Assembly: GCA_037481695.1 (NCBI GenBank)
Contig: JBBFLE010000002.1
Coordinates: 16,661 to 80,660 of the forward strand
Source of the DNA: a bacterium
GTDB taxonomy: Bacteria; Desulfobacterota; Desulfocorpusculales; Desulfocorpusculum
Direction: 5' to 3'
DNA: 64,000 nt
Shown here: one piece after another, positions 1-64,000 of the stretch
How positions within the stretch are numbered: position 1 is the first letter of the stretch
Layout of the letters: each line of letters begins with the position of its first letter
The notes under the pieces: generated by a model
What the model was told of the DNA's origin: nothing
The model's database searches: none
The model's input: only the letters and a program-made list of their open reading frames with translations
Position numbers and translations under genes: made by a program

Positions 1-207
1 CTCGGTGACTACCAGCACAGTTCCCTCTGTGGGCAGATCCACCCATTCCAACTCGTCGGAGAGACACTCTGGGCAGACCACACGAGGCGGGAATGCTTTT
101 GAACCGCACTTCTTGCACCTTGTGGTGGTGAACCTACCCTGCCTCAAATGTTCGTAAAAAGGATGTACCCGGTTAAACTCCGGTGCCTGTTGAGGATACA
201 GATCCAT
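1..207 (-). CDS. DUF35-type Zn-ribbon/OB-fold protein (partner of SCP-x-type thiolase), partial; C-terminus lies beyond window start
   Basis: Hand translation of the reverse strand from ATG at 207: MDLYPQQAPEFNRVHPFYEHLRQGRFTTTRCKKCGSKAFPPRVVCPECLSDELEWVDLPTEGTVLVVTE, with a CxxC...CxxC zinc ribbon then the start of an OB fold. Sits directly downstream of the thiolase on the same strand and runs off the window edge. Confidence 0.55.
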   Translation of the reverse strand, partial: MDLYPQQAPEFNRVHPFYEHLRQGRFTTTRCKKCGSKAFPPRVVCPECLSDELEWVDLPTEGTVLVVTE

Positions 208-248
208 TGTGCCAATATACTTGCCTTGGAACAGGTCCATGCTCTGCA

Positions 249-1418
249 TCAGGCTTCCCTCCCATATATCAACACCGTGTGAGCCGCTATAAAACCGCTC
301 AAGTTGTGCGTGAGCCCGAACTGTGCCCCCTGCACCTGCCTGGTGGCATCTCCCCTGAGCTGTCGTGTGATCTCTATGGCCTGTCTTATCCCGGTGCCAC
401 CAAAAGGATGGCCGCAAGAAAGAAGCCCGCCGTCGGTGTTCACAGGCACCTTTCCTCCGAAGTCCGACTGACCGTCCTGAATGAATCGCCCCCCTTCGCC
501 TTTCTCACAGAAACCCAAGTCTTCGTATTCTATGATCTCCGAGATGGTAAAGCAGTCGTGGGTTTGAGCCACATTGATCTGAGCCGGACCTATTCCAGCA
601 GCCTTGTAGGCCTGCTGAGCAGCCGTGCGCAGAGCCACCCAGGTGGTCCAGTCAGGCATGTTGGCCGACATGTTATGAACAGAGGCCTGACCTGTTCCCA
701 TTATGTACACCAGGGGCTTGTCCGTCAGCTCTTTGGCCTTTTCTTCACAGGCCAGGATCACTGCTGCTGCACCATCGGTAATGGGACAGCAATCATAGAG
801 CTTCATGGGACGCACGATGGCCTTGGCATTCATGGCCGTGGCCAGGTCGATGGGCTCCTGGAACTGGCCGTTGGGGTTGTTTAGCCCGTTTCGCCTGTTC
901 TTGACCGATACCAGAGCCATCTGCTCTTCGGTGGTGCCGAACTGTTTCATGTGCTGTTTGGCCACCATGGCAAAGGCGGCCGGTGGGAGGCCCAATCCCT
1001 GGGCTCCATCCCAGTCGTGGTCCACAGAGGCCATCTCGCTGTAGAAAACCTCCCATTTCTGAGGCATGTACAGCTTTTCCCCTCCGATCACCATCACCAC
1101 ATCTGCCACCCCCGCCTTTATTAGGCCGTAAGCGGTTATTATTCCTGAGCTGCCACTGGCACAGAGCAACTCCACCCTCATGCAAACGCTCCTAGGTTTA
1201 ATGCCCACATGCTCGGCCACAAGGGGCGCAAGATGCGTCTGAAAGGAGCAGCGTTCGGTGTAAGCCGATGAGACTATGAGACCGTCTACATCCTTGTTGC
1301 TGATGCGAGGGTTGTCCAGGAAACAGGCTCTTGCTGCCTCCTGAAACATGTCCCTCTGCGAGGCGTTTCTAACACCCCACTTGCACATGCCGCCGGCTAT
1401 CACACAGACCCTTCTCAT
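249..1418 (-). CDS. thiolase-family protein (SCP-x / non-classical acetyl-CoA C-acyltransferase type)
   Basis: 389-aa ORF with thiolase-like N-terminus (VIAGGMCKWG, catalytic-Cys region LLCASGSSG) and C-terminal HDCF...GHPFGGTG motifs. Paired with a DUF35 gene downstream. Confidence 0.8.
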   Translation of the reverse strand: MRRVCVIAGGMCKWGVRNASQRDMFQEAARACFLDNPRISNKDVDGLIVSSAYTERCSFQTHLAPLVAEHVGIKPRSVCMRVELLCASGSSGIITAYGLIKAGVADVVMVIGGEKLYMPQKWEVFYSEMASVDHDWDGAQGLGLPPAAFAMVAKQHMKQFGTTEEQMALVSVKNRRNGLNNPNGQFQEPIDLATAMNAKAIVRPMKLYDCCPITDGAAAVILACEEKAKELTDKPLVYIMGTGQASVHNMSANMPDWTTWVALRTAAQQAYKAAGIGPAQINVAQTHDCFTISEIIEYEDLGFCEKGEGGRFIQDGQSDFGGKVPVNTDGGLLSCGHPFGGTGIRQAIEITRQLRGDATRQVQGAQFGLTHNLSGFIAAHTVLIYGREA

Positions 1419-1957
1419 GCACCGACCTCCAGGATGGATTCAGAAACTCGAGCCATGCCATCCAGCTTTCCCAAGAGGCATGACCAGCTGTACTCTATAT
1501 TTCCCTTTTGGTCACGCGGTCTTGCAGAATCATTCCCGATTATACAGTGTGCCAATGCCTTGTCAAATACCTGGCATGCACCTTAGGCTGACTCTATCTT
1601 TTTTTCTTGGTGCAGCAAGCCGATTCAAAGCCCCCTGGGGGGGCCAGGGGTTTTGCTATCCAGCTCCTTTGAATGCACCAGGCCTTTTCTGCGAGAGGCT
1701 CCAAGATCCGGATACAAAAGGATTCATACAGGCTCAACATGGCACAGAACACGTTGCCTCCTTGTTGCCCCAAAAGCAGCCGGATGGGTCCATTGGAGAC
1801 CGAGCTTTGATACTGGTTGATCAGAAAACCCATCTGGTCTAGGATGGGGTGACTTGGCTTTGAGTGGGCAAGTGAGGTTTCAATGGCAGGATCCCCTAGG
1901 TTCAGGAGTTTGAATTCTTTGATGGGGTTTGAGAGGTCTTGGGCCTTACGGGGAAAG

Positions 1958-3373
1958 ATGTTTTTTTCCCAGTGCTTGATCATCTCTTGGCTCTTCTTGG
2001 CCTGTTCCCCATCTCAGGATTCGCAGGAGAAGATTTCCTCGGATCCCATGGGCAAGGTGGAAAAGGTGGATGGGGAAGTCCTGGTAACTCGCCTCGGGGC
2101 CAGAGATGTGGTGCACCTGCATATGGGAGATCCCCTTTTTGGCGGAGACATGGTAAGTACAGAAGCTGGGGGTGCCACGGAAATCCGATTGGGGCAAGAC
2201 TCATTGCTGTCTGTGACAAGCGGCTCCATCATAAGAATCAATCCCACCTTGGACCCCAAGGTCGGGATTTCTTCGTTTTTCTTGCAAAGGGGTCGTGTGC
2301 TGGTAAAGATCCCCACCGACTCCAAGAGCCCAGGAGTCGTGTTAGAGACCTTTCATCTCAAAGCTCTTTTCCGGTCAGGAGAACTGGAAGCTGGGCTGGC
2401 CGAGGATCTGGGGCTGATGATCTGCATGAGGCGAGGGCAAGCCCAAATCGAAGGTGTGGGGGCAAAGATCTCCTTGGCAGCCAAGCAGGAGACAGAGGTG
2501 GAGTTTCTGGAAGCACCGCCTCAGTCAAGGCAATTGAACGAAAGGAGCGAAGCGGACTGGGCTGCCTGGATGGCTGCCAGATTTAGAAATCTGCCCTTGA
2601 AGATTCATGAGCTGGCGGCCAAGATCGATAGATGTCTCAAAGAGACCGCCATTGAAAGATTACAGTTACGCACAGAACTGGACAGAAGGCATCTGGAGCT
2701 GGAGTCTTTGGCCAGATCTCTGGCCGAGGAAGAGCAAGGCCCTCCTGTGGAGCGCCAAGTGGTTTTAAGGAAACTAAGGGCATTGGCAGAGCTTCAAGAA
2801 GACTCCCTGGTTCGTTTGAGGCATCTGGGGACCCGAACAGAACTGCTTCTGGTTGAGGCGGAAAGGCTTCGCAGGCGTGCGGACAACATGAAAAAGGAGC
2901 TTGGGGAGAAGCACTCCAACCTGGGAAATTTCTTTAAACTTCTACTGGAAGGAGGCAGGCCCTTGGCCAAGGCCCTTGCCGAGGAAAGGAATTACCTGGC
3001 CTTTCAGACCGCACAGTGGAAGTCTGTTGTGGATATGGCAGGCGGGTTGCCTTTGGGGCAAATGGAAGAAGAAGCTTCACAGCCTGCCAAGGCTTCAGAT
3101 GAGGGGAAAAAGACAACTGTAAAGCCCTCTGAGAAACAAAATGTCAAGGCTGGCTCTGTTTCCAAGAGCCCAGCTCCCAAGTCCTCCACCGGAGGGACTG
3201 CGAGCCAAACCCAAAAGACCAAGAAATCAAGCCCCGCTTCAGGTCAGAAGGCAGAAAAGCCTACAAAGAAGAGTTCTTCAGGTGGTAAGGTCACCGCTGG
3301 AGGCTCCTCATCCAAGAAGCCCCAGAGTCAGACCACCCAGAAAGAAAACAGGACTAAGGGGACCAATCCCTGA
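1958..3373 (+). CDS. hypothetical protein, possible FecR-like domain, coiled-coil middle and Lys/Ser/Thr-rich low-complexity C-terminal tail
   Basis: Long ORF (track 1883..3373). An internal Met at 1958 precedes a hydrophobic segment (MFFSQCLIISWLFLACSP), so the start is uncertain. Last ~120 aa are K/S/T/G-rich (KKSSPASGQKAEKPTKKSSSGGK). Confidence 0.45.
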   Translation: MFFSQCLIISWLFLACSPSQDSQEKISSDPMGKVEKVDGEVLVTRLGARDVVHLHMGDPLFGGDMVSTEAGGATEIRLGQDSLLSVTSGSIIRINPTLDPKVGISSFFLQRGRVLVKIPTDSKSPGVVLETFHLKALFRSGELEAGLAEDLGLMICMRRGQAQIEGVGAKISLAAKQETEVEFLEAPPQSRQLNERSEADWAAWMAARFRNLPLKIHELAAKIDRCLKETAIERLQLRTELDRRHLELESLARSLAEEEQGPPVERQVVLRKLRALAELQEDSLVRLRHLGTRTELLLVEAERLRRRADNMKKELGEKHSNLGNFFKLLLEGGRPLAKALAEERNYLAFQTAQWKSVVDMAGGLPLGQMEEEASQPAKASDEGKKTTVKPSEKQNVKAGSVSKSPAPKSSTGGTASQTQKTKKSSPASGQKAEKPTKKSSSGGKVTAGGSSSKKPQSQTTQKENRTKGTNP

Positions 3374-3406
3374 GTAAAACCTTTTATGGCAACTGGGAGG
3401 TAGCAG

Positions 3407-4420
3407 ATGGCCGCAGAAATAGTCACAGTGGAGCAGCACATATTACAGGGTCAGAGGGAGTGGGGAGGCAGGGGAGATTTCTCGGCCATTCTTCACCAGA
3501 TCATCCTGGCGGCCAAGATAGTCTCCAGGGAGGTCACCAAGGCAGGCCTCCTGGACATCCTGGGGCCCACAGGCCAGGTCAATGTGACAGGTGACGAGGT
3601 TCAGAAACTGGATGTTTTTGCCAACCGCACCTTCATCCAGGCCTTGAGTTACATAGGCAGGATCTGCGTCATTGCCACCGAGGAGGAAAAAGACCTGGTG
3701 CACATCCCCGAGCAGTACCCCAAGGGTGATTATGCCATTCTTTTTGACCCCCTGGACGGGTCATCCAACATAGATTCCAATGTCTCCATCGGCACAATTT
3801 TTTCGATCTACAGGAGGATCACCCCCAAGGACCAGCCTTGCACCCTGGAGGACGTACTTCAGAAGGGCACAAGGCAGGTGGCCGCAGGCTACATCGTGTA
3901 CGGTTCCTCCACCATGCTTGTTTACACAACAGGCAAGGGGGTCAACGGCTTCACCCTGGATCCCAGTGTGGGAGAGTTTTTCCTTTCTCACCCCAACATA
4001 CGTATTCCAGAAATAGGAAAGATCTATAGTGCCAACGAGTCCCGATATCCTTACTGGAAAAAGGGCACGCGTCAGTACATAGACTATATCAAGCAAGATG
4101 ATCCAGCCACTGGAAGGCCCAAGACCTCCAGGTACATAGGATCTCTGGTGGCCGATTTCCACAGAAACCTCCTCAAGGGAGGCATATTCCTTTACCCAGA
4201 GGACACCAAGGACCCAGGCAGCCCCAGGGGTAAATTGAGACTCATGTACGAGGCCAATCCCCTGGCCCTCCTAGTGGAACAGGCAGGCGGGGCCGCCTCC
4301 ACGGGATATGAGCGCATCCTGGAGATTCAGCCAACGGAATTGCACCAGAGGGTGCCATTGATCATAGGATCCAAGAAGGACGTTGAAACCTATGAACTTT
4401 TTGCCCGCAATAACCTCTGA
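3407..4420 (+). CDS. fbp: fructose-1,6-bisphosphatase class 1
   Basis: 337 aa with FDPLDGSSNIDSNVSIGTIFSIY metal-binding motif and overall class-1 FBPase layout. Confidence 0.9.
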   Translation: MAAEIVTVEQHILQGQREWGGRGDFSAILHQIILAAKIVSREVTKAGLLDILGPTGQVNVTGDEVQKLDVFANRTFIQALSYIGRICVIATEEEKDLVHIPEQYPKGDYAILFDPLDGSSNIDSNVSIGTIFSIYRRITPKDQPCTLEDVLQKGTRQVAAGYIVYGSSTMLVYTTGKGVNGFTLDPSVGEFFLSHPNIRIPEIGKIYSANESRYPYWKKGTRQYIDYIKQDDPATGRPKTSRYIGSLVADFHRNLLKGGIFLYPEDTKDPGSPRGKLRLMYEANPLALLVEQAGGAASTGYERILEIQPTELHQRVPLIIGSKKDVETYELFARNNL

Positions 4421-4498
4421 GATCCCCTGGGCAAAGATCTGCTGGGCAGGGCTAGGTGGGGATCTTCTGGAGAAAAGATCCAGGTTTGACACCCGACA

Positions 4499-5332
4499 GT
4501 GGCAAGGGAATTCATGGACAACGTGATAGTAGAGAAAAAAGGGCCTGTGGTTCTCATTCTCATTAATCGCCCTCATGTACGCAACGCCGTTGACAGAACC
4601 ACTGCAGAGGAGCTGGCAGAGGCCTTCAGAGAATTTCAGCAGGATGACACGATGTTGGCTGCTGTGTTGGGTGGAACTGGTGGCCATTTCTGCGCCGGGG
4701 CTGATCTCAAAGCCTTCAGTCGAGGGGAAGGCAACAGGCTCAGTCCAGAAGGAGACGGGCCCATGGGACCATCCAGGATGTTTCTTTCCAAACCTGTGGT
4801 GGCCGCTGTTGCCGGCCATGCTGTGGCCGGCGGCTTGGAGCTGGCCCTGATGTGCGACCTGCGTGTGGCCGAGAGGGATGCGGTGTTCGGGGTTTTTTGC
4901 AGACGTTGGGGTGTACCTCTCATAGATGGCGGAACCGTGCGCCTCCCGCGCCTCATAGGGCTTTCCAGGGCCCTGGATATGATCCTCACGGGCAGACCCG
5001 TGGGAGCCCAGGAGGCCCTTCAAATGGGCCTGGTCAACAGGGTGGTGGAAAATGGAAAGGCCCTGGAAGAAGCTTATTTGCTGGCCAGGCAAATAAGTAG
5101 CTTCCCCCAGGTATGTCTCAGAAATGATAGGCTCTCGACTTATCAGGGCATGGATCTTTCTTTCTCAGAGGCCATGCAAAACGAGTTCGCCCTGGGCATG
5201 CAAACAATTCAAAGCGGGGAATCCCTGAAGGGAGCAGCCAGGTTTGCCATGGGAGAAGGCCGCCACGGAACTTTCCATCAAGGGTCTGAGTCTCCACCCA
5301 CTGAGCCCTTATCCCTCCCCGAAAATGAATAG
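4499..5332 (+). CDS. enoyl-CoA hydratase/isomerase (crotonase) family protein
   Basis: 277 aa with crotonase-fold oxyanion-hole region (GGHFCAGADLKAF, AAVAGHAVAGGLELALMCDLRVA). Track start is GTG at 4499; an ATG at 4514 is an alternative. Confidence 0.8.
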   Translation: MAREFMDNVIVEKKGPVVLILINRPHVRNAVDRTTAEELAEAFREFQQDDTMLAAVLGGTGGHFCAGADLKAFSRGEGNRLSPEGDGPMGPSRMFLSKPVVAAVAGHAVAGGLELALMCDLRVAERDAVFGVFCRRWGVPLIDGGTVRLPRLIGLSRALDMILTGRPVGAQEALQMGLVNRVVENGKALEEAYLLARQISSFPQVCLRNDRLSTYQGMDLSFSEAMQNEFALGMQTIQSGESLKGAARFAMGEGRHGTFHQGSESPPTEPLSLPENE

Positions 5333-5364
5333 GCCGGGCTAGCCCTCCCAGGAATCAAGCCCAG

Positions 5365-6870
5365 TTACCTCCTATAATTCTTCAGGAACTCCACCAGCAG
5401 CCTGACTCCGAATCCGGTGGCTCCTTTGGGTCTGTAGGGTCGGTCCTTGTCTGTCCAGACAGGCCCTGCAATGTCTAGATGGATCCAGGGGGTCTCTCCC
5501 ACAAATTTCTTAAGAAACAGGGCCCCTTGTATGGCACCTGCCTCTCTGCCTCCGGAATTCTTCACATCCGCCACGTCGCTCTTTATGAGCTCTTCGTACT
5601 CTTCCTTCAAAGGCAAGGGCCAGATGTCCTCTCCTGTGATTTCAGATGCCTTCCTGAGTTGTTCCATGGCCTCCTGGTGGGTTCCCATGAGGCCTGCTAT
5701 CTGGTCACCCAAGGCCACTATGCAAGCCCCGGTCAGGGTGGCCAAATCAATTATTAGATCTGGCTTGTATCTTAGGGCGTATGAGAGGGCATCAGCCAGG
5801 ATGACCCTTCCTTCGGCATCTGTGTTGCTGACCTCAATGCTCTTGCCTGAAAAGGTGGTGAGCACATCCCCTGGTTTGTATGCAGAGCCAGAAGGCATGT
5901 TCTCGGTGGCAGGAATCACGCCCACCAGGTGTAGAGGAAGTTTCAACTTGGCCACAGCCTTCAGTACACCCAAGACCACAGCCCCTCCGGCCATATCGTC
6001 TTTCATCTGATCCATTTTCTCGGCAGGTTTCAGGCTTATTCCACCACTGTCAAAGGTGATTCCCTTGCCCACCAAGGCCAGGGTGGGTGAAGCCTTGAAC
6101 CCCTTTCCATATTCCAGGACAATGAGCCTAGGGGGTTCTTTACTGCCGGAGGCCACCCCAAGGATCCCTCCCATGTTCATGGAGCGGAGTTGGTCTTCTT
6201 CCAGCACCGTGCAATGGACTCCCTCGGATTTAGCCATAAGGGCAGCCTGTTCGGCCAAACCTCTGGGAGTCAGATGATTGGAAGGCTGGGAGACCAGATC
6301 CCTGACCCAATAAACCGCCTCGCAGACCGAAACCGCCTCTTCCACAACCCTTGCCATCCTGCCTCCTGGACGCCCCCCAGCAAGAAGCACCATCTGCCTT
6401 GGATCAGTATCCTCAGAAGCCTCCTTCTTATAACCCTTAAACCTGTACAGTCCCAAAAGCGCTCCCTCCACGGCTGCAGAAGCCATGGCCTCTTTGCCCA
6501 ACTGCAAGTTGGGCGGATCCTGAAGACTCACCCCGAACTCCTCCACACTCAGGCTTCTGCAGGCCTGGGCCGCCTTACTCACACCGGCCCTCCAGTCTTC
6601 CAGAGTGAGCTTCTCCATCTTTCCCAGGCCCACCAGCATGAGCCTGCCTGGTGCAAGGGCTCCCATTGTACGTTGAACCAGTATCTCTCCTGGCTTGCCC
6701 TTGAAATCCCCCAAAGCCAAAAGCCTTCTTATCCACCCTTTGGAAGCTCGATCCAGATCCCAGAGAACTCCTTTGTCGGGCCTTGGATTCTCGGCAGTAG
6801 CCACCACCAAAACAGGCCCCCTGTAGGATCCGGGGCTTTGCCCCGAAATGCGAATCTTCATCATGGTCAT
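5365..6870 (-). CDS. pepA: leucyl aminopeptidase (M17 family)
   Basis: 501 aa with M17 signature region (VGKGITFDSGGISLKP, NTDAEGRVILADAL). Confidence 0.9.
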   Translation of the reverse strand: MTMMKIRISGQSPGSYRGPVLVVATAENPRPDKGVLWDLDRASKGWIRRLLALGDFKGKPGEILVQRTMGALAPGRLMLVGLGKMEKLTLEDWRAGVSKAAQACRSLSVEEFGVSLQDPPNLQLGKEAMASAAVEGALLGLYRFKGYKKEASEDTDPRQMVLLAGGRPGGRMARVVEEAVSVCEAVYWVRDLVSQPSNHLTPRGLAEQAALMAKSEGVHCTVLEEDQLRSMNMGGILGVASGSKEPPRLIVLEYGKGFKASPTLALVGKGITFDSGGISLKPAEKMDQMKDDMAGGAVVLGVLKAVAKLKLPLHLVGVIPATENMPSGSAYKPGDVLTTFSGKSIEVSNTDAEGRVILADALSYALRYKPDLIIDLATLTGACIVALGDQIAGLMGTHQEAMEQLRKASEITGEDIWPLPLKEEYEELIKSDVADVKNSGGREAGAIQGALFLKKFVGETPWIHLDIAGPVWTDKDRPYRPKGATGFGVRLLVEFLKNYRR

Positions 6871-6916
6871 CTCCTTACCCCTTCATCCAAGAGCGCATCG
6901 AAGCGTTCAGCCTGCC

Positions 6917-7327
6917 TCAGCCTACGTGCTTCAACAGATCGCTGTAAGTGATGATACCCACCAGGTGCCCCTTCTCGTCGAGCACAGGGAAGCTATTCTT
7001 GCGGGTTTCTATCATGAGCTGTAAGACCCTGGTAAGGGGGTGCTCAGGGCTCACATGAAAAGGCGTTCGGGTCATGAAGTCCGAAACAGGCCCTTTCATG
7101 AGTTCTTCGTACGCAGGGGTCATGGATGTGGGTTGGAATACCAGGGTCTTCAGAAAATCAAATTTGGTCACAACACCCACCAACTTGTCGTCCTCCAGCA
7201 CAGGGAAGCAGTTGTAGTCGTACTGCTCAAATAGTTTTCTTAGCTCCCCGGCAGTGGTCTGGGGTGTAACTGTTCTCACCTCATGGGTCATCACATCCTT
7301 TACTTTCATGAATACAAACCTGTGCAT
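6917..7327 (-). CDS. CBS domain pair protein
   Basis: 136 aa with two CBS-like repeats (VMTHEVRTVTPQTTAGEL..., VSDFMTRTPFHVSPEHPLTRVLQLMIE...). Confidence 0.8.
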   Translation of the reverse strand: MHRFVFMKVKDVMTHEVRTVTPQTTAGELRKLFEQYDYNCFPVLEDDKLVGVVTKFDFLKTLVFQPTSMTPAYEELMKGPVSDFMTRTPFHVSPEHPLTRVLQLMIETRKNSFPVLDEKGHLVGIITYSDLLKHVG

Positions 7328-7498
7328 TTCGCCTTCTCCTTTTCTTGGAGCCGATCCTCACCTCAAGGCCGCCCCAAAAAGCCCATTAAAAGGTTAATCC
7401 GCAAAGCTTGGAAGCCCGCACTTTTCAGGGAAAAAATGATGCGGGCCATATTTGGGATCTCTCCATAGAAACCCTCCTGTTTTCAAAGAACGCATATC

Positions 7499-9958
7499 TC
7501 AGGCCTTCCAGAACCGCCTCATTCCCTCTGCCATTTCTCTGAGTTTCATGTCTACCAAGTAGTTGACCGTACCTTCGGGGAACATGTTGTCAGGCCCCTT
7601 TTGCCCTGCCTCAACTCCTGTGAGTATCTGGATACCTTCATCCACCGTGTTCACAGCAATGACGGAAAACTTCCCCTGGGCCACCGCCTCCACCACATCT
7701 TGTCTCAACATCAGGTCTCCCACATTGCGCGCCGGAATCATCACTCCCTGCGTGCCACTCAAGCCTTTTATCCTACACACATCGAAGAATCCCTCTATCT
7801 TCTCATTCACCCCTCCTATGGGCTGTATCTCGCCTTTCTGATTTATTGAGCCTGTGACAGCTATGTCCTGCCTGATGGGGAGCCCGCATAGGCTCGAGAG
7901 GATAGCATAGAGTTCTGTGGAAGAGGCGCTGTCTCCCTCCACACCGCTATAAGACTGCTCGAAGCATATGCTGGCGCTAATGCTCAGGGGTTTGTCCTGG
8001 GCATAGCGGCCCCTTAGATACCCGGCCAGGATCTGGACACCTTTGTTGTGGATGGGGCCGCCCAGTTCACTCTCTCTCTCTATGTTTATTACCCCCTCCC
8101 TGCCCATGGAGGTCTGGGCTGTGATGCGGGAGGGTTTGCCGAAAGATATGTCTCCTATGTCGTACACAGCCAGACCATTGACCACCCCGACCTTCCAGCC
8201 CTCGGTATCTATGAGCACAGAGCCTTCTGCGATCATCTCCCTGAGCTTCTCCTCCACCAGATTGAACCTCCAGTGGCGGCTCTCCACTGCACGCTCCACA
8301 TGAGAGGCCATGACTGTGCAGGCCCCCTCTTTTCTGGCCCAGTAGGCCGACTCTCTTATGACGTCCGCCACCTGGTGGAAACGTGTACTTATGCGGGTCT
8401 TTCGACCAGCAAGGCGAACACCGTGCTGCACCACGGCTGCCACTGCCTCCTGGTGGAATGCAGGAAGGTTTTCTTTTTGACATATCTTGCGCACAAACTC
8501 AGAGTACTTCCGTACGGCTTCTTGGCTGTTCTCCATGACAGTATCGAAGTCGGCTTTTATCTTGAAGACCTTCTTGAAGTCCTCGTCCCTGTGAAAGAGG
8601 ATGTAGTACACCTCTGAGTCGCCTATCATGATCACCTTCACATCTGTTTTTATAGGCTCAGGCTTCAAAGAAGCTGCTGCAAAAAACGAGAAGGGATCAA
8701 AATTTTGGATCTCCACCTCCCCATGCTTGATGCTCTTCTTGAGAGCCTGCCAAACCCCCGGCTCCATCAGAGCATCCAGGGCCTGTATGATCAGATATCC
8801 CCCATTGGCCTTAACATAAGAGCCTGCCTTTATTTTTGTGAAATCCGTCCTCCAGACCCCTCCCCTGGGATCAAAGGTGCGTTCTATGCTCCCAAAAAGG
8901 TTCCTGTAAGTGGGGTAAGCTTCTATGACCACAGGAGCTCCTTGGGTCTCTGAATTGTCCACCAACAAATTCACCTGAAACACAGAGAAGGGGTCCTGAG
9001 ATTCTGCAGATTGCCCCACAAGCATACCTTGGGGAGGCGTTTCGGGCCTGGGCCTGAATAAATCAAGATGCTCCAGAATGTAATTGCGAGCCTCTTCCAG
9101 GTATATGGCCGCCTTGGCCCTGTCCAGCTGTTCTCGTATGGGCTCCATCTCTTCTGAAACCAGGGGTCCTACCATCTCCCTGTCCAGGTTATTCATCTTT
9201 TCTTGGAGCTCCTTCTCCAGGTCCCGTACCCTCAGTATCCTCTCCCCCATCTCCCGCATCAGTTCCTCGTAACGAACCCTCATCTGCTCCAGCTTTTCAG
9301 GGGGGAAGCCTCCTGTTTCCGCCAAGGTCTCCAGTTGTTCCCAAGGCACAGGCTGACCTTCCACCAAAGGCAGCAGCTCTGTGCGGGAGGCCGCCCCCAT
9401 GGGAATGACCACCATGTTGAAACCCTCTCCGGCGATCTTGCGCTCAAACTCCTTGTAAATGGACTTCTCCTGAGTCCGAATGCGCTCCAGGATGTTCTTC
9501 CTCCTCTCCTGGTACACCTCTGACTCGAAAAGCTTGGGTATCTTTTCTCTCAAGGATTCCAAAAGCTTCTCCATCTGTTTCTTGAACCAAACTCCTTTAC
9601 CCGGAGGAAAATCCAGCACTTTCGGGCAGTCGGGATCTTTGAAGTTGTTGACATAACATAGATCATCCGGCACAGGCCTCTGCTTCTTGAGATCCTCCAG
9701 GAGACGTTTCACAGCAGTGCTTCGGCCAGTACCTGTGGCACCGCAAACATAGATATTGTAGCCCTCCCCCTCTATCTCGAGGCCCATTTTCAGGGCCTCG
9801 ACTCCCCTGAGTTGACCCACGATCTCGCCTGAGGCCTGGACCTCATCAGTGGTAAGAAACCCCATGCATCCTGGATCGCACCTCCATCTCAGGTCCTCTA
9901 CAGGCACTTTGGGAATGTCTTTGAAGGCTCTAAGCTCCATGATGTCTCTCCTCTCCAC
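7499..9958 (-). CDS. Lon-like ATP-dependent protease (AAA+ ATPase plus S16 peptidase domain; LonB/COG1067-type)
   Basis: 819 aa. Walker A CGATGTGRST near the N-terminus. C-terminal Lon proteolytic domain with Ser in GVEGDSASSTELYAILS and Lys in GGVNEKIEG. Confidence 0.75.
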   Translation of the reverse strand: MERRDIMELRAFKDIPKVPVEDLRWRCDPGCMGFLTTDEVQASGEIVGQLRGVEALKMGLEIEGEGYNIYVCGATGTGRSTAVKRLLEDLKKQRPVPDDLCYVNNFKDPDCPKVLDFPPGKGVWFKKQMEKLLESLREKIPKLFESEVYQERRKNILERIRTQEKSIYKEFERKIAGEGFNMVVIPMGAASRTELLPLVEGQPVPWEQLETLAETGGFPPEKLEQMRVRYEELMREMGERILRVRDLEKELQEKMNNLDREMVGPLVSEEMEPIREQLDRAKAAIYLEEARNYILEHLDLFRPRPETPPQGMLVGQSAESQDPFSVFQVNLLVDNSETQGAPVVIEAYPTYRNLFGSIERTFDPRGGVWRTDFTKIKAGSYVKANGGYLIIQALDALMEPGVWQALKKSIKHGEVEIQNFDPFSFFAAASLKPEPIKTDVKVIMIGDSEVYYILFHRDEDFKKVFKIKADFDTVMENSQEAVRKYSEFVRKICQKENLPAFHQEAVAAVVQHGVRLAGRKTRISTRFHQVADVIRESAYWARKEGACTVMASHVERAVESRHWRFNLVEEKLREMIAEGSVLIDTEGWKVGVVNGLAVYDIGDISFGKPSRITAQTSMGREGVINIERESELGGPIHNKGVQILAGYLRGRYAQDKPLSISASICFEQSYSGVEGDSASSTELYAILSSLCGLPIRQDIAVTGSINQKGEIQPIGGVNEKIEGFFDVCRIKGLSGTQGVMIPARNVGDLMLRQDVVEAVAQGKFSVIAVNTVDEGIQILTGVEAGQKGPDNMFPEGTVNYLVDMKLREMAEGMRRFWKA

Positions 9959-10149
9959 GCATCAAGGTACCCAACCTGAGCCATCTGCCGGGACTCGTAG
10001 CCTGCCCCAATGGATCTCACAATGATAAAGCCCGATTCCTCCTATGGGGCCTTTCCCCGTTTTGAACCTGAATCGTTGCGCTCTGGCAGAAATCGGGCTG
10101 GAGTTCTAAGAAAAGACGCCTTTGGGGGAGCCATTGCCTCAGCTTGAGG

Positions 10150-10590
10150 CTAATGCACTGTTTCATCGCCCTGTGAAACGGCCATGAGAAGATCCATCTC
10201 ATCCACGAAATGTTCTGCAAGCCTGTCCTCCACAAAGATGGGAGCCCCCACTCTCACACATAGGGCAATGCCATCGCTGGGACGGGTGTCCAGGAGGATC
10301 TGCCTTCCCTTCCTCAGCAGGAGGATCTTACCGTAGTAGGTATTGTCCACCAGGTCGTGAATGACCAGGTGCTGGATTTCAGCGCCCAGGGTTCTGATGA
10401 GGCTCACCATCAGATCGTGACTCAGAGGCCTTCTGGTGGGGATCTTGTTGATGCCCTGGAGAATTGCTGTACCCTCGAAAACACCCACCTGAATTATTAA
10501 AAACCTTCCGGCAGCCTGGTCTTTGAGAAAGACGCTCATGGAGCCGCTGTCCGGAATAAGCCCCACTCGATCCACCTGCACAGAGATCAT
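10150..10590 (-). CDS. bifunctional nuclease family protein (DUF151/BFN)
   Basis: 146 aa with the DUF151-type core (RPLSHDLMVSLIRTLGAEI, DTRPSDGIALCVRVGAPIFVEDRL). Confidence 0.75.
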   Translation of the reverse strand: MISVQVDRVGLIPDSGSMSVFLKDQAAGRFLIIQVGVFEGTAILQGINKIPTRRPLSHDLMVSLIRTLGAEIQHLVIHDLVDNTYYGKILLLRKGRQILLDTRPSDGIALCVRVGAPIFVEDRLAEHFVDEMDLLMAVSQGDETVH

Positions 10591-10617
10591 GGAAGGCCTC
10601 CCCCATGCCCTTTTTTT

Positions 10618-10920
10618 TCACAGCCGGGCAGGCTGCAAAGTACCCGTGATCTGCAATGACGATTTACCGGATGATAGGAACTCCATGTCGAAAACCACTG
10701 CATTTTGGATTCTATAATTCACCCCTTCCATCTCTAGCTCTATTTCCAAGTCCTGATCCCCTGGGGAAACTCCGGAGACCCTTCCCTTGAGAATGGCTGT
10801 GGCATGCACCTGCATCTGCCCTTCCTGGGAAAGGGATATGTCCATATCCAGGCTCTCCAAGGCAATGCGCCTGCTGCCCAGAATCCACCAGGCAACATCT
10901 GCCCTCATCTTGCCTTCCAT
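10618..10920 (-). CDS. hypothetical small protein
   Basis: 100-aa ORF, co-directional and 28 nt upstream of the DUF151 gene. No recognisable motif. Confidence 0.4.
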   Translation of the reverse strand: MEGKMRADVAWWILGSRRIALESLDMDISLSQEGQMQVHATAILKGRVSGVSPGDQDLEIELEMEGVNYRIQNAVVFDMEFLSSGKSSLQITGTLQPARL

Positions 10921-11090
10921 CCTGCCTTACTCCCGTCTGAGGCTGCAAGAGCAGTTCTATGCCTGGATTGAAACAAGGTTCATTCTCATGCTGGCGGTAT
11001 CCTCTAACTCTTCTGCCCCTGAGACTCCAACTGGCAGAGCCCTTGCACCTTCAAAATCATGCAGGATGGCTCAGGGGCTTTTTTCCACGC

Positions 11091-11387
11091 TCAGCCCCCT
11101 GTCCTTAGCCTTCTGATCTCAAAGACCACTGGATTCTGAGCGTCGGGACAGGCATGAGTGGCAACATCTGGATCGCTCAGCCAGGGAAAATGAGCGCCAT
11201 AGCGCATGGCGAAGACCTTGGGCAACATGCTGTACATGGCGCTCATGCATATCTTGCCTTTGACGCTCATGCCGTCGAATAGGATCTCGTCCCCCACCTT
11301 GTGCCCTGCCGCACAGGTGCCTTTCTGACTTATGACCTTGGCCAAGACCTCGAACTCCCCGCTGTGAAAGCCTGTTTCCTGGCTCAT
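11091..11387 (-). CDS. small Cys-containing protein, possibly TIGR04076-like
   Basis: 98 aa with KGTCAAGHKVGDE...GKICMSAM...ACPD...NPVVFEIRR pattern recalled as TIGR04076-like. Family assignment is from memory only. Confidence 0.4.
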   Translation of the reverse strand: MSQETGFHSGEFEVLAKVISQKGTCAAGHKVGDEILFDGMSVKGKICMSAMYSMLPKVFAMRYGAHFPWLSDPDVATHACPDAQNPVVFEIRRLRTGG

Positions 11388-11708
11388 GGCTGACCTCCAT
11401 GGGTTCTAGGGGTTTTAAATGGCCCAAAACCCATGTACCACATTCCCGCCATGGGCACAAGAGCAGGTGCAGGGCTCCTTGGAGAGGCCAGGAAATGATT
11501 TCCAAGAAAGCCAGCCGGGGAAGCTTAGGTTTCCCATGTCTTGGGGTGAATTTGAATCTGGTCCCACAGGCTTTGCTCCCACCCACAGGCAGCAGTGGAG
11601 GTGTTCTTGGAGTTGAAGTTGTTCGCCCTGATCCGGTTTGTTTGTTCTGGCTTAGGGACCTAAAGAGCAAGGCCCTCAAGGAAACTTTGGGATCCTTGGC
11701 GGTTTCTC

Positions 11709-13391
11709 TTAGAGTTTCCTTCGGGAGCGCACTTCTTCTTTTATTCTTTGTATGTGCCCCCTTCCCAAACCCTTTACCTCGCAGCCCAGCTCAAAGAACC
11801 TTCTTATTCTAAGATCATCCAAGATCCCGAAACAATCCACCACGGCCAGAGGCTTGCCTGCCATGTGCACCACTTCCTCCGGCACCAGGCCCAAATAAGG
11901 CTTGTGCCGCACGGCCAATACCAGGGCATCTGCTCCCGAAAGGGCCTTGGCCAGATCCTTCTCCACTCTTAGATCCTTAAGCCTTTCCTGATTCCTAAAA
12001 AACCTGGATCTGGAGCCTCCGTCAGCCGGGTAGGAATCCTGTTTTTCCATTTCCCACCAGCGCTGCACGTAAGGGTCATGCACCATGACCTCAGCCCCCA
12101 TCTCCACCAACTTCCTTGCAACCAGCTCCGAGCCGCTGTATCTGGTATCCCCCACATCCTCCCTGTACGAGGCCCCCAGCAGGGCCACCTTGGATGCGGC
12201 CACTATTCTGCCCATATTCCTTAGAGCATCCCTCACCAACCTTGCCACATGCAGAGCACGAGTATCGTTTATGTCTATGGCCAAGGGGGTTATCTTGAAG
12301 ATCTCGTCTTCAAACCCCATGAGGGTATGGTAAGCCCAGACCCCCAGACCACCGTCCTTGGGAAGGCAATAGCCGCCTATGCCCGGGCCTGGGAAGATTA
12401 TGTTGGAGTGAGTGGGTCTTACCTTTATTGCCTCTACCACCTTTATGAGATCCACCCCATTGCGTTCGGCAAAAAGGCTCCACTCATGCAGAAACGCCAA
12501 AATAGTTGCGCGATATGAGTTCTCCACTATCTTACAGGTCTCGCTTTCTATGGGCCTGTCCAAAACCGTGAGGGGGTAGTCCCGCACATTGATGACATTG
12601 GAGAGGAACCTTACCACCTTATCCCTGGATTCGGCATTGATCCCACTGCATACACGCCAGAAATCCCTTATGGAGGCCACGTAATGCCGCCCGGGCATGA
12701 CCCGCTCGAAGGAGTGGGCCAAAACAGGCTCCCGCCCCCCCAACCCTCTTTCCTCAAAGGCTTTTTTCAAGATGGGGTACGCCACGTATTCTGTGGTGCC
12801 CGGAGGTACCGTGGTCTCTATGAGCACCAAGCAATGGGGCTGGATCCTCTCACCTATGATCCTGAGGCTTTCTTCCAGGGCCTTTATGTCCGCATAGCCC
12901 TTTCGCACATCCCCCAGTGTCTCCTTGTGATAATCGCACTGCACATCCACCACCACCACGTCTGCCAGACAAAGGGCATCATAAGCAAAGGTGGCTGTTA
13001 GGGTCTTCTTTTCCTTCACGCAACGTCTCAGGAGCCTGGGAACTTCCTGGTCCTCTGCGGAGATGGGTGGTAGGCCCCTGTTGAGGTACTCGATCTTCCA
13101 GTACGAACGTGTGGAGGGCCTTTGCATGGCTATGACAAAATAAAGAGGTTTGCCTGTGGAGGGATCCACGGAATCGGCCACCACCCCCGCCATGACAGCT
13201 CCCACAAAGCCAACCCCCATAACCACCACCACCTCACGACCCAAAAGCCTTTGTTCAGCTACCAGAAGCTCCAAACGCTTGAGCTCTGCAACAGCCTTTT
13301 CCTTGTCAGGAAGGGGAAACACCTCCCCCTCCGGTGAAACCGAAACTGGAGCTGATCCAATTTCAACCTGGGCTCCCAAATCCTTGCTCAT
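11709..13391 (-). CDS. nucleotide-sugar dehydrogenase (UDP-glucose/GDP-mannose dehydrogenase family)
   Basis: Rossmann N-terminus (VVVMGVGFVGAVMAG), catalytic-Cys motif GGYCLPKD, C-terminal UDP-binding-like region. Track ORF begins at 13448; the ATG at 13391 (MSKDLGAQ) has a better purine-rich upstream region. Confidence 0.75.
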   Translation of the reverse strand: MSKDLGAQVEIGSAPVSVSPEGEVFPLPDKEKAVAELKRLELLVAEQRLLGREVVVVMGVGFVGAVMAGVVADSVDPSTGKPLYFVIAMQRPSTRSYWKIEYLNRGLPPISAEDQEVPRLLRRCVKEKKTLTATFAYDALCLADVVVVDVQCDYHKETLGDVRKGYADIKALEESLRIIGERIQPHCLVLIETTVPPGTTEYVAYPILKKAFEERGLGGREPVLAHSFERVMPGRHYVASIRDFWRVCSGINAESRDKVVRFLSNVINVRDYPLTVLDRPIESETCKIVENSYRATILAFLHEWSLFAERNGVDLIKVVEAIKVRPTHSNIIFPGPGIGGYCLPKDGGLGVWAYHTLMGFEDEIFKITPLAIDINDTRALHVARLVRDALRNMGRIVAASKVALLGASYREDVGDTRYSGSELVARKLVEMGAEVMVHDPYVQRWWEMEKQDSYPADGGSRSRFFRNQERLKDLRVEKDLAKALSGADALVLAVRHKPYLGLVPEEVVHMAGKPLAVVDCFGILDDLRIRRFFELGCEVKGLGRGHIQRIKEEVRSRRKL

Positions 13392-13533
13392 GTACACACC
13401 CCTCTCCCCCTGCCTTTTCCATCCATCCAGTTCCCCGGGAAAATCCAATCATTGGCATGGATCAGATCACCCCGGGGCTGCATGACTTACTCCACTGAGT
13501 CCCCTTATTCAGGAACAATCCCATCGGGGCATC

Positions 13534-14517
13534 CTACTGCCCAGGCTGCCCCCTCAGGGCTTGCAGGTCTGCCTCCACCATCATCTTGACCAGCTCCTGG
13601 AACCCCACCTGGGGTTCCCAGCCCAGAATGCGCCTGGCTCTATCAGAGTCTCCCCTGAGTTCAAATATCTCGGCTGGTCTGTAAAGAGCCTCGTCCACAA
13701 CCACATGCTCTCTCCAATCCAGGTCCAGATAAGAAAAGCAAATCTGCACGAGTTCTCTCACGGAGTGGGTCTCGCCCGTTGCTATGACATAATCCGAGGG
13801 TTCTTCATGCTGTAGCATCAGCCACATGGCCTTGACATAGTCCCCGGCATAACCCCAGTCCCTGCGGGCATCCAGATTACCAAGCCGCAGCTCTTTGGCC
13901 AATCCCAGCTTTATACGGGCAGCAGTGCGGGTCACCTTTCTTGTCACAAACTCCAGTCCCCTCCTAGGTGATTCATGGTTGAAGAGAATGCCGCTTAAGG
14001 CAAAGAGCCCGTAAGCCTCCCGGTAGTTCCGAGTCAAGTGGAATCCAGCCACCTTGGATATACCGTATGGGGAACGGGGATTAAAGGGGGTCTTCTCGTT
14101 CTGAGGTGACTCGAGGGCGTTGCCGAACATCTCGCTGGAGCCTGCAAAGTAAAACCTGCAGCCCGGGGCCGCATCTTTGAGGGCTGCCAGCACGAAGTGG
14201 GTGCCGTTGATGTTCGTGTTTATGGTGGAAAACTCATCTTCAAAGGAATAGCTCACAAAGCTTTGTGCCGAAAGATGGTAACACTCGTCGGGCTGTATGC
14301 GCTCTATGACCTTGAAGATGCTGGCATAACTCTCCAGAGAACCAGCATGTATGTGAACCCTGTCCAAGAGGTGACGGATCCTCCAGAGCCTCTGCTCGGG
14401 ATCCTCTATGGCCACCCTCCTGACTATACCGTGTACCTCATAGCCTTGATCAAGGAGAAACTCCGCCAGATAGGAGCCGTCCTGTCCTGTGATGCCTGTT
14501 ATCAAAGCCTTTTTCAA
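13534..14517 (-). CDS. gmd: GDP-mannose 4,6-dehydratase
   Basis: 327 aa with short-chain dehydratase N-terminus (ALITGITGQDGSYLAEFLL), catalytic YGISK and typical Gmd C-terminal layout. Confidence 0.9.
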   Translation of the reverse strand: MKKALITGITGQDGSYLAEFLLDQGYEVHGIVRRVAIEDPEQRLWRIRHLLDRVHIHAGSLESYASIFKVIERIQPDECYHLSAQSFVSYSFEDEFSTINTNINGTHFVLAALKDAAPGCRFYFAGSSEMFGNALESPQNEKTPFNPRSPYGISKVAGFHLTRNYREAYGLFALSGILFNHESPRRGLEFVTRKVTRTAARIKLGLAKELRLGNLDARRDWGYAGDYVKAMWLMLQHEEPSDYVIATGETHSVRELVQICFSYLDLDWREHVVVDEALYRPAEIFELRGDSDRARRILGWEPQVGFQELVKMMVEADLQALRGQPGQ

Positions 14518-14621
14518 GGTTCAGCTCGCCGGGCCGGCCCTCCTTTGAGAATCCTGGGCACCCACACATGCCCCAAGCCCACCCGGCCGTGAGGCCTTGG
14601 GCCAACGGGATCTTGCCCAGA

Positions 14622-15911
14622 TCATTGTCTTTGTGCTTTGGCCTGCATTTCCTGGCGCAGCTTCCCAATGTAGCGCTGTCCAAAGACCACAATGGTGCCC
14701 ACCAAGATGGACAATACACCGGCCATAAGCACGTTGGTGCTGGTCTTGGGTTTGTATTTTCTCACTGGAGGCACAGCCCAGTCTATCACCTGGAAGGCCA
14801 CGTCCTCTTTGGATTCTTCTATACGGGCCAGCTCATACTGTTGGGTCAGAAGCTCCAGGACCTTCTCGTGGAAAAGCACGTCCCTTTTGAGCCTTCCGTA
14901 CATGAGGCCCAGCTCCGGGGCTCCGGCCAAGGAAAGCTTGCTCCCCCCTTCCTTGGAATGGTTGGCCTCCAGACGCTCCAGCTGTTTTCTGAGTTCGCTC
15001 AGCTGAGACTCCAAGAGCTGCACCTTGGGATTCAAAGCAGTGGCATAGGTTCTTACCACATCCAGCTCTACTTCCTTGGCCGCCACCATGCCCTTTAGCT
15101 CTGCAAGTCCCCTTATGGCAGCCTCGGCCTGCTCGTTCATGGCTACAAAACGCTTCTCCTGCTGGAAATCCTTGAATCTCTCCTCGGCCTCGGACAATTC
15201 CCTCTTGGTCTTGGAGACCTGGGCTTCCAAAAAGAGCCTTTTTTTCTTGGCCACACTCAAGGCATTGGCATTTATGAAGCTCTCCAGCTCCAAGATGTGG
15301 GCATTGGCTATCTCTGAGGCCAAAGTGGGATCCTTCCACTCCACTGTTATGTTCACAAGCCCTGTTCTTCTCTCCTCGTTTACCCTGGTGATCCCCCTTA
15401 GGGCTTTGACACCATCCTCCAGGCTGGGCTGCTTTGAGGGATCCTTCCACTGATTCCTGAGCATGTCCCATTGCTCCTCGAAGAAGATCCTCATCAGATC
15501 CAACCTGGAGATGACCTTTTCCTTCAAGGTTCGGCTCTCCAATATGGCCACCAGGGTCTGGGATGGAGTCGCCTTTCCTCCGGGCAAGGAAAGCCCCATA
15601 CCTCCCAGCATGGCAATGTAAGAAGAAAACCCCCCCTCTCTGGATTCCATGGGAATGAGAGAAGCCCTGGCCTGATATATCTTGGGAAACACGAAAAGAC
15701 TCAGAATCCCTGTGGAGATGGTGGCAGCCAGAAAAAGGCAAAAAAGAAACCTGCGTCGGCTCCAAAGCACCAGCCACAGTTCCAGGAGGTCCAGGCCTTC
15801 CTCCTCGGCCCAGGACGATTCCCCAGCTCTATAGGGGCATGGGGCTTGCTGAAGCCCTACCCCTGGAAAAGCTGCCCCCTTTTGTTCTGTCTGCAAATCC
15901 TCTTCCTTCAT
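14622..15911 (-). CDS. polysaccharide chain-length determinant (Wzz/Wzc N-terminal-like co-polymerase), no kinase domain
   Basis: N-terminal motif LDLLELWLVLWSRRRFLF plus a TM segment, long coiled-coil periplasmic region, C-terminal TM (LMAGVLSILVGTIVVFG). Track ORF starts with GTG at 15947; the first ATG is at 15911. Confidence 0.65.
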   Translation of the reverse strand: MKEEDLQTEQKGAAFPGVGLQQAPCPYRAGESSWAEEEGLDLLELWLVLWSRRRFLFCLFLAATISTGILSLFVFPKIYQARASLIPMESREGGFSSYIAMLGGMGLSLPGGKATPSQTLVAILESRTLKEKVISRLDLMRIFFEEQWDMLRNQWKDPSKQPSLEDGVKALRGITRVNEERRTGLVNITVEWKDPTLASEIANAHILELESFINANALSVAKKKRLFLEAQVSKTKRELSEAEERFKDFQQEKRFVAMNEQAEAAIRGLAELKGMVAAKEVELDVVRTYATALNPKVQLLESQLSELRKQLERLEANHSKEGGSKLSLAGAPELGLMYGRLKRDVLFHEKVLELLTQQYELARIEESKEDVAFQVIDWAVPPVRKYKPKTSTNVLMAGVLSILVGTIVVFGQRYIGKLRQEMQAKAQRQ

Positions 15912-16013
15912 GGACTGTATCCCAACCTGGGTAAAAAAATCCCCCACTTACGGGCTCACCCGCACCAGCTTCTTTCCAGAGCCCCAAGGGCACTTTCCCC
16001 TGGCCTTTGAGTC

Positions 16014-16505
16014 TCAGCGGGATCCGTGATGCGGAGGGGCACCATGGTGTGCCGGAGCCCCGTGATGTGCCGGGGTGCCGTGATGTATGGGGCTTCCACC
16101 AGGGCCAGCCCCGGCCCCCACAACAGTGCCCGCTGCAGTGGCTGCTGCTGCCGCCACTCCTCCCACGGCCAAGGCAGCACTGCCCGCCACAGTTGCTGCC
16201 ACAGCACCCACGGTCACCTCCGAGGAATTGAGAGCCGCTGCCACAGCCGCAGGCGTGCCCACCAGAGCCCCTCCCCCCAATTCCTGAGGTATGGGCACAG
16301 CCACCATGTTCTCGGGAATCGAGGCAGGCACCTGGCTCGAAAAAGTTATGCCTGGATGGGTCTTTATGGCTGCCAGTTGGCCGGCCGTAACATGGACCTG
16401 CTTTCCCGATGGAAGTGTCACAGGAACCGCTTCCGAAGCCCACAGAGGTGGAAGCAGGAAACTTGAGAGAACCAAGAGCCCTACCGCCCAAAACAGAGAT
16501 CTCAT
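16014..16505 (-). CDS. secreted Ala/Gly/Val-rich protein with C-terminal histidine-rich repeats
   Basis: ATG at 16505 is preceded by a strong Shine-Dalgarno (GCAAGGAGGTGGCTC-ATG on the coding strand) and followed by signal peptide MRSLFWAVGLLVLSSFLLPPLWA. C-terminus is HHGTPAHHGAPAHHGAPPHHG. The longer track ORF (to 16601) lacks an RBS. Confidence 0.5.
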   Translation of the reverse strand: MRSLFWAVGLLVLSSFLLPPLWASEAVPVTLPSGKQVHVTAGQLAAIKTHPGITFSSQVPASIPENMVAVPIPQELGGGALVGTPAAVAAALNSSEVTVGAVAATVAGSAALAVGGVAAAAATAAGTVVGAGAGPGGSPIHHGTPAHHGAPAHHGAPPHHGSR

Positions 16506-16601
16506 GAGCCACCTCCTTGCTGTTCTAACCCTGCCCTTGAAGGGCTTTGGGTTCAATGGGGTTTTTACCACCAAAACACGCCAAAATAAAGCCCAGGCCA
16601 T

Positions 16602-18689
16602 TTATTTTTTCATGTCCTCCAGGTGTTCTGCCATGTGGGTCGGAAGCAGATCTTCCAGAAACTCGTACAACATGTTGAAGCGAGCCACGCTCTGGCCCAC
16701 ATCCCTGGTCCAGGGGGAGAAGGCGTAGCTGTGTTTCACTGGTGTCTCTTCCCTGGTGAACATGGCCATGGGAATGGAGATGAAGATCCCCTTGTCCTGG
16801 TAACCCTTGTTGAAGGGATCGCTGAAGCCTGAGGTGTCCGTGTATGTGTACCAGAATCCAAAGGAAGCTCCGGTGTCCCAGTGGCGTGCAACCTCTAGCC
16901 TAGCCCCAGGATCACCTGCCAGGAAGCGCCCAACTCTCAGCTTGGCTGCCAAGCCCAGGTCTGGCTGGAGGTAGTTGAGCGATCCAAGCAGGGTGTAAGC
17001 ATGGAAATCCATCAGGCCCAGCTGGGATTCAGGATCTCTTTTGACGACCCAGTCCCCCATCACACCAACACTCCACCTTCCATCCCCAATTACATGGAGA
17101 AGTTCCCCGCTCAGCCCCGCGTACTGGGTCTCCAGATAGCCTGCGGTCATGCGGCCGAAGCTGCCCCCTCCCAGGTTCCAAACCTGATCCAATAAAAGGG
17201 AATTGAACCTGGGATCGCTTCTTTTCTTGTATAGCACCATATCCGACCGCACAGGGTGTTCACCCAAAGGCGCTATGGCGCTCTTTATGTTGTTGTAAAA
17301 GGGGTAATTGAACCAGGCATAGAAGTCAGAGCCCTCCCACAGGGAGGCTGCTCCCCAGGCATCCACCCCAGCCCTTGCTCGGAAGAAGCCCGAGGGATCA
17401 TCCAGCCAAGTCTCCAGGGCGGGCTTTACACCATAGTCCAAGATCTCTGGATTCAGGCCCATGCGCTCCAGGGTGTTGGAGCTTGAAGCCGAGGAGGGAA
17501 GTACCCTGTCATTGGGCCCGGCCTTTTTTATCTCCACCATGCGGCGGAACTCCTCTTTGCTGTATTTGCCGGCCAAAAACCCCATGAAGTCCATGGCCTG
17601 GAAATCAATCTTCACCGTGGGCACACTTCTTCTTAAAGCCACCACCTGTATCCTGGGCACATCCAGAGGTGCCAGGGCCACTGCGGTCCTCATAACCCTT
17701 CCCATGGCCTGGGCCTCTGAGAGGAACCTGGGGTTTTCATATTGGACCCTTACATGGTTTTCTCTCACCGAGACGGCCACGTGAAGGAAGCCCTGTTCCC
17801 GAAGCGCCTGATCCAGACGATCTTCCACCTCCCGGGGATCCCTCTGTCCCAAGGGTCTTCTGTCCACTGGCGAAGTATAGGGTTCGTCTGGCTTTGGAGG
17901 AAGGAGCCTCTTACCCAGGGTGAAGTCCGTGCTTACGCTTAGGCCGAAGGTGTCTCCTCTTTGGAAAGATGCCTCCACCGATATCCAGCTAACAGGCCTG
18001 AAACGCACGCCCAGGTTGATCCTCTTGGGGTCAAATCTCCAAAGGGCTGGACTATAAAAACCCACTTTAGGAAGGTCCGGCTGGTTCTTGACACCTCCGC
18101 TTAGCCTGTCTTTTGTATAATCCATGGGATTATACTCTGCCACCAAAGAAAGCCTATCCTCCCAGAGCTTGAGTTCCAGTCCGCCGAAGGGTCCCCTTAT
18201 GCGGCCAAAGCCGTAGCCCAGGGTGAAATCCAGGGGATAAATCTGACGGCTCATGACCAGATACTGGGTGGAGAAGGTCACGTTGTCGCCAAAAAGATCG
18301 TTGGCCCCCACTGCTATGGCAGGAAGCAGTCGGGATTCGGCCAGGATCTGGTACTTGGCGTCGAACTCCCTGATCTTGGTGTTCCCGTAACCTTCCCAGC
18401 CTGGATCTGTTATAGGCTGGTTTAGGACCTCTGTGACCCTCCCGTTGACCTCCAGGCCTGGGAGGAAACCAAGTCCAAAGTAGTAGGTCCTAAACGGATC
18501 CACGTTGGAGGCCCCGATGCGCATCCTACCGTCTTCCAGAATGCGGGCCGTGGGGATCTCCATCAGGCCGGTTATCCCGGTGTTGGAGGCAGACACAAAT
18601 GGTCTATCCTGGGCCTCCACAGCCCCCCCAGCTTCAAGCCCAAGAAACACAGTAAGCACAAATAATGCCAGCCATCTTTTCCCATGCAT
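16602..18689 (-). CDS. YjbH/GfcD-like outer-membrane polysaccharide-locus protein (putative)
   Basis: 695 aa with signal peptide (MHGKRWLALFVLTVFLGLEAGGAVEA), size and aromatic-rich beta-strand-like C-terminus consistent with the YjbH family. Assigned from memory. Confidence 0.5.
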   Translation of the reverse strand: MHGKRWLALFVLTVFLGLEAGGAVEAQDRPFVSASNTGITGLMEIPTARILEDGRMRIGASNVDPFRTYYFGLGFLPGLEVNGRVTEVLNQPITDPGWEGYGNTKIREFDAKYQILAESRLLPAIAVGANDLFGDNVTFSTQYLVMSRQIYPLDFTLGYGFGRIRGPFGGLELKLWEDRLSLVAEYNPMDYTKDRLSGGVKNQPDLPKVGFYSPALWRFDPKRINLGVRFRPVSWISVEASFQRGDTFGLSVSTDFTLGKRLLPPKPDEPYTSPVDRRPLGQRDPREVEDRLDQALREQGFLHVAVSVRENHVRVQYENPRFLSEAQAMGRVMRTAVALAPLDVPRIQVVALRRSVPTVKIDFQAMDFMGFLAGKYSKEEFRRMVEIKKAGPNDRVLPSSASSSNTLERMGLNPEILDYGVKPALETWLDDPSGFFRARAGVDAWGAASLWEGSDFYAWFNYPFYNNIKSAIAPLGEHPVRSDMVLYKKRSDPRFNSLLLDQVWNLGGGSFGRMTAGYLETQYAGLSGELLHVIGDGRWSVGVMGDWVVKRDPESQLGLMDFHAYTLLGSLNYLQPDLGLAAKLRVGRFLAGDPGARLEVARHWDTGASFGFWYTYTDTSGFSDPFNKGYQDKGIFISIPMAMFTREETPVKHSYAFSPWTRDVGQSVARFNMLYEFLEDLLPTHMAEHLEDMKK

Positions 18690-18720
18690 GGGGCGCCAGC
18701 CTCTTGAGGCCTCATTGCCT

Positions 18721-21423
18721 TCACAGGAGGGTCACCAGCACCCCTGCGGCCACACCTATCTGGTAAAGCACGGTGGTGACATCCTTCAGGCCTTTCAGGA
18801 AAGGAACCCTCTCCAGATCCTCAGGCACAACGATGGTGTCTCCTGGATCCAGGTACCTGGCCTGGAAGTCGTTCACCTGGAAGCGATAAGCCTCGGCGTT
18901 CCAGGTCACCAGGCTGGAGAGCCTGGAGGGGCCAACAGCCCTGCCGTCCACCTTGAGCACGTATATCTCGCTGGTGTCGGCCTGAGGAGTGGGGCCTCCG
19001 GCCAGCTGCAGGTAATGTGCCACGGTTTTTCCCGGCTCGTACAGGAAGGCCGAGGGGTTGTACACAGCCCCCATGACATTTACCACATCCGTACGCTCCG
19101 GCACATGGATCATGTCCCCATCCTCCATCTCCACGTCCGAAGGTGTTCCCTCCAAGGCCCTTGGGTGGGAGACCTGAAGCACCAACCTGCCCGTTGGCTT
19201 GACCTGCCTGAGTCGGGCCAGCAGTTCCATGCGCCTCCTGGCGGCCTGGGCCTCCACTTCGGCCTCTTCTTTACTGGTGGCCCCTGCGGCCTTGCTCAAA
19301 TTCATGGAGGCTACCTGTGCCTCCAGGCGGGAGAGGGTCTCCTCCAGACGTTTCTGTTGAAGGGCCTGAATGGATCTTCTGGCGAAAAATACACCCTTGA
19401 GATAGGCTTTGTCGGTGAAGCCTCCTGCTCTGTTCAAAAGGGAGCTCAGTTTCTCGCCCTTTTTCACCGCATAGGCACCCGGATGCATGACCTCTCCGGT
19501 GAGATGCACAATCCTGTAAAGCTGCCAGTCGGGCACCGTGCGCACGAACAGATAGTCGTTCTCCTCCAGGGGCAAATCCTTGTCCTTCTCCTGTTTCAAG
19601 GCTGCTGCCAGGTCCAGGGTGAGCCTCTCTGTCACAGGGCCTTTCTGGGTTATCTTTACCCTGGTTAGCTCCCCCACGGCCGAGGCCTCGGGTCTTAGTC
19701 CTCCGGCCATCTTGATCAGGTCTGAGACGGTCATCTTCTCCCTCATACGGTACTCGCCGCTTCGCCAGACCGCACCGGTGACCCGCACAGTAGGCCGAAT
19801 GTTGAATTCTTCTTTACTGAAAACATAAATGGTGTCCTGGGGATGCAAGAGGAGGTCCTGCTCAGGATCTCTTTGCAAGGCCTTTCCCAGATCAAAGGAG
19901 CGCAGCTCCTCGTGATAATCAGGGGGCACCAGTCGCCTCACCAGCCCAAAGTCGAATATGGCCTCTGGCATGAGGTCCTCAGGCCGCCCCAGGATGTCGC
20001 TCACTCTCATCCCCTCCCTCCAGGCGTATACCCCCGGCCTCATCACATGGCCTGCCAAGCGCACCTCGTTTATGATGGAAGGGTTTATGGCAAAGACCTG
20101 CACTATGTCTCCGTCCTGAAGCTGTATGTCCTTTTCCCCCACCAGATCAGCCAAGGCAGTGTCCAGAACCATCCTGGCCCTTCCCTGGTACACCCTTTCC
20201 ACCTGGACCCTGTGGACGTAGGCAGTAGCAGTGGGGCCGCCGGCCATGGCCAGGACCTCGCTCAGGCGCCTCTCCCCCTTGAGCTCGTAGATGGCCGGCT
20301 GCTTGACCGAACCCGCAACGGCCACCAGAGGCCCCACATAAGGGATGAAAACCGTGTCTCCGTCCTGCAGGAGCCTGTCCTGACTCTTGTCTCCCTTGAG
20401 CAGGAAGTCATACAGGTCCATCCTGGCCAGGGTCTGACCGTTTCTGAGGAGCCTCACATCCCTCATGCTCCCGGTCTTGGAAGGACCCTGGGCTGCAAAA
20501 AGAGCGTTCATGATGGTGCTCATGTTTGTAAGCTCGTAAGTGCCTGGGACCCTGGCATTGCCCACCACAAAGACCCTGATCCCCCTGAGTTGGCCTAGGC
20601 CCACGCTCAAAGAGTAGCCCGAGTAGTACTTCTGGATCTCCTTGTCCAGGTGAGCCTTGAGACTGCCGTACGGAACGCCTGCCACGGGTATATCCCCCAC
20701 GGTGGGCAGGTGAATCTTTCCTTCCCTGTCCACCTTGAGGATGTAATCCCCCTGGATCTTTCCCCAGACCCTTACCTGTATCTCGTCCCCAGGACCGATC
20801 CTGTAAGAGGGCTCGGGCACCCTTGCATCCACCGGAAGAGAGGGCGTCACCTGGGCCCTGGCAAACATGGCGTATCCGAACTGGGTGAGCTTTCGGTCTA
20901 TATGAGCTGGAAACTTGCCTTGCACATATTGTTCGAAGGCAGACGTCTCTTCTGTGGGAATAGAGGCCCATTTCTGAGCCGAGGCCGGAAGCTCCCGGCC
21001 TCCAAAGGTGTCAGGCTTTTCACTGAAGGAGCCCTCTGCTGCCCTGGACTCCGCGGTGGCAGCCTCGGGCGCCCCATCGGGTGGGGGACTCACACCAAGG
21101 GGAGCCTGGGGCCCCCTGAGGGGTTCCAGGCCAGAGCCTGCTCCAGGCGGAGCCTGCTTAACCCTCATCTCCCTGGCCTTCTCCAGAATCTCCGCAGGGA
21201 TCTCCTGCCCTGGAGCTTGAGCCTGGGGGCTACCGCTTGGGGCCGTGACCCCTAGGCCTTGGCTGCTTGGGACACCAGAGGGTAAGGCACGGCCTCCACC
21301 CGGACCTTGAAAGGGAATCTCCACGGCCTGAAAAGCCACGGAGCTTCCACCTAAGGCAAAGATGCTGAAAAACAAGATTTGAAAAAACCCAGACACCACT
21401 TTTGGCTTCCCCAAAAGCTTCAT
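18721..21423 (-). CDS. polysaccharide export protein (Wza-like, multiple SLBB domains)
   Basis: Signal peptide from the ATG at 21423 (MKLLGKPKVVSGFFQILFFSIFALGGSSVAFQA). Repeated SLBB-like units (IGPGDEIQVRVWG..., LQDGDTVFIPY, LQDGDIVQVF, EDGDMIHVP, LDPGDTIVVP). C-terminal hydrophobic helix. Confidence 0.75.
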   Translation of the reverse strand: MKLLGKPKVVSGFFQILFFSIFALGGSSVAFQAVEIPFQGPGGGRALPSGVPSSQGLGVTAPSGSPQAQAPGQEIPAEILEKAREMRVKQAPPGAGSGLEPLRGPQAPLGVSPPPDGAPEAATAESRAAEGSFSEKPDTFGGRELPASAQKWASIPTEETSAFEQYVQGKFPAHIDRKLTQFGYAMFARAQVTPSLPVDARVPEPSYRIGPGDEIQVRVWGKIQGDYILKVDREGKIHLPTVGDIPVAGVPYGSLKAHLDKEIQKYYSGYSLSVGLGQLRGIRVFVVGNARVPGTYELTNMSTIMNALFAAQGPSKTGSMRDVRLLRNGQTLARMDLYDFLLKGDKSQDRLLQDGDTVFIPYVGPLVAVAGSVKQPAIYELKGERRLSEVLAMAGGPTATAYVHRVQVERVYQGRARMVLDTALADLVGEKDIQLQDGDIVQVFAINPSIINEVRLAGHVMRPGVYAWREGMRVSDILGRPEDLMPEAIFDFGLVRRLVPPDYHEELRSFDLGKALQRDPEQDLLLHPQDTIYVFSKEEFNIRPTVRVTGAVWRSGEYRMREKMTVSDLIKMAGGLRPEASAVGELTRVKITQKGPVTERLTLDLAAALKQEKDKDLPLEENDYLFVRTVPDWQLYRIVHLTGEVMHPGAYAVKKGEKLSSLLNRAGGFTDKAYLKGVFFARRSIQALQQKRLEETLSRLEAQVASMNLSKAAGATSKEEAEVEAQAARRRMELLARLRQVKPTGRLVLQVSHPRALEGTPSDVEMEDGDMIHVPERTDVVNVMGAVYNPSAFLYEPGKTVAHYLQLAGGPTPQADTSEIYVLKVDGRAVGPSRLSSLVTWNAEAYRFQVNDFQARYLDPGDTIVVPEDLERVPFLKGLKDVTTVLYQIGVAAGVLVTLL

Positions 21424-21563
21424 GGAAGCACCCCTGATCCCTCTAAATTTGCAGGAACCCTCTCCAAAGGATCCCCCAATGCCAACTCCCCAAGCCGTGC
21501 CCCCCTTTTTCAACCATCACAGCCCACCAGGAGACCACTCCCCCCGGTCTTCTTGGCACTTTC

Positions 21564-22238
21564 TCAAGGGGCAGCAGATGCAGCTATCAAGGTGGCCTCC
21601 TGGTTGTCCTCCTGAACCGCGTAGACCAATACTCCTACAATCTCCAAATAAGGTGCTGAAGGAACAGGTGTGACCCCCGATGCCCAAAGATTGAGCGTGC
21701 CGTTTAGGGTCTTGTTGACCTTGACCACGCCCGAATTGTTGGCCAAGACATCATCAACCCAAAAACCACCCACTTGCCAAAGGGGCTCGAAACATCCTAT
21801 CCAGTTGCACCTGTCCCAGGTGGCATTGAACATGTAAGGCCCTGTTTGTCCTGCCCGATGCATCCTGGTTATGAAGGTGACAAAATAGGATTGGCCCAAG
21901 GTCCCAAGATAGGTACCTGTGGAATTGGTGATGGTAGCCGGAAGCTTTGGAACCCTGCTCAGGTTGACGGCTATCTTGAACTTGTCTGGATTTCTTGTGG
22001 TAGTGAGCTTGACCGTGCCCGTTATATTGGCCAGCTGTAAGGCAGCCCTCCCGTAAATATCCTGAGCCCATGAGGTACTTTCTGGGGTGTTTGCGGCCGC
22101 CCAACTGGCCCAATCAGCCACATTGTTGTATGAGACGTTGAAGGTTATGCTTTGTGCCAGGGCCTGTGTGGAGGCCAACAAAACCGTTCCCAGAACCATT
22201 GCCCAAGTCAATCTCTTTGCCCTCTTTTTCATCTCCAC
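21564..22238 (-). CDS. hypothetical secreted protein
   Basis: 224 aa with N-terminal signal peptide (MKKRAKRLTWAMVLGTVLLASTQALAQ), Asn/Thr/Trp-rich mature part. No recognised domain. Confidence 0.5.
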   Translation of the reverse strand: MEMKKRAKRLTWAMVLGTVLLASTQALAQSITFNVSYNNVADWASWAAANTPESTSWAQDIYGRAALQLANITGTVKLTTTRNPDKFKIAVNLSRVPKLPATITNSTGTYLGTLGQSYFVTFITRMHRAGQTGPYMFNATWDRCNWIGCFEPLWQVGGFWVDDVLANNSGVVKVNKTLNGTLNLWASGVTPVPSAPYLEIVGVLVYAVQEDNQEATLIAASAAP

Positions 22239-22328
22239 GCCTCCTTCCTTCGAGATTCCCTCCCTTGTACAAGGGAGCCAAAAGCCAGATCAGAAATCGG
22301 GCCTCAAGCCTTGGCCATGGGCCCTCTG

Positions 22329-23498
22329 TCACAGGGCTTTTTGAATCAAAGTAGCCACCTTCTCCTGCACATCAGGGCTAAGATAAGGGTGCATGGGAAG
22401 ACTCAGGATCCTTTGGGCAGTATCCTCGCTCACGGGAAAATCTCCCTCGTGGTAACCCATATGGGCAAAGGCGGGCTGCAGATGAAGGGGCTTGGGGTAG
22501 TAGACCATGGTGGGTATGCCCTCTTCCTTTAGCCTTCCCCTGAGCCTTTCTCTTTGCCCATGGTCCTGAGCCAGGATGCAGAACTGAGCCCAGGCGCTTT
22601 TGCATTGCTGGGGTATCCTGGGAACTCTTATTCCAGCACATCCTGCCAGAAGAGCCGAGTATCGCGCTGCCACCTCCTGGCGAAGCGCCAATTCCTCTTG
22701 GAATATCTCCAGCTTTGCAAGGAGCACAGCCGCCTGAATAGTGTCCAGCCTTCCGTTTAAGCCCACCCGTACATGCTCGTACTTGTCCCTGCCAGCCCCA
22801 TGAACCCTTATGGAGCGAAGCACAGATGCAATCTCATCATGTCTTGTGAAACACATGCCTCCATCCCCGTACGCCCCCAGAGGCTTGGCAGGAAAGAAAG
22901 ATGTGGCCCCGCAATCGGCCAGCCCTCCGGCCCTGCGGCCTCCCCTCTCACCACCTAAAGATTGTGCGGCATCCTCGATCACCCAAAGATCCCTGGATGT
23001 TGCCAGAGAGCAGATGGCATCGTACTCTGCGGGCAGGCCAAAAAGATCCACGGCTATGACACAGCGGGCCCTTGATATCTTGCCAACCATTTCCCTTGGA
23101 AGGGGATGGATACCGGAGTCCTTTCTTTCCAAGGCCTCCACGGCCCTGGCCAATTGCTCTGGAGCCAGGTTGAAGGTATTGGGATCTATGTCCACGAAGA
23201 TTGGCATGGCCCCTACCAGCATCACTGCTTCTGCAGTGGCTGCAAAGGTAAAGGGAGTGGTCAATACCCCGTCGCCTGGGCCCACACCCAGGGCCATGAG
23301 AAGCATCACCAGAGCATCGGTGCCTGAAGAGCAGGCCACCGCATGCTTGACTCCCACGAAGCAGGCCAACCTCTCCTCAAGCTCTGCCACCTCGGGCCCC
23401 ATCACGTATTGGCCGTGCTCCAGGACCCTCTGTATCCTCTGTAGGAGCTGGTCCTTGATACGTCTTTGCTGAGCAGCCAGGTCAACGAAGGGGATCAT
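22329..23498 (-). CDS. DegT/DnrJ/EryC1/StrS-family PLP-dependent sugar aminotransferase
   Basis: Typical N-terminus MIPFVDLAAQQRRIKDQL from the ATG at 23498 (preceded by a GGAGG-like site) and fold-type-I aminotransferase body. The longer track ORF (to 23768) would overlap the upstream caspase gene. Confidence 0.85.
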   Translation of the reverse strand: MIPFVDLAAQQRRIKDQLLQRIQRVLEHGQYVMGPEVAELEERLACFVGVKHAVACSSGTDALVMLLMALGVGPGDGVLTTPFTFAATAEAVMLVGAMPIFVDIDPNTFNLAPEQLARAVEALERKDSGIHPLPREMVGKISRARCVIAVDLFGLPAEYDAICSLATSRDLWVIEDAAQSLGGERGGRRAGGLADCGATSFFPAKPLGAYGDGGMCFTRHDEIASVLRSIRVHGAGRDKYEHVRVGLNGRLDTIQAAVLLAKLEIFQEELALRQEVAARYSALLAGCAGIRVPRIPQQCKSAWAQFCILAQDHGQRERLRGRLKEEGIPTMVYYPKPLHLQPAFAHMGYHEGDFPVSEDTAQRILSLPMHPYLSPDVQEKVATLIQKAL

Positions 23499-23539
23499 GG
23501 CCTGCTCTTTCCCACTGCCTACATGTCCCATCTCCCACC

Positions 23540-24361
23540 TCACTGGAAAGGCTCCAGCATTCTTTTGGTCCTTGAGGATTTGGGACCTTCCAATTGGGGC
23601 ACCTGGCTGAAACCATTGAACTTCAAAGAGGCTCGCACCCTTCTGAGAAGCTCGCCCCGGGGGATATCCCCACCTGTATCTCTTAGATGTTTGCAAAGAT
23701 AGTATGTGAAAGCTCCGTTGAAAGCACCGCCTATGAAGGCATCTGCCGAGGTTTGGTTCTCCCGGCATCCAGCAAAAAGCACATGCCCCATGGGATTTGC
23801 GCCTCTGAGAAGCCTTCTGACGGGCAGCTCCTCATCCACCCTGGCCTGTATGTCTGCAGGAGGCTCCAGAAACCTTGGGTACATGGCCATTTCCATGGGC
23901 AAAAGGCTCAGGGCCGCCATCTCCCTGGTGCCGGTCCCTGAGTGGCAGCAGTCCAGGATCACCTCCAGGACAGCTCCCTGGGGCAGCCTGGCAAAAATCC
24001 CTTTCAGGTCATCATCTGAGATGTACTTACCCTCCCAGTTCATGTCATGGGGACAGATCACTTCGTCCATATGGTCGCGAAGCTCGTCTCCGTCCCGGTC
24101 CCTGACCTGGGAGCCGTGGCCTGAGAAATGAAACAGAAGCCTGTCTGCTGGGCCAGCATCCTTCACAAGCCATTCCAGCCTCTCCAGGATGGCCTCCCGG
24201 GTGGCACGCTCATCCACCACAAGGCGTACCTGCTCGGCCTGGAAGCCAAAATACTTGAGGAGCACGTCCCTCATGTTGGTCACGTCATTGACGCACCCCT
24301 GCAGATCACACCCAGGCAAACTATACTTGTTAATTCCGACCAGGAGGGCTTTTGGGGCCAT
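23540..24361 (-). CDS. caspase-family (peptidase C14, metacaspase-like) protein
   Basis: 273 aa with ALLVGINKY...L.GCVNDV N-terminus, catalytic His region (HFSGHGSQ) and catalytic Cys region (EVILDCCHSGTG). Confidence 0.75.
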   Translation of the reverse strand: MAPKALLVGINKYSLPGCDLQGCVNDVTNMRDVLLKYFGFQAEQVRLVVDERATREAILERLEWLVKDAGPADRLLFHFSGHGSQVRDRDGDELRDHMDEVICPHDMNWEGKYISDDDLKGIFARLPQGAVLEVILDCCHSGTGTREMAALSLLPMEMAMYPRFLEPPADIQARVDEELPVRRLLRGANPMGHVLFAGCRENQTSADAFIGGAFNGAFTYYLCKHLRDTGGDIPRGELLRRVRASLKFNGFSQVPQLEGPKSSRTKRMLEPFQ

Positions 24362-24691
24362 TGTCTCCCCCTTTCACCCAGCTCCCTTCATTCCCTGCCG
24401 TACACGTGGGAAAGAGCCGAAAACTCCCGCACCACTTCCAGACGGTCCTGCTCCAAAAATCTCTCTATGGCTTTCCTGGCAACACACCTGGAGTAGCGAG
24501 CCCAGCAGTTCTCTTTTTCACAGAAACTGTGTTTGGCACCTTCTTCCCCCTTCATTCTGTGATGAGAACACAAAAAACAAGAACGCAAGAGCATACCCAC
24601 CTCCTAAAGTGCGTGGAAAGAAGGCCTCTTGGGCCCCCTGGAAAGGATCTTGCCGTGGAAGAGCACCATTTTCTGACCCAAGGTCTGCAGA

Positions 24692-25240
24692 TCACGGAGC
24701 CCTCTCGATCAAAGATTCGTGAAGATGCACCCTGGCTTGAAACCCTAGCACAGCCAGGAGGATCTCAACCCTTCCCTGATCGTCCAGATCCCGCTCGAAG
24801 ATCCCCAAAAGGTCCTTGAAAGGGCCTGAAACTATCCTGACCCTGTCTTTGGGGCGCAGACGCCTTCCCACCCTTACAAGCCCATGAGAGTCCATCTGGC
24901 TTCTGATGGTGCTGATCACCTCATCCGGCACCGATGTGGGTTCCCCCTGGGTGCCCAACACCCGCCTGACTCCCCTGGTCCAAACAACCTGCGGATACTC
25001 ATCGGGATAATGGAAACGGGCAAAAAGGTATGATGGGAAAAGAGGTCTGATGGCCTCCCTGGCCTTGAACCTCCTGAAACGCACCACCCGAATCTTTGGA
25101 AAAAACAACTCCAGACCTTTCTCGGCCAGGTGAACCAGGGCCCTTTCTTCTTCTTTGGGATTGGTTTGAACAACGAACCATCTGGGTGTGCATTCCCCCG
25201 AAGGAGTGATGCTGGCTCCTTCCATCACTGATCGACTCAT
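24692..25240 (-). CDS. NusG-family transcription antiterminator paralog (UpxY/LoaP/RfaH-like)
   Basis: 182 aa with NGN domain (WFVVQTNPKEE...PLFPSYLFARF) and KOW-like C-terminus (RVRIVSGPFKDLLGIF). First gene of the minus-strand polysaccharide locus. Confidence 0.75.
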   Translation of the reverse strand: MSRSVMEGASITPSGECTPRWFVVQTNPKEEERALVHLAEKGLELFFPKIRVVRFRRFKAREAIRPLFPSYLFARFHYPDEYPQVVWTRGVRRVLGTQGEPTSVPDEVISTIRSQMDSHGLVRVGRRLRPKDRVRIVSGPFKDLLGIFERDLDDQGRVEILLAVLGFQARVHLHESLIERAP

Positions 25241-25421
25241 AGGGCCTCCTTAGCGCCCCTTAAGGCCCAATTCCGTCGCATCGGGTTTTGGGACAAAATG
25301 GGTTTATGATATGTACACCGTCACCATTGACTTGTCAAGCTCATGAAACTCTACCCCGTTTGTACATAAATCGCCAGGGAACTCTTGTCCTGCTTGACTT
25401 CTCGTGCCTTTCTGTTTCACA

Positions 25422-26837
25422 ATGCGGATCCAAGAAGTGCTTTGGTTTTTTTCCTATGGGAAAATTTCTTCTGCAGATCGAGGAGCTCAGGTGTCTTCTC
25501 TCCAGAGACCGCAGACAGACCTTCCTCAGATATATACTGTAAGCAGGCTTACTCAGGAAATCAGGGATATTTTGGAAGGAAGGTTCCCTTCCATATGGGT
25601 GGAGGGGGAGATCTCGAATTTCCACCTACATTCTTCAGGCCACATGTATTTTATCTTAAAGGATGAACGTTCCCAGATCAGGGCCGTCATGTTCAGGGGC
25701 CAGGCCAAGGAGTTGAGTTTCAGGCCTGAAGACGGAATGCACGTACTTTGCCTTGGAAGAATAGGGGTTTATGAGGCCAGAGGGGAATACCAGCTTTACC
25801 TTGACTTCCTGGAGCCCAAAGGCGTTGGGGCCATGCTCCTGGCCGTGGAGCAGCTCAAGGCAAGGCTGGCCCTGGAGGGTTTGTTTGATCCTTCCCGCAA
25901 GAGACCCCTGCCTTTCTTGCCTAGATGCGTGGGAATAGTCACATCTCCCACCGGAGCAGTCATAAGGGACATGCTGCAGATTCTGGGCAGGCGTTTCCCC
26001 AATTTGCATGTGTTGGTGAGGCCTGCCAGAGTCCAGGGTGAAGGGGCGGCCCAGGAGATCTCCCAAGGCATAAGGGACCTGAATGAGTGGCCAGGAGTAG
26101 ACCTCATAGTGGTGGCCAGGGGAGGTGGCTCCCTGGAGGACCTTTGGGCCTTCAACCAGGAAGAGCTGGCCCGCACCATAGCCTCCTCCAGGATTCCCGT
26201 GGTGAGCGCAGTGGGACACGAGGTGGATTACACCATAGCCGATTTGGTGGCTGACCTCAGGGCTCCCACACCTTCGGCTGCAGCCGAGTTGATAGTTCCT
26301 GTCCATGCCCAACTTCACAGAAATCTGAGCGATTTGGCAGCACAGTTGTTCTCGGCCATGAGAAAACAAATAAAAAGGCTAAGGGAGGAGCTAAAGGGAT
26401 TGGTGAGCAGGCCGCCCCAATTGAGACGCCGTCTTGCCCAAGAAAGAATCGGCCTAGACGAGCTTCACCAGAGACTCCAGAATTCCATGGGGCAGATCCT
26501 GGAAAGAGCCAGACTGGAAAGGCAGCACCTGCTTCAAAGCCTTTCTCATCTGGATCCCAGGGCCAGCATACCTGCACTGAGAGCAGAGCTAGCGGCTATT
26601 GCCCAAAGACTAAGCTCCTCTTTCAAGTTCAGTCTCCAGGAAGGCCGGGCAGCTCTGGAAAGGGAAAAAGGCCTTCTTTATTCCTTAAGCCCTGCTCAGG
26701 TTCTGGCCAGAGGTTACAGCATCGTGAGGCTGCTGCCCCAGCAGAAGGTGGTGATGGATTCCTCTTCTTTGAAAGAGGGAGACCTGCTCAGAATCACCTT
26801 CCACAAAGGGGAAAGTACCTGCAGGGTGGAGAAATAA
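25422..26837 (+). CDS. xseA: exodeoxyribonuclease VII large subunit
   Basis: OB-fold N-terminus (IYTVSRLTQEIRDILEGRFPSIWVEGEISNFHLHSSGHMYFILKD), catalytic core, coiled-coil C-terminus. Start uncertain: GTG at 25404 or ATG at 25422. No xseB seen downstream. Confidence 0.85.
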   Translation: MRIQEVLWFFSYGKISSADRGAQVSSLQRPQTDLPQIYTVSRLTQEIRDILEGRFPSIWVEGEISNFHLHSSGHMYFILKDERSQIRAVMFRGQAKELSFRPEDGMHVLCLGRIGVYEARGEYQLYLDFLEPKGVGAMLLAVEQLKARLALEGLFDPSRKRPLPFLPRCVGIVTSPTGAVIRDMLQILGRRFPNLHVLVRPARVQGEGAAQEISQGIRDLNEWPGVDLIVVARGGGSLEDLWAFNQEELARTIASSRIPVVSAVGHEVDYTIADLVADLRAPTPSAAAELIVPVHAQLHRNLSDLAAQLFSAMRKQIKRLREELKGLVSRPPQLRRRLAQERIGLDELHQRLQNSMGQILERARLERQHLLQSLSHLDPRASIPALRAELAAIAQRLSSSFKFSLQEGRAALEREKGLLYSLSPAQVLARGYSIVRLLPQQKVVMDSSSLKEGDLLRITFHKGESTCRVEK

Positions 26838-27059
26838 ACGGGGGCAAGGCCCCATGAATAGCAAAATGTCTGAAGCCAGGTGCTCTAAGTTGCCCATGGC
26901 CCCCAAAAACCCTTAGAGATGTGCCGCGGTCTTGACAGCCAAGCACGGTTTGGACATCATGGGGCGCGTGGAGCAGCCCTGGGGCACAAAGCCCAGAGAA
27001 GCTCTTGGATGAGTTGAGGAGGCTCAACGAGTATCTTTGGAGGGTGGGATCCCGAGAAG

Positions 27060-27710
27060 ATGAGAGGTGCATTTTGCTTGTTGTGGATTACATTCATTGC
27101 CACAAGCCTTTCCTGCAGCAATCCGGGGATGTGGAGTTGGAGGCCCTCTGCCCTTCCCACAGCTCAAGAGGAAACAGCTGACAGCAAAGTTGAGGCCCCT
27201 TCTCCTCAAGATCTTTCTTCCAACCCAGAGCCAGTTCAGGTGGCTTCCCTCAGGCCGGAGGATTTGGGAGGTAAGACCGCCTCGGAGGCTCTTCAGGCAG
27301 ACTGGATCGTGGTGATCAAGAGCCAGAGGATCATGCGCCTGTTGAGAGGCGGTGAGGTCATAAGGCAGTACGAGATTTCCCTTGGGAAAAACCCCAATGG
27401 GCCCAAGATGCGCCAGGGTGACAACAGAACCCCTGAGGGGCTCTATGTCATATCCGGTCGAAATCCCAAGAGCGCTTACCACCTGGCCCTAAAGATATCC
27501 TACCCCGACCCCATAGATCTCATAAACGCTCACTCCATGGGTGCCAAGCCTGGTGGAAACGTGATGATTCATGGACTTCCCAATGGGGTGAAGAACAAGT
27601 ACCGTATGGAGAAGGATTGGACCAATGGCTGTATCGCGGTCTCCAATGAGGAGATCGAGGAGATCTGGAACCTGGTCCCAGACGGAACCCCCATAGAAAT
27701 TCTGCCCTGA
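27060..27710 (+). CDS. L,D-transpeptidase (YkuD/ErfK domain), probable lipoprotein
   Basis: Signal peptide with lipobox-like LSCS, then YkuD catalytic region (NVMIHG ... TNGCIAVSNEEIEEIW). Confidence 0.75.
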   Translation: MRGAFCLLWITFIATSLSCSNPGMWSWRPSALPTAQEETADSKVEAPSPQDLSSNPEPVQVASLRPEDLGGKTASEALQADWIVVIKSQRIMRLLRGGEVIRQYEISLGKNPNGPKMRQGDNRTPEGLYVISGRNPKSAYHLALKISYPDPIDLINAHSMGAKPGGNVMIHGLPNGVKNKYRMEKDWTNGCIAVSNEEIEEIWNLVPDGTPIEILP

Positions 27711-27778
27711 AGTCTCCCGGTGTTTCCAGGGGCAGCTCAAGGAATTGTAGGCCCCATGGCCTGCTGGAAGAATCCTTC

Positions 27779-28426
27779 ATGTATGAGGCTATCATCTTTG
27801 ATTTGGACGGCACACTTCTGGACACCCTCCAGGATCTGGCCAATGCCATGAACCGTGTCCTGGAGAATTGGGGGCTTCCCATCCACGCCGTGGAAGAATA
27901 CAGGCTCTTTGTGGGAGACGGGGTGGAAAACCTGGTAAGACGGGCTCTTCCCCAAAACATGCGGGATCCCCTTACCTTGTCCAGAGGGGTAGCCGCCATG
28001 CGGGAAGAGTATTCCAGGAGTTGGGCATTGTGCACAAGAGCCTACCCAGGGGTGGCAGAACTGCTAGATGGGCTTTGCGCCAAGTCGGTTCCCATGGCTA
28101 TTCTTTCCAACAAGCCTGACGACTTCACCAAGCAGATGGTCAAAACCATGCTGGATTCGTGGAGGTTTTACCCTGTGCTTGGGGAGAGGCCCCTGGTCCC
28201 CAGAAAGCCTGATCCTACAGGTGCCCTTGAGATAGCTTCCATTCTAAGAATAAGGCCTGAGAGATTTCTGTACCTGGGAGATACTGACACAGACATGAAA
28301 ACAGCAGTGGCCGCAGGGATGTACCCTGTGGGGGCTCTCTGGGGGTTCAGAAGCGCCCAGGAGCTTCTTATGGCAGGAGCCAGGAGGCTTGTGAGCAAGC
28401 CCCAGGAACTGCTGGAGTTTTTTTGA
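27779..28426 (+). CDS. HAD-family hydrolase (phosphoglycolate phosphatase-like)
   Basis: HAD motif I IIFDLDGTLLDT near the N-terminus, motif II/III-like LSNK and GDTDTDM. Confidence 0.8.
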   Translation: MYEAIIFDLDGTLLDTLQDLANAMNRVLENWGLPIHAVEEYRLFVGDGVENLVRRALPQNMRDPLTLSRGVAAMREEYSRSWALCTRAYPGVAELLDGLCAKSVPMAILSNKPDDFTKQMVKTMLDSWRFYPVLGERPLVPRKPDPTGALEIASILRIRPERFLYLGDTDTDMKTAVAAGMYPVGALWGFRSAQELLMAGARRLVSKPQELLEFF

Positions 28427-29037
28427 TGGAGCTTTTCTTTAAGGGTGTCTTGGTGGGATTTTTTCTGGCTGTTCCCATAGGCCCCATAAACGTGCTGTGC
28501 ATGAGGAGGACTCTGGCCTACGGAAGATTCTCTGGTATTGCTTCGGGGGCAGGGGCTGCTTTGGCCGACGCAGTTTATGGATGGATAGCCGCCTTTGGAG
28601 TGCACTTTGTCTCTGAGACCCTGGTGGGCCATCAGATGTGGCTCCGATTGTTGGGGGGAGCTCTGCTGTGCTATCTGGGGTACCGCACCTTCATGGCCAA
28701 GCCGCAGGTCACAGAGCTTAACAGCAGTGCGGCCGGCCTTCTGGGCCATGCGGTTTCCACCTTTTTGCTGACACTGACCAACCCCATGACCATTGTTTCC
28801 TTTGCAGCCGTTTTCGCAGCCATGGATTTGGGAAGGGCTCAGGCTGGACTCTTGGGCCCCTCTTTGGTTGTGGCAGGGGTCTTCTGGGGTTCCATGGTCT
28901 GGTGGATTGTGCTGGCTGCCATCGTGGGATTCATGAGAGGTCATATGGGGCTGGTGGGTTTAAGATGGGCCAACAGAACATCTGGACTCATCATCGCAGG
29001 CTTCGGGCTGGCCACCATGTTTAGCTTCAAGCTCTAA
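28423..29037 (+). CDS. LysE/RhtB-family amino-acid efflux translocator
   Basis: 204 aa, six predicted TM segments, PIGPINVLCMRR N-terminal motif. ATGA start/stop overlap with the HAD gene. Confidence 0.8.
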   Translation: MMELFFKGVLVGFFLAVPIGPINVLCMRRTLAYGRFSGIASGAGAALADAVYGWIAAFGVHFVSETLVGHQMWLRLLGGALLCYLGYRTFMAKPQVTELNSSAAGLLGHAVSTFLLTLTNPMTIVSFAAVFAAMDLGRAQAGLLGPSLVVAGVFWGSMVWWIVLAAIVGFMRGHMGLVGLRWANRTSGLIIAGFGLATMFSFKL

Positions 29038-29048
29038 GGAGAAGACTC

Positions 29049-30557
29049 TTGGATAAGCTCTTGGAAGCTCTGAGACTTCGCCTTCAGGAGATCTCGGATC
29101 TGGAAGCAGCAGGGGCTTTGCTCTATTGGGATCAGTGCACATACATGCCCCGGGGAGGGGCCAAGGCCAGGGCCAGACAAACGGCCACCCTGGCCAGGCT
29201 GGCTCACCAGAGGTGGGTGGATTCAGGCCTGGGAGAACTCCTGGAGAAGCTCAAGCCCATGGAGGAAAGGCTTCCTTATGAATCCCTGGAGGCCAGTCTC
29301 ATTAGGGTGGCCAGCACAGACCATAAGAGGGCTCTGAGAATTCCCCCTGAGTTCATGGAGACCTTAAACAGCCACGTATCCCAATGCTATGAGGCCTGGA
29401 GGACAGCCAAGTCGGTCAATGACTTCTCCATGGTCAGGCCATTTCTGGAGCGCACCGTGGAGTTGAGCCGCAGGATGGCCGATTTCTTCTCGGGCTGGGA
29501 GCATCCAGCGGATCCCCTCATTGACCTGGCTGATCCAGGGGAAACAGTATCCCGATTGAGGCCTATGTTCTCCAAGCTGAGGGATGAACTGGTGAATCTC
29601 TTAATGGAGATCCGAAAGAGACCTCCTGTGGAAGACTCCTGCCTCAAGGGCGTGTTTCCTGATGAGAAACAACTGGAATTCACCTTGGAGTTGCTGCACG
29701 CCATGGGATACGACCTGGAGCGGGGCAGGCAGGATCTCTCAGCCCATCCTTTCATGATCCGATTGGCCGGGGGAGATGTCAGAATAACCACCCGGGTCCA
29801 CACGGGTTACCTTGCGGAGTCCATCTTCGGCTCCATCCATGAGGCCGGCCACGCCTTGTACGAGCAGGGTATCCCAGAAGAACTGGAAGGAACTCCTTTG
29901 GCCCAAGGAGCCTCGGCGGGTATCCATGAAAGCCAGTCCAGGCTTTGGGAGAACATGGTGGCCAGAAGTTTGCCCTTTTGGAAATTCTTTTACCCGCGGC
30001 TACAAAAAAAATTCCCCCAATTCCTGGAAAAGGTTGATCTGGAATCTTTTTTCAGGGCCATTCATAAGGTGGAGCCGGGCTGCATACGCACACAGGCTGA
30101 TGAGGTGACCTACAACTTGCATGTGATCATAAGGTTTGAGCTGGAACTGGAGCTCTTGGAAGGATCTTTGGCCGTAAAGGATCTTCCAGAGTTATGGGAA
30201 GAGAAATACCAGACACAATTGGGAGTGAAGCCCTCGGATGACAGGGAAGGAGTGCTCCAGGACATGCACTGGTTTTCGGGAACTGTGGGAGGAGCCTTTC
30301 AATGCTATACCTTGGGCAACCTGGCCGCAGCCCAGATGTTCCAAGCAGCCCTAGAGCATGACCCCCAGATTCCTTCCCGCATGGAACAAGGAGACATGTC
30401 CAGCCTCTTGAATTGGTTGAGGCAGCATGTTCATTGCCATGGACGCAAGTTTAAACCAACAGAGTTGCTCAAGATGGCCACAGGTTCAACCCTGAGAGTA
30501 GAGCCGTACCTGGATTACCTGCGGAAAACCTACGGAGGGGTCTATGGATTCTCTTGA
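29049..30557 (+). CDS. M32 carboxypeptidase (carboxypeptidase Taq family)
   Basis: 502 aa with HEAGHALYEQG zinc-binding HExxH, downstream HESQSRLWEN and IRTQADEVTYNLH motifs. Confidence 0.9.
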   Translation: MDKLLEALRLRLQEISDLEAAGALLYWDQCTYMPRGGAKARARQTATLARLAHQRWVDSGLGELLEKLKPMEERLPYESLEASLIRVASTDHKRALRIPPEFMETLNSHVSQCYEAWRTAKSVNDFSMVRPFLERTVELSRRMADFFSGWEHPADPLIDLADPGETVSRLRPMFSKLRDELVNLLMEIRKRPPVEDSCLKGVFPDEKQLEFTLELLHAMGYDLERGRQDLSAHPFMIRLAGGDVRITTRVHTGYLAESIFGSIHEAGHALYEQGIPEELEGTPLAQGASAGIHESQSRLWENMVARSLPFWKFFYPRLQKKFPQFLEKVDLESFFRAIHKVEPGCIRTQADEVTYNLHVIIRFELELELLEGSLAVKDLPELWEEKYQTQLGVKPSDDREGVLQDMHWFSGTVGGAFQCYTLGNLAAAQMFQAALEHDPQIPSRMEQGDMSSLLNWLRQHVHCHGRKFKPTELLKMATGSTLRVEPYLDYLRKTYGGVYGFS

Positions 30558-30963
30558 AGATATGCTTTCCCAGATAGTGCCTGGTTTGGAGGCAGAGGTC
30601 TGCTGGATGGTGGAGGAAAGACACCTGGCAAGCCATTGGGGGAGCGGACTGGCAAGGGTCTTTGGCACCCCTATGTTGGTGGCCCTGTGCGAAGAGGCCT
30701 CTAGGCTGTGCGTTGAGCCGCTGCTGCCTTCCTCCAAGCAGACAGTGGGCACGTGGGTGAGCCTTCGCCATATGGCCGCGACTCCGGCTGGCATGAGAGT
30801 CCGGGCCAAGGCAAAACTGGTGGAGGTCAGAGGCAGAAGGCTCAGATTTGCGGTACAGGCCTGGGATGAGCTGGAAAAGATAGGTGAGGCAGAGCACGAG
30901 CGGGTGATAATCGATTCCTCGGCTTTTCATGAGAGGATAGCGGCCAAGCTCACCAGGGGATAA
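30544..30963 (+). CDS. hotdog-fold thioesterase (FlK-like family)
   Basis: 139-aa ORF overlapping the carboxypeptidase stop by 14 nt. Hotdog-like pattern (GSGLARVFGTPMLVALCEEAS ... VEVRGRRLRFAVQAWDE). Confidence 0.6.
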   Translation: MDSLEDMLSQIVPGLEAEVCWMVEERHLASHWGSGLARVFGTPMLVALCEEASRLCVEPLLPSSKQTVGTWVSLRHMAATPAGMRVRAKAKLVEVRGRRLRFAVQAWDELEKIGEAEHERVIIDSSAFHERIAAKLTRG

Positions 30964-31021
30964 TCAGATCCCCGCTCGGTCATATCAAGACAGTATTGTT
31001 TTGATCAGTTTTGGCCAATGC

Positions 31022-33241
31022 TCACTGCTTCATGGCAGCAGCCAGTTTGCTCTCCAGTTGGGCCAACAACAGCTGTGGCTTTTTGGCCTTTTCCCTCTGG
31101 AAGGTCTCCTCGGCCAGGCCCAAAGTGATCTTCATGGGAACGTTTCTGACCTGCAATGTCTTTCCATCCAGCCCATCCAGAATCCTCTTTCTGACCACTT
31201 GCACACCGCTCTTGCCTGTGAAAGGAAGCAGCAAGGCCACTTTGTTTTCCTCCACACACCCAACCAGATCCACGTCCCTGAGCATGGGCAGAAGGGATTC
31301 CACCAGTGCATTTCTCACCTCGTGGGGTTTGATCATGCCCAGGGGCACTGGCCTGAGGGCCACAGCCCGTTTTACGCTCAGAAAAAGAATTGAGAAAACA
31401 TAAGGATATCTCTGCCCGCGCTTGATCTCTTCCCTCAGCAAGAAAAGGATGGTGTTCTTGTTGTAAGCTCCTTTGGGGGGCTTGTGGGGATCGGGCTCCC
31501 CTGCAGTCAGCCTGGCCCTCTGGGCCAGCGCTGTCTTAAGGGGGGCTGTATCTATTCCCTTGGCTTCCATGGCTTGTATGAGAGAATCCAGCACCTCGGC
31601 CTGCTCTTCCTGGTCTGAGTACGCAGCGCCCACAGCCTGCATGATCATCTGAGCATCCAGTCGGCCATGAGAAGCCTTGCCTCCGGCAAAGAGCTGGAAA
31701 AGCCATTGTCTCTTGAGTTCTTCCAGGTTCCTCAGGTTTCTCTCCCTGACTTCCTGCTCCACCCTCTGCACAACAGAGCTTTGACCGAGCCTGGCTTTGA
31801 GCCTGGATACCAACTCCTCCTGAATCTTGGAGACCACTTCCTGTAGTCTCCCGCCCCCCTCCGGCCCTTCCAGCTGTGCCTGCTCCAGTGCGAGCCCTCC
31901 ACTTACTTGTTCCACATACTCCACCAAGATCTTGACCAAGAGCTCCGGATCCTGTCGATTTCCCATGGATCGGATCTCAGCTGCCAAGGTTATAAGCTCT
32001 GCAGCTCCTTTGGGGTCCTTTCTCATCTCAGCCAGGAGGTCTGCGGCCGAAAGACCTATCTGTTCGGCTCCCTCTTCCAGGATCAGAGCCAGGTGCTCAC
32101 TTTGGAGCTCTCTTTCCAGTTCCCGAATGAGCTGTAGATAGTCGGCCAGAGGCATACCATCGGCCAGCAAAGCCTCCTTCAGCTTGGGCAACAGTCGCTT
32201 GAGTTCCCTCAGGTCAGGCATCATTCTTCTCAGTATCTGTGCAAGCCTCTTTACGGATATCTGTCCCTTTCTGTATTCCTCCCTCACCAGCTGTACCATG
32301 ACCTGATCTGTGAGATCGTCCATCTCTCGGCTGAGAGCATCCTGGTCAGCCAAGATCTCACCTTTCTTGGTTCGGACCTCCACTCCTTCCTGGACTTCCT
32401 CCCGCAACTTGAACACAGCTTCCACCAGGGCTCCCATGGCCTGGGTGCTCTTCAACTCCTCCTGGGGCTTCTCCAGTTCGGCTCTTAGCTTCCGGATACC
32501 TTGAATCAAGGCCTGGCCTCTTGCATCAGGCTGCTCGGGTAAGGCCGAGGATTCCGTTCCTGTACCCAGGAGCTTTCTGGTCACCGCAGATGGATCCTCC
32601 ACCAGTTGTGCCAAGCTCAGATCTTGAAAGAATCTCTCGAAAAAGCTCTCCTCCTCGGACAGCACCCTTTGCTGGGAAGCCTCCTTGGGAGACCCCTCCG
32701 CATCGCCCATGTCTATGATGATCTGGCTGAAGCCCGCCCCGCCCGTGGAACGCAGAAGCTCCTCACGATCTACCACCTCTTCGTCGGCGGTCATCTTCTT
32801 GAAAAACACATGGTTTATCCGGATATTCTGCACAGCCTGTCTGACGAGCCCCTGTTTCATCTGCTCCGCAGTGGGATAGATCTTGGAGTCCGCGAAAACC
32901 CTCGTGAAGGAAGCCAGTTCCTTCTGGCTCAGGCCGCGGTCAAATGACACAGATTGCACCCCGGCCTTTTTCATGTGGGAGATCAGCCGCTGAGCGCTCA
33001 CACGAGGATCCAACGCCTCCTCTTCCACATAGATCCTCTCCCTTTCCAATACAATGGTCAGAGGGGATACGAATCTGAGCCCTTCTTGCAAGGCTTCGGC
33101 CAGCAGTTGCAAGGTCTCTTTGGTGCTGGGATGATCTATGCTGTACATGCTAGCCCGGTTGAAAAGCAAGTTGAAGATCCTGCCCACACGATCCGCCACG
33201 TTGGGTGGAAGAGACCGGCCTGGTTGTGACTTATCGCTCAT
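31022..33241 (-). CDS. large hypothetical signalling protein with degenerate GGDEF-like C-terminal domain
   Basis: 739 aa. Long Glu/Leu-rich coiled-coil middle. C-terminus resembles a GGDEF fold with the signature replaced (FSILFLSV ... DLVGCVEENKVALLLPFT). Co-directional with the upstream Ser/Thr kinase. Confidence 0.6.
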   Translation of the reverse strand: MSDKSQPGRSLPPNVADRVGRIFNLLFNRASMYSIDHPSTKETLQLLAEALQEGLRFVSPLTIVLERERIYVEEEALDPRVSAQRLISHMKKAGVQSVSFDRGLSQKELASFTRVFADSKIYPTAEQMKQGLVRQAVQNIRINHVFFKKMTADEEVVDREELLRSTGGAGFSQIIIDMGDAEGSPKEASQQRVLSEEESFFERFFQDLSLAQLVEDPSAVTRKLLGTGTESSALPEQPDARGQALIQGIRKLRAELEKPQEELKSTQAMGALVEAVFKLREEVQEGVEVRTKKGEILADQDALSREMDDLTDQVMVQLVREEYRKGQISVKRLAQILRRMMPDLRELKRLLPKLKEALLADGMPLADYLQLIRELERELQSEHLALILEEGAEQIGLSAADLLAEMRKDPKGAAELITLAAEIRSMGNRQDPELLVKILVEYVEQVSGGLALEQAQLEGPEGGGRLQEVVSKIQEELVSRLKARLGQSSVVQRVEQEVRERNLRNLEELKRQWLFQLFAGGKASHGRLDAQMIMQAVGAAYSDQEEQAEVLDSLIQAMEAKGIDTAPLKTALAQRARLTAGEPDPHKPPKGAYNKNTILFLLREEIKRGQRYPYVFSILFLSVKRAVALRPVPLGMIKPHEVRNALVESLLPMLRDVDLVGCVEENKVALLLPFTGKSGVQVVRKRILDGLDGKTLQVRNVPMKITLGLAEETFQREKAKKPQLLLAQLESKLAAAMKQ

Positions 33242-33435
33242 GACTCAGCCTTCCCAACCCGCCTCTTTCTAGGAAATTCCATGTGGCGGGCTCTTCCGTG
33301 GGTGTGATCCGCCCATACAAGGCTCCTGGGATCAGACCGCTCTTTTGACCGGGAGAAGTGACCTCTAGCCCCATGCTCCTTCGTGACCTCTGGGGGAAGG
33401 ATAAGAAATCTCCCCCTGCTCGCCCATCCAACCTC

Positions 33436-34353
33436 TCACTTCTGTTGGGCCCTCTGCTCCATGGCATGTAAGCGCTTGGAGCTGTACTCCTTTAATGCAT
33501 TGGCAAACTCTTTGCAGTCGCAGAAGCGATCATCGGGCCTCAGGGATATGGCCTTTAGAATTATCGCTTCCAGTTCCTTGTCCACCCTGGGATGGCACTG
33601 GGAGGGCATCTTGCTGAACATGCCCAGGGGCTCGCTTACCTTTCTCTGGCGCAGCTTTCCCACAGGCTCAGGATAAATGGGCAGAGTTCCCACTGCCATC
33701 TCAAAAAGTATTACCCCCACGGCATATATGTCCGCCCGGCCGTCTACCTCTTGGCTCATGGCCTGCTCAGGAGCCATGTAAAGAGGAGTGCCCAGGGCAC
33801 GGCCCTGGTCCAGATCTTCACCCCGAAGCTCTTTGGCTATACCAAAGTCTGAAAGCAGAACCCGGCTGGTCTTGGCCTCTAGGAGAATGTTGGCGGGTTT
33901 TATGTCACGATGAATCACTTCCTCTTCATGGGCATAGGAAAGAGCATCTAACACCTGCAAGAGGATCCTGATGCCCTCTCCCATAGGAATGAGGCGCTTG
34001 GAGGGAACCGGGTGTTTGCGCGCCCGCTCCAGGATCTGGGAGAGGGCCATGCCCTTGACCAGCTGCATCACCATGAAGTAGAGCTCTTCGGTCTCTCCCA
34101 CCTCGTAGATGGGGATGATGTGAGGATGGGTCAAGATGGCGGCTGTCTCAGCCTCCTGTCTGAACCTTGCCCCGGCCACAGGGTCTACTACCAGGGCCTT
34201 GGGCAACACCTTCACGGCTACAGGTCGCTTGAGGGTGGTCTGATAGCCCAGGCAAACTATGCCCATGCTGCCCCTGCCTAGTTCCTTTATGATCCTGCAG
34301 GTGCCCAAAGTTGAGCCCACCAAATGATCCACCGAGACGCGAGCCAAGGCCAT
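33436..34353 (-). CDS. Hanks-type serine/threonine protein kinase (kinase domain only)
   Basis: 305 aa with GRGSMGIV glycine loop, VAVK lysine, HRDIKPANILL catalytic loop, DFG and APE motifs. Confidence 0.9.
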   Translation of the reverse strand: MALARVSVDHLVGSTLGTCRIIKELGRGSMGIVCLGYQTTLKRPVAVKVLPKALVVDPVAGARFRQEAETAAILTHPHIIPIYEVGETEELYFMVMQLVKGMALSQILERARKHPVPSKRLIPMGEGIRILLQVLDALSYAHEEEVIHRDIKPANILLEAKTSRVLLSDFGIAKELRGEDLDQGRALGTPLYMAPEQAMSQEVDGRADIYAVGVILFEMAVGTLPIYPEPVGKLRQRKVSEPLGMFSKMPSQCHPRVDKELEAIILKAISLRPDDRFCDCKEFANALKEYSSKRLHAMEQRAQQK

Positions 34354-34400
34354 GAGAACACCTTCCCTAGGTCTTTATGAACTACAATGCTTGGGCTTTC

Positions 34401-35000
34401 TCAAAGATCCCTTCTGTTTTCCAATGCCTTGCCCAGGGTCACCCTGTCTGCATACTGCAGGTCCCCTCCGGCCGGAAGCCCGTAAGCTATGCGCGTCACT
34501 CTGACCCCCAAGGGTTTGAGAAGCTTTGCCAGGTAAAGGGAAGTGGCCTCCCCTTCCACCGACGGGTTCAGGGCCAAGATCACTTCCCGAATCCCGCCGG
34601 CCTTCACACGCTCCATCAACTCTGTGATCTTAAGCTCTTGAGGCCCCACACCTTCCAGGGGGGATAGCACCCCCTGAAGCACATGGTAAAGCCCCTTGAA
34701 GCCGTGGCTGGTCTCGATGGCCATGAGATCACCCGGATCTTCCACCACGCAAAGCTGACCTGTGTGCCTGGAGGAGTCCTGACATACGCTGCAAAGCTCC
34801 TGGTCCGTGAAGTTGAAGCAAAGGGAGCAGGTCCGGATCTTGCGTTTGACCTCCATGATGGCTCTTGCCAATGCCTCCATTTCTTCTGTGGGGGATCTCA
34901 ATATAAAAAGGGCCAGTCTTGTGGCAGATTTCTCCCCCACGCCAGGAAGCTTTGTCAGGTTGCGAATCAGGTTCTCAACAGGCTTGGCATAAGAACTCAT
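34401..35000 (-). CDS. recR: recombination protein RecR
   Basis: 199 aa with helix-hairpin-helix N-terminus (LPGVGEKSATRLA), C4 zinc finger (CSLC...CSVC) and Toprim domain. Confidence 0.92.
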   Translation of the reverse strand: MSSYAKPVENLIRNLTKLPGVGEKSATRLALFILRSPTEEMEALARAIMEVKRKIRTCSLCFNFTDQELCSVCQDSSRHTGQLCVVEDPGDLMAIETSHGFKGLYHVLQGVLSPLEGVGPQELKITELMERVKAGGIREVILALNPSVEGEATSLYLAKLLKPLGVRVTRIAYGLPAGGDLQYADRVTLGKALENRRDL

Positions 35001-35020
35001 GAGTTTCCCCCTGGAATTCC

Positions 35021-35341
35021 TCAGCCCAAAAGGCCTGGAATTCGGCCTGCCAAGCCTGCCGGGATGATCTTGCTCATCTCCTCCTGCACAAGCCTCTGAG
35101 CTCTATTTTTAGCCTCCCCGATGGCCGCCAGAATGAGATCCTGCAACATCTCCACCTCTTGGGGATTGACCACCTGCGGGTCTATTCTGATCTCCACCAG
35201 CTCACCGTGGCCGTTCATGACCGCCGTAACCATTCCCCCCCCTGAAGAGGCTTCAATACGTTGGGCTTGAAGCTCCTCCTGGATACGGGCTATCTCCGAC
35301 TGAATCTTGGCTATCTTGCCCAAATCTCCAAAGCCTTTCAC
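35021..35341 (-). CDS. ybaB: YbaB/EbfC-family nucleoid-associated protein
   Basis: 106 aa (MKGFGDLGKIAKIQSEIARIQEEL ... GGGMVTAVMNGHGELVEIRIDP) in the conserved dnaX-ybaB-recR arrangement. Confidence 0.9.
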   Translation of the reverse strand: MKGFGDLGKIAKIQSEIARIQEELQAQRIEASSGGGMVTAVMNGHGELVEIRIDPQVVNPQEVEMLQDLILAAIGEAKNRAQRLVQEEMSKIIPAGLAGRIPGLLG

Positions 35342-35486
35342 GCAGATTCTCCTTTTGCTTTTTCTGAGACCTCAATAGGAGGCCTTCCTTCCCACTGCCG
35401 GCTCATTTGCAGGTCTCCTCAAAGAGTATAACCCAAACAATGCCCTGGGCCGACAAACACGGCTTAACGGCCCAAGCCCACCCTGA

Positions 35487-37112
35487 TCATTGGGAAAGCT
35501 CCTTGTCTGGCCCTGAAGCCTGCCTCACCTCCACCACCTTGGCTCCCAGCAGCTCTATGGCTTTCTGGACCATGGGATGATTCCTTGCCTCCAACTCTGC
35601 CATCCTTTGTTGCCTGAGATGGTTTTCTCTGCATTGAGGCTGGGAATCCAGCACAGCCACCACTTTCAATTTCCGGCCGAAGAACTCCATACAGAACTGC
35701 TCAAGGGTGCGAGTTTGCTCCCCCTGGGAGACCCTGTCCATATGAAATCTACTGGGAAAGCCCAGGCGAACCATATCGCCTTGGGAACATTCCATGAAAC
35801 TGGCCTGTTCCAGCACAGAGGCCAATGCAGGCTTCAGGACCTTCACATGCTCCAGAAAGGCCCCCCAGGTTTCCTTGTTGATATCCCTCGAGGGACTCTG
35901 CAATTTCTCCCAAGACTCTCCGCCAGCGGTCCCCTGCACGGGGCCTGAGGAAGCATTCAGGCTGGCCTGAAAGCCTGAGCTCAACTTGGCCAACCCCTCT
36001 AAGAGCTCCTCCATGTCTGCCACATGCTCCAAGGTGGCCATCCTGACCAATAGCATCTCCAGCACATACCGTGGGAAGGCCGAGCGGCGTATCTCCTCCT
36101 CTGCCTTGGCAAGTATGTCAAACCATAGCTGCAGGTCTTCTGCCGAGAGCTTATCTGCTTGCTCCTTGAGCGCAGCCACCTCGTGGTCCGCCAAGGGCAG
36201 GATCCTTGAGACCTCAGGAGTCACCTTGGCCACCAGAAGATTGCGAACGTGCTCTACAAGCTCATAGTAGAAGTGCTGGAGGGAGTGACCCAGATCAAAA
36301 AGCTCCTCTACTACCAAGAGACACCCCCTAGGGTCCTTGTTAATCAGGGCCTCGGAGGTACGGTAGAGCCATCTGCGATCCAGCACTCCCAGCACCTCCA
36401 TCACCGCACTCTGTTCTATTCTCTGGCCTGCATAGGCCACCAGCTGATCCAGAAGGCTTTGAGCATCTCTCAGGCTGCCCTGGGCCTCTCTGGCTACTGT
36501 GGCCAGCACTTCGGTGGGGGCATCTATGCTTTCCGCCGTGCAGATTCGCTGTAGGTGACTCACTATTTCCTTTAGGGATATCCGCCTGAAGTCGAATCTC
36601 TGGCACCTGGAGAGAATGGTGGCCGGAATCTTGTGCACCTCTGTGGTGGCAAACATGAAGACCACATGGGCTGGTGGTTCTTCCAGGGTTTTCAGCAGCG
36701 CATTGAAAGCCTGGGTGGAGAGCATGTGCACTTCGTCGATGATGTACACTCGGAACCGCCCTTTTGACGGCCTGTAACGAAGCCCCTCTCTTATGTCCCT
36801 TATGTTTTCAACGCTGGTGTGGGAAGCCCCGTCGATCTCCTGCACATCCATGGAGATCCCTTGGGCCACCTCCCTGCAGGATGTACAGCTCCCGCATGGT
36901 TCTGCAGTGGGACCAGACTCGCAGTTCAAGGCCTTGGCAAGTATTCTGGCTACCGTGGTCTTGCCCACTCCCCTGGGCCCGCTGAACAGATAGGCGTGGG
37001 CGATCCTCTCCTGCCGGATGGCGTTCTGGAGTGTGCGGGTGACATGACTCTGTCCCACCACTTCTTGGAAGGTCTGCGGCCTCCAACGACGGGCCAACAC
37101 CACGTATGCCAT
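35487..37112 (-). CDS. dnaX: DNA polymerase III subunit gamma/tau
   Basis: Start at the ATG at 37112 (MAYVVLARRWRPQTFQEVVGQ). Walker A GPRGVGKTT, zinc module CGSCTSC, DEVHML box. The track ORF extends upstream to 37364 but that prefix is non-conserved. Confidence 0.9.
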   Translation of the reverse strand: MAYVVLARRWRPQTFQEVVGQSHVTRTLQNAIRQERIAHAYLFSGPRGVGKTTVARILAKALNCESGPTAEPCGSCTSCREVAQGISMDVQEIDGASHTSVENIRDIREGLRYRPSKGRFRVYIIDEVHMLSTQAFNALLKTLEEPPAHVVFMFATTEVHKIPATILSRCQRFDFRRISLKEIVSHLQRICTAESIDAPTEVLATVAREAQGSLRDAQSLLDQLVAYAGQRIEQSAVMEVLGVLDRRWLYRTSEALINKDPRGCLLVVEELFDLGHSLQHFYYELVEHVRNLLVAKVTPEVSRILPLADHEVAALKEQADKLSAEDLQLWFDILAKAEEEIRRSAFPRYVLEMLLVRMATLEHVADMEELLEGLAKLSSGFQASLNASSGPVQGTAGGESWEKLQSPSRDINKETWGAFLEHVKVLKPALASVLEQASFMECSQGDMVRLGFPSRFHMDRVSQGEQTRTLEQFCMEFFGRKLKVVAVLDSQPQCRENHLRQQRMAELEARNHPMVQKAIELLGAKVVEVRQASGPDKELSQ

Positions 37113-37324
37113 GGCCCAGTTCCTCGCTACCCAACAGTGAGCCTTAACCAGGAAGACAAACAGGGAAAAGACCCTGCCGGTACAGGTGACCCTGCACACC
37201 CAAGTGATGATAAGGTCTTCCAAAGCCTCCAGCAAAATCGGGGCCGCCCTTGCATTGACCTCGAGTCCCCCATGACCCTTCGGCCCATGCCATTGGGGCC
37301 CCTCAGAGGATCCTTCCAGGTGGG

Positions 37325-37460
37325 GCGGGTGGACAGGGTTGATAGCTAGGCACCCCTGCAGCACACGAGGAAGTTACGGCCGCTGCTTCCTCCCGGACCT
37401 GACGGGGTTGGTAACCCCTCGTCGCACAGGACCCAGCTATCAACTCTGCCCACCCGCTGC
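37325..37460 (-). ncRNA. ffs: signal recognition particle RNA (small 4.5S-type)
   Basis: The minus strand reads ...GUCAGGUCCGGGAGGAAGCAGCGG..., matching the conserved SRP RNA domain IV motif. Flanked by complementary arms (GGGUGGGCAGAGUUGAUAGCUGGG / CCUAGCUAUCAACCCUGUCCACCCGCC) forming the long closing helix. Upstream of dnaX as in many bacteria. Ends approximate to about 5 nt. Confidence 0.7.
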
Positions 37461-37612
37461 CTTCTGCACGGTCGGCTTTCCGGACCCACCCACCGCATTC
37501 TCAGAGACCGGCCCATGAGCTCACAGTCTCAAGATCATGGGCCATTTACAAAGCCCAATCTCTGGAATCGGCACGAGGATCTTGCAATTGCCGGCCTTTT
37601 GCTTGAAAACAC

Positions 37613-37707
37613 TGGCGGAGAGAGAGGGATTCGAACCCTCGGTACACCTTTTTGGATGTACACACGATTTCCAATCGTGCCCCTTCAGCCAACTCGGGCA
37701 TCTCTCC
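37613..37707 (-). tRNA. tRNA-Ser (anticodon GGA), type II with long variable arm, CCA encoded
   Basis: Minus strand folds as acceptor GGAGAGA/UCUCUCC, anticodon stem CACGA/UCGUG with loop UUGGAAA (GGA), long variable arm, T-loop GGUUCGAAUCC, discriminator G and 3' CCA. Confidence 0.85.
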
Positions 37708-37728
37708 ATGAAAGCGCATGCTTTTCCA

Positions 37729-37822
37729 TGGCGGAGAGAGAGGGATTCGAACCCCCGGTCCACCTCGCGGTGGACAACTGATTTCGAATCAGCCGCCTTC
37801 AGCCAAACTCGGCCATCTCTCC
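37729..37822 (-). tRNA. tRNA-Ser (anticodon CGA), type II with long variable arm, CCA encoded
   Basis: Minus strand has the same acceptor and T arms as the neighbouring tRNA, anticodon stem GCUGA/UCAGU with loop UUCGAAA (CGA), long variable arm. Confidence 0.85.
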
Positions 37823-38310
37823 GTCTTGTAAAGCAGTTTTTGCCTCTGTCTCAACCTCTCAAAAAAGGAGCTCATCAGGCCTCTGCACTGGGCCTCCAGC
37901 ACTCCGCAGTTGACCTCCAGCCTGTGATTGAGCCTTCCATCGGAGTGTATGGAGTACCTGGAGCCCATGGCCCCTGCCTTTGGATCAGCGCACCCATAGA
38001 CCACCCGCTCCAGCCTGGCCAGGTGAAGTGCTCCCGTACACATGACACAAGGCTCCACGGTCACGTAGAGCCTGGCCCCCAAGAGCCTGTAATTGCCTTT
38101 TCTGGAGCAGGCATCCCTCAAGGCCAAAATTTCTGCATGGGCCGTGGGATCACAGAGCTCCTCACAACGGTTGTGGGCCCTTGCCACAACCTCCCCTTCC
38201 ATGACCAGCACTGCACCTACTGGGACCTCGCCCTCTTGGAAGGCCTCCATTGCCTGCTGAAGAGCCATCCTCATGTAATCCTCATCCCTCATCTCCTGCG
38301 GCCTATCCAT
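37789..38310 (-). CDS. tadA: tRNA-specific adenosine(34) deaminase
   Basis: 173 aa with CDA-fold zinc motifs HAEILALR and PCVMCTGAL. The ORF as drawn has its last ~11 codons inside the 5' part of tRNA-Ser(CGA). Confidence 0.88.
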   Translation of the reverse strand: MDRPQEMRDEDYMRMALQQAMEAFQEGEVPVGAVLVMEGEVVARAHNRCEELCDPTAHAEILALRDACSRKGNYRLLGARLYVTVEPCVMCTGALHLARLERVVYGCADPKAGAMGSRYSIHSDGRLNHRLEVNCGVLEAQCRGLMSSFFERLRQRQKLLYKTERWPSLAEGG

Positions 38311-38885
38311 GGTGGCCCCGGTGAGAAACCCTGAAGCTCTCCTCAGATCTTGGCTCCCCCTTTTTTGTCAGGCGGAAGTGAACTCAGAATAGATCAGCCC
38401 CCCCCGAAAATCAACCCCAGCAGGCCTCACCCTGGAGGCTGCCCCGCCAGGGAAGCCCCTCAAGGAGCCTCCCCCGGCCTGTGGCCTTTGGGGCCCTGCA
38501 AGCCCGTTTTTTGAGTGCAAGGCCACACCTGTTGCGGCTCCAGTGGATGGGAAAGCTCTGTACAGGCCAGCTGGTTCCCCAAAGGACTCCAAAAAGGCAA
38601 AGCTCCGGCATGGGCAGCAATCCCAACACACTCCACCAGATCCCGGGCTTTGGGGCCATCTCCAGCATTTCTTCTTGCCACAAGCCCTGAGAGGGCCTGT
38701 GGCGCAAAACCCAAGAGCAGGCTCTGGACTTCTGAAATGGTCTGGGCCAAGCACTTCTCTAACCCAGGATCCCTGGGCCTTTTCTGATTCCCAATAAAGC
38801 CAGTCTGAGGTTTGCAAGGACTTGAGGATTCAGCTATAAAGTAAGGCTAGATAAGCGTCAAGGTCATTTCCAAGCTGGAGCGCTC

Positions 38886-41261
38886 ATGGGCCCGGAGCCT
38901 AAGGAACCCACCAGCCATTGCCTCATCAATTCCAGCCTGGATCTCCTGCTTAGGCTGGATCAGCCAGCTCTCATGCTCCTGGATTCATCGGGCAGAGTGC
39001 TCACAGCCAACCAAGGAGCTTCCCAATTGACAGGTTTCTCTCCCGCAGAAATTCTTGGCCTGGACTTTCTTTCGCTATTCCAACCCCAGGATCGAGAAAA
39101 CATAACACGCTGCTTGCGCCAAGGCAGCCCCCCAGGGTCCACGCAGGCGGATCTGATAACTGCCCGGGGGAAAAAGGTGCCAGTAGGGATCTGCTGCTCT
39201 TCGGGCTCCAGCCAGACCTGGGTGGCTCTATGGGATCAGGAGGAACTCAAGAGGTTACATAGGCTCGCCCAGGAGGCTGCAGACAGGGCGGAAAAGATAG
39301 CGGGGATGGGTGATATTGGAATTCTCATCTATGACCAGGACTTCCGCATAGAGTTTGCCAACGAGATGGCTGGAGAAATCCTAGGCCTTCCCTCTCGTTC
39401 TCTGTTGGGAATGGAGATAACCCGCTTCTTGGGCCGAATACACCGAATACAGCTAAAGGACCTTCACTCTCCTCTGCACCCGGATGGTCCCAGAAGGGTT
39501 CGAATGGAGATGCCACTGGAGAGGCCCGACAACACGAAAAAGCTGGTAGAGATTTGTCTCTCCATGATCAGGACCCCTTTGGGCCAAAGCCACACCTACG
39601 CTTACCTGAGGGACCTGACCGAGCGGGTTCAGATGGAGATGGAGCTTCGCAAGACCAACGAGTTTCTGCAGAACGTTATCCGAAGCTCTGTGGACGGTAT
39701 AATAGCCGCAGACATGAAGGGCAACATAATAATCTTTAACGAGGGAGCTGAGCGTCTCTTGGGTTACAGAGCAGAAGAGGTGATCGGAAAGATTCACATC
39801 ACTCAGCTCTACCCCCCTGGGGTGGCCAAGAAGATAATGCGTAGGCTCAGGAGCGACACCTATGGACCCAGGGGGAAATTGCCCACAACCCCCACCACCA
39901 TAGTGGCCAAGACGGGCGAACACATTCCTGTGAGGATCTCTGCGGCCATAGTTTACGAGGGTGAAAGGGAAATAGCCTCTGTGGGAATCTTCCGCGACCT
40001 TCGAGAGCGCATAAAGATGCAACAGCAACTCGAAGACACTTACCGCCAGCTTCTCCACTCTGAGAAGCTGGCCTCCCTGGGAAAGCTGGCAGCAGGGGTT
40101 GCCCATGAACTGAATAATCCCCTTGGTGGGATACTCATGTATGCCAACATGCTCCTGGAGCAGGCGGCAGATGGCCCCATGGCCCAAGATTTGAAGGTGA
40201 TTGTTGAGCAGGCTCTGCGGTGCAAAGAAATAGTAAGGGGTCTACTGGATTTTGCCAGACGCCGAGGCGAAGAAAGGGTCCGGGTGGACCTGAACAAAGA
40301 TGTGATAGAGAAGTGTATAGCTATCATGAGCAAGCAAGCCATGTTCCTCAATATCCAGTTGGAGTGCGAATTGCCTTCGGATCTTCCTCCCATAGCAGCA
40401 GACCCAGATCAGTTGAGCCAGGTATTCACCAACCTCATAGTCAATGCCGTGGACGCCATGGAGGGCAAAGGCACCCTTCGCATAAGAACTTGGGCAGAGG
40501 GAAGCCCAGCACAGCTCCATGCCGAGGTTTCGGATACAGGCAGTGGCATACCAGAGGATTATCTGCCCCGTATCTTTGATCCATTTTTCACCACCAAGGA
40601 GGTGGGCAAGGGCACTGGTCTGGGTCTGAGCATAGCGTACGGCATCGTGCGGCGGCTGGGAGGTGATATTCAGGTGAGGAGTCGGGCAGGAGAGGGAACC
40701 ACCTTCCACCTTCGTTTCCCCCTGGAGCCAGCCTCGGAAATTCCTGCCGAGGTGGAGGAGGGGGTGGCAGGCATAAGGGATCAGGATGGCCGCTTCATAC
40801 AGGTGGTGCTGGCGGGTGAAAGGACCCTCACGAGACTTCTGTCTTTCTATGATGCCTTCCAACCCAAGGGCGCCTTTGAGGGCCTTCCGCCTGCAGCCAA
40901 GAGGGAGCGTCGAAAATGGGTAATAGGCCTGATGGGTGGGTGGCGCAACTTCCTGCTCTTGGACGGTGATCAGGTAGTAGGCCATGTAGGGGTGACCCTT
41001 GGAGAGTCGGACCTGGAGGAGGTAATAATCTTTCTCCGCCATGAGTATAGGGGAAAGGGGATCGGCAGTAGGGCCCTTCGCCACGTGGGGTCCCTGCTGG
41101 CAAGGGAGGGATGCCGTAGGCTATGGCTCACGGTGGAGTCTACCAACACGGTTGCAATAAGGTGCTTCCAAAAGGCAGGGTTTCGTTTCACCTCCAGGGC
41201 CATTGAGCCCGAAATGGAGATGGTCATGGATCTTGGGGAGTGGGGGCATGGAGAGACCTGA
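38886..41261 (+). CDS. PAS-domain sensor histidine kinase with C-terminal GNAT acetyltransferase-like domain (fusion)
   Basis: 791 aa: two or three PAS-like units, HisKA (GVAHELNNPLGGI), HATPase_c (VSDTGSGIPEDYLPRIFDPFFTTKEVGKGTGLGL), then ~150 aa with GNAT motif A (LRHEYRGKGIGSRALRHV) and beta-strand pattern. Confidence 0.8.
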   Translation: MGPEPKEPTSHCLINSSLDLLLRLDQPALMLLDSSGRVLTANQGASQLTGFSPAEILGLDFLSLFQPQDRENITRCLRQGSPPGSTQADLITARGKKVPVGICCSSGSSQTWVALWDQEELKRLHRLAQEAADRAEKIAGMGDIGILIYDQDFRIEFANEMAGEILGLPSRSLLGMEITRFLGRIHRIQLKDLHSPLHPDGPRRVRMEMPLERPDNTKKLVEICLSMIRTPLGQSHTYAYLRDLTERVQMEMELRKTNEFLQNVIRSSVDGIIAADMKGNIIIFNEGAERLLGYRAEEVIGKIHITQLYPPGVAKKIMRRLRSDTYGPRGKLPTTPTTIVAKTGEHIPVRISAAIVYEGEREIASVGIFRDLRERIKMQQQLEDTYRQLLHSEKLASLGKLAAGVAHELNNPLGGILMYANMLLEQAADGPMAQDLKVIVEQALRCKEIVRGLLDFARRRGEERVRVDLNKDVIEKCIAIMSKQAMFLNIQLECELPSDLPPIAADPDQLSQVFTNLIVNAVDAMEGKGTLRIRTWAEGSPAQLHAEVSDTGSGIPEDYLPRIFDPFFTTKEVGKGTGLGLSIAYGIVRRLGGDIQVRSRAGEGTTFHLRFPLEPASEIPAEVEEGVAGIRDQDGRFIQVVLAGERTLTRLLSFYDAFQPKGAFEGLPPAAKRERRKWVIGLMGGWRNFLLLDGDQVVGHVGVTLGESDLEEVIIFLRHEYRGKGIGSRALRHVGSLLAREGCRRLWLTVESTNTVAIRCFQKAGFRFTSRAIEPEMEMVMDLGEWGHGET

Positions 41262-41869
41262 CCCGAGGCCGGTTGTATGGGTCCATACTGCCATGAAGAC
41301 ACAGGGAGAGGCCCTGTAAATGGCCGCAAGATGCTCGCCATGTGGGGCAGGGGCAAGTGGCTTGGCTCATGCGCTTTTTTCAGGAGCATGTCTCTCAGAA
41401 AAGCCTGTGCTCTTAGCCGGGCACAGCTTGCATGTATGTGGATGAGACAACATGGGAGATGGCCTGTACCAGCATGGTGCCCAAGCCCCCTTGGGAGTTG
41501 TGTGCTTTAGCGCCCTAAGCTTTGCAGCAACTTTGACCAGAAGGCGGATAGGTCCCAGATTTAAGTCAATCCCACAGCCCCGGGTGCAGGAACCAAAGAG
41601 CCCATGGCTGGAGGACAACATGTTCCTTGGATGCCAAAAATTGTTGCAGCCCTTCAAGGAACCCACTCCAGGATCCTGCATGGAAGAGGCAGCCCAGATA
41701 TTGGAGTTTGGGCGGGATGATGTAGGTCCTGGGCCCATGAGGCGGACCTTCAAAAAGAGCTCAAGTGCGGTGACCTGGGCTTAAAAACACACCTTGTTTC
41801 CTCAGTTGGGTCATAGCTGGCCCATAGGGGAATCGAGTGGACTAAACCAAATGATTTAGGGGAGGCTGA

Positions 41870-43108
41870 ATGCAGAGGATCGTGGTAAAGAATCCCATAG
41901 TGGAGATGGATGGAGATGAGATGGCCCGGGTCATCTGGGGCTTGATAAAAGAGAAGCTGGTAATTCCCTTTTTGGACATCAAGCTTAAGTACTATGATCT
42001 GGGGATAAAGAACAGGGACCAAACAGAAGACTCGGTCACAGTGGACGCTGCCAGAGCCATCCAGAGCCATGGCGTAGGGGTCAAGTGCGCCACCATCACC
42101 CCCGATTCACAGCGCGTGACCGAGTATGGACTCAAGAAGGCCTGGGCCTCTCCCAACGCTACCATCCGTTCCATCCTAGACGGCACGGTCTTTCGCAAAC
42201 CCATAATGGTCAAGAACATCCGTCCTGCTGTGCGCAGCTGGAAGAAGCCCATCATAATAGGCCGCCATGCTTACGGGGACATGTACCGGGCCGTGGAGCT
42301 CCAGGTGCAGGAACCTGGGAAGGTGGAACTGGTATACAGCACATCCCAAGGGGAGAAAGAGCGCATCTTGTTAAATGAGTTCAGGACCCCAGGTGTTGTG
42401 ATGGGCATCTACAACCTGGAGAAATCCATTCGCTCCTTTGCCAGATCTTGCATAAACTATGCACTGGGCGAAAAGGTAGACCTTTGGTTCTCCATGAAGG
42501 ACACCATAAGCAAGACCTACCACGGCTGTTTCAAGAACATATTCGAAGAAGAAGTCTCTCTGAGGCGAAATGAGTTCCATCAACTTGGAATAGAGTATCG
42601 CTACTTGTTGATAGATGACGCTGCAGCCCAGATGATAAAAAAGGATGGCAATGTGCTATGGGCCCTCAGCAATTATGATGGAGATGTCTTCTCTGATGTC
42701 GTAGCCGCTGGTTTTGGGAGTCTGGGGATGATGAGCTCGGTTCTGGTCTCGCCTGATGGAAAATATGAATTCGAAGCAGCCCATGGCACGGTCCGGCGCC
42801 ACTATTACGAACACCTCAAGGGAAATCCAACCAGCACCAATTCCGTGGCATCCATATTTGCGTGGAGCGGAGCCATCAGGAAGCGGGGCGAGTTGGACGG
42901 CTCCCAGGCTGTGACCCTCTTCGCAGAGCTCTTGGAGAGGGCCACCTTGGGTTGTGTGGAGGATGCAATAGTGACCAAGGACTTGGTGCCCTTGATCAAG
43001 CCCAGGCCTAAGACTTTTAAGTCAACCGAGGGGTTTATAGAAGCCGTGGCCGAGAGGCTCATTGTCTTGCTGGAATCGAATCAGACCCTATTGAATTCCA
43101 AGGGTTGA
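41870..43108 (+). CDS. icd: NADP-dependent isocitrate dehydrogenase (~410-aa dimeric type)
   Basis: 412 aa with [17 protein letters not shown]-terminus, [10 protein letters not shown] and overall type-II IDH pattern. Confidence 0.92.
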
Positions 43109-43686
43109 GTGTGTAAGCATCTGTGGGGTTGGAATGCTGGTCCTAGTTCTTTCTCATCTCGACATGGTATGAAGTGGCTATGAAATAACGAGGCCAAGAC
43201 AATATACGCCCTGGGGCATCACCCACATCCAGATCATAAGCCAGCGCGCAGTTATGCCATAGCCCAATTGTGGCCAGCCTGGAACAGGGATAGATAATCA
43301 GCTCCACCACCATGGCTAAGAAACCATGTGTCTTCCTCCAGAGCATTGGTGAAGGATCTCATTTTGGAAAACCCTTTTATGACTTGACAGCTGAGGAATC
43401 CATGTGCTTTTATTCGATTACAGCTCGGGGCAACCTTATTTCTCGTGCCTGAAGCCCACGCTCTTTTTCGGTTGCGCAGGGTGGAAATGGCGCATGCTCC
43501 TTTGGATTCTCACTCGGTCCTACCCCAAAGGCTCTACTCGCTCGTCTCAGGTTGCCCAGCCGCAGGATTGGATTTAGGTCTTAGATGCACATGAGTTAGG
43601 CTCGAGTTGGGCCCGAGCCGGACACACCGTGGCGGTTGACGGGATCTATCCATCTCCCAGGGACATCTTCCACATAGGAGGACGAC

Positions 43687-46323
43687 TTGGAAACCGTGGC
43701 CATTACACTAGATGGGGTCCCGGTAAGCGGGCGACAGGGGATTACCATACTGGAGCTGGCCGGGGAAGTGGGCATTTACATTCCCACCTTGTGCCATGAC
43801 CCAAGTCTCAAGCCCTCAGGGGCCTGCAGGATATGTGTTGTAGAAGATGAGACCTCCCATAGACTGGTGGCCTCCTGTGTTACACCCATCGCATCGGGCA
43901 TGCGCATTCAGACTCGCTCCCCCATGGTGCTGGAGGCCCGCAAGGTGATCCTCAAGCTCATGTTGGCCAACCATCCGGAATCCTGCCTGGTTTGCGACAA
44001 GGGAAATCGCTGCAGATTGAGGCAACTGGCCAGCGATTTTGGTATAGGGCTGGTGGATTACGACCGGATGAATTCCTTGGTGGGAATTCAAGAGGCCAAC
44101 CCCTTTATTCAAAGGGATCTGAGCAAGTGCATCCTTTGCGGCAAGTGTATAAGGGCAGACCAGGAGCTGGTGGTGGTGGGAGCATTGGATTATCTCCATC
44201 GCGGGTTCAACACCAGACCAGCCACCTTGATGGAGCTTCCCCTGGAGCGTTCCGAGTGCACCTTCTGCGGCACCTGCGTGGCCATCTGTCCCACAGGCGC
44301 TTTGACAGAGCGAGGCCGTCCCCACCTGGGAACCGTTGGAATCAGGACCGCCACTACCTGTTCCTATTGCGGGAGCGGATGCTCTCTATGGGCTTACGTA
44401 GTGGAGGATCGCCTGGTGCAGGTTGAGCCCAAGGCCCAAGGATCTGCCAACAAGGGCGCCCTCTGCGTGAGGGGACACTATGGAAGCGATTACCTGCACC
44501 ACCCAGAGAGGCTTCTGCACCCTCAGCTCAGGAAGGATGGAAAACTGGTGGAGGTGTCCTGGCAGCAGGCCTTGGACGAGGTGGCATCCAGGCTCATGGA
44601 GATATCCAGCCGCTACGGGCCGCACTCAGTGGGTTTCTTCGGCTCAACCCTTTGCACCAACGAGGAGAACTATTTGTTCCAGAAACTGGCCAGAGTGGGA
44701 ATAGGCACCCCCAACGTGGACAACGGGGCAAGGCTCCACTGCGCAGGTAGCCTCTTGGGCATGCAGGAAAGCCTCGGCACCTCAGGTGCAACCCACCCCT
44801 TGGAAGAGTTGGAGCGGGCCGATGTGATACTGGCCTTGGGAGCCCAGCCCCTGGAATCCCATCCAGTTGCTGGTTACGCCATAAAGAGGGCCGTGAGACA
44901 AAGGGGGGCCTTGCTCATATACGCTTCACCCTTGAGGGACTCCTTGAGCCGTATGGCCAGGCTCTGGCTCTGCCCATGGCCTGGTTCTGAGGACCGCCTT
45001 GTACTGTGGCTCCTGGCCAGAGTGATGAGGGCAAAGGGCAGGGCCTTGCCCCAGTGGATGGAGGCCATGGGTCCGGACTCCCTTTTGGATGGCACCATGG
45101 TGAAGGTCGAGGACATGGAGCAGGCCACTGAGATCCTTTGCTCCACATCTCGGGTGGGCATAGTGTTCGGTCGCGGACTGTCCGGGCTGCCAGGTGGGAA
45201 GCAGGCCGTTAGGGCATTGGTCCAACTGGCCTTGGAGCTGGGATGTCTCGGGATCAGTGGAGGAGGGATCTATCCCCTGGATAGGGGTTGCAACACCCTG
45301 GGGGCATGCGACATGGGCACCCTGCCAGAGTTCTTGCCTGGATGGAGGAAGGCCTCGGATCCCAAAGCCAGAGCTGAGCTGGGCGAACTCTGGGGCCAGG
45401 ATCCCCCACAGGGAAGGGGTTTGACGCTTCCGCAGATGCTGGAAGCGGCCCTCAGGGGAGATTTAAAAGCCCTTTACGTAATGGGCGAGAACCCCCTGGA
45501 ATTGCTGCCCGCACTGGCAGGGGAGGCCATGTCCAGCCTGGAGTTTCTGGTGGTGCAGGATATCTTCCCCACCAGGACTGCTCAGATGGCTCATGCTTTG
45601 CTTCCCGCAGCGGGGTTCCTGGAGAAGGAAGGCACGTACACCAGCCTGGAAAGACGAATCCAGAGGCTGAGGGTCTGTTCGTCCCCACCAGGAGGAGCAA
45701 GGCCAGACTGCTGGATCCTCACACAGTTGTTGGCGCGCATGAGTCTTAACCCGCAACATGAGTCGGCCGTTGAGATCATGAAGGAAATCTCCGAGGTGGT
45801 GCCCCAGATGAGGGGGGTGCGATATTCTCTGCTGGAGACTGAGCCCGTATTTTGGCCTTGCACGGAAGCTGGTGCCACTGGGGAGAGAATCCTGTTTCGG
45901 GGTGGTGTTCCCTCCTCGCATGCAATTTTGGAGGAGTCTTGGACTCCCTCCATGGAGAACCCGGACCCGGATTTCCCATTCCTGGCAGTGGAGGGGGAGT
46001 GTCTTTTCAGAGCAGGGGGAGCATCCCGAACAAGTAGATCTGCCAGGCTCAGGGCATTCAAGGCAAGGGGGGAGGTCTGGATGAATCCGGCAGATATGGC
46101 CTCACTGGGCTTGGAGCAGGCACAGGAGGTTCGCCTGGTCTCAAGGCAAGGCAATCTGCTGGCCACAGCACATCCCAGGGAAGAGCTTCACCCCGGGTTG
46201 CTGTGGGTTGTACCTGGGGCCGGTGGCCCGGCCATGGCTGCTTTGGCTCCTTGGAGTTTGGATCCCTCCTCTGGATCAATCCCCACTTTCAGGGCATGGG
46301 TGAGAGTGGAGGGAGTCCCCTGA
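43687..46323 (+). CDS. FdhA/NuoG-like molybdopterin oxidoreductase subunit (N-terminal 2Fe-2S and 4Fe-4S domains plus Mo-bisPGD-fold domain); catalytic status uncertain
   Basis: 878 aa with 2Fe-2S ferredoxin N-terminus (CHDPSLKPSGACRICVV), 4Fe-4S motifs (CILCGKCIRAD, CTFCGTCVAICP), molybdopterin-domain cluster CSYCGSGCSL...KGALCVRG, and conserved LGACDMGTLP region. No in-frame TGA, so no selenocysteine. Confidence 0.8.
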   Translation: METVAITLDGVPVSGRQGITILELAGEVGIYIPTLCHDPSLKPSGACRICVVEDETSHRLVASCVTPIASGMRIQTRSPMVLEARKVILKLMLANHPESCLVCDKGNRCRLRQLASDFGIGLVDYDRMNSLVGIQEANPFIQRDLSKCILCGKCIRADQELVVVGALDYLHRGFNTRPATLMELPLERSECTFCGTCVAICPTGALTERGRPHLGTVGIRTATTCSYCGSGCSLWAYVVEDRLVQVEPKAQGSANKGALCVRGHYGSDYLHHPERLLHPQLRKDGKLVEVSWQQALDEVASRLMEISSRYGPHSVGFFGSTLCTNEENYLFQKLARVGIGTPNVDNGARLHCAGSLLGMQESLGTSGATHPLEELERADVILALGAQPLESHPVAGYAIKRAVRQRGALLIYASPLRDSLSRMARLWLCPWPGSEDRLVLWLLARVMRAKGRALPQWMEAMGPDSLLDGTMVKVEDMEQATEILCSTSRVGIVFGRGLSGLPGGKQAVRALVQLALELGCLGISGGGIYPLDRGCNTLGACDMGTLPEFLPGWRKASDPKARAELGELWGQDPPQGRGLTLPQMLEAALRGDLKALYVMGENPLELLPALAGEAMSSLEFLVVQDIFPTRTAQMAHALLPAAGFLEKEGTYTSLERRIQRLRVCSSPPGGARPDCWILTQLLARMSLNPQHESAVEIMKEISEVVPQMRGVRYSLLETEPVFWPCTEAGATGERILFRGGVPSSHAILEESWTPSMENPDPDFPFLAVEGECLFRAGGASRTSRSARLRAFKARGEVWMNPADMASLGLEQAQEVRLVSRQGNLLATAHPREELHPGLLWVVPGAGGPAMAALAPWSLDPSSGSIPTFRAWVRVEGVP

Positions 46324-46426
46324 CAAGGATTCTTGGCCGGGGCAGGAAGTATGAGGACCTGCGCCCCAGGATTTTCACAGCCCTCGTGAACCATGGGGCG
46401 AAAAGCTCAGGCAGGGAGGGTTCAAA

Positions 46427-46882
46427 ATGGGCAAAGACCAGCAGTTGGATGGGATCATGGGGGGGTTTTCAAAATGTAGGGAATCTCTGATCCCGCTTCT
46501 ACAGGGGGTGCAGCAGCATTACGGTTATGTGCCACCCGAGACCCTGGAGCCCATTGCCCTCTATCTAGGGCTTTTCCCAGCAGAAGTGCAGGGTGTAGTG
46601 ACCTTTTACGCCCAATTCTCCCTGACCCCCAAGGGCAGGAACATAGTGCGCGTGTGCAGGGGAACAGCCTGCCACGTGAGGGGTGGGAGATCTATCTTGA
46701 CAGTGGCCGAGGAGAAACTGGGAATAAGGGACGGCGAAACAAGACAAGACCTTCGCTTCAGCCTGGAGACAGTGGCCTGTCTGGGTACCTGTTTCCTGGC
46801 TCCGGTGATGATGGTGAACCGCAACTATTATGGCAAGCTCGTTCCGTCCCAGGTCCAGTCCATCCTGCGACAATACGAGTAA
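46427..46882 (+). CDS. NuoE-like [2Fe-2S] thioredoxin-fold subunit
   Basis: 151 aa with NuoE/24-kDa-type motifs (VCRGTACHVRGG, VACLGTCFLAPVMMVN). Confidence 0.8.
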   Translation: MGKDQQLDGIMGGFSKCRESLIPLLQGVQQHYGYVPPETLEPIALYLGLFPAEVQGVVTFYAQFSLTPKGRNIVRVCRGTACHVRGGRSILTVAEEKLGIRDGETRQDLRFSLETVACLGTCFLAPVMMVNRNYYGKLVPSQVQSILRQYE

Positions 46883-46903
46883 CCCCGATGGAGGGCTCAG
46901 GCC

Positions 46904-55825: not shown

Positions 55826-57331
55826 CTACCTCATCTTCACCTCAAAAGGCTTCATTGCCTCCACATGCCCGCCTATTTTCTGGTAATCGCTCAGAAGCAT
55901 GGTGTACTCAATGGGGCAGATGGTGGCTGGAGTGGGAGTCCAGTAAAACGCCCCCTGCTTCACCCTCTCTACGTCAACCATGAAACTTATGCCTCCTCCA
56001 GGAAGCACAAAGGTAGGAGCCCCTCCCACCGTCAGGTTGGCCTTTCGGGCATGTACGGCCTGAGTCAACTTGATGGGATACCGGCTCACCCCGGCCCTGG
56101 CACTTCCCCCTGCTCCCCCCATGTAAAGGGCCGACACACGGGAAGGTTCGCAGCTGGAAGCCACAGCCTCCACGACATCCCTGGCCAGGGCTGTCAGTTC
56201 CACCTCCTCCAGTTGGCCTCTGGCATTCACCTGAAACATCACGGCCTTTTCCCCGGTTGTCTCTGTGACCAATATCCTCATGCCAGGCCAGGCCACCTTC
56301 ATGTCCAGTTCCTTGATGACCTCCCTGGGATGAACAATGGAGGTCCCTCCCCACCCTGAACCATGGTCTCCGAAATACCTGCCTGGAGTCGATTGTTTGA
56401 ATCGCAGCTTTACCCCGGTGGGCTTCACGCCCACAAACCTTCCGGCAGCATGCTCACTCATGAGGCTTGTGAGGTGGGAATCCAGGACTATCACCTCATC
56501 GGCCGCCTCTTTGAACAGAGGCGCAAAAAGCCCCATGGTGGCGCTTCCGCAGCCAACCCTCATTCTGGAGCTCTCTTGGCCGTTTACCACCGGAGGGAAG
56601 CCCACCCTGATCTCCAGCCTGGCTCCTCCCTCCACCTGGAGTTTCACGGCCCTGCGATTGGCTATCTCACACATGGTTCGCGCCACCACCATGCCATCGG
56701 GGCCTGTAAGCAGATTCACACCCCCTATGGAGAGCATCTTGGAGCCGTACTGTTCTGTGGTCACATGGCCCACCACTTTCTTCCCCACCTTTACCCTGGC
56801 TCCCTCTTGCCCAACAGGCAGATCCGTGTCCACCTTTACCAAAACCGAGCTGTAGCTGAGGGGGGCTTCGGTGACCACCGTCACAACATCCACCCCCTGC
56901 ACCTTCCCATGGAGGATATGGGGGGCAGGCCTGCAGTCAGGATATGTGGTCCCAGCTCCTATGCCAGTAACCAGAGGCTTTCTTATCTCCTCGCTTATAT
57001 CCTCCCCCACCACCTGAGCCACTTCCTCAAAGCCGTGAAGAGGAACCACTCTGACCAGAGATCCCTCCTGGTTACGATACCTCTGGCAGGCCCCCAGGAA
57101 GCCTTCCTTGATCCGACACCCCACAGGGCATGCCTCACATGGTACAGAGCCTTCAGGCACCTCTGCCGGGAAATCCACGGCCTCTTGAGGACAGACTCTC
57201 TTGCAAGCCCCACAGAAGCTGCATCCCTGTCCCACCCTGGCCTTTCTGGATCTTATTTTGATGACCCCCAGGGAACATGCCAGCACGCATTCTCCACAAC
57301 CAATGCACTTTTGCTCATCAACTATCATCAT
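55826..57331 (-). CDS. 4Fe-4S dicluster-domain protein; candidate 6-hydroxynicotinate reductase-like enzyme (function tentative)
   Basis: Start at MM (57331/57328), preceded by GGAGG. N-terminal 2x[4Fe-4S] ferredoxin motifs (CIGCGECVLAC, CSFCGACKRVCP) and a further Cys cluster (CEACPVGC), then a ~400-aa domain with no motif I can name. Track ORF to 57520 overlaps the upstream gene and has a non-protein-like prefix. Confidence 0.55.
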   Translation of the reverse strand: MMIVDEQKCIGCGECVLACSLGVIKIRSRKARVGQGCSFCGACKRVCPQEAVDFPAEVPEGSVPCEACPVGCRIKEGFLGACQRYRNQEGSLVRVVPLHGFEEVAQVVGEDISEEIRKPLVTGIGAGTTYPDCRPAPHILHGKVQGVDVVTVVTEAPLSYSSVLVKVDTDLPVGQEGARVKVGKKVVGHVTTEQYGSKMLSIGGVNLLTGPDGMVVARTMCEIANRRAVKLQVEGGARLEIRVGFPPVVNGQESSRMRVGCGSATMGLFAPLFKEAADEVIVLDSHLTSLMSEHAAGRFVGVKPTGVKLRFKQSTPGRYFGDHGSGWGGTSIVHPREVIKELDMKVAWPGMRILVTETTGEKAVMFQVNARGQLEEVELTALARDVVEAVASSCEPSRVSALYMGGAGGSARAGVSRYPIKLTQAVHARKANLTVGGAPTFVLPGGGISFMVDVERVKQGAFYWTPTPATICPIEYTMLLSDYQKIGGHVEAMKPFEVKMR

Positions 57332-57365
57332 CCTGCCTCCGTGGCCAAACCCTCTGGGCCACAAC

Positions 57366-58535
57366 CTACCTGACCAGGAGGGCCTGCCTGGTGGCTGGAG
57401 GGGTATTCCTGCTCTTTTGCACAACAACCTGCCCGTCCACCAGGACCATGGAGATCCCCGGGATATCTCCCGCTGCCATGGCCGAGAGGGCTTCCCTGCC
57501 CACAGAGCCCAGGGGGGCATCCATGATCACCAGGTCCGCCTCCATGCCTGGCTCTATTATGCCCCTGGGCAGCTTGTAAAGACGGGTCGTGTTTCCCGTT
57601 GCCATGCACACGGCTTCCTCGGGCCGCACAGGGCAAAGCCCTGCCAAAAGGGTTATGACTCTAAGGATGCCCAGGGGAACCACGCCTGTGCCCGAGGGAG
57701 CGTCGTTACCAATCACCACCCTTGACTTGGCCCCTGCTTGGGCTATGAGCCTGGCCGCCTCCACCGCCACCTTCATGTTTCCGCAGTGGACGATCTCCAG
57801 AGCAAAGGAGCTCTGCGTGACCAGTTTCTCCACCTCGGCCATGGACATGGCGGTGGTGCCTCCGTTGATATGGGACACCACATCGGGTTCCACGGCCATG
57901 ACCTGTTCGGCACCCACCGTAGAGCTGCCTGGGATGGAGGTCCCACCGGTATGCATCATGACGACCATCCCGTTTTTCTTGGCCCATTTCACCATGGGAC
58001 GTGCATCTTCGGGTGTTTTCACAGAGCCCAGCCCGATCTCTCCCACAACCCTCACACCCTCTCTGGCTGCCTCCTGAAAATCAGATTCAGTGAGCCCTTT
58101 TTCCAGAATCAGGGCCCCTCCCAGCACCTTTGCCCCTCCGGGACGAAAGGAGGCGAAGCTTTTGGCTGCCAGTATTGCCAGAGCCTTTGTGCCGGCCGCA
58201 TCCTTGGGTCTTCCTGGCAGATGTACCTCCCCGGCGGATATCACCGTGGTAACCCCACCGTGCACACCGCTGTCTAGAAAACCAAGCTGGTTCTGCCTTG
58301 GAGTAAAATCCCCCAGAACCGGATGGCAATGGGAATCCACGAGCCCCGGGATCACTGTGGTGCCTGCACAGTCAATGATTCTGTCCGCCTGGGATTCCTC
58401 CATTTCCCTGAGAAGTCCCACCTTCTGTATCTTGCCGTCCTGGATGAAAATGGCATCTGCTACCAACAGAGGCTCTTCGATCTTACCGCTTACCAGTGTC
58501 CCTATGTTCTTGAGCAACACCTTGGACATTTCCAT
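57366..58535 (-). CDS. amidohydrolase-superfamily protein (enamidase-like candidate)
   Basis: 389 aa with metal-binding HxH (PGLVDSHCHPV), further His/Asp ligand regions (MMHTGG, HINGG) and typical N-terminal beta-sandwich start (IFIQDGKIQKVG). Confidence 0.75.
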   Translation of the reverse strand: MEMSKVLLKNIGTLVSGKIEEPLLVADAIFIQDGKIQKVGLLREMEESQADRIIDCAGTTVIPGLVDSHCHPVLGDFTPRQNQLGFLDSGVHGGVTTVISAGEVHLPGRPKDAAGTKALAILAAKSFASFRPGGAKVLGGALILEKGLTESDFQEAAREGVRVVGEIGLGSVKTPEDARPMVKWAKKNGMVVMMHTGGTSIPGSSTVGAEQVMAVEPDVVSHINGGTTAMSMAEVEKLVTQSSFALEIVHCGNMKVAVEAARLIAQAGAKSRVVIGNDAPSGTGVVPLGILRVITLLAGLCPVRPEEAVCMATGNTTRLYKLPRGIIEPGMEADLVIMDAPLGSVGREALSAMAAGDIPGISMVLVDGQVVVQKSRNTPPATRQALLVR

Positions 58536-60804
58536 TTACCTCCTGGCTTGGGAAATGGCCTGCTTTAATGCAGGCCTCCAGAACTCTCTCCAGATTGGCT
58601 GGCAGTTTGTAGATCCTCTCCCCCAAGGCATCGGCTATGGCATTGAGTATGGCAGGGGCTGTTGGTATGAGTGCAGGCTCCCCGACTCCCTTGGCTCCAA
58701 AGGGGCCTGTGGGCTCGGCTGCCTCCACTATGATGGGAAGAACCTGGGGCATGTCTGCCACGGTGGGTATGTGGTAGTCTTTCATGGATTCTGTGGAACC
58801 GGCCTTGTACTCTTCCATGAGGGCAAAACCCACTCCCATGGCCACTCCTCCCAGGATCTGCCCCTTGACCGCCTCTGGGTTAAGCGCCTTTCCCACATCA
58901 TGAGCAGCCACTATCTTTTGAACCTGTACTGAGCCTGTGAGCACATCCACTTCCACCTGAGCCATCTGACATGCAAAGGCATAGGTGGCATAAGGAACCC
59001 CCTGCCCTCCCTCGGGCTCCAGAGGGGTGGTCTCGGGATCAAAGTAACCCTGCCAGGAAAGGGGAATATTTTTCTTCTTCGCCCTCTTTGCCAGATCCTG
59101 AAAAGAAACCTTTCTAGTGGGATCCCCGGCGTGCACCACATGCCATTGTCTTAGCAGGAGTGCTTCCTTGGGAGCCTTCAAGAGATCTGAAGCCTCTGTG
59201 AGGAGCACCTGGGCCAGCTTGTTACAGGCATCCAGCACCGCATTACCCGAGATATAGGTCTGACGGCTGGCCGAAGAAGCCCCTGCATTGGTTGTATGCT
59301 TGGTGTCTGCCACCACAAGCTTCAATGACTCCGGGGGAACACCCAAGACCTGGGCTGCTATCTGTGCCAAGACCGTGGTGGAGCCCTGCCCCATGTCAGC
59401 AGCCCCTGTGAAAAGGGTGAGTCCTCCGTTCTCCTCCAACTCTACCCTTGCAGTGGATGGGTTCTGAACTCCCGTGTTTCCAATGCCATACCACATGGCT
59501 CCCAGACCCACGCCCCTTCTCACATAAGGGGAGTGCTCCTTGGAGTTCTTCCATGCTGCTAGGCTCTCCCTGTAATGGGGTTCCAGAGCTTCCAGGGCTT
59601 GCAAGATGCCCACGCTGGAGCCCAGTTTCTGGCTCGTGGCTGTAAGGGATCCCTGTCTCAAGGCGTTGATACGCCTTATTTCAAGAGGGTCCATCCCCAA
59701 TTCCTGGGCCAAGAGATCCATCTGGGATTCATGGGCAAAGGCTATCTGAGGCACACCAAAACCCCTCATGGCCCCTGCCACTGGATTATTGGTGTACACG
59801 GCCAGGCTTTCCACATCTACGTTTTCCACCTCATAGGGTCCTGTGGCATGAATGGCTGCGCGGGTTGCCACAGCCACTCCGTAAGAGCAATAGGCTCCTG
59901 TATCGCAGATGATCCTGGCCTGAAGGGCCAGAAGTTTTCCTCTGGCATCTGCACCACTTTTCATCCAGATGGTGAGAGGGTGCCTCTTGGGAGTGGCAAG
60001 ATAAGCCTCCTCTCGACTGAAGACCAGCCGCACGGGCTTTCCCAGGTGGTACAGGGCCAGACCTATGAAACCCTGGACCGTCAGATCCAGCTTGGAGCCA
60101 AAACCTCCGCCCGTGGCAGCCTGTATTATTCTTACCTTCTCCTCCTTTAATCCCAAAACCTCAGCCACCTCCTTCTGGTCATAGTGTGGGTTTTGGGTGG
60201 AGGCCAAAATGACCAGGGTGTTGTCCCACTCCAGGTAACCGACCCCTGCATCGGGCTCCAGGTAGGTATGTTCCACGTGGGAAGTCTCATAGGTACGCTC
60301 CACCACAACAGCCGCCTTGGCCATGGAAGAAGCTGCATCCCCTTTGCGGATCACCCTTTTGTGAAGCAGATTGCCCTTTTCGTGGATGGCTGGAGCTGCC
60401 TGATCCATGGCCTGCTTGGGCGAAAAAACAGCCGGTAGATCCTGGTACTTAACCTTTATGGCTTCCAGCCCCTTTTGGGCTGCTATTTCATCCCTGGCAG
60501 CCACTAGGGCCACCGGATCGCCCACAAAGCGCACCTTTTCTTTGGCCAGAAGAGGCTGATCTTTGGTGATGAGGCCTATGAGATTCCTGCCAGGCACGTG
60601 GGCTGCGGTAAAGACCCCCTCCACGCCTGGCACCCTTTTGGCCTCCTCCACGTCAAGCTCCAGAATCCGGGCATGGGCTCTGTCGCTTCTGAAAACCCTA
60701 AGCACCAAAGCATCTTCCAAAGCAATGTCAGCACTGAAAATAGGCTTGCCCCTCACCCGTTCCTGGGCGCCTATCCTGGGCACAGACTTGGCTATCCAGC
60801 TCAT
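58483..60804 (-). CDS. xanthine dehydrogenase-family molybdopterin-binding large subunit (molybdenum hydroxylase)
   Basis: About 773 aa with GGGFGSK motif and C-terminal GAKGVGEPALIPTAPAILNAI motif. Start taken at MSWIAKSV (ATG at 60804), leaving a 1-nt gap from the upstream stop. Confidence 0.9.
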   Translation of the reverse strand: MSWIAKSVPRIGAQERVRGKPIFSADIALEDALVLRVFRSDRAHARILELDVEEAKRVPGVEGVFTAAHVPGRNLIGLITKDQPLLAKEKVRFVGDPVALVAARDEIAAQKGLEAIKVKYQDLPAVFSPKQAMDQAAPAIHEKGNLLHKRVIRKGDAASSMAKAAVVVERTYETSHVEHTYLEPDAGVGYLEWDNTLVILASTQNPHYDQKEVAEVLGLKEEKVRIIQAATGGGFGSKLDLTVQGFIGLALYHLGKPVRLVFSREEAYLATPKRHPLTIWMKSGADARGKLLALQARIICDTGAYCSYGVAVATRAAIHATGPYEVENVDVESLAVYTNNPVAGAMRGFGVPQIAFAHESQMDLLAQELGMDPLEIRRINALRQGSLTATSQKLGSSVGILQALEALEPHYRESLAAWKNSKEHSPYVRRGVGLGAMWYGIGNTGVQNPSTARVELEENGGLTLFTGAADMGQGSTTVLAQIAAQVLGVPPESLKLVVADTKHTTNAGASSASRQTYISGNAVLDACNKLAQVLLTEASDLLKAPKEALLLRQWHVVHAGDPTRKVSFQDLAKRAKKKNIPLSWQGYFDPETTPLEPEGGQGVPYATYAFACQMAQVEVDVLTGSVQVQKIVAAHDVGKALNPEAVKGQILGGVAMGVGFALMEEYKAGSTESMKDYHIPTVADMPQVLPIIVEAAEPTGPFGAKGVGEPALIPTAPAILNAIADALGERIYKLPANLERVLEACIKAGHFPSQEVNGNVQGVAQEHRDTGKR

Positions 60805-60805
60805 T

Positions 60806-61666
60806 TCACTTTCCATTTCTTACCAGTGGTAGCAAGGCCCTAACCAGCAAACCCTGCACCGCTTTCTCCTTGTACGCTGTAGACGCTCGCGTTCCTGAGA
60901 TCTCCACCATGGAAGCTGCCATTAGCCGGCCAGCTTCCCAAAGATCCCTCTCCTTCGGTAGCCTGCCCTTCAGAAGATCTTCCACCTTGTTCATTCGGCG
61001 AGGCACGGGTGTACCTGAGCCCAGGGCTATGCGCACCTCTACCAGAGCTTTTTCATCCTGTTGGGCCATTACAGCCAGACTGAGCCTGGCTATGGCCAGG
61101 GCTTTTCTTCTGGCCAGCTTCTGAAAGTCACTCCACATGTGGGAGGCGCTCTCAAATACAAATCTGGTTAGAATCTCCCCTGTCCTTAGCCCACTTCTGT
61201 ACGCTCCCCAAAGGATGTCCTCCAGGGGAACAACCCTTGTACCAGCCAGACTTGCCAAAACGGCTCTGGCCCTGAGCACCAAAAGGGCTGGCACGCTGTC
61301 CGCACAAGGAGAACAATGCACCACATTGCCTCCCAAAGTGGCCATGTTTCTTATCTGGACACTGCCTATGCGTGAGGCCGCCTTCACCAATACAGGGGCG
61401 TGAGCCCTGAGTAGTTCCGAATCCATTATCTCGGAAAAGGTGAGCCCTGCTCCCACATGAATGAATCCATCCTTTTGCTCCAAGATCTTCAGCTCTGGCA
61501 GTCTGCTTATATCCACCAAGTGGGAAGCCTTGTGCTTTCCTTGCCTAAGCTCCACCATCAGATCTGTTCCCCCGGCCAGTGGCATTGCTTCAGCGCCGTA
61601 CCTGCTCATCAGGCCCAGGGCCTCGACCAGGCTCCTGGGAAAATGATATGCTGCGACCCCCATCAT
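60806..61666 (-). CDS. molybdenum hydroxylase FAD-binding subunit (CoxM/XdhB-like)
   Basis: Start at ATG 61666 (MMGVAAYHFPRSLVEA), forming an ATGA overlap with the upstream 2Fe-2S gene. FAD-binding motif LAGGTDLMVEL. The track ORF prefix to 61849 is Arg/Pro-rich and lies inside the upstream gene. Confidence 0.85.
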   Translation of the reverse strand: MMGVAAYHFPRSLVEALGLMSRYGAEAMPLAGGTDLMVELRQGKHKASHLVDISRLPELKILEQKDGFIHVGAGLTFSEIMDSELLRAHAPVLVKAASRIGSVQIRNMATLGGNVVHCSPCADSVPALLVLRARAVLASLAGTRVVPLEDILWGAYRSGLRTGEILTRFVFESASHMWSDFQKLARRKALAIARLSLAVMAQQDEKALVEVRIALGSGTPVPRRMNKVEDLLKGRLPKERDLWEAGRLMAASMVEISGTRASTAYKEKAVQGLLVRALLPLVRNGK

Positions 61667-62178
61667 GGATCTTCTCCCGGACAAGCCCTCTTGGCAGCAG
61701 CTTCCACGGCAGCCAGGATCTGCTCGTATCCTGTGCATCGGCACAAGTTGCCTTCCAGGGCCTTTAGGATCTCCTGCCTTGTGGGCCTTGGATTTCTCAT
61801 GAGAAGGGCGTAAGCGCTCATGAGCATGCCTGGGGTACAGAAGCCGCACTGGACAGCATGGTGCTCCAAAAAGGCCTCCTGCAGGGGATGAAGCCCCACA
61901 GGGCTCTCCAGTCCCTCCACTGTCAGTAATTCCCTACCCTCCAACTGGGCCGCCATCATGAGACAGGCGTTTATTGCCTTGTTGTCCACCACCACCGTGC
62001 AGGCCCCGCATTCTCCCATGGCGCACCCCTCCTTGGCGCCCTTGAGACCCAGTCTTTCTCTAAGAACATGCAGAACACTCTCTCCAGGGTCCACCTCCAG
62101 GGCTACCTCCCGGCCGTTCAGCTTGAAATGCACAGTTATGGATGGCCTGCAACTGCTATCTTCAAACCCCATGTTCAC
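61663..62178 (-). CDS. molybdenum hydroxylase (2Fe-2S)-binding small subunit (CoxS/XdhA-like)
   Basis: 171 aa with both [2Fe-2S] motifs (CAMGECGACTV, CGFCTPG...CRCTGY). ATGA overlap with the upstream PncA-like gene. Confidence 0.9.
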   Translation of the reverse strand: MNMGFEDSSCRPSITVHFKLNGREVALEVDPGESVLHVLRERLGLKGAKEGCAMGECGACTVVVDNKAINACLMMAAQLEGRELLTVEGLESPVGLHPLQEAFLEHHAVQCGFCTPGMLMSAYALLMRNPRPTRQEILKALEGNLCRCTGYEQILAAVEAAAKRACPGEDP

Positions 62179-62930
62179 ATCCTCTTCAATGCTTCCATAT
62201 CCAGAGACTTGAGCACCGTGATGCCTTTGGCCTTCATTTCTTCCAGGGCTCGTGATGTGGTCTCAGGGGCCACTCCCCTGCAAAGCTCTTCCACAACGGT
62301 TACCTTGAAGCCTGCTGCCACCGCATCCAGGGCCGTGGCCTTAACACAGTAGTCGGTGGCGATCCCATAGATGATAAGCCTTTCTATGCCCCTGGCCTTC
62401 AAGATTCGCTCCATCTCGGTCTTGGCCCCACCGTCATCCTGGAAGCCTGAGTAGCTGTCAAAATTCTTGTCTTGACCCTTCTTCACTATGGCCAGAAACA
62501 GATCATTGTCCACCAGGACCTTGGCTCCCTCTGTGCCCTGAACACAGTGAGGGGGCCAAAGCACCTGATCTTTGCTCCCCACCTTGATGACATCAAAGGC
62601 CTTCTTGCCTGGGTGGTTTGTGAAGAATGAGACATGATCCGAGGGGTGCCAGTCCTGTGTGGCGTAAAGGGTGAAACCTGCCTTGCCCAAAGCGCTGGTG
62701 GCCTTTCGGACCTTTTCCACAAAGGCCTTGTCTGTGCCGGGCACGGCCAAAGTACCCTTCTTCCACTGGGTAAAGTCCCCTTGAACATCCACCACTATGA
62801 CCCCTACCTTGGAGTGCGCCTGGGCTGCCTTGCTGGCCCCAGCTTTGGGAGCCTGGGCCATGGCCGGCAAGACAAGCAAACAGACTATCAGGAACAAACC
62901 CACCATGGAGAAACCCATCACGTGTTTCAT
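62175..62930 (-). CDS. isochorismatase-family cysteine hydrolase, nicotinamidase/pyrazinamidase (PncA)-like, with N-terminal signal peptide
   Basis: 251 aa with signal peptide (MKHVMGFSMVGLFLIVCLLVLPAMAQA), then PncA-like motifs (VIVVDVQGDF, QDWHPSDHVSF, IATDYCVKATALDA). Confidence 0.75.
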   Translation of the reverse strand: MKHVMGFSMVGLFLIVCLLVLPAMAQAPKAGASKAAQAHSKVGVIVVDVQGDFTQWKKGTLAVPGTDKAFVEKVRKATSALGKAGFTLYATQDWHPSDHVSFFTNHPGKKAFDVIKVGSKDQVLWPPHCVQGTEGAKVLVDNDLFLAIVKKGQDKNFDSYSGFQDDGGAKTEMERILKARGIERLIIYGIATDYCVKATALDAVAAGFKVTVVEELCRGVAPETTSRALEEMKAKGITVLKSLDMEALKRM

Positions 62931-63071
62931 GGCCGCCCTCCTTTGGGAAAATTGGGAACAGGATTTACTTATCCTTTCCCGTCATGTGCGGAGTTAGTCC
63001 CCAACAGGAACCATCGTTGGTTCAAAGCTGATTCTTTGCCCGACACTGGTCATGGCCTTGATTTTCCTCTC

Positions 63072-64000
63072 TCACTTTCTCCCTTGCTCCCCAGTGGTGA
63101 CCCCCTGGTATTTCATGGCAAAGCCATCATCCAGAGAGCCTGCCTGCCCACCTATGGAGGAATGCCATCTGCTTATGATCACTTTCTTGTCAGTATAGAA
63201 ATCTATGGCCTCGTTGGCCCTTCCTCTGATGTCTCCGAACATGGATATTTTTCTTCCTCCCACAGGGAAGTACGCGATGGGAGCAGGTGTCCCTATGTTT
63301 ATCCCTACTTGGCCCACATTGACCCTCAGGGCGAACTCCCTGGCCCAGCCTCCGTTTTCCGTATAAATATTGGCTGTGTGGCCAAAGGGACTTCGGTTTA
63401 TAATCTCCACACCCTCGGCCAGGTCCTTCACCTTTTTCAGGCAACGCACGGGCCCGAAGATTTCCTCCTGGAAGACCCTCATCTCAGGCTCCGCCTCCAT
63501 CACGGTGGGACCCAGGAAATAACCATTGGGATAGCCCGCCACCTGGGGATTCCGGCCATCCAAGAGAAGCTTGGCCCCTTCCTGGAGAGCCCTTTCTATC
63601 TCCTGGTGCATTGAATTCAGTGCCTCCCTGGAGATCACTGGTCCAAGGCTCACATTAGGATCCATGCCATATCCCATAACCAGCTTCTTGCATTCCTCCA
63701 AGAAGCGCTCCTTTACCTCCTCGTAGACCTCCTCCACAGCCAGTACATTGGAGACCGCAAAACAGCGCTCCCCCACGTGGCCAAAGCAGGATGCCACCAC
63801 ATTGGGGATCACCTCCTTTAGGAAAGCATCCCTGGCTATGAGCACATGATTCTTGGCTCCGCCCTGGCACTGAGCTCTTTTGCCGTGAAGTATGGCCATC
63901 TTGTACACCTCTTCCCCCACCTTGGAGGAGCCCACGAAGGTCACACCCACGGTGCCAGGGTGCACCACAAGAGCATTTCCCACTCCCCTTCCAGAGCCCG
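63072..64000 (-). CDS. aldehyde dehydrogenase, methylmalonate-semialdehyde dehydrogenase-like (CoA-acylating type), partial; N-terminus beyond window end
   Basis: C-terminal ~300 aa of an ALDH with glutamate/cysteine catalytic regions (CQGGAKNHVLI, FGHVGERCFAVSNV). The reading frame continues to the window edge. Confidence 0.85.
   Translation of the reverse strand, partial: GSGRGVGNALVVHPGTVGVTFVGSSKVGEEVYKMAILHGKRAQCQGGAKNHVLIARDAFLKEVIPNVVASCFGHVGERCFAVSNVLAVEEVYEEVKERFLEECKKLVMGYGMDPNVSLGPVISREALNSMHQEIERALQEGAKLLLDGRNPQVAGYPNGYFLGPTVMEAEPEMRVFQEEIFGPVRCLKKVKDLAEGVEIINRSPFGHTANIYTENGGWAREFALRVNVGQVGINIGTPAPIAYFPVGGRKISMFGDIRGRANEAIDFYTDKKVIISRWHSSIGGQAGSLDDGFAMKYQGVTTGEQGRK

Follow-up and report, generated by a model that had tools for sequence, protein, structure and literature searches.

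In Escherichia coli, the gfcABCDE-etp-etk operon of the group 4 capsule carries genes for export alone, and the O-antigen locus supplies the polymer (PMC8592465). The E. coli yjbEFGH and Vibrio wbfDCB-type loci (cited in PMC8592465) are likewise operons without assembly enzymes that are linked to exopolysaccharide. Homologues of the YjbH/GfcD barrel are found near both Class 1 and Class 2 outer-membrane polysaccharide export (OPX) genes, with 19 cases near Class 2B, and the polysaccharide clusters of Myxococcus are split by up to >1 Mbp (PMC9603273).

Here we describe a locus (positions 11709-25240) in a 64-kb stretch of DNA, the whole of which is called the window, from an uncultured member of the Desulfarculaceae that is related to sulfate reducers. 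We consider it likely that this locus provides a surface-polysaccharide pathway with its periplasmic and outer-membrane half, the cytoplasmic-membrane assembly half being encoded elsewhere in the genome. Its 12 genes are co-directional on the minus strand, with intergenic gaps of 26-142 bp, and terminator-like sites show no excess (19 vs 17.7 expected from shuffled sequence). The whole locus appears to form one conserved operon, probably read as a single transcript. The features are given below in their order from the promoter-like element and the first gene at 25240; five starts were corrected to positions downstream of the maximal-ORF starts (DegT aminotransferase 23498, 222-aa protein 22232, OPX protein 21423, His-rich protein 16505 and dehydrogenase 13391).

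25310..25338, minus: promoter-like element (TTGACA at 25338-25333, 17-nt spacer, TACATA at 25315-25310)
24692..25240, minus: specialised NusG paralog, 182 aa, first gene of the operon (NGN domain PF02357, 8.4e-19, 68.3 bits)
24388..24600, minus: small Cys-rich cytoplasmic protein, 68-70 aa (CxxC and CxxxxC motifs)
23540..24361, minus: caspase-like (Peptidase_C14) cysteine peptidase, cytoplasmic (PF00656, 1.5e-33)
22329..23498, minus: WbpE-like nucleotide-sugar aminotransferase, 389 aa (DegT domain, 4e-107; start codon verified)
21564..22232, minus: lineage-specific secreted protein, 222 aa (SPI-type signal peptide, two invariant Cys)
18721..21423, minus: OPX protein, 900 aa (Poly_export 1e-16, SLBB 2.9e-51, SLBB_2 6.2e-44)
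16602..18689, minus: YjbH/GfcD-family outer-membrane beta-barrel protein, 695 aa (PF06082, 3.6e-135, 452.8 bits)
16014..16505, minus: YjbE/GfcA-like secreted low-complexity (His-tailed) protein, 163 aa (signal peptide, neighbour of YjbH)
14622..15947, minus: polysaccharide co-polymerase, PCP (Wzz 1.9e-10, GNVR 1.3e-6; start codon uncertain, orthologues 433-439 aa)
13534..14517, minus: GDP-mannose 4,6-dehydratase, Gmd (PF16363, 1e-118; TIGR01472, 400.8 bits vs a cut-off of 415)
11709..13391, minus: long NDP-sugar 6-dehydrogenase, 560 aa (three UDPG_MGDP_dh domains; TIGR03026, 185.5 bits vs a cut-off of 189.8)

Like the gfc operon (PMC8592465), the locus is export-only, with no glycosyltransferase (GT), Wzx or Wzy gene, and it shares a YjbH/GfcD-family barrel, an OPX protein, a PCP, a small low-complexity secreted protein (GfcA) and a GfcC-like structure. 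It differs in that GfcC appears here as the C-terminal module of a 900-aa multi-SLBB OPX protein instead of a separate gene, that a GfcB-like lipoprotein is lacking, and that the PCP is nearer to KpsE and comes without the Etk kinase or an Etp phosphatase. The NusG paralog, the Cys-rich protein, the caspase, the 222-aa sandwich protein and three nucleotide-sugar enzymes are extra, and the host belongs to a Thermodesulfobacteriota lineage. The yjbEFGH and wbfDCB-type loci share with it a YjbH-family barrel and an adjacent YjbE-like Ala/Gly/Ser/Thr-rich secreted protein; unlike them, it lacks YjbF and YjbG and carries OPX and PCP genes within the same operon, and its YjbE-like protein, extended by an N-terminal domain and an HHG-repeat tail, falls under the PF11106 threshold. 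The EPS/MASC/BPS and Wzp systems of Myxococcus xanthus (PMC9603273, PMC9601211), from a related phylogenetic neighbourhood (former Deltaproteobacteria), also pair an OPX protein with a dedicated outer-membrane beta-barrel and spread pathway genes over distant chromosomal sites, as is inferred here. In contrast to these, the barrel is of the YjbH/GfcD type and not an 18-stranded PgaA-like Wzp, the OPX protein is not a short Class 3 member and the PCP has no associated kinase.

A conserved leader of ~65 nt separates the promoter-like element from the ATG of the NusG paralog at 25240. When this region is aligned with its intergenic orthologues in contigs L009 and L010, the two hexamers show no variation, nor does much of the leader. 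A generic promoter scan missed the element because its -10 hexamer is a weak match to the consensus. RfaH and UpxY sustain RNA polymerase elongation across long polysaccharide operons. The paralog resembles these proteins and LoaP in its NGN domain and KOW-like region (Pfam KOW, 17.4 bits, under the cut-off), and it shares with UpxY the first position in a long polysaccharide operon. It differs from all three in scoring under every named-subfamily curated cut-off, and no ops-like recruitment element was identified; score and cut-off are 94 vs 144.5 for RfaH, 72.5 vs 100 for UpxY and 54 vs 125 for LoaP, and for housekeeping NusG, also under its cut-off, 54.5 vs 135.7. Its dN/dS against L009 is 0.097.

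Every call in the gene list of an earlier note on this DNA was reproduced by profile searches, although the list was incomplete: the conserved Cys-rich ORF at 24388-24600 had been overlooked. The absence of assembly enzymes, which the note had claimed for the window, was upheld in the locus, across the 64-kb window and in ~18 kb beyond it. Pfam searches of essentially all window ORFs of at least 150 aa returned no GT, Wzx, Wzy or ABC-2 families, and the only polytopic protein in a hydropathy scan of ORFs of at least 120 aa was a LysE transporter at 28423-29037. Beyond the window, two contigs with edge proteins identical to those of the window (L011, L012) hold no polysaccharide genes, GT, Wzx and Wzy included, in ~10 kb on the left and ~8 kb on the right. 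The two proteins called hypothetical, in which a GT domain had been named beforehand as the refuting result, gave no such match at E-values up to 10. A GT assignment of the 222-aa protein was rejected, its predicted model being a Greek-key beta-sandwich and not a GT fold. Tyrosine kinases (BY-kinases) and phosphatases are likewise absent from the locus. The note's further statement that precursor functions are present holds for the aminotransferase, the dehydrogenase and Gmd as single enzymes; WbpB/WbpD equivalents and any Gmd partner are missing from the locus, and both pathways are incomplete.

The best solved relatives of the aminotransferase are 4qgr (381 bits) and WbpE (3nu7, 359 bits). 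A perosamine-synthase-like assignment was rejected (168 bits), and the enzyme therefore probably partners the dehydrogenase rather than Gmd. By homology, its substrate would be UDP-2-acetamido-2-deoxy-3-oxo-glucuronate. The dehydrogenase, closest among solved structures to an NDP-N-acetyl-D-galactosaminuronic acid dehydrogenase (3g79, 3.2e-46), may be WbpA-like with a UDP-HexNAc uronic acid as its product. This pair recalls the WbpA/B/E/D/I pathway of Pseudomonas aeruginosa (UDP-ManNAc(3NAc)A), which also combines WbpE with an NDP-HexNAc-type 6-dehydrogenase. The likeness extends to a metagenome locus (L052), where the same pair flanks a WbpB+WbpD-type fusion; by contrast, the window has no equivalent of WbpB, WbpD or WbpI, and the dehydrogenase here is divergent and unusually long, with a predicted substrate.

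The arrangement in L052 is complete. Orthologues of the aminotransferase (58%), the long dehydrogenase (72.5%), the OPX protein (~40%, with the same C-terminal helix) and YjbH lie directly alongside the fusion (GFO_IDH_MocA+hexapeptide, WbpB/WbpD-type), a Wzx flippase (Polysacc_synt_3), a GT4 and an Asn-synthase-like gene. Since L052 carries the fusion, Wzx and GT4 beside OPX-YjbH, the best reading is that the assembly genes of the present locus are located elsewhere. Aminotransferase orthologues of 53-58% identity occur in L052, L081 and L084, and dehydrogenase orthologues of 72-79% identity adjoin OPX-YjbH in L052, L084 and L090. Many further YjbH/OPX loci have Bac_transf or WecA initiating transferases as neighbours, and such transferases and GTs stand beside YjbH in L002, L003, L005, L015 and L014. 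Conversely, 13 of the 27 loci flanked by ≥4 kb on each side gave no GT or initiating-transferase match in an insensitive search with few BLAST seeds (L004 and L013 were additionally checked by Pfam), so stand-alone export modules recur.

KpsE is of the ABC-transporter-dependent type. Our PCP combines two TM helices with a periplasmic coiled coil and a ~20-aa cytoplasmic tail; its Wzz and GNVR domains and the lack of a kinase domain in profile searches bear out its earlier description as a Wzz-like co-polymerase without kinase. Its best solved relative is KpsE (8tsh_E, 9e-15, residues 104-413) vs 1e-7 for Wzc, the structure-relative search returned no Wzz PCP-1 match, and the best NCBIfam match is BexC/CtrB/KpsE at full length (76 bits, far under the cut-off of 437.5). 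The OPX protein starts with a signal peptide and a disordered Pro/Ala-rich linker, which lead into a Poly_export domain and about six SLBB domains; a helical hairpin and a GfcC-like module come next, and a conserved hydrophobic helix lies at the C-terminus. Pfam finds neither Wza_C nor Caps_synth_GfcC in it. Its sequence matches Wza at 2e-16, and a profile of 51 homologues matches Wza (2j58, 7.5e-26) and GfcC (3p42, 1.1e-3) in non-overlapping regions; in Foldseek its AF2 model (pLDDT 77.5) matches Wza at 1.4e-17 and full-length GfcC at 2.7e-9 (TM-score 0.57). The apparent nearness of the PCP to KpsE and the putative built-in GfcC-like module are among the newer points of this analysis. Both proteins also yield points against the best explanation, the PCP being nearer to KpsE than to Wzc and the OPX protein having a Wza-like plus GfcC-like, KpsD-type Class 2 architecture.

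These features raise the alternative that the locus supplies the KpsE/KpsD-like outer half to a group 2-like pathway dependent on an ABC transporter, in which a cytoplasm-completed polymer would be handed over by a KpsMT-like transporter encoded elsewhere, without Wzx or Wzy. The PCP match to KpsE over nearly its full length, the succession of Wza-like region, GfcC-like region and C-terminal helix as in the Class 2B OPX protein KpsD (PMC9603273), and the absence of both tyrosine kinase and phosphatase agree with it. We nevertheless regard it as unlikely. Neither the window nor its extensions contain KpsC/S, Kdo genes, an ABC-2 permease or a matching ATPase, no KpsM/T/C/S/F/U is present, and the family scores lie far under the curated cut-offs. 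The OPX protein far exceeds the Class 2B median length (824 aa) and has more SLBB repeats. Moreover, the orthologous module in L052 directly adjoins a Wzx-type MOP flippase and a GT4, and the genes seen in related loci are those of undecaprenyl-phosphate initiating transferases (Bac_transf, WecA) and not of the Kps type.

For the barrel protein, encoded next to the OPX protein, the best-scoring stretch covers PF06082 model positions 171-657 of 658, all homologues carry the domain (84/84), dN/dS is 0.092, and sequence search detects no solved structure. Its neighbour, the 163-aa protein, combines a signal peptide with a conserved ~70-aa domain and an Ala/Gly/Val-rich hydrophobic stretch, and its tail has four HHG repeats. 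Its counterparts in L001, L009 and L010 share 82-87% identity with it, the low-complexity region and HHG repeats being invariant (dN/dS 0.086), and its BLAST homologues adjoin YjbH in six loci (L035, L037, L043, L049, L062, L071). In 34 of 67 other independent loci, YjbH has a small signal-peptide AGST-rich ORF as its immediate same-strand neighbour (background 0.012 per kb), and all 30 complete YjbH-adjacent sequences have a His within the last five residues, by our reading of the scan output. PF11106 (YjbE) matches two of the YjbH-flanking ORFs at full length and sub-threshold, and does not match the window protein even sub-threshold. Another of the newer points is that the 163-aa protein would belong to a widespread family, YjbE-like and adjacent to YjbH, that is marked by a His signature at the C-terminus.

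A second alternative takes this Ala/Gly-rich His-tailed protein, possibly glycosylated, as the main cargo in place of free polysaccharide, either secreted or put on display by way of the YjbH double barrel; the OPX protein, the PCP and the sugar enzymes would then work toward a conjugate of protein and glycan, with the caspase-like (clan CD) peptidase as its processing enzyme. The frequency of AGST-rich ORFs beside YjbH, their His signature and the purifying selection on the window protein, low-complexity region included, fit this idea, as do the published speculation that GfcD may export a glycan-modified GfcA (PMC8592465) and the resemblance of the N-terminal half of GfcD/YjbH to the amyloid transporter FapF (PMC9603273). 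It seems improbable to us. For the 163-aa protein, secretion is predicted and glycosylation speculative, and at the threshold used half of the YjbH loci have no detected AGST ORF. OPX proteins and PCPs belong to polysaccharide-handling families. The peptidase has an intact dyad (His in SGHG, Cys in DCCHSG), a match to the generic caspase model of PADLOC (1.2e-23) and a dN/dS of 0.082; it lacks a signal peptide and therefore cannot act on periplasmic substrates, and unlike the YjbE-like protein it is confined, among 96 loci, to Desulfarculaceae-type cassettes.

The Cys-rich protein has BLAST matches only in Desulfarculaceae-type cassettes and none in Pfam or PADLOC; the gene calls of L001, L009 and L010 include its ORF, which is 88% identical to the L009 orthologue (dN/dS 0.044). 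Three or four conserved genes stay outside our model, namely those of the caspase, the Cys-rich protein, the 222-aa protein and, in part, the His-tailed protein.

Synteny with L001, L009 and L010 covers the cassette and extends into its housekeeping flanks, with xseA at one end and two small ORFs, a BFN nuclease and LonC at the other. In L006 and L007, BLAST places the cassette genes in the same order. Across these five Desulfarculaceae-like contigs aa identity is 71-92%, and none of them contains a GT. None of the 12 genes is disrupted, and dN/dS is 0.04-0.15 (Gmd 0.044) at dS ~0.9-1.6 against the orthologue; the cassette is therefore functional. The missing assembly genes and the gaps in both precursor pathways might suggest a decaying locus, left over from a larger polysaccharide cluster after loss of the GT, flippase and polymerase genes and out of function. 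This reading is very hard to believe, being essentially refuted by the selection analysis and opposed by the gene order kept in five further contigs and the conserved promoter-like element.

The earlier interpretation consequently stands in part. Its factual core (export and some precursor genes, no GT, flippase or polymerase) is sound, and its proposal that synthesis genes lie elsewhere gains support from L052 and from the YjbH/OPX loci beside Bac_transf or WecA; its other option, export of something other than a classical Wzy-dependent polymer, is faintly favoured by the PCP and by the low-complexity secreted protein beside YjbH.

Under the preferred reading of an outer half with its assembly genes elsewhere, the promoter-like element upstream of 25240 would drive a 13.5-kb transcript, through which the NusG paralog may keep RNA polymerase elongating in the manner of RfaH/UpxY. 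The dehydrogenase and the aminotransferase would catalyse two steps toward a 2,3-diamino-uronic-acid precursor (UDP-GlcNAc3NAcA type), and Gmd would provide GDP-4-keto-6-deoxymannose for a 6-deoxyhexose. Other loci would supply WbpB/WbpD, a reductase or epimerase for the Gmd product, the initiating transferase, GTs and flippase/polymerase, most likely from a Wzx/Wzy-type, undecaprenyl-linked pathway. The kinase-less PCP would form an inner-membrane/periplasmic cage, and the 900-aa OPX protein with its GfcC-like module may span the periplasm and dock on the YjbH/GfcD barrel, of which the Ala/Gly/His-rich YjbE-like protein would be a conserved partner or cargo. For this family, an operon restricted to export is nothing out of the ordinary; gfcABCDE-etp-etk and yjbEFGH of E. 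coli are already known examples.

The genes at 11709-25240 are co-directional on the minus strand and separated by intergenic gaps of 26-142 bp. All functions that the earlier note had read from the sequence alone were recovered by profile searches (Pfam, NCBIfam), and its gene list stands with one addition, an overlooked Cys-rich ORF that has no family in Pfam or PADLOC. This ORF is called as a gene in relatives, and its orthologue in cassette L009 is 88% identical (dN/dS 0.044). It is listed with the two secreted proteins of the locus that belong to no family:

24388-24600, minus strand: Cys-rich ORF of 68-70 aa (CxxC ... CxxxxC), between the NusG paralog and the caspase gene
21564-22232, minus strand: 222-aa secreted protein
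16014-16505, minus strand: 163-aa Ala/Gly/His-rich secreted protein

Families recovered by the profiles include Peptidase_C14 for the caspase-like protein, the DegT family for the aminotransferase and Wzz with GNVR for the co-polymerase, and the NDP-sugar dehydrogenase has three domains. Several true starts lie downstream of the maximal-ORF starts. Upstream of 25240, TTGACA, a 17-nt spacer and TACATA precede a leader, and this arrangement is kept in orthologous loci. Inside the locus, terminator-like hairpins do not exceed their frequency in shuffled sequence, scans with consensus patterns for terminators and promoters likewise returned the counts of shuffled sequence, and an Rfam search of 10000-26000 (E up to 0.1) matched no RNA element. 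The database annotates the window's own proteins MEJ5375516-18 only as hypothetical, SLBB-domain and YjbH-domain proteins. Two small conserved ORFs without Pfam match, 11091-11387 and 10618-10920 (both minus strand; 98 and 100 aa), lie between the dehydrogenase gene and a bifunctional-nuclease gene and are also present in L001, a Desulfarculaceae-type cassette, and L011, a contig with the window's edge proteins. The region of the former is overlapped by ORF 11119-11679 (186 aa), which is Arg-rich, has no Pfam match and looks spurious.

The claim that glycosyltransferase (GT), flippase and polymerase genes are missing holds for the window and about 18 kb beyond it, as judged by Pfam, hydropathy and extension from the edge proteins. 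Pfam searches of the window's remaining large ORFs revealed housekeeping and redox genes, two-component sensors, proteases and similar, and no GT, MOP flippase, O-antigen polymerase or ABC-2 permease. A hydropathy scan of all ORFs of at least 120 aa in the 64 kb, which served as a family-independent check, found a single polytopic membrane protein, a LysE transporter; neither Wzx nor Wzy was found in the window. The edge proteins opened a view of about 10 kb to the left and about 8 kb to the right, which hold a DNA polymerase B, a branched-chain amino-acid ABC importer, a TRAP transporter and others, and no polysaccharide genes. Among the other ORFs, 31022-33241 (minus strand, 739 aa) has no Pfam family and adjoins a Ser/Thr protein kinase gene (33436-34353); a called gene of 740 aa, likewise without Pfam family, lies at the edge of the L010 cassette. 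The ORF at 38886-41261 (plus strand) encodes a multi-PAS histidine kinase with a C-terminal GNAT acetyltransferase domain, an unusual output combination.

Among named genomes, MAGs of uncultured Desulfarculaceae are the closest. A scan of GTDB genomes for close relatives yielded three loci, and the wider comparison was therefore built on metagenome contigs. Synteny extends over the entire cassette and both flanks in L001, L009 and L010, and the cassette genes occur in the same order in L006 and L007, with 71-92% aa identity across these five loci, none of which contains a GT. The flanks consist of xseA on one side and the two small ORFs, the bifunctional nuclease and a LonC-like protease on the other. 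More distant YjbH homologues (33-46% identity) were collected from eight annotated contigs and 80 metagenome loci. They are accompanied by OPX (outer-membrane polysaccharide export protein) homologues in 44 of 86 loci and by PCP (polysaccharide co-polymerase) homologues in 25 of 86, and many adjoin Bac_transf or WecA genes and GTs. Among the loci with at least 4 kb on each side, 13 of 27 had no match to a GT or initiating-transferase seed, which is an upper bound for stand-alone loci, as GT detection in the metagenomic loci relied on 11 BLAST seeds only. Two Pfam-annotated loci (L004 and L013) are clearly stand-alone export modules. In L014 (307-7198), the OPX is 50% identical to that of the window and the order OPX, barrel, small gene, PCP is kept, with a Wzi barrel (PF14052) in place of YjbH and a WecA-type initiating transferase following. 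By this comparison, the barrel position appears open to exchange between YjbH and Wzi.

The most informative locus is L052, in which the gene order at 177-13223 is as follows:

Gene 1: WbpE-like aminotransferase, 58% identical to that of the window
Gene 2: GFO_IDH_MocA and hexapeptide fusion, 530 aa, covering the WbpB- and WbpD-type steps missing from the window
Gene 3, 3106-4743: long dehydrogenase, 72.5% identical
Gene 4: OPX, about 40% identical, with the same C-terminal helix
Genes 5-8: YjbH; Polysacc_synt_3 (Wzx-type) flippase; GT4; Asn-synthase-like gene

The WbpB/WbpD-type fusion thus sits between the orthologous aminotransferase and dehydrogenase genes, and the Wzx gene adjoins the OPX-YjbH pair. 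Therefore, the export and precursor module works elsewhere beside a Wzx-type, undecaprenyl-linked assembly line, and we infer that the Desulfarculaceae version is this module separated from its assembly line. The earlier note had left the choice between synthesis genes elsewhere and a non-classical polymer; the L052 comparison best supports the former, and the missing assembly genes are probably encoded elsewhere in the genome.

The sugar enzymes bear on which precursor is made. The aminotransferase aligns over its full length with WbpE at 359 bits, against 168 bits for perosamine synthase, and is assigned from these scores as a predicted WbpE-type 3-aminotransferase. The best solved relative of the dehydrogenase is an NDP-HexNAc-uronic acid dehydrogenase. 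Because the aminotransferase is a close relative of WbpE and not perosamine-synthase-like, its predicted partner in a 2,3-diamino-uronic-acid pathway is the dehydrogenase and not Gmd. A GDP-perosamine route from the DegT aminotransferase and Gmd was rejected on the same scores, and the L052 gene order agrees. Both precursor pathways are incomplete within the locus, and neither a WbpB oxidoreductase nor a WbpD acetyltransferase was found in the window. The long dehydrogenase (545-560 aa) is 72-79% identical to that of the window in L052 (3106-4743), L084 (2156-3799) and L090 (17-733), whereas YjbH is only 34-36% identical in these same loci; this gap points either to very strong constraint or to precursor genes that were transferred horizontally.

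The OPX displays the Wza/KpsD domain order, with Poly_export (1e-16) and about six SLBB/SLBB_2 stretches. Its mature region matches Wza at the N-terminal end by sequence, profile and Foldseek, and a profile of 51 homologues matches GfcC (3p42) at 1.1e-3 in a C-terminal region that does not overlap the Wza region. The AF2 model (pLDDT 77.5) consists of beads-on-a-string SLBB domains, a long helical hairpin, more SLBB domains and a terminal helix, and Foldseek aligned it to full-length GfcC 3p42 (2.7e-9, TM-score 0.57). As Wza-like and GfcC-like regions share one polypeptide, which is the published criterion (PMC9603273), the protein is classified from sequence and model as a Class 2, KpsD-type OPX. 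The hydrophobic C-terminal helix is kept across the 51 homologues and modelled as a helix at low pLDDT; Pfam did not match the outer-membrane-spanning Wza_C helix (PF18412) of Class 1/2B proteins in this OPX. YjbH is a GfcD/YjbH-family outer-membrane barrel (PF06082, 452.8 bits, 3.6e-135), for which the double-barrel architecture is taken from the literature (PMC9603273) and not from modelling here. In two other YjbH homologues, P0073 and P0083, SLBB domains form part of the protein itself, which makes them analogues of OtnG, a GfcC-GfcD fusion noted in PMC8592465. The PCP has two TM helices and ends about 20 aa past the second, and the locus encodes neither a tyrosine kinase (Etk-type PCP-2a) nor an Etp phosphatase domain. 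Among solved structures KpsE comes closest to it (9e-15 over nearly the full length), with a weaker match to Wzc (1e-7) and none to Wzz-type PCP-1 structures; no curated family score comes near its cut-off (TIGR01010: 76 bits, cut-off 437.5).

With a KpsD-type OPX and a KpsE-like PCP, the main rival to synthesis elsewhere is a Kps-like, ABC-transporter-dependent partner. We consider this unlikely: no KpsM/KpsT transporter or KpsC/KpsS linker transferase is encoded in the window or its extensions and the orthologous module in L052 adjoins Wzx, so the locus itself is probably not a Kps system. Export of a protein or glycoconjugate is a minority reading, and we hold such a cargo to be improbable. 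That the locus is a decayed cluster is essentially excluded, since 12 of 12 genes are intact against L009 with dN/dS of 0.04-0.15 at dS of about 0.9-1.6, values indicative of a maintained functional unit. A GT hidden in the proteins previously called hypothetical was rejected, as Pfam (E up to 10) and NCBIfam found no GT domain in the 222-aa and 163-aa proteins and the former is modelled as a SOD-like beta-sandwich.

The synthesis-elsewhere reading has a precedent in the E. coli group 4 capsule operon gfcABCDE-etp-etk, an export-only operon around the YjbH/GfcD barrel whose polymer is made by the O-antigen locus (PMC8592465); the E. coli yjbEFGH operon has the same layout. The operon described here likewise lacks GT, Wzx and Wzy genes, and we infer that its polymer also comes from another locus. 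It differs in having no separate GfcC/YjbG gene (PF06251), the GfcC-like module being located inside the OPX, in its KpsE-like PCP without Etk or Etp, and in lacking a GfcB/YjbF outer-membrane lipoprotein: Pfam found none in the locus, and the only candidate, the 222-aa protein, has no GfcB-like match. Its additional genes encode a NusG paralog, a caspase-like protein, two proteins specific to the lineage and sugar enzymes. In the catalogue of Saidi et al., YjbH/GfcD homologues occur in the vicinity of OPX genes of Classes 1 and 2; these authors proposed that an OPX with an integrated GfcC module docks on such a barrel, and described Myxococcus clusters split by up to >1 Mbp (PMC9603273). The locus fits this picture, but is not a gfc/yjb operon in the strict sense.

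Among the 96 loci compared, four components are confined to the Desulfarculaceae-type cassettes: the NusG paralog, the caspase, the 222-aa protein and the Cys-rich ORF. The NusG paralog has an NGN domain and scores under every subfamily cut-off (RfaH 94.2 vs 144.5; UpxY 72.5 vs 100; LoaP 54.1 vs 125; NusG 54.5 vs 135.7); its putative antitermination of its own operon would act through a leader element, and the sole related observation is that the leader sequence is conserved. The caspase-like protein lacks a signal peptide, and its His/Cys dyad is intact. A role as a defence system was rejected, as the generic PADLOC caspase model was the sole match and no partners were matched. The 222-aa protein carries an SPI-type signal without lipobox. 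In a set of 5.8 billion proteins, its family is limited to about 10 very close relatives, with an almost invariant terminal QEDNQEATLIAASPAP motif and an invariant Cys pair in DRCxWIGC.

The 163-aa protein is not an oddity confined to the window's locus. Its position next to the barrel gene, signal peptide and composition fit a GfcA/YjbE-like placement, and its BLAST homologues adjoin the YjbH gene in six other loci, the homologue in L071 having the N-terminal domain in common with it. Outside the Desulfarculaceae, 67 YjbH loci had sufficient flanking sequence, and in 34 of them an ORF of 60-165 aa is located on the same strand within about 0-420 bp of the barrel gene. Common to these AGST ORFs are a signal peptide, a region rich in Ala/Gly/Ser/Thr, a hydrophobic stretch of A/G/V/I and runs of Gly (often GGGDGG) and of Thr/Ser, and all 30 complete sequences have His in the last five residues, which defines a conserved C-terminal His signature for these predicted proteins. 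Elsewhere in the same loci, AGST-type ORFs occur at a background of about 0.012 per kb. Members of the family (L016-L095) include:

L024, 9172-9480: AGST ORF beside YjbH
L071 and L074: AGST ORFs beside YjbH

Pfam YjbE (PF11106) leaves the family largely unseen; it gives sub-threshold full-length matches to two metagenomic AGST proteins (8.5e-5 and 0.12) and no match to the window's 163-aa protein. The AGST ORFs beside YjbH and these sub-threshold matches link the 163-aa protein, at the level of sequence, to the GfcA/YjbE position of enterobacterial operons.

One speculative possibility is that the YjbH/GfcD double barrel is a two-cargo translocon for a protein-primed or protein-anchored capsule. 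One barrel would pass polysaccharide received from the GfcC-like end of the OPX, and the other would secrete or anchor the dedicated Ala/Gly-rich protein, whose invariant C-terminal His motif (four HHG repeats in the window) would act as a recognition or metal-binding signal. In Desulfarculaceae, a cytoplasmic control layer would be added by the caspase-like peptidase together with the NusG paralog and the Cys-rich protein. We consider this scenario rather improbable; if true, the AGST/His-tail family (34 of 67 loci), which Pfam for the most part does not cover, would provide the barrel family with its first conserved candidate for a protein substrate.

The question raised by the earlier note thus has an ordinary answer, as the missing enzymes are probably encoded elsewhere, and export-only modules apart from their assembly genes appear as a recurrent genome organisation rather than an anomaly. 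The locus is more informative on YjbH barrels and the small His-tailed proteins next to them. In the window and more than 80 relatives from across anaerobic lineages, the barrel occurs together with long OPX proteins that contain GfcC and with PCPs that lack a kinase. Beside about half of the barrel genes there is a gene for a small Ala/Gly-rich protein with C-terminal His, which offers a concrete, testable candidate partner for the barrel.

Follow-up and report, generated by a model that had tools for sequence, protein, structure and literature searches.

Background

A NusG paralog at the head of a polysaccharide operon is a known arrangement, of the kind described for UpxY (PMC7819879). In the UpxY/UpxZ capsular operons of Bacteroides fragilis, the paralog comes first in the operon on which it presumably acts, followed by a small gene that encodes no enzyme (PMC7819879). 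RfaH of Enterobacteria, which works with the ops/JUMPstart element, is encoded by a lone cistron and also has long envelope-polysaccharide operons as targets.

Bacterial metacaspases are common, and to our knowledge almost none has a known role. Polysaccharide operons were not among the classes distinguished in a 2012 survey of metacaspase operons (PMC3501461). The closest described link to carbohydrates is found in Xanthomonas-type polysaccharide deacetylase-metacaspase-TPR proteins, multidomain fusions of about 100 kDa encoded by the side of trmE, in which carbohydrate modification is tied to a metacaspase with an intact dyad (PMC3501461). Other bacterial caspase-like proteins (gasdermin-activating, TIR-caspase and CHAT proteins) are Cys-His proteases of clan CD that act in defence and are found amid conflict and stress genes. 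Literature searches brought up no paper that connects metacaspases with polysaccharide gene clusters.

Here we analyse a locus of a sulfate-reducer-like bacterium (Desulfobacterota) in which a NusG paralog and a metacaspase are encoded at the start of a polysaccharide-export operon. The window is the whole stretch of DNA analysed, 64,000 nt long.

Operon layout

The operon spans about 14 kb of the minus strand, on which all the genes listed here lie unless stated otherwise. Its first gene (24692..25240) encodes a specialised NusG paralog of 182 aa, with an NGN domain and a degenerate KOW domain; the second (24388..24594), a conserved ORF with a Shine-Dalgarno (SD) sequence, encodes a Cys/His-rich protein of 68 aa, hereafter small68; and the third (23540..24361) encodes a metacaspase (Peptidase C14) of 273 aa, recognized by Pfam, PDB and Foldseek matches. 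A DegT/PseC-like sugar aminotransferase follows (22329..23498; Pfam DegT_DnrJ_EryC1, 4e-107), for which the top NCBIfam models, PseC and LegC, both score under cutoff. The remainder of the operon, annotated with Pfam (11709..22238), includes a secreted protein of 224 aa with a signal peptide and without family, encoded two genes 3' of the metacaspase (22238-21564), and more distally a Wza/SLBB exporter of 930 aa, YjbH, a Wzz-type co-polymerase, a GDP-mannose 4,6-dehydratase (GMD) and an enzyme of the UDP-glucose/GDP-mannose dehydrogenase family (UGDH). On the other side, xseA is divergent from the NusG paralog, which is gene 1 of the minus-strand unit, and runs on the plus strand from 25404 onward. 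We are highly confident of these gene identities and of the operon anatomy.

Spacers are short throughout: 97 nt between the NusG paralog and small68, 26 nt between small68 and the metacaspase, 41 nt between the metacaspase stop (23540) and the DegT ATG (23498), and 0 to 104 nt in the remainder of the operon. Terminator-like sites were not more frequent in the operon than in shuffled sequence, and scans for promoters and terminators, likewise compared with shuffles, gave no excess and no site flanking the metacaspase gene. Moreover, the gene order is kept in four diverged relatives (L001, L002, L049 and L050; dS about 1). Most likely, judging from the sequence, the first three genes share one transcript with the rest of this envelope-polysaccharide export and sugar-nucleotide operon.

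An earlier note on this DNA had reported the same ORFs, on the minus strand, and their families, and these were recovered with scores far beyond chance (1.5e-33 for Peptidase_C14, 8.4e-19 for NusG), as was the distance of 41 nt to the downstream gene. It had placed the caspase gene between the NusG paralog and the aminotransferase, which holds. The caspase gene is not adjacent to the former: the gene of 68 aa stands in between and had been overlooked. Its description of the caspase-like gene as an operon member agrees with the gaps of 26 and 41 nt and with the order kept in the four relatives, and the promoter and terminator of its own that would have spoken for an independent gene were found by neither scan.

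The NusG paralog and its leader

The 182-aa ORF matches the Pfam NusG (NGN) profile with E=8.4e-19, and the KOW profile weakly and in part (E=0.004). RfaH (TIGR01955) is its best NCBIfam model, with 156 of 159 positions aligned and a score of 94.2 bits, under the equivalog cutoff of 144.5. The scores for UpxY (NF033644; 72.5 bits, family cutoff 100), LoaP (NF033641; 54.1 bits, cutoff 125) and the housekeeping NusG model (54.5, cutoff 135.7) are also too low for assignment. The protein thus has the general traits of a specialised paralog, being an NGN protein unlike housekeeping NusG and encoded beside a long accessory operon; it is RfaH/UpxY-like, yet a member of neither family. It is under a dN/dS of 0.07 to 0.10.

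The earlier note had stated that NusG paralogs dedicated to long polysaccharide operons are known, and the arrangement found here is indeed of that kind (PMC7819879). As in B. fragilis, the paralog heads its operon and has directly after it a small gene, presumably a non-enzymatic one. In contrast to UpxY, it scores under the UpxY cutoff and belongs to a Desulfobacterota lineage, and some of its relatives are internal to their locus instead of heading it: homologues with 60 to 65% identity are found in polysaccharide loci, 3' of Wzc genes, and in L037, L046 and L048 the paralog lies 3' of Wzc/CpsB genes. With RfaH it has in common the best-matching model and a long envelope-polysaccharide operon as target; it differs in scoring under the RfaH cutoff and in being encoded within its own operon. 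By analogy with the family, it would ride on the elongating RNA polymerase and sustain transcription through the long operon.

A putative sigma-70-type promoter for the operon was found at 25310..25338 (minus strand), with TTGACA at 25338-25333, a spacer of 17 nt and a weak -10 box, TACATA, at 25315-25310, from which the leader would be about 60 nt long. In the window, L001 and L002, TTGACA is conserved, as is the GGTGTACATAT block. We call this promoter putative, since a strict consensus scan did not retain it.

The earlier note had also suggested searching the 5' leader for an ops-like or other recruitment element, and the searches were negative. Neither ops (GGCGGTAGnnTG) nor JUMPstart was matched with up to two mismatches in 25241-25480 or 24362-24691, so that, unlike for RfaH, ops is absent from the leader and the first intergenic regions; over the whole window, the ops consensus had 33 matches with up to two mismatches against 50 expected. 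No Rfam family matched 21400-25700 at E≤1. Predicted RNA folding of the leader (about 90 nt) and of the 97-nt spacer between the NusG paralog and small68 was no better than that of shuffles (z of +0.6 and +0.9), and the regions 5' of 22 dereplicated NusG-paralog genes had no 8- to 10-mer in common above the level of shuffles. For the NusG field, the locus adds a further lineage whose polysaccharide operon includes a specialised paralog of its own, here without an ops element.

The small gene next to the paralog

The 330-nt interval between the metacaspase and the NusG paralog contains a real gene, small68 (24594..24388), which is the newest element of the locus. An SD sequence, AGGAGG, lies 5 nt 5' of its ATG, and the protein is 79 to 88% identical among relatives, with a dN/dS of 0.044. 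Among 30 relatives, C6, C9, H12, C25, C30 and C37 are invariant, and small68 probably binds metal. A search of 1.8 billion proteins (representatives of clusters at 50% identity) returned 79 matches at E≤0.001, and in 32 of 42 loci the small68 gene is preceded, on its own strand, by that of a NusG paralog. On these sequence grounds, small68 is a conserved companion of the NusG-paralog clade of the window, and its association with the paralog is the second point of interest for the NusG field.

Pfam, NCBIfam and PADLOC gave no match to small68, and its AF2 model, built from an alignment of four sequences (pLDDT 66, pTM 0.45), was too poor for a fold search. Its position is similar to that of UpxZ; by these collections, small68 resembles no described family, and a role as trans-inhibitor would be hypothetical for it. 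It could nevertheless be a new regulatory partner of the NusG paralog.

The metacaspase: fold, residues and location

The 273-aa ORF matches Peptidase_C14 (PF00656) with E=1.5e-33 over profile positions 3 to 225 of 233. Yca1, CgMCA1, TbMCA2 and AtMC4, four metacaspases from PDB, match it at E values of 1e-28 to 1e-33, and the relation to the bacterial standalone protein GSU0716 (3BIJ) is only distant (E=8e-13). An AF2 model (pTM 0.71; pLDDT 85 to 95 in the core, poor in the loops) has the caspase-hemoglobinase fold with p20-like and p10-like regions, and its best Foldseek matches, AtMC4, AtMC9, CgMCA1, TbMCA2, Yca1 and GSU0716, all with probability 1.0, are all metacaspases.

The earlier note had described an intact His/Cys dyad. 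His82 (SGHG) and Cys139 (DCCHSG) are indeed present; they are invariant in sets of 33 and of 35 homologues and align with the catalytic motifs (SGHG, DxCHSG) of the solved metacaspases. D26, S80, D137 and D207 are invariant or nearly so in the 33 homologues. The S1 pocket is acidic: C23, D26 and D137 are invariant in this set and S80 nearly so, and these residues map to the aligned GC.ND, SGHG and D.CHSG motifs. In TbMCA2, the S1 pocket is formed by C92, D95, S156 and D211, and confers specificity for Arg/Lys. A further acidic cluster, D88, D92, E93, D96, D99, E100, D106, D116 and D117, likewise invariant or nearly so, is predicted to be a Ca site and matches the DLDGDE-EDGMDDVI and DD motifs of CgMCA1, Yca1 and TbMCA2. 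Fold, dyad motifs, acidic pocket and acidic cluster (DxDGDE...D.xDE / DDD) are thus those of Yca1 (4F6O), C. glabrata MCA1 (7QP0), T. brucei MCA2 (4AF8) and GSU0716. From this comparison, the protein is predicted to possess all the residues that Ca2+-dependent cleavage after Arg or Lys requires.

Unlike type I metacaspases, the protein has no N-terminal prodomain, be it Pro/Gln-rich or of the zinc-finger type, the catalytic domain beginning at residue 4, and is therefore not type I in the strict sense; it also has a short, family-specific linker between p20 and p10 (PRFL-PP-DI). The family counts about 2,900 members and measures 269 to 285 aa throughout. The protease of the window is a genuine prodomain-less metacaspase.

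No signal peptide, lipobox or transmembrane segment was found in it, and position 3 of the Pfam profile aligns at residue 4. Because the chain opens with the first caspase-fold strand, without signal peptide or transmembrane segment, we place the enzyme in the cytoplasm, where it cannot process exported products. This bears on the proposal, made in the earlier note, that the protease processes a secreted product encoded by the locus, and likewise on maturation of a surface product. The 224-aa signal-peptide protein without family, encoded two genes downstream, would be a candidate substrate; however, it is present only in the closest relatives and absent from the other metacaspase loci, and no neighbour is constant enough to be a substrate. 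We regard this proposal as the least credible of those considered.

The gene is functional, as purifying selection on it shows (dN/dS 0.08 to 0.10). In GC and GC3 it does not stand out from the window, its synteny is conserved, and a recent horizontal insertion into this genome was rejected on these grounds.

Genomic contexts of the metacaspase

Orthologues with 60 to 70% identity are found in Desulfobacterota and Nitrospirota. In all nine of their contexts with Pfam annotation, which belong to orthologues 65 to 69% identical and were counted without matched control genes, polysaccharide genes lie within 10 kb on the same strand. Homologues that were never in polysaccharide loci would have told against the earlier note's operon; they were repeatedly found there. 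In a panel of reference-genome loci, searched with phmmer at low sensitivity, polysaccharide genes were present in at least about 10 of 34 loci, and a Pfam census of three genes on each side gave a heterogeneous picture. Two observations thus weigh against considering the metacaspase as cargo of polysaccharide loci: it does not always occur with polysaccharide genes, and its three closest neighbours vary from locus to locus.

Among 43 dereplicated loci, the commonest neighbours within 3 kb are SDR sugar epimerases/dehydratases (8 loci) and DegT (7 loci and the window), and all-against-all clustering at this distance revealed no constant partner gene. The position of the metacaspase also varies: it follows small68 in the window and three epimerases in L037, L056 and L057, and lies 5' of GT2-NeuB in L039 and 5' of Bac_transf in L129. 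Its neighbours include HicAB, PIN/Phd, ParDE, HEPN/MNT, PemK, AAA_14-DUF4143 and 23S_rRNA_IVP genes, and in related NusG loci devoid of metacaspase the equivalent slot is filled by HEPN/MNT or ParE. In a clade of metacaspases 53% identical to that of the window, the gene lies 5' of a phage-tail-sheath-like gene, which is another conflict or stress context.

We considered several roles for the enzyme. Our main reading, to which we give a probability of about 0.5, is that of an accessory protease, co-transcribed with the operon and probably activated by stress or Ca2+, and not of a biosynthetic enzyme. The part of it that concerns the status of the gene, accessory cargo and not pathway enzyme, appears fairly probable from these contexts. 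A strongly conserved metacaspase clade would recur as accessory cargo in toxin-antitoxin-rich surface-polysaccharide loci of Desulfobacterota and Nitrospirota. Produced in latent form along with the machinery for the envelope polymer, the enzyme would be activated by a rise of cytosolic Ca2+ or another signal of envelope damage or stress; by cleaving cytoplasmic proteins, it would then shut the cell down or kill it. For the Ca2+ trigger we extrapolate from metacaspases of eukaryotes and trypanosomes, and we propose trigger and targets only tentatively.

The same contexts may be read in terms of a regulatory protease dedicated to the pathway, which would cleave a cytoplasmic part of the polysaccharide apparatus, or a factor that controls it, such as the domain of a Wzc/Wzz-type co-polymerase, a glycosyltransferase, the NusG paralog or small68, and so tune or terminate polymer production. 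By sequence, the metacaspase is a co-transcribed member of the operon; it recurs on the same strand within polysaccharide loci, most often close to sugar-modifying enzymes, and shows the same degree of conservation as the core genes of the operon, while the Xanthomonas-type fusions offer a parallel (PMC3501461), with the difference that the window encodes a single-domain enzyme linked to carbohydrate genes through its operon. Yet neighbours are not constant and locus types differ (Wzc/CpsB, NeuB nonulosonic-acid, ABC/Wzt, YjbH), so that a substrate common to them all cannot be discerned; related loci led by NusG function with no metacaspase, and the sister clade is located at the sheath-like gene. 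We consider this role unlikely.

DegT is among the commonest neighbours, lying directly beside the metacaspase in the window and in L044 and one gene off in L037, and transamidase precedents exist in clan CD. An enzyme of this type (GPI8/PorU-like) would form an acyl-enzyme after Arg/Lys and move the peptide to the amino sugar made by DegT, yielding a polysaccharide precursor decorated with a peptide or an amino acid. Most loci, however, have no DegT, no candidate donor peptide is encoded nearby, and all the features of the protein fit ordinary hydrolytic metacaspases, which makes this activity very improbable.

A general cytoplasmic housekeeping or proteostasis metacaspase, comparable to Yca1, would owe its position in polysaccharide loci to accidents of gene order and horizontal transfer, and would be functionally unrelated to the operon. 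Very high conservation (on inspection of the alignment, the p20 region is about 50% identical to fungal metacaspase-1), a single domain without partner, native composition and the heterogeneous contexts in reference genomes are all in keeping with such a function. Nine annotated contexts out of nine in polysaccharide loci of different lineages are hard to obtain by accident, however; the family is patchy and not universal, and what may be a frameshift in a relative with 94% identity, in FWPU01000305.1, argues against an essential role. This function, too, seems to us unlikely.

Returning to the accessory protease, its resemblance to bacterial defence caspases lies in a Cys-His protease of clan CD found amid conflict and stress genes. 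It differs from them by being far more conserved and by lacking a sensor domain and a partner: gasdermin, TIR, CRISPR type III and STAND genes are absent at the window locus, and none is recurrent in the 43 loci. PADLOC gave a partial match to a generic 'caspase' model (1.2e-23, positions 5 to 158 of 453). That the match is partial, and that no sensor or partner of known caspase defence is nearby, speaks against our main reading. In plasmid and phage collections, only relatives with at most 41% identity were found and no close metacaspase orthologue, so that there is no evidence of carriage on known mobile elements, which also counts against it.

A bolder version, which we advance as speculative and rather improbable, is that polysaccharide operons of Desulfobacterota and Nitrospirota carry a Ca2+-gated metacaspase as a built-in switch against envelope breach or phage, and that small68, as a metal-binding partner of a sort not described before, sets the activity of the NusG paralog, the two being functional analogues of UpxY/UpxZ. 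The metacaspase would then be co-expressed with the capsule machinery under the NusG paralog, and envelope damage would lead to cell shutdown. If this were true, a defined bacterial role would be at hand for the metacaspase clade closest to the solved eukaryotic ones. This single-domain clade comes closest to the solved metacaspases of fungi and protists, and its reproducible address in toxin-antitoxin-rich polysaccharide loci provides a concrete place to test the role of a bacterial metacaspase. Neither the observations on the NusG paralog nor those on the metacaspase alter the general understanding of polysaccharide-operon control.

Finally, an identity of about 65% across phyla is unusually high for cargo of the conflict type, and would also suit a housekeeping enzyme with a conserved substrate.

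Operon structure

The minus strand of the window holds an uninterrupted same-strand series of genes, from a NusG paralog to a dehydrogenase-family gene. Since xseA, upstream, diverges on the plus strand, the NusG paralog (25240-24692, 182 aa) is the first gene of the operon, which supports the earlier note in placing it at the head of a polysaccharide operon, an arrangement of a known kind. The open reading frames and operon of that note were correct, but it overlooked a 68-aa gene between NusG paralog and protease, here called small68 (24594-24388). Then come, all on the minus strand, the C14 protease (24361-23540, 273 aa), a DegT aminotransferase (23498-22329), a 224-aa protein with a clear signal peptide (21564-22238), a Wza/SLBB exporter (930 aa), YjbH, a Wzz-type co-polymerase, a GDP-mannose 4,6-dehydratase (GMD) and an enzyme of the UDP-glucose/GDP-mannose dehydrogenase family (UGDH), ending at 11709.

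The gaps, in order from the NusG paralog, are 97, 26, 41, 90, 50, 31 ... 104 nt. The same-strand run and the gaps of 26 and 41 nt on either side of the protease gene, the latter being the distance to the aminotransferase already claimed, support its membership of the operon as far as sequence can tell. Site scans found no promoter- or terminator-like site on either flank that would speak for separate transcription, and the number of such sites does not exceed that in shuffled sequence. A Shine-Dalgarno sequence precedes each of the NusG paralog, small68 and the protease. The TTGACA at 25338-25333, kept in the two closest reference genomes, is likely the -35 element of the operon, in which case the leader would be only about 60 nt long.

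The operon combines export genes (Wza/SLBB, YjbH, Wzz) with sugar-nucleotide genes (DegT, GMD, UGDH). No glycosyltransferase, flippase or polymerase gene is found among its members (11100-25240, minus strand), and these must therefore be encoded elsewhere. The 224-aa protein has no match in Pfam or NCBIfam, and its conservation stops at the closest Desulfarculaceae relatives (72-76% identity). Two minus-strand ORFs without a family match (16014-16601, 195 aa; 11119-11679, 186 aa) have GC2 above GC3, opposite to all neighbouring genes; they are perhaps spurious, or the true frame may be another one.

The protease is a metacaspase

The protease aligns with the full Pfam Peptidase_C14 profile (1.5e-33), and with the solved Candida glabrata MCA1, yeast Yca1, Trypanosoma brucei MCA2 and Arabidopsis MC4 at E values of 1e-28 to 1e-33; in the p20 region, identity to the fungal enzymes is roughly 50%, judged by eye. 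Its AlphaFold model (pTM 0.71) is confident in the core and poor in the loops, and the first 29 Foldseek matches are all metacaspases, caspases and MALT1 ranking lower. Across 33 homologues, the catalytic His82 and Cys139 are invariant or nearly so, bearing out the intact dyad noted earlier, as are the S1-pocket residues C23, D26, S80 and D137, the QTSADA motif and an acidic cluster (D88, D92, E93, D96, D99, E100, D106, D116, D117). These fall in motifs for P1 Arg/Lys and Ca2+ binding in characterised metacaspases, and presumably correspond to the TbMCA2 positions of the literature. We conclude that the protease is a genuine metacaspase, and probably an active one.

Its gene is typical of the window in GC and GC3. 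Compared with three relatives, it has a dN/dS of 0.08-0.10, no different from that of Wza, YjbH and Wzz; such strong conservation shows it to be functional. In one relative (L049:7230-8060, contig FWPU01000305.1; DNA identity 94%), a 1-nt insertion behind codon 67 or so throws the gene out of frame. Either the sequence contains an error here or the gene is a pseudogene; a real frameshift would make the metacaspase dispensable.

The catalytic domain begins at residue 4, and a prodomain, a signal peptide and a membrane segment are all absent. The enzyme is therefore cytoplasmic and cannot act on products that are exported, against the earlier proposal that it could process a secreted product of the locus.

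Genomic contexts of the family

About 2,900 members of the family can be detected. Many of them, from Desulfobacterota, Nitrospirota and others, are single-domain proteins of ~270 aa that share 63-70% identity. Only the closest relatives, two Desulfarculaceae genomes (L001, L002) and two metagenome contigs (L049, L050), have the exact order NusG-small68-metacaspase-DegT. Polysaccharide loci do contain homologues, a point on which the earlier reading depended: in 9/9 independent Pfam-annotated contexts of 65-69%-identical orthologues, polysaccharide genes lie within 10 kb on the same strand. The orders are Wza-Wzc-CpsB-NusG-small68-three epimerases-metacaspase-212 aa-DegT-sulfotransferase (L037), CpsB...metacaspase-GT2-NeuB-...-DegT (L039), GT4-MNT/HepT-metacaspase (L042), epimerases and GT1 followed by the metacaspase and a series of HicAB, PIN and ParE (L043), Wzz, DegT-metacaspase...PglD, NeuB (L044), GT2s-metacaspase...Wza-Wzc-CpsB-Wzy (L045) and a toxin-antitoxin array-metacaspase-Bac_transf (L129); a further context is that of an ABC2/Wzt transporter, and a less canonical one (L131) has Asn synthase, a hexapeptide transferase, sulfate-activation genes and a PEP-CTERM protein.

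Within 3 kb of the metacaspase, no neighbour family is constant across 43 dereplicated loci: SDR sugar epimerases/dehydratases are commonest (8 loci), followed by DegT (7 loci and the window), AAA_14-DUF4143 ATPases (5) and GT2 (4), figures that are raw counts and not a formal enrichment. In a low-sensitivity panel, about 10 of the 34 reference-genome loci contain polysaccharide genes, and the three nearest genes on each side are heterogeneous, so that the link is recurrent, not obligatory. This recurrence appears to be unreported in the literature searched. Plasmid and phage collections held no close orthologue. In a betaproteobacterial clade (53-54% identity), the metacaspase lies directly upstream of a same-strand gene of ~665 aa in 4/4 loci (L023, L024, L025, L027; about 10000-13000), and the one copy tested, that of L025, has domains of a phage tail sheath; this would point to a contractile injection system and not to a polysaccharide context.

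A probable accessory gene with a possible stress role

The slot of the metacaspase differs from locus to locus, and toxin-antitoxin pairs, 23S_rRNA_IVP four-helix-bundle genes and DUF4143 ATPases are very frequent neighbours. In two loci of the same NusG clade without metacaspase (L046, L048), HEPN/MNT pairs or ParE fill the slot behind the third epimerase, and in many loci a 23S_rRNA_IVP or GIY-YIG gene is inserted between the NusG paralog and small68. Evidently, the 5' parts of these operons take in same-strand accessory genes. Given such variable slots and cargo neighbours, and no constant partner, we regard the metacaspase as accessory cargo and not as a step in synthesis or export. As the mechanism, we favour a latent cytoplasmic protease, which would be expressed alongside the envelope polymer machinery and which Ca2+ or envelope stress would activate. 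This is inferred from the biochemistry of the family and from neighbours of the conflict and stress type.

The NusG paralog and small68

The NusG paralog consists of an NGN domain and a degenerate KOW. The NCBIfam RfaH, UpxY, LoaP and NusG models align with it end to end, but it scores below every cutoff, which makes it a specialised paralog belonging to none of the named families. In polysaccharide loci, homologues with 60-65% identity are found behind Wzc kinases and ahead of epimerases; one homologue precedes pyr genes. NusG paralogs within or beside polysaccharide operons are established, as for UpxY and in Shewanella exopolysaccharide operons (PMC7819879). As to a recruitment signal, the suggested ops-like element was looked for in the leader and not found, nor was an Rfam family, a stable leader structure or a shared upstream motif.

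Small68, which begins MLLRSC, has invariant C6, C9, H12, C25, C30 and C37 (C-x2-C-x2-H ... C-x4-C-x6-C) and a dN/dS of 0.044. It has no match in Pfam, NCBIfam or PADLOC, and 79 at E<=0.001 among cluster representatives (50% identity) of 1.8 billion proteins. Of the 42 metagenome loci whose upstream sequence is long enough, 32 have a NusG paralog ahead of small68 on the same strand, at a distance of 39-2,800 nt; downstream, polysaccharide genes are found in 21/34 loci and the metacaspase in only 4/34. Small68 may be a hitherto undescribed NusG-paralog partner; it follows its paralog as UpxZ follows UpxY, a likeness of position only. Contig Ga0315282_10001313 carries two small68 paralogs (L086, L099), separated by about 12.8 kb, downstream of just one NusG paralog, so loci with no NusG upstream may have one farther off.

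Other genes of the window

Past the end of the operon, 1.2 kb further downstream and likewise on the minus strand, comes a LonC-like protease (7499-9958; AAA_32, LonB lid, Lon_C), for which PADLOC gives a weak mads_8 match (2.6e-06). At 31022-34353 (minus strand), a Ser/Thr protein kinase adjoins a 739-aa protein without Pfam match, and at 38886-41261 (plus strand) a PAS-HisKA-HATPase histidine kinase carries a fused C-terminal GNAT acetyltransferase.

Follow-up and report, generated by a model that had tools for sequence, protein, structure and literature searches.

In the 64,000-nucleotide stretch of DNA analysed here (the window), the tRNA adenosine(34) deaminase gene, tadA, lacks a stop codon of its own, and its reading frame runs into the tRNA-Ser(CGA) gene that follows on the same strand, terminating within the 5' half of this intact tRNA. 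The overlap is real and not an artefact, as it occurs in independent assemblies, throughout a diverged clade and in several lineages. We favour, with moderate confidence, an explanation in which the native stop codon of tadA would have been lost, tadA and the tRNA would be co-transcribed, RNase P would turn part of the tadA mRNA into a non-stop message, and the whole arrangement would be nearly neutral.

The tadA reading frame ends inside tRNA-Ser(CGA)

The features at the junction are the following.

37789..38310, (-) strand: tadA CDS, 173 aa, tRNA adenosine(34) deaminase, without its own stop codon (ORF list, NCBIfam, Pfam)
37729..37822, (-) strand: tRNA-Ser(CGA), class II, intact, long variable arm, CCA encoded (ARAGORN; RF00005, 54.2 bits, full-length)
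37789..37822, (-) strand: tadA/tRNA overlap, 34 nt, tRNA nucleotides 1-34 (acceptor 5' strand, D arm, anticodon stem 5' strand)
37708..37728, (-) strand: spacer between the two tRNA-Ser genes, 21 nt, with no room for a promoter or terminator
37613..37707, (-) strand: tRNA-Ser(GGA), CCA encoded (ARAGORN; RF00005, 55.3 bits, full-length)

ARAGORN, run over the whole window, returned exactly these two tRNA genes, both on the (-) strand, and the gathering score of the Rfam tRNA model RF00005 is 29 bits. The stop codon of tadA, TGA at 37791..37789, occupies nucleotides 32-34 of tRNA-Ser(CGA), the three with which the 5' strand of the anticodon stem ends, while the third base of codon 163 is nucleotide 1 of the tRNA. 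An earlier note on this DNA had placed the stop 34 nt inside the tRNA, which ARAGORN, the Rfam tRNA model and the ORF together show to be correct to the base; the covariance model sets the 5' end of the tRNA upstream of the stop codon, not downstream of it. Inspection of the reading frame revealed no in-frame stop before the tRNA. Hence the last 10 residues of TadA (ERWPSLAEGG, read as ...T-ERWPSLAEGG-stop) are a translation of the tRNA 5' half, and disorder is predicted for them. Of the three frames through tRNA-Ser(CGA), two are closed by a stop in the first 24 or 34 nt, and the third only about 300 nt away, which fits the short tails found in frames 0 and 2 as well as the read-through of the whole tRNA in two other loci (L088/L089, see below).

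The protein is TadA. It matches the NCBIfam equivalog NF008113 with 177.7 bits against a cutoff of 150 (residues 5-163, profile positions 3-161 of 165), as well as the Pfam domains PF14437 and PF00383 (99.1 bits for the latter), and its zinc motifs HAE and PCxxC (H58, A59, E60, P87, C88 and C91) are invariant in an alignment of 30 sequences. Translation may start at M1 (38310) or at M13 (38274). The solved TadA structures 7cph, 2nx8, 1wwr, 2b3j and 1z3a align to the window protein with E values from 1e-46 to 8e-39. TadA is an essential housekeeping enzyme that deaminates A34 of tRNA-Arg(ACG) and is not known to act on tRNA-Ser; the window protein is likewise predicted to be a tRNA-Arg(ACG) A34 deaminase, and ARAGORN found no tRNA-Arg gene in the whole window.

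In an AlphaFold2 model (mean pLDDT 92.4), the final helix spans residues 139-160, and together with the solved structures the model points to a complete fold, including a C-terminal helix of the kind that contacts the anticodon arm of the tRNA. The mean pLDDT falls to 53 over residues 161-170 and to 49 over residues 171-173. The fold is thus predicted to be finished by about residue 160, upstream of the tRNA-encoded part. A comparison of the C-terminal length with orthologues, as the earlier note had proposed, showed that the solved ones end at the equivalent of query residues about 155-167, their alignments with the window protein reaching no further than residues 155-166. Because the modelled fold ends at about residue 160 and the solved orthologues end in this range, the tRNA-encoded tail is in all likelihood dispensable. 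That a functional TadA ends earlier than the ORF is a reasonable alternative; the reading frame itself has no earlier stop.

Occurrence of the overlap in relatives and in other phyla

A locus whose TadA is 97% identical to that of the window (L001) has the identical 34-nt overlap. Two loci from separate metagenomes (L082 and L083) overlap by 25 nt, with a TAA stop in the D loop. The overlap is 34 nt long in L084 and L085 and, in a different frame, 24 nt in L086; the tadA ORF of L088/L089 reads through the whole tRNA. In a neighbour-joining tree, the window sequence and P0001-P0008 form one clade, every member of which carries a tRNA-encoded tail; i.e. the overlap is fixed among the sampled clade members, at TadA identities of 73-97%. 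A scan of metagenome contigs for further members of the clade gave only the FWPU01 contig plus distant TadA genes. By contrast, in the near relatives L090/L091 (65% identical) and L093 (73%) a stop codon comes right after RLR(A), followed by a spacer of 27-28 nt, and the window has 26 sense nucleotides at the position of this spacer. Since the near relatives with their own stop possess such a spacer, it seems likely that the overlap originated by loss of the stop codon rather than by a deletion.

Tails derived from a tRNA are present in 19 of the 120 best database matches, and they take the forms ERWPS.., GEMAESG and GEVPKWS, plus one GSNP-containing read-through. We also examined a broad sample made up of the best 80 of the first 600 pattern matches in genome contigs, which covers 75 species with a top identity of 58% among the matches listed; as this sample is non-random, its frequencies are only indicative. 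In 30 of the 75 species a tRNA-Ser lies at most 400 nt downstream of tadA; 12 of these 30 junctions have a gap of 0-30 nt, and five are overlaps, belonging to Aquificota, Blastocatellia (two), Isosphaeraceae and Thermodesulfobacteriota. The tadA/tRNA overlaps range from 1 to 107 nt in length and use all three reading frames. The possibility that the tail contains a functional C-terminal motif was rejected, as the tail tracks the tRNA, shifts with the frame, varies in length, is absent in near relatives and, according to the model, disordered.

The tRNA-Ser pair and the downstream genes

The overlapped tRNAs are predicted to be functional. Across relatives, the tRNA-Ser(CGA) gene keeps 96-100% identity, against 65-97% for their TadA proteins. 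Among 13 tRNAs at tadA junctions, 10 of which lie under the tadA ORF and one of which abuts its stop, compensatory changes affect 16 of the 27 stem pairs. This covariation together with the sequence conservation rules out a tRNA remnant or pseudogene. It is also ruled out that TadA acts on the overlapped tRNA, as neither anticodon, CGA or GGA, has an A34 (CGA has C34).

The two tRNA-Ser genes of the window are 84% identical overall, and their 21-nt spacing is also found in L001 and L082. Shared acceptor and T arms are usual among isoacceptors charged by one seryl-tRNA synthetase. The earlier note had described the acceptor, D and T arms of the two tRNAs as shared; the acceptor stem, discriminator base and CCA are indeed identical, but the T arms differ at one position (a G.U pair vs an A-U pair), the D stems by one compensated pair and the D loops by one base. 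In the broad non-random sample a CGA+GGA tRNA-Ser pair adjoins tadA at 15 loci from several phyla, in either order and with 61-83% identity within a genome. A recent duplication is ruled out by this presence of the pair next to tadA in several phyla, so that the proposed duplication and anticodon divergence can hold in deep time only; judging from their distribution, the two genes are old paralogues.

Downstream of the tRNAs lie the following features.

37325..37457, (-) strand: SRP (4.5S-type) RNA, Rfam core 37341-37438, hairpin extending about 16-19 bp beyond the core on each side
37173..37186, (-) strand: weak terminator-like hairpin with T run, 5-bp stem, consensus match only, downstream of the SRP RNA
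35487..37112, (-) strand: dnaX, likely start ATG 37112
35021..35341, (-) strand: ybaB (PF02575, 104.4 bits)
34401..35000, (-) strand: recR, with RecR HhH, zinc finger, Toprim and C-terminal domains

The SRP RNA call of the earlier note held up, as the core scores 68.6 bits with the covariance model RF00169 against a gathering score of 40 (E = 4e-13, model positions 1-97 of 97, including the GGAA tetraloop region). The RNA folds with -96.4 kcal/mol (z = -5.0), and its extended stem is retained, with compensatory changes, in six clade members. Rfam matches to psbI-rps4 (plastid), MIR1437, MIR1858 and sX4, which coincide with the tRNAs or with the SRP hairpin, were below their gathering scores and were discarded. 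For dnaX, the L082 orthologue has been called at 542 aa, and a longer GTG-initiated ORF, which reaches up to 37364 and overlaps the SRP RNA, is probably spurious. The order tadA, tRNA-Ser, SRP RNA, dnaX, ybaB, recR, regarded in the earlier note as widely conserved synteny, is present on the (-) strand of the window and kept in relatives. The arrangement in Bacillus subtilis, tadA-scr-dnaX-yaaK-recR, agrees with that of the window in gene order and strand; it differs in that each of these genes stands apart and has its own stop codon, and no tRNA is known between tadA and scr.

Probable co-transcription of the locus and proposed consequences for the tadA mRNA

There is no nucleotide between tadA and the first tRNA, and only 21 nt separate the two tRNAs in the window; in L093, L084 and L086 only about 30-45 nt separate the second tRNA from the SRP RNA hairpin. 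A consensus scan of 37000-38900 on both strands, which may not apply to this host, gave no sigma-70-like promoter, and no conserved motif was found upstream of the tRNA in the clade, the 60 nt upstream being no more conserved than coding constraint explains. One promoter candidate picked by eye, TTGAGA and TACAAG separated by 18 nt, was rejected: it is not conserved in the clade, and it ends 2 nt before nucleotide 1 of the tRNA, thus being too near to yield a complete tRNA. The hairpin at 37173..37186 is the sole terminator-like site on the (-) strand between tadA and dnaX. This layout suggests that tadA and the two tRNA-Ser genes are probably co-transcribed, and that the transcription unit probably runs on into the SRP RNA. 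From the absent spacer, promoter and terminator we infer that the formation of the tadA mRNA 3' end is coupled to tRNA processing; such coupling and a functionally shorter TadA, which the earlier note had offered as alternatives, are both reasonable and compatible with each other.

The explanation that we favour would run as follows. The native tadA stop, which relatives retain directly after '...FFxRLR', would have been lost in the window lineage, whereupon translation would cross what had been a spacer of about 27 nt, enter the tRNA and halt at the first in-frame stop, here UGA. The tRNA would keep its full function, while TadA would be extended by a short tail that is disordered and probably does no harm. 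For each transcript there would then be two possible fates. If translated unprocessed up to the internal UGA, it would yield the 173-aa TadA with the C-terminal peptide ...LLYKTERWPSLAEGG. If RNase P instead cut at the 5' end of the tRNA, between 37823 and 37822, the tRNA would be freed, and the tadA mRNA would end two bases into codon 163 without a stop. Ribosomes on this non-stop mRNA would be rescued either by tmRNA, with tagging and degradation of the product, or by an ArfA/ArfB-type release, which would give a 162-aa protein with the whole fold retained. On balance, TadA output would most likely be damped mildly and almost neutrally, and not controlled by a dedicated switch.

A different reading, which we consider unlikely, is that the tRNAs are made mainly from a promoter inside the 3' part of tadA, and that the tadA mRNA is a rarer read-through product translated before processing; the overlap would then be essentially without effect on either product. 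As a rule, the genes of tRNAs and SRP RNA must be transcribed far more strongly than that of a low-abundance enzyme, structured RNA can be unwound by ribosomes, and a promoter unlike the sigma-70 consensus could sit within tadA, as the scan covered sigma-70-like sites only. However, that scan found no promoter-like site, the 60 nt before the tRNA show no conservation beyond what coding explains, and any tadA mRNA that bears a stop must include the tRNA 5' half, so that it is still a potential substrate of RNase P. As for an error of sequencing or assembly that erased the stop, or a decayed tRNA whose remains the ORF has captured, the sequences of the window and its relatives come mostly from metagenome assemblies, and tRNA remnants inside ORFs are known, e.g. 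the selC remnant in Sinorhizobium selB (PMC8124441). Against this, the junction is repeated in independent assemblies and samples (L001; L082 and L083; L084 and L085), and the tRNA, with a score of 54 bits over its full length and its own CCA encoded, is more conserved than TadA and covaries in its stems; we regard such an artefact as hardly conceivable and as effectively refuted.

It is also doubtful, in our judgement quite improbable, that the overlap is a selected regulatory device in which TadA translation and tRNA-Ser maturation compete for one transcript, with RNase P cleavage leading to a non-stop mRNA and tmRNA tagging. Such a device would tie the TadA level to tRNA-processing capacity or to the ribosome-rescue load in an arfA-like manner. 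The fixation of the overlap in the sampled clade and its repeated origin could mean selection, and in 17 of the 30 junctions of the broad non-random sample, from many phyla, the tadA/tRNA-Ser gap is at most 30 nt. Moreover, an equivalent model has been proposed for selB/selC (PMC8124441), and arfA provides a precedent for control via a non-stop mRNA (PMC10107115). Yet the near relatives L090 and L093 do well with a stop and a spacer, and there is free variation in where the stop falls, in the frame and in how long the tail is. Furthermore, as the known substrate of TadA is tRNA-Arg(ACG) and not tRNA-Ser, a feedback loop would have no obvious logic.

Significance and comparison with known systems

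Overlaps of a CDS with a tRNA on the same strand are rarely reported in bacteria, selB/selC being the only described case that we found. Some annotation pipelines discard CDSs that overlap tRNAs, which may partly account for the rarity of reports. Our search of the literature found no description of a tadA/tRNA-Ser overlap, PMC7387457 giving no more than a table of genes. The pair tadA/tRNA-Ser is thus a second such gene pair, found in Aquificota, Acidobacteriota, Planctomycetota, Thermodesulfobacteriota and the lineage of the window, and it offers a natural system for following the fate of an mRNA whose stop codon RNase P removes. It also suggests a rule for annotation, i.e. a TadA that ends in ...ERWPSLA(EGG), ...GEMAESG or ...GEVPKWS carries a translated tRNA and no real domain. 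If the overlap is merely tolerated, which is likelier, the loss of a stop codon would be cheap wherever the D loop or anticodon stem of a tRNA supplies another a few codons on. If the loss was selected, the output of TadA would be set by a race between translation and tRNA processing together with trans-translation, and this would be a second, phylogenetically widespread case of bacterial gene control by a CDS-embedded tRNA, after selB/selC.

Among known systems, the E. coli secG-leuU co-transcript joins an mRNA to a tRNA that lies directly downstream of the CDS and is freed by RNase P; unlike tadA, this CDS retains its own stop codon. In the case of arfA the nuclease is RNase III, which acts on a hairpin. 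Processing makes the arfA mRNA non-stop and places it under the control of trans-translation (PMC10107115). The likeness to the case proposed for tadA is that endonucleolytic processing yields a non-stop mRNA with a tmRNA-controlled product, and the difference is that the cut would be made in a tRNA by RNase P. In mitochondria, where non-stop mRNAs are known (PMC9674279) and where, as mentioned in PMC8124441, a tRNA-Lys lies inside cox1 of Armadillidium vulgare, tRNA excision likewise sets the 3' end of the mRNA, overlaps make the products alternatives, and stopless mRNAs are possible. However, mitochondrial stop codons are restored by polyadenylation under strong pressure for compactness, whereas the window belongs to the chromosome of a bacterium, and an intergenic region of 575 nt adjoins tadA.

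The closest counterpart is selB, the ORF of which overlaps or contains selC (tRNA-Sec) in Alphaproteobacteria, in Dyella/Luteibacter and in a Nitrospirae lineage (Mukai 2021, Int J Mol Sci 22:4605, PMC8124441). In the hypothetical model put forward there, processing of selC leaves a non-stop selB mRNA, so that protein and tRNA are alternative products. In both systems the 3' end of the ORF covers an intact same-strand tRNA, and what extends the protein at its C-terminus is translated tRNA; the stop falls inside the tRNA in partial overlaps, and full nesting also occurs (for tadA in L088/L089). Both overlaps are kept within clades and lost in near relatives with a stop before the tRNA, and one and the same mechanism, hypothetical in either case, is proposed for both. 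On the other hand, the protein and tRNA families are different, and the tadA overlaps, unlike those of selB/selC, extend over several phyla and all three frames. SelB binds the tRNA that its gene overlaps, which gives a homeostasis rationale, whereas TadA edits tRNA-Arg(ACG) and no such link is evident, the overlapped tRNA having C34 in its anticodon CGA.

The tadA reading frame ends inside tRNA-Ser(CGA)

The genes for TadA (tRNA adenosine(34) deaminase), two serine tRNAs, the SRP RNA, DnaX, YbaB and RecR all lie on the minus strand:

38310..37789, minus: tadA, 173 aa
37729-37822, minus: tRNA-Ser(CGA) (ARAGORN; Rfam tRNA model full-length, 54.2 bits)
37613-37707, minus: tRNA-Ser(GGA) (ARAGORN; Rfam tRNA model full-length, 55.3 bits)
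37341-37438, minus: bacterial small SRP RNA (Rfam model, 68.6 bits, E = 4e-13)
35487-37112, minus: dnaX (ATG at 37112), downstream of tadA
35021-35341, minus: ybaB, downstream of tadA
34401-35000, minus: recR, downstream of tadA

The two tRNA genes, the only ones that ARAGORN finds in the 64-kb window, have gene-encoded CCA ends; the gathering score of the Rfam tRNA model is 29. By sequence, the product of the first ORF is TadA: it scores 177.7 bits with the NCBIfam equivalog NF008113 (cutoff 150) over residues 5-163, both Pfam MafB19-deam and dCMP_cyt_deam_1 match it, and all 30 sequences of an alignment keep its HAE and PCxxC motifs. The tadA stop, TGA (37791..37789), coincides with nucleotides 32-34 of tRNA-Ser(CGA), which close the 5' strand of its anticodon stem, codon 163 takes its third base from nucleotide 1 of the tRNA, and no in-frame stop precedes this TGA in the ORF. 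The overlap is therefore 34 nt, exactly as the earlier note had described it, although the interpretation offered there was borne out only in part. The start of tadA is ambiguous (38274-38310, minus), since no Shine-Dalgarno sequence is obvious ahead of M1 (38310) and M13 (38274) follows GAGGA at a suitable spacing; one member of the database cluster has 161 aa, and the choice has no bearing on the 3' overlap.

The tRNA encodes the last ten residues, ERWPSLAEGG (164-173). Solved TadA structures (7cph, 2nx8, 1wwr, 2b3j and 1z3a) align up to query residues 155-166 and end a few residues further on, and in an alignment-based AlphaFold2 model (mean pLDDT 92.4) the last helix spans residues 139-160 and the mean pLDDT is 53 at residues 161-170 and 49 at 171-173. 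ERWPSLAEGG is thus predicted to be a disordered tail appended to an enzyme that is complete without it.

Neighbouring genes

The longest dnaX ORF (35487-37364, minus; GTG at 37364, 625 aa) crosses the SRP RNA gene; the conserved DnaX protein begins at ATG 37112 (MAYVVLARRWRPQTF...), and the part upstream is almost certainly not translated. The SRP RNA hairpin (37325-37457, minus; -96.4 kcal/mol, z = -5.0) measures ~133 nt against the 97 nt of the Rfam small-SRP model, with ~16-19 bp extra on each side; this extra stem persists across six members of the clade, where some of its changes are compensatory, and it may belong to a longer mature RNA or serve in processing. Directly 3' of recR lies a Ser/Thr protein kinase gene (33436-34353, minus), as in the related loci L001 and L082, which lengthens the conserved block past the classical dnaX-ybaB-recR set. 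A 265-aa ORF (37537-38334, plus) on the strand opposite the two tRNAs and the greater part of tadA includes translated T-arm sequence (EREGFEP, RERDSNP) and is spurious, and a naive gene caller might list it. Divergent from tadA, 38886-41261 (plus) encodes a sensor histidine kinase of 791 aa that carries several PAS domains, HisKA and HATPase_c and is fused to a C-terminal GNAT acetyltransferase domain (residues ~684-767), an uncommon fusion kept in L001.

Overlap among relatives

Tails of translated tRNA 5' sequence occur in 19 of the 120 best database relatives of TadA: ERWPS... in 12, GEVPKWS in five, GEMAESG in one, and read-through to the T-arm signature GSNP in one. Junctions were mapped on the DNA of representatives.

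tadA/tRNA-Ser junctions in related loci, with TadA identity to the window
L001: 97%; 34-nt overlap, same as the window's
L082, L083 (two metagenomes): 78%; 25-nt overlap, TAA in D loop
L084, L085: 64%; 34-nt overlap
L086: 69%; 24-nt overlap, other frame
L087 (Thermodesulfobacteriota): 58%; 24-nt overlap
L088, L089: 59%; ORF crosses whole tRNA, ends 17 nt beyond
L090/L091, L093: 65%, 73%; own stop directly after ...RLR(A), then 27-28 nt spacer

This spacer of L090 and L093 corresponds to 26 sense nucleotides in the window, which favours stop-codon loss over a deletion. In L088 and L089 (JGI metagenomes 3300056917 and 3300056896) the tadA ORFs (2243-2806 and 1965-2528) contain a whole intact tRNA-Ser(CGA) (2700-2789 in L088), the stop lying 15 nt before a methyltransferase gene; a nested tRNA of this kind has been reported once before, for selB/selC. 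Of the three reading frames through tRNA-Ser(CGA), two run into a stop in the first 24 or 34 nt and the third has none for ~300 nt; the tRNA sequence itself thus explains why tails are short in frames 0 and 2 and why the L088 ORF reads through the whole tRNA.

A contig scan gave a broad but non-random set of species (the best 80 of the first 600 matches). Among the matches listed, tRNA-Ser (CGA or GGA) follows tadA on the same strand within 400 nt in 30 of 75 usable loci, with a gap of 0-30 nt in 12, 31-100 nt in eight and more than 100 nt in five, and an overlap in five (Aquificota, 57 nt; Blastocatellia, 22 and 10 nt; Isosphaeraceae, 22 nt; Thermodesulfobacteriota, 1-2 nt). In a neighbour-joining tree of deaminase domains, the window and eight relatives (P0001-P0008) form one clade with the overlap in every member, and the remaining overlapping sequences are scattered among those with their own stop; together with the differing frames, this scatter implies at least about six independent origins.

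Thirteen tRNA-Ser(CGA) genes at tadA junctions (10 overlapped, one abutting the stop, two spaced controls) show compensatory changes in 16 of 27 stem pairs, and relatives with only 65-97% TadA identity keep the window's tRNA-Ser(CGA) at 96-100% identity. That the overlapped tRNA is a remnant is ruled out by this covariation and conservation.

The two tRNA-Ser genes

The two tRNAs of the window, 84% identical overall, share the acceptor stem, discriminator base and CCA, and differ at one T-arm position, one compensated D-stem pair, the anticodon stem and the variable arm. The CGA and GGA genes adjoin tadA, in either order, in 15 broad-sample loci among the matches listed, with 61-83% identity within one genome; the window's pair is toward the similar end of the normal range. 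Of the duplication and anticodon divergence proposed in the earlier note, descent from a common ancestor stands, as the two are ancient paralogues; a recent duplication is ruled out, since such a pair adjoins tadA in several phyla.

Transcription and processing

A tadA mRNA with a stop codon must reach nucleotide 34 of tRNA-Ser(CGA) or beyond, and if RNase P cut at its canonical site, between 37823 and 37822, the message would lack a stop and break off after the second base of codon 163. tadA runs into the first tRNA with no spacer, and the two tRNAs are just 21 nt apart; a consensus scan of 37000-38900 found no sigma-70-like promoter (a consensus that may not be the host's), and no conserved motif was found upstream of tRNA-Ser(CGA) within the window's clade. 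The second tRNA and the SRP RNA hairpin are ~30-45 nt apart in L093, L084 and L086 against ~155 nt in the window (37458-37612), which suggests a single processed transcript of tadA, both tRNAs and SRP RNA in this lineage. From these features together we infer co-transcription of tadA and the tRNA genes, and independent expression from an internal promoter seems unlikely.

The explanation that we favour, with some reserve, combines stop-codon loss, co-transcription and a near-neutral effect. The unprocessed transcript would be translated to the internal UGA, and RNase P cleavage would yield the tRNA and a non-stop tadA message, to be handled by tmRNA or an alternative rescue factor. A selected regulatory role is quite improbable, since an ordinary stop codon suffices in close relatives and the overlap differs freely in length, frame and tail; on the same grounds we regard the arrangement as something tolerated, not designed, and its functional consequence is probably small. 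An artefact is very hard to credit; on the genomic evidence the overlap is real and recurrent.

In the minimum-energy fold of the precursor (37600-37900, minus), the first tRNA's 5' acceptor strand pairs with the second's 3' acceptor strand; with identical acceptor stems 21 nt apart, the dicistronic precursor could misfold.

Comparison with known systems

We found no paper on the tadA/tRNA-Ser overlap, which is apparently undescribed, and NCBI labels the 173-aa and GEVPKWS-tailed proteins plain TadA with no further remark. With mitochondrial tRNA punctuation, secG-leuU co-transcripts and arfA non-stop regulation the analogy is one of function only. The closest precedent is selB/selC: in Alphaproteobacteria, Dyella/Luteibacter and a Nitrospirae lineage, the tRNA-Sec gene lies wholly or partly within the selB ORF, an overlap conserved within clades, yet relatives have a stop before the tRNA (Mukai 2021, PMC8124441). 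The tadA overlap is likewise kept in clades while relatives carry a stop before the tRNA; unlike selB/selC, however, it is spread over several phyla and uses all three frames, and TadA does not act on tRNA-Ser. The known group of such overlaps is very small, and tadA/tRNA-Ser is a new addition to it.

What the first reader, a model, noticed from the sequence alone, without database searches (positions are those of the whole stretch)
43687..46323. FdhA-like subunit has no selenocysteine and an atypical residue order at the expected catalytic position
The ORF is uninterrupted, so there is no TGA-encoded Sec. Where E. coli FdhF (as I recall it) has ...VDNQARV-U-H-GPS..., this protein reads ...VDNGARL-H-C-AGS..., with His and Cys apparently swapped relative to the Sec/Cys-His pair. 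This may be a genuine Cys-type formate dehydrogenase with a shifted alignment, or a non-catalytic NuoG-like electron-transfer scaffold. The difference matters for interpreting the whole operon.
Basis: partly seen in the sequence, partly recalled or inferred. Interest (0 to 1): 0.55.

Follow-up and report, generated by a model that had tools for sequence, protein, structure and literature searches.

The report
Inactive formate-dehydrogenase-like subunit beside MetVF
The gene looks like a formate dehydrogenase but has lost every catalytic residue (the odd His-Cys pair is a lineage-specific accident), and it is most likely an iron-sulfur wiring subunit of an uncharacterised NAD(P)H-linked methylene-tetrahydrofolate reductase module.

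Summary
The 878-codon ORF has no stop codon. In gap-free alignments His351 sits in the Sec/Cys column and Cys352 in the His column of FdhF, FdnG, FdsA and NapA.

The pair is not a shifted active site:
- Cys352 occurs only in the window and two close relatives (78% identity or more). Across 80 genomes these two positions are mostly Tyr-Asn or Tyr-Ser, never Cys-His, and never Sec.
- The catalytic Arg (FdhF R333) is Asp or Gln. Lys44, Gln335, Val338 and Arg581 are also replaced.
- The protein scores below the NCBIfam FDH cut-off.

The N-terminal Fe-S region is well conserved within the family (68% identity). The Mo-like domain is relaxed (38%) but still under purifying selection.

In 44 of 45 genomes the gene heads the same cluster: FdhA-like, NuoE-like, NuoF fused to a GltD/NfnB-like NADPH module, MetV, MetF. 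The three redox proteins carry the module set of the Stn/NfnABC bifurcating transhydrogenases, whose Fdh-like domain is known to lack pterin. One 2021 paper mentions this gene arrangement as an unstudied "X type" MTHFR.

Verdict: this is a non-catalytic NuoG/BfuA-like scaffold, not a formate dehydrogenase. The residue swap is of little interest; the gene cluster is moderately interesting.

The parts
43676..43689 (+). Ribosome-binding site AGGAGG (43676-43681) and TTG start codon (43687-43689) of the FdhA-like gene
   Evidence: Read directly from the sequence. The closest homologues are the same length, 878 aa.
43687..46323 (+). FdhA-like / NuoG(BfuA)-like subunit, 878 aa. Domains: Fer2_4, NADH-G_4Fe-4S_3, Fer4_Nqo3, Molybdop_Fe4S4, Molybdopterin, Molydop_binding.
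   Evidence: Pfam. Best PDB matches are FdsA 6tg9/9wxb (about 1e-143). AF2 model has mean pLDDT 82, above 90 in most of the Mo-like domain; Foldseek best hits are MeFDH1, RcFDH and FdhF (TM 0.87 on FdhF). TIGR01591 scores 462.8 bits, below the 666.25 cut-off.
43687..44346 (+). N-terminal Fe-S module (residues 1-220). It holds a [2Fe-2S] site (C36, C47, C50, C64), a His-ligated [4Fe-4S] site (H96, C100, C103, C109) and a ferredoxin-like two-cluster domain (C148, C151, C154, C201; C191, C194, C197 plus D158).
   Evidence: All ligands are invariant in 74 family members. The region is 68% identical among members below 50% overall identity. 27 of 34 family-specific invariant residues lie within residues 1-216.
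44158..44160 (+). Asp158 codon. Asp replaces the fourth Cys ligand of one ferredoxin-type [4Fe-4S] site.
   Evidence: Asp in 70 of 74 family members; Cys in 37 of 38 canonical FDHs.
44347..46320 (+). Full-length but degenerate Mo/W-bisPGD-like domain (residues 221-878). Its own [4Fe-4S] site (C225, C228, C232, C260) is intact.
   Evidence: Of 69 columns at least 90% conserved in 39 canonical FDHs, the family keeps 40 at 90% or more and loses 13. The window protein keeps 53 of 69; E. coli NuoG keeps 24 of 69. Identity within the family is 38%. dN/dS is 0.16 against L001.
44470..44472 (+). Arg262, at the position of the strictly conserved FDH Lys (FdhF K44, FdsA K295)
   Evidence: R in 53 and K in 20 of 74 family members; K in 37 of 38 canonical FDHs. 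In FdhF, K44R retains 7% activity (PMC12176258).
44737..44742 (+). His351-Cys352 (CAC TGC), occupying the Sec/Cys140 and His141 columns of FdhF
45280..45285 (+). Asp532-Arg533. Asp sits in the column of the catalytic Arg (FdhF R333, FdsA R587); an Arg follows one position later.
   Evidence: In 79 genomes position 532 is Q65/D10 and position 533 is R61/K11.
46427..46882 (+). NuoE/HydC/StnA-like [2Fe-2S] thioredoxin-like subunit (151 aa)
   Evidence: Pfam 2Fe-2S_thioredx 1.7e-49; NCBIfam NuoE. Present next to the FdhA-like gene in 44 of 45 genomes.
46904..50038 (+). Fusion protein of 1044 aa. The N-terminal part is a NuoF/HydB/StnB-like NADH-FMN subunit with an N-terminal [2Fe-2S] site (C31, C35, C67, C71). 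The C-terminal part is a GltD/NfnB-like module with 2x[4Fe-4S], FAD and NADPH sites (residues ~540-1040; GAGPAG 659-664; GGGNTA 792-797).
   Evidence: Pfam and NCBIfam. In PDB, residues 30-559 best match the bifurcating HydB, StnB and NfnB subunits (652-773 bits) rather than NuoF or FdsB (366-405 bits). Residues 562-1034 match NfnA 9bov_A 103-567 and StnC 8oh5_C 103-566.
50096..50761 (+). MetV (221 aa, Cys-rich, DUF5981 / MTHFR C-terminal-like)
   Evidence: Pfam PF12225 2.4e-37. Conserved position in the cluster.
50763..51662 (+). MetF, methylene-tetrahydrofolate reductase catalytic subunit (299 aa). It starts 1 nt after metV.
   Evidence: Pfam MTHFR 2.2e-42. PDB MTHFRs match at 1e-14. It is 70-85% identical across the 44 syntenic genomes and is the best conserved gene of the cluster.

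Best explanation
The ORF encodes a NuoG/BfuA-type iron-sulfur subunit that descends from an NAD-linked formate dehydrogenase alpha subunit. It no longer oxidises formate. Its Mo-pterin-like domain has lost the metal ligand (Sec/Cys), the catalytic His and Arg, and several other residues that are near-invariant in canonical FDHs (I recall some of these as pterin contacts). It survives as a relaxed structural domain that still carries its [4Fe-4S] cluster.

The conserved, functional part is the N-terminal chain of Fe-S clusters. The protein works with the NuoE-like subunit and the NuoF-GltD fusion encoded immediately downstream. Together these supply an NADH/FMN site and an NADPH/FAD site. They have the same module set as the Stn/NfnABC (Bfu family) electron-bifurcating transhydrogenases, with the GltD module fused to the B subunit instead of inserted into the A subunit.

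Inference, not shown: this redox module docks to MetV-MetF and feeds or withdraws the electrons of the methylene-THF / methyl-THF couple, so the five genes encode one NAD(P)H-linked, possibly bifurcating or confurcating, MTHFR. This would be the unstudied 'X type' of Yi et al. 2021.

The His351-Cys352 order is a chance, lineage-specific state of two positions that are free to vary in this family.
For: Shown:
- (1) The register of the alignment and the H/C placement.
- (2) No conservation of the pair. Cys352 is in 3 of 74 relatives. Across 80 genomes the pair is YN 31, YS 30, YG 5, HS 3 and others; there is no Cys-His and no stop codon.
- (3) Losses at near-invariant FDH positions, several of them the known catalytic or Mo-proximal residues. 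K44 becomes R, U140 becomes H/Y, H141 becomes C/S/N, R333 becomes D/Q, G334 becomes R/K, Q335 becomes G/E, V338 becomes T/G, R581 becomes E/S/T. Most fold-defining residues are kept: 53 of 69 in the window protein against 24 of 69 in E. coli NuoG.
- (4) The protein scores below the curated FDH equivalog cut-off.
- (5) In the 50%-clustered library, canonical Cys-His plus RGQNNVQG proteins first appear at about 548 bits (37% identity). All 14 better-scoring representatives lack these motifs.
- (6) Within the family the N-terminal Fe-S region is 68% identical and the Mo-like domain 38%. 27 of 34 family-specific invariant residues lie within residues 1-216. dN/dS of the Mo-like domain is 0.16, so it is constrained and not decaying.
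- (7) Synteny. Six of six contigs with unrelated flanks, and 44 of 45 species-representative genomes with enough sequence, carry NuoE, NuoF-GltD, MetV and MetF in the same order and on the same strand.
- (8) The NuoF part matches bifurcating HydB/StnB/NfnB about twice as well as NuoF or FdsB. The GltD part matches the GltD insert of NfnA and StnC.

From the literature:
- The FdhF-like domain of StnC is catalytically inactive and its clusters are off-pathway but needed for assembly (PMC10482914).
- The pterin site of NfnA is incomplete and shows no pterin density (PMC11829005).
- NuoEFG homologues upstream of metFV in Dethiosulfatarculus, 'widely in Desulfobacterales and Chloroflexi', were proposed as an unstudied bifurcating 'X type' MTHFR (PMC8515935).
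Against: - No tool here can show that the five proteins form one complex. In Sporomusa ovata the stnABC genes also lie next to metVF, yet Stn purifies alone as a transhydrogenase (PMC7483475).
- Absence of the pterin cofactor is inferred, not shown. The domain is full length, keeps 53 of 69 FDH-conserved positions and keeps motifs such as GACDMG and GENP. It is under purifying selection, so a bound cofactor without a protein ligand (as I recall for arsenite oxidase) cannot be excluded.
- One related locus (L004/L005) has MoeA and MogA-like genes three genes downstream.
- The B subunit lacks the usual C-terminal two-cluster ferredoxin domain of bifurcating HydB. The GltD two-cluster domain stands in its place. 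Bfu-style bifurcation to ferredoxin is therefore uncertain.
Confidence: 0.7

Rival explanations
1. The FdhA-like, NuoE-like and NuoF-GltD proteins form a free-standing Stn/NfnABC-type transhydrogenase (NADH, NADPH, possibly ferredoxin). It is only co-transcribed with MetVF, for instance to balance the nucleotide pools used by the methyl branch. The FdhA-like domain is still inactive.
For: The module set is the same as StnABC/NfnABC. In S. ovata stnABC lies directly beside metVF yet is purified as a separate heterotrimer. MetVF alone is an active ferredoxin-dependent enzyme in C. ljungdahlii (PMC8515935).
Against: The linkage to metV-metF is almost invariant: 44 of 45 genomes across two phyla, in unrelated neighbourhoods. 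It persists when the GltD part is split off (L009) and when a second metF is inserted directly upstream (L004). MetVF has no nicotinamide site of its own. The B subunit lacks the usual ferredoxin-facing C-terminal domain.
Confidence: 0.2
2. The Mo-like domain still binds a Mo/W-bisPGD (or a metal-free pterin) without a protein ligand. It would use it for a chemistry other than formate oxidation, or as a redox relay towards MetV.
For: The domain is full length and folds confidently like FdhF (TM 0.87). It keeps 53 of 69 FDH-conserved positions against 24 of 69 in NuoG. dN/dS is 0.16. The [4Fe-4S] cluster next to the former active site is invariant. MoeA and MogA-like genes lie near one homologous cluster.
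Against: Several positions that are near-invariant in canonical FDHs are lost or variable (K44, Q335, R581, N662, K679). That these contact the pterin is my recollection of the FdhF structure, apart from K44 (PMC12176258). No alternative ligand is conserved at or next to the ligand column. The domain is the least conserved part of the whole cluster. E. coli NuoG, which I recall has no cofactor, also keeps relics such as the EK-GT-TN-ER-Q motif.
Confidence: 0.08
3. It is a genuine Cys-type formate dehydrogenase in which Cys352, one residue downstream of the usual position, ligates the metal.
For: A Cys lies within one residue of the ligand column, next to a His. The overall architecture is that of NAD(P)-linked FDHs. 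JGI annotates relatives as 'formate dehydrogenase (NADP+) alpha subunit'. The Moorella NADPH-FDH also pairs an FdhA with a GltD-like subunit (PMC13040438).
Against: - The alignment is gap-free in four independent alignments.
- The Cys is absent at 73% identity (P0003 has HA) and in all 80 genomes.
- Arg333, Lys44, Gln335 and Val338 are also replaced.
- TIGR01591 scores below its cut-off.
- No FDH accessory, formate-transport or formyl-THF genes were found among the ORFs scanned, about 30 of the larger ones.
Confidence: 0.02

Closest known systems
StnC of Sporomusa ovata StnABC and NfnA of Caldicellulosiruptor/archaeal NfnABC (Bfu family; PDB 8oh5, 9bov, 9n5u)
   Same: A NuoG-like Fe-S subunit with an Fdh-like domain that has no catalytic function. 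It partners a NuoE-like and a HydB-like NADH/FMN subunit, and a GltD/NfnB-like NADPH/FAD module is present. In S. ovata the genes lie next to metVF.
   Different: - Here the GltD module is fused to the C-terminus of the NuoF-like subunit rather than inserted into the A subunit.
- The Fdh-like domain is full length (658 aa, including Molydop_binding) and far closer in sequence to real FDHs (1e-143 to FdsA against 1e-71 to StnC).
- The usual C-terminal two-cluster domain of the B subunit is replaced.
- The linkage to metVF is near-obligatory.
NAD+-dependent formate dehydrogenase FdsA/FdhA (R. capsulatus 6tg9, M. extorquens 7vw6) and E. coli FdhF
   Same: Best sequence and fold matches. The domain order is identical, all Fe-S ligands but one are kept, and there are NuoE/NuoF-type partners.
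   Different: It lacks Sec/Cys140, His141, Arg333, Lys44, Gln335, Val338 and Arg581 (FdhF numbering). It has Asp instead of Cys at one cluster ligand. It scores below the TIGR01591 cut-off. It is clustered with MetVF rather than with FDH maturation genes.
'X type' MTHFR gene arrangement (NuoEFG homologues upstream of metFV) noted in Dethiosulfatarculus sandiegensis, Desulfobacterales and Chloroflexi by Yi et al. 2021 (PMC8515935)
   Same: The gene order and the taxonomic range are the same. The nearest relatives of the window protein are Desulfarculaceae, Syntrophobacteraceae and Dehalococcoidia MAGs.
   Different: That paper gives two or three sentences of speculation. It does not report that the 'NuoG' is a degenerate full-length FdhA, that the 'NuoF' carries a GltD/NfnB NADPH module, or the Cys-to-Asp cluster ligand. 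No biochemical study was found in the searched library.
NuoG / Nqo3 of respiratory complex I
   Same: The N-terminal Fe-S architecture and a relic molybdopterin-fold domain. That NuoG carries no cofactor is from my own knowledge.
   Different: NuoG is much more degenerate: it keeps 24 of 69 FDH-conserved positions against 53 of 69 here. It lacks the second ferredoxin-type cluster. TIGR01973 scores 305.6 bits, below its 470 cut-off. No membrane-arm genes are present here.
SfrAB of Geobacter sulfurreducens and the Moorella NADPH-FDH (SfrB2 with SfrA2/FdhF3)
   Same: An FdhA/NuoG-like alpha subunit paired with a GltD-like NADPH subunit (PMC7483475; PMC13040438). Further details of SfrA are from my own recollection and were not tested.
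   Different: Those are two-subunit systems without NuoE/NuoF and without MetVF. The Moorella enzyme keeps Sec and is a real FDH.

Membership tests
Metal-dependent formate dehydrogenase alpha subunit (FdhF/FdsA type, TIGR01591) | Sec or Cys metal ligand at the FdhF-140 / FdsA-386 column | tested here: not met
   His351 occupies the column. In the family it is Y/H/Q/S; it is never Sec, and Cys once in 80 genomes.
Metal-dependent formate dehydrogenase alpha subunit (FdhF/FdsA type, TIGR01591) | Catalytic His immediately after the ligand (FdhF H141) | tested here: not met
   Cys352 here; S/N/G/A in relatives; His in 0 of 80 genomes.
Metal-dependent formate dehydrogenase alpha subunit (FdhF/FdsA type, TIGR01591) | Catalytic Arg (FdhF R333 / FdsA R587) within the RGQNNVQG motif | tested here: not met
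   Asp532 here (the window reads LDRGCNTLG). D or Q in the family; the canonical Arg column holds no Arg in 74 members.
Metal-dependent formate dehydrogenase alpha subunit (FdhF/FdsA type, TIGR01591) | Strictly conserved Lys between the [4Fe-4S] cluster and the pterin (FdhF K44) | tested here: not met
   Arg262 here. Family R 53 / K 20 of 74; canonical FDHs K 37 of 38. Role of the Lys from PMC12176258.
Metal-dependent formate dehydrogenase alpha subunit (FdhF/FdsA type, TIGR01591) | Score at or above the curated equivalog cut-off | tested here: not met
   462.8 bits against a cut-off of 666.25.
Metal-dependent formate dehydrogenase alpha subunit (FdhF/FdsA type, TIGR01591) | Four-domain molybdopterin fold with an N-terminal [4Fe-4S] site | tested here: met
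   Pfam domains. The AF2 model matches FdhF 1fdi with TM 0.87 and rmsd 2.5 A. C225, C228, C232 and C260 are invariant.
Metal-dependent formate dehydrogenase alpha subunit (FdhF/FdsA type, TIGR01591) | Bound Mo/W-bisPGD and formate/CO2 activity | not testable with these tools
   Needs metal and pterin analysis and enzyme assays.
Bfu-family A subunit with an inactive Fdh-like domain (StnC / NfnA type) | N-terminal [2Fe-2S], His-ligated [4Fe-4S] and ferredoxin-type clusters, encoded next to NuoE-like and HydB-like genes | tested here: met
   Ligands are invariant. The neighbouring genes are shown. The B subunit matches HydB/StnB/NfnB at 652-773 bits against 366-405 for NuoF/FdsB.
Bfu-family A subunit with an inactive Fdh-like domain (StnC / NfnA type) | GltD/NfnL-like NADPH module inserted within the A subunit | tested here: not met
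   The A subunit has no insertion. The module is fused to the C-terminus of the B subunit (residues ~540-1040).
Bfu-family A subunit with an inactive Fdh-like domain (StnC / NfnA type) | B subunit carries the extra sites needed for bifurcation (N-terminal [2Fe-2S] B2; C-terminal two [4Fe-4S] B3/B4), as stated in PMC11829005 | tested here: inconclusive
   The B2-type Cys (C31, C35, C67, C71) are present. The HydB-type C-terminal domain is not aligned; the GltD two-cluster domain (C550-C614) follows instead.
Bfu-family A subunit with an inactive Fdh-like domain (StnC / NfnA type) | NADH / NADPH / ferredoxin transhydrogenase activity | not testable with these tools
   Needs biochemistry.
'X type' NuoEFG-MetFV methylene-THF reductase (gene arrangement of Yi et al. 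2021) | NuoE, NuoF and NuoG homologues directly upstream of metV-metF on one strand | tested here: met
   Window 43687-51662 with intergenic gaps of 103, 21, 57 and 1 nt. The same order is found in 44 of 45 genomes.
'X type' NuoEFG-MetFV methylene-THF reductase (gene arrangement of Yi et al. 2021) | Occurrence in Desulfobacterota (Desulfarculales and relatives) and Chloroflexota | tested here: met
   Record titles of the 80 best loci.
'X type' NuoEFG-MetFV methylene-THF reductase (gene arrangement of Yi et al. 2021) | The five proteins form one enzyme that couples NAD(P)H to methylene-THF | not testable with these tools
   No multimer prediction or biochemistry is available here. No solved MetV structure exists.
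Nitrate reductase NapA/Nas (R-H-C motif) | Cys ligand in the ligand column, preceded by His | tested here: not met
   The E. coli NapA Cys aligns with the Sec column. The window Cys is one column later. NasC and NapA models score far below their cut-offs.
Respiratory complex I subunit NuoG (TIGR01973) | Score above the cut-off and association with membrane-arm nuo genes | tested here: not met
   305.6 bits against a cut-off of 470.05. No nuoA-N genes were found in the parts of the window that were scanned.

The most novel reading that the evidence does not exclude
The five genes encode a single, so far uncharacterised type of methylene-THF reductase. In it a domain-shuffled Stn/Nfn-like Bfu module (NADH/FMN plus NADPH/FAD) is wired through the dead FdhA-like subunit to MetVF. 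The exergonic reduction of methylene-THF would then be coupled to uphill reduction of NADP+ (or ferredoxin). In acetate-oxidising Desulfarculales and Dehalococcoidia, the reverse would apply: methyl-THF oxidation would be pulled by NADPH oxidation. That would identify the long-sought second redox partner of the MTHFR step of the Wood-Ljungdahl pathway. The former formate active-site face and its surviving [4Fe-4S] cluster would serve as the MetV docking and electron hand-over site.
Probability: 0.4. Interest if true: 0.75.

Novelty: new variant of a known kind. Interest (0 to 1): 0.42.

Why it matters
Automatic annotation calls this protein and its many relatives 'formate dehydrogenase (NADP+) alpha subunit'. 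In the 50%-clustered library, 3028 cluster representatives match it at E 1e-30 or better, and 112 of the 152 top-ranked sequences inspected lack the catalytic triad. Metabolic reconstructions of Desulfarculales, Syntrophobacteraceae and Dehalococcoidia MAGs that count it as an FDH will therefore over-predict formate metabolism.

Read correctly, the cluster points to an NAD(P)H-linked MetVF enzyme of a type that has been mentioned once but never studied. How the MTHFR step is energetically coupled, and what its second electron partner is, remains an open question in acetogen and reverse-WLP bioenergetics. This cluster offers a concrete, widely distributed candidate to express and assay. The His/Cys 'swap' itself carries no functional meaning.

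Tried and rejected
- **Shifted-register hypothesis.** HMMER pairwise, MAFFT auto, and L-INS-i on two different sequence sets all gave the same gap-free register. Rejected.
- **Nitrate-reductase-like 'R-H-C' reading.** The E. coli NapA Cys aligns one column before the window Cys. Rejected.
- **Riboswitch or other RNA in the 578-nt region upstream of the operon.** Rfam found nothing at gathering thresholds and only a 0.18 E-value chance hit in a permissive scan. Promoter and terminator scans were not above the shuffled expectation in any useful way.
- **Conserved link to the flanking two-component genes.** Only 8 of 44 loci have a similar regulator downstream of metF, and none has the upstream isocitrate dehydrogenase. 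Not part of the module.
- **Motifs as evidence for a bound cofactor.** Conserved motifs such as EK-GT-TN-ER-Q cannot be used, because E. coli NuoG keeps them too.
- **Model coordinates.** I looked for coordinates of the AF2 model to measure the cofactor cavity, but none are exposed to the sandbox.
- **Context of more distant ligand-less relatives.** The P0133 contig ends after NuoE. P0074 belongs to a different, HydB-linked system without MetVF.
- **Literature on SfrA.** The searchable library gave no residue-level information.

Full report
**1. The observation**

The ORF at 43687..46323 (+) is an uninterrupted frame of 878 codons. It begins with TTG five bases after an AGGAGG. The nearest database relatives have exactly the same length. 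There is no internal TGA, so no selenocysteine.

Pfam finds the complete architecture of an NAD-linked formate dehydrogenase alpha subunit: Fer2_4, NADH-G_4Fe-4S_3, Fer4_Nqo3, Molybdop_Fe4S4, Molybdopterin and Molydop_binding. The best solved relatives are FdsA-type enzymes, 9wxb and 6tg9 at about 1e-143 and 7vw6 at 4e-129. An AlphaFold model built on 74 homologues has pLDDT above 90 across most of the Mo-like domain. It superposes on E. coli FdhF with TM 0.87 and rmsd 2.5 A.

HMMER aligns roughly 100 residues around it to R. capsulatus FdsA without a gap. Counting along that alignment puts His351 at Cys386 and Cys352 at His387. An L-INS-i alignment with E. coli FdhF, FdnG, NapA and NuoG and four canonical long FDHs gives the same register. 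The NapA ligand Cys also falls in the Sec column, one position before the window's Cys.

The by-eye alignment was therefore right. The only slip is that VDNQARVUHGPT is FdnG, while FdhF reads NNVDCCARVUHGPS.

**2. Is the His-Cys pair a shifted active site?**

No. A search of 5.8 billion proteins returned 5172 hits at E 1e-30 or better. In the 120 best, the pair reads:
- HC only in the 95% and 78% identical sequences;
- HA at 73% identity and QA at 68%;
- then GP, SS, HS, YS and YN in more distant members.

In an alignment of 74 members, position 351 is Y37/H23/Q8 and position 352 is S35/A18/N10/G6/C3. In 80 species-representative genomes the pairs are YN 31, YS 30, YG 5, HS 3 and scattered others. 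None is Cys-His and none has an in-frame stop.

The second pillar of the FDH site, Arg333 of FdhF (Arg587 of FdsA) in the RGQNNVQG motif, is Asp532 here and D or Q throughout the family. A basic residue follows one position later.

I then listed the 69 Mo-domain columns that are at least 90% conserved in 39 canonical (Cys/Sec-His-Arg) enzymes. The family keeps 40 of them at 90% or more and loses 13. The lost positions are Lys44, Sec140, His141, Arg333, Gly334, Gln335, Val338, Arg581, Asn662 and Lys679 (FdhF numbering). Apart from Lys44, the statement that several of these touch the pterin or line the pocket is from my memory of the FdhF structure. Lys44 is documented as strictly conserved, and K44R keeps 7% activity (PMC12176258).

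The curated NCBIfam FDH model scores 462.8 bits against a cut-off of 666.25. In a library clustered at 50% identity, canonical Cys-His proteins first appear at about 548 bits (37% identity). All 14 better-scoring representatives lack the triad.

**3. What is conserved instead**

All Fe-S ligands of the N-terminal module and of the Mo-domain [4Fe-4S] site are invariant. There is one systematic exception. The fourth ligand of one ferredoxin-type cluster is Asp158 in 70 of 74 members, where 37 of 38 canonical FDHs have Cys.

Among the 49 members below 50% overall identity, the N-terminal 220 residues are 68% identical to the window protein. The Mo-like domain is only 38% identical, hardly more than its 33% identity to real FDHs. 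27 of the 34 residues that are invariant in the family but different in FDHs lie within residues 1-216.

The Mo-like domain is nevertheless not decaying. Against the 95% identical relative its dN/dS is 0.16. The N-terminal module gives 0.19, MetV 0.16 and the NuoF-GltD fusion 0.076. It also keeps far more FDH-conserved positions than E. coli NuoG does, 53 against 24 of 69.

The picture is a selected Fe-S wire carrying a relaxed but structurally maintained ex-catalytic domain.

**4. Context**

Four genes follow on the same strand, with gaps of 103, 21, 57 and 1 nt:
- a NuoE-like [2Fe-2S] protein;
- a 1044-aa fusion of a NuoF/HydB-like NADH-FMN subunit with a GltD/NfnB-like module carrying 2x[4Fe-4S], FAD and NADPH sites (GGGNTA, the GxGxxA type);
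- MetV;
- MetF.

Six contigs carrying relatives of 44-95% identity show the same cluster in completely different neighbourhoods. In one the GltD part is a separate gene. In another an extra metF sits directly upstream.

Of 45 species-representative genomes with enough downstream sequence, 44 carry all four partners in the same order and on the same strand. These are Desulfarculaceae, Syntrophobacteraceae, and mostly Dehalococcoidia and other Chloroflexota. MetF is the best conserved gene of the cluster (70-85%) and the FdhA-like gene the least (42-67%).

The scanned ORFs of the window (about 30 of the larger ones) include no FDH maturation, formate transport or formyl-THF genes.

**5. Comparison with known systems**

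The NuoF part matches the B subunits of bifurcating Bfu enzymes (HydB 7t2r/8a6t, StnB 8oh5_B, NfnB 9n5u_B/9bov_B) at 652-773 bits. It matches complex I NuoF or FdsB at only 366-405 bits. The GltD part matches the GltD insert of NfnA (9bov_A 103-567) and StnC (8oh5_C 103-566).

The three redox proteins thus hold the full module set of the Stn/NfnABC transhydrogenases, differently joined. In those enzymes the Fdh-like domain is documented as catalytically inactive. Its clusters form a dead-end branch that is needed for assembly (PMC10482914), and the pterin site is incomplete with no pterin density (PMC11829005). In S. ovata the stn genes lie beside metVF (PMC7483475).

The Bfu family survey does not mention an MTHFR-linked type (PMC9304861). 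Yi et al. 2021 do mention, in a few sentences, NuoEFG homologues upstream of metFV in Dethiosulfatarculus sandiegensis. They describe them as 'widely in Desulfobacterales and Chloroflexi' and speculate on an unstudied bifurcating 'X type' MTHFR (PMC8515935). Two further full-text searches found no characterisation.

**6. Explanation and rivals**

*Best supported:* the protein is a NuoG/BfuA-like Fe-S subunit derived from an FdhA, dead for formate. It works with NuoE and NuoF-GltD.

By inference from the near-obligatory synteny, and because MetVF has no nicotinamide site of its own, it serves as the bridge to MetVF. The result would be an NAD(P)H-linked, possibly bifurcating, methylene-THF reductase. 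The steps 'not an FDH' and 'member of a MetVF-linked cluster' are shown. 'One physical complex', 'no pterin' and the direction and partners of electron flow are inferred.

*Main rival:* a free-standing Stn-like transhydrogenase that is merely co-transcribed with MetVF. The S. ovata precedent keeps it alive.

*Minor rival:* a retained cofactor without a protein ligand. It cannot be excluded, because the domain is full length, constrained and much less degenerate than NuoG.

*Shifted-Cys FDH:* effectively excluded.

**7. Verdict**

The residue swap itself is an accident of two unconstrained positions and is of little interest.

What deserves attention is the mis-annotation of a large protein family as FDH, and the conserved FdhA-like/NuoE/NuoF-GltD/MetV/MetF cluster. 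That cluster is a noted but uncharacterised candidate for the energy-coupled MTHFR of reverse and forward Wood-Ljungdahl metabolism.

Noticed in passing
window 44158-44160 (Asp158 of the FdhA-like protein): One ferredoxin-type [4Fe-4S] site has Asp instead of its fourth Cys. This is a family signature: D in 70 of 74 members against C in 37 of 38 canonical FDHs. It suggests an Asp-ligated or convertible [3Fe-4S]/[4Fe-4S] cluster on the electron path.
   Followed up: partly
window 46904-50038: The GltD/NfnB-like NADPH-FAD module is fused to the C-terminus of the NuoF/HydB-like subunit. It replaces the usual two-cluster ferredoxin domain of bifurcating HydB. In Stn/NfnABC the same module is inserted into the A subunit. 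In locus L009 the module is a separate 374-aa gene.
   Followed up: partly
P0173, P0176, P0193, P0197, P0243, P0257: Proteins of about 1365-1409 aa with an intact Cys-His/RGQNNVQG FDH site. P0173 visibly carries a GltD-like insertion in the ferredoxin-like domain, an StnC-like architecture with a live FDH site; the other five are assumed to do so from their length. These may be NADPH-linked Bfu-type FDHs.
   Followed up: no
L004 9116-9988 and 20011-22421; L005 likewise: In one related cluster (56% identity) a second metF copy sits 13 nt upstream of the FdhA-like gene. MoeA-PBP and MogA/MoaB-like molybdenum-cofactor genes lie three genes downstream of metF.
   Followed up: no
window 37341-37822 (-): A bacterial small SRP RNA (37341-37438) and two tRNA genes (37616-37707, 37732-37822) lie here. 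The 265-aa ORF 37537-38334 (+), which has no Pfam hit, overlaps the tRNAs and is probably spurious.
   Followed up: partly
window 38886-41261 (+): A 791-aa protein combines multiple PAS domains, HisKA and HATPase_c with a C-terminal GNAT acetyltransferase domain. This is an unusual histidine kinase-acetyltransferase fusion. It is conserved at the same place in L001.
   Followed up: no
window 43109-43686: A 578-nt non-coding stretch lies between the NADP-isocitrate dehydrogenase gene and the operon. It has no Rfam match and no convincing promoter. The isocitrate dehydrogenase neighbour is not conserved in other genomes (0 of 80).
   Followed up: partly
window 51689-53684 (+): A response regulator and a hybrid REC-PAS-histidine kinase follow metF directly. 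Regulators similar to these follow metF in only 8 of 44 other genomes. Unrelated GAF/PAS kinases and response regulators do follow it in L002 and L010.
   Followed up: partly
window 57366-63983 (-): A cluster of an amidohydrolase, a xanthine-dehydrogenase-family molybdenum subunit (MoCoBD_1/2), an FAD subunit (FAD_binding_5, CO_deh_flav_C), an isochorismatase-family protein and an aldehyde dehydrogenase. It looks like an N-heterocycle catabolic locus and shows that the organism makes molybdenum cofactor.
   Followed up: no
window 54262-57520 (-): An AA_synth (PF06684) protein, a 283-aa ORF with no Pfam hit at E 1e-5 or better whose L001 counterpart carries ApbE-type precomputed hits, and a 564-aa protein whose only recognisable part is an N-terminal 2x[4Fe-4S] domain. 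The same arrangement is found in L001.
   Followed up: no
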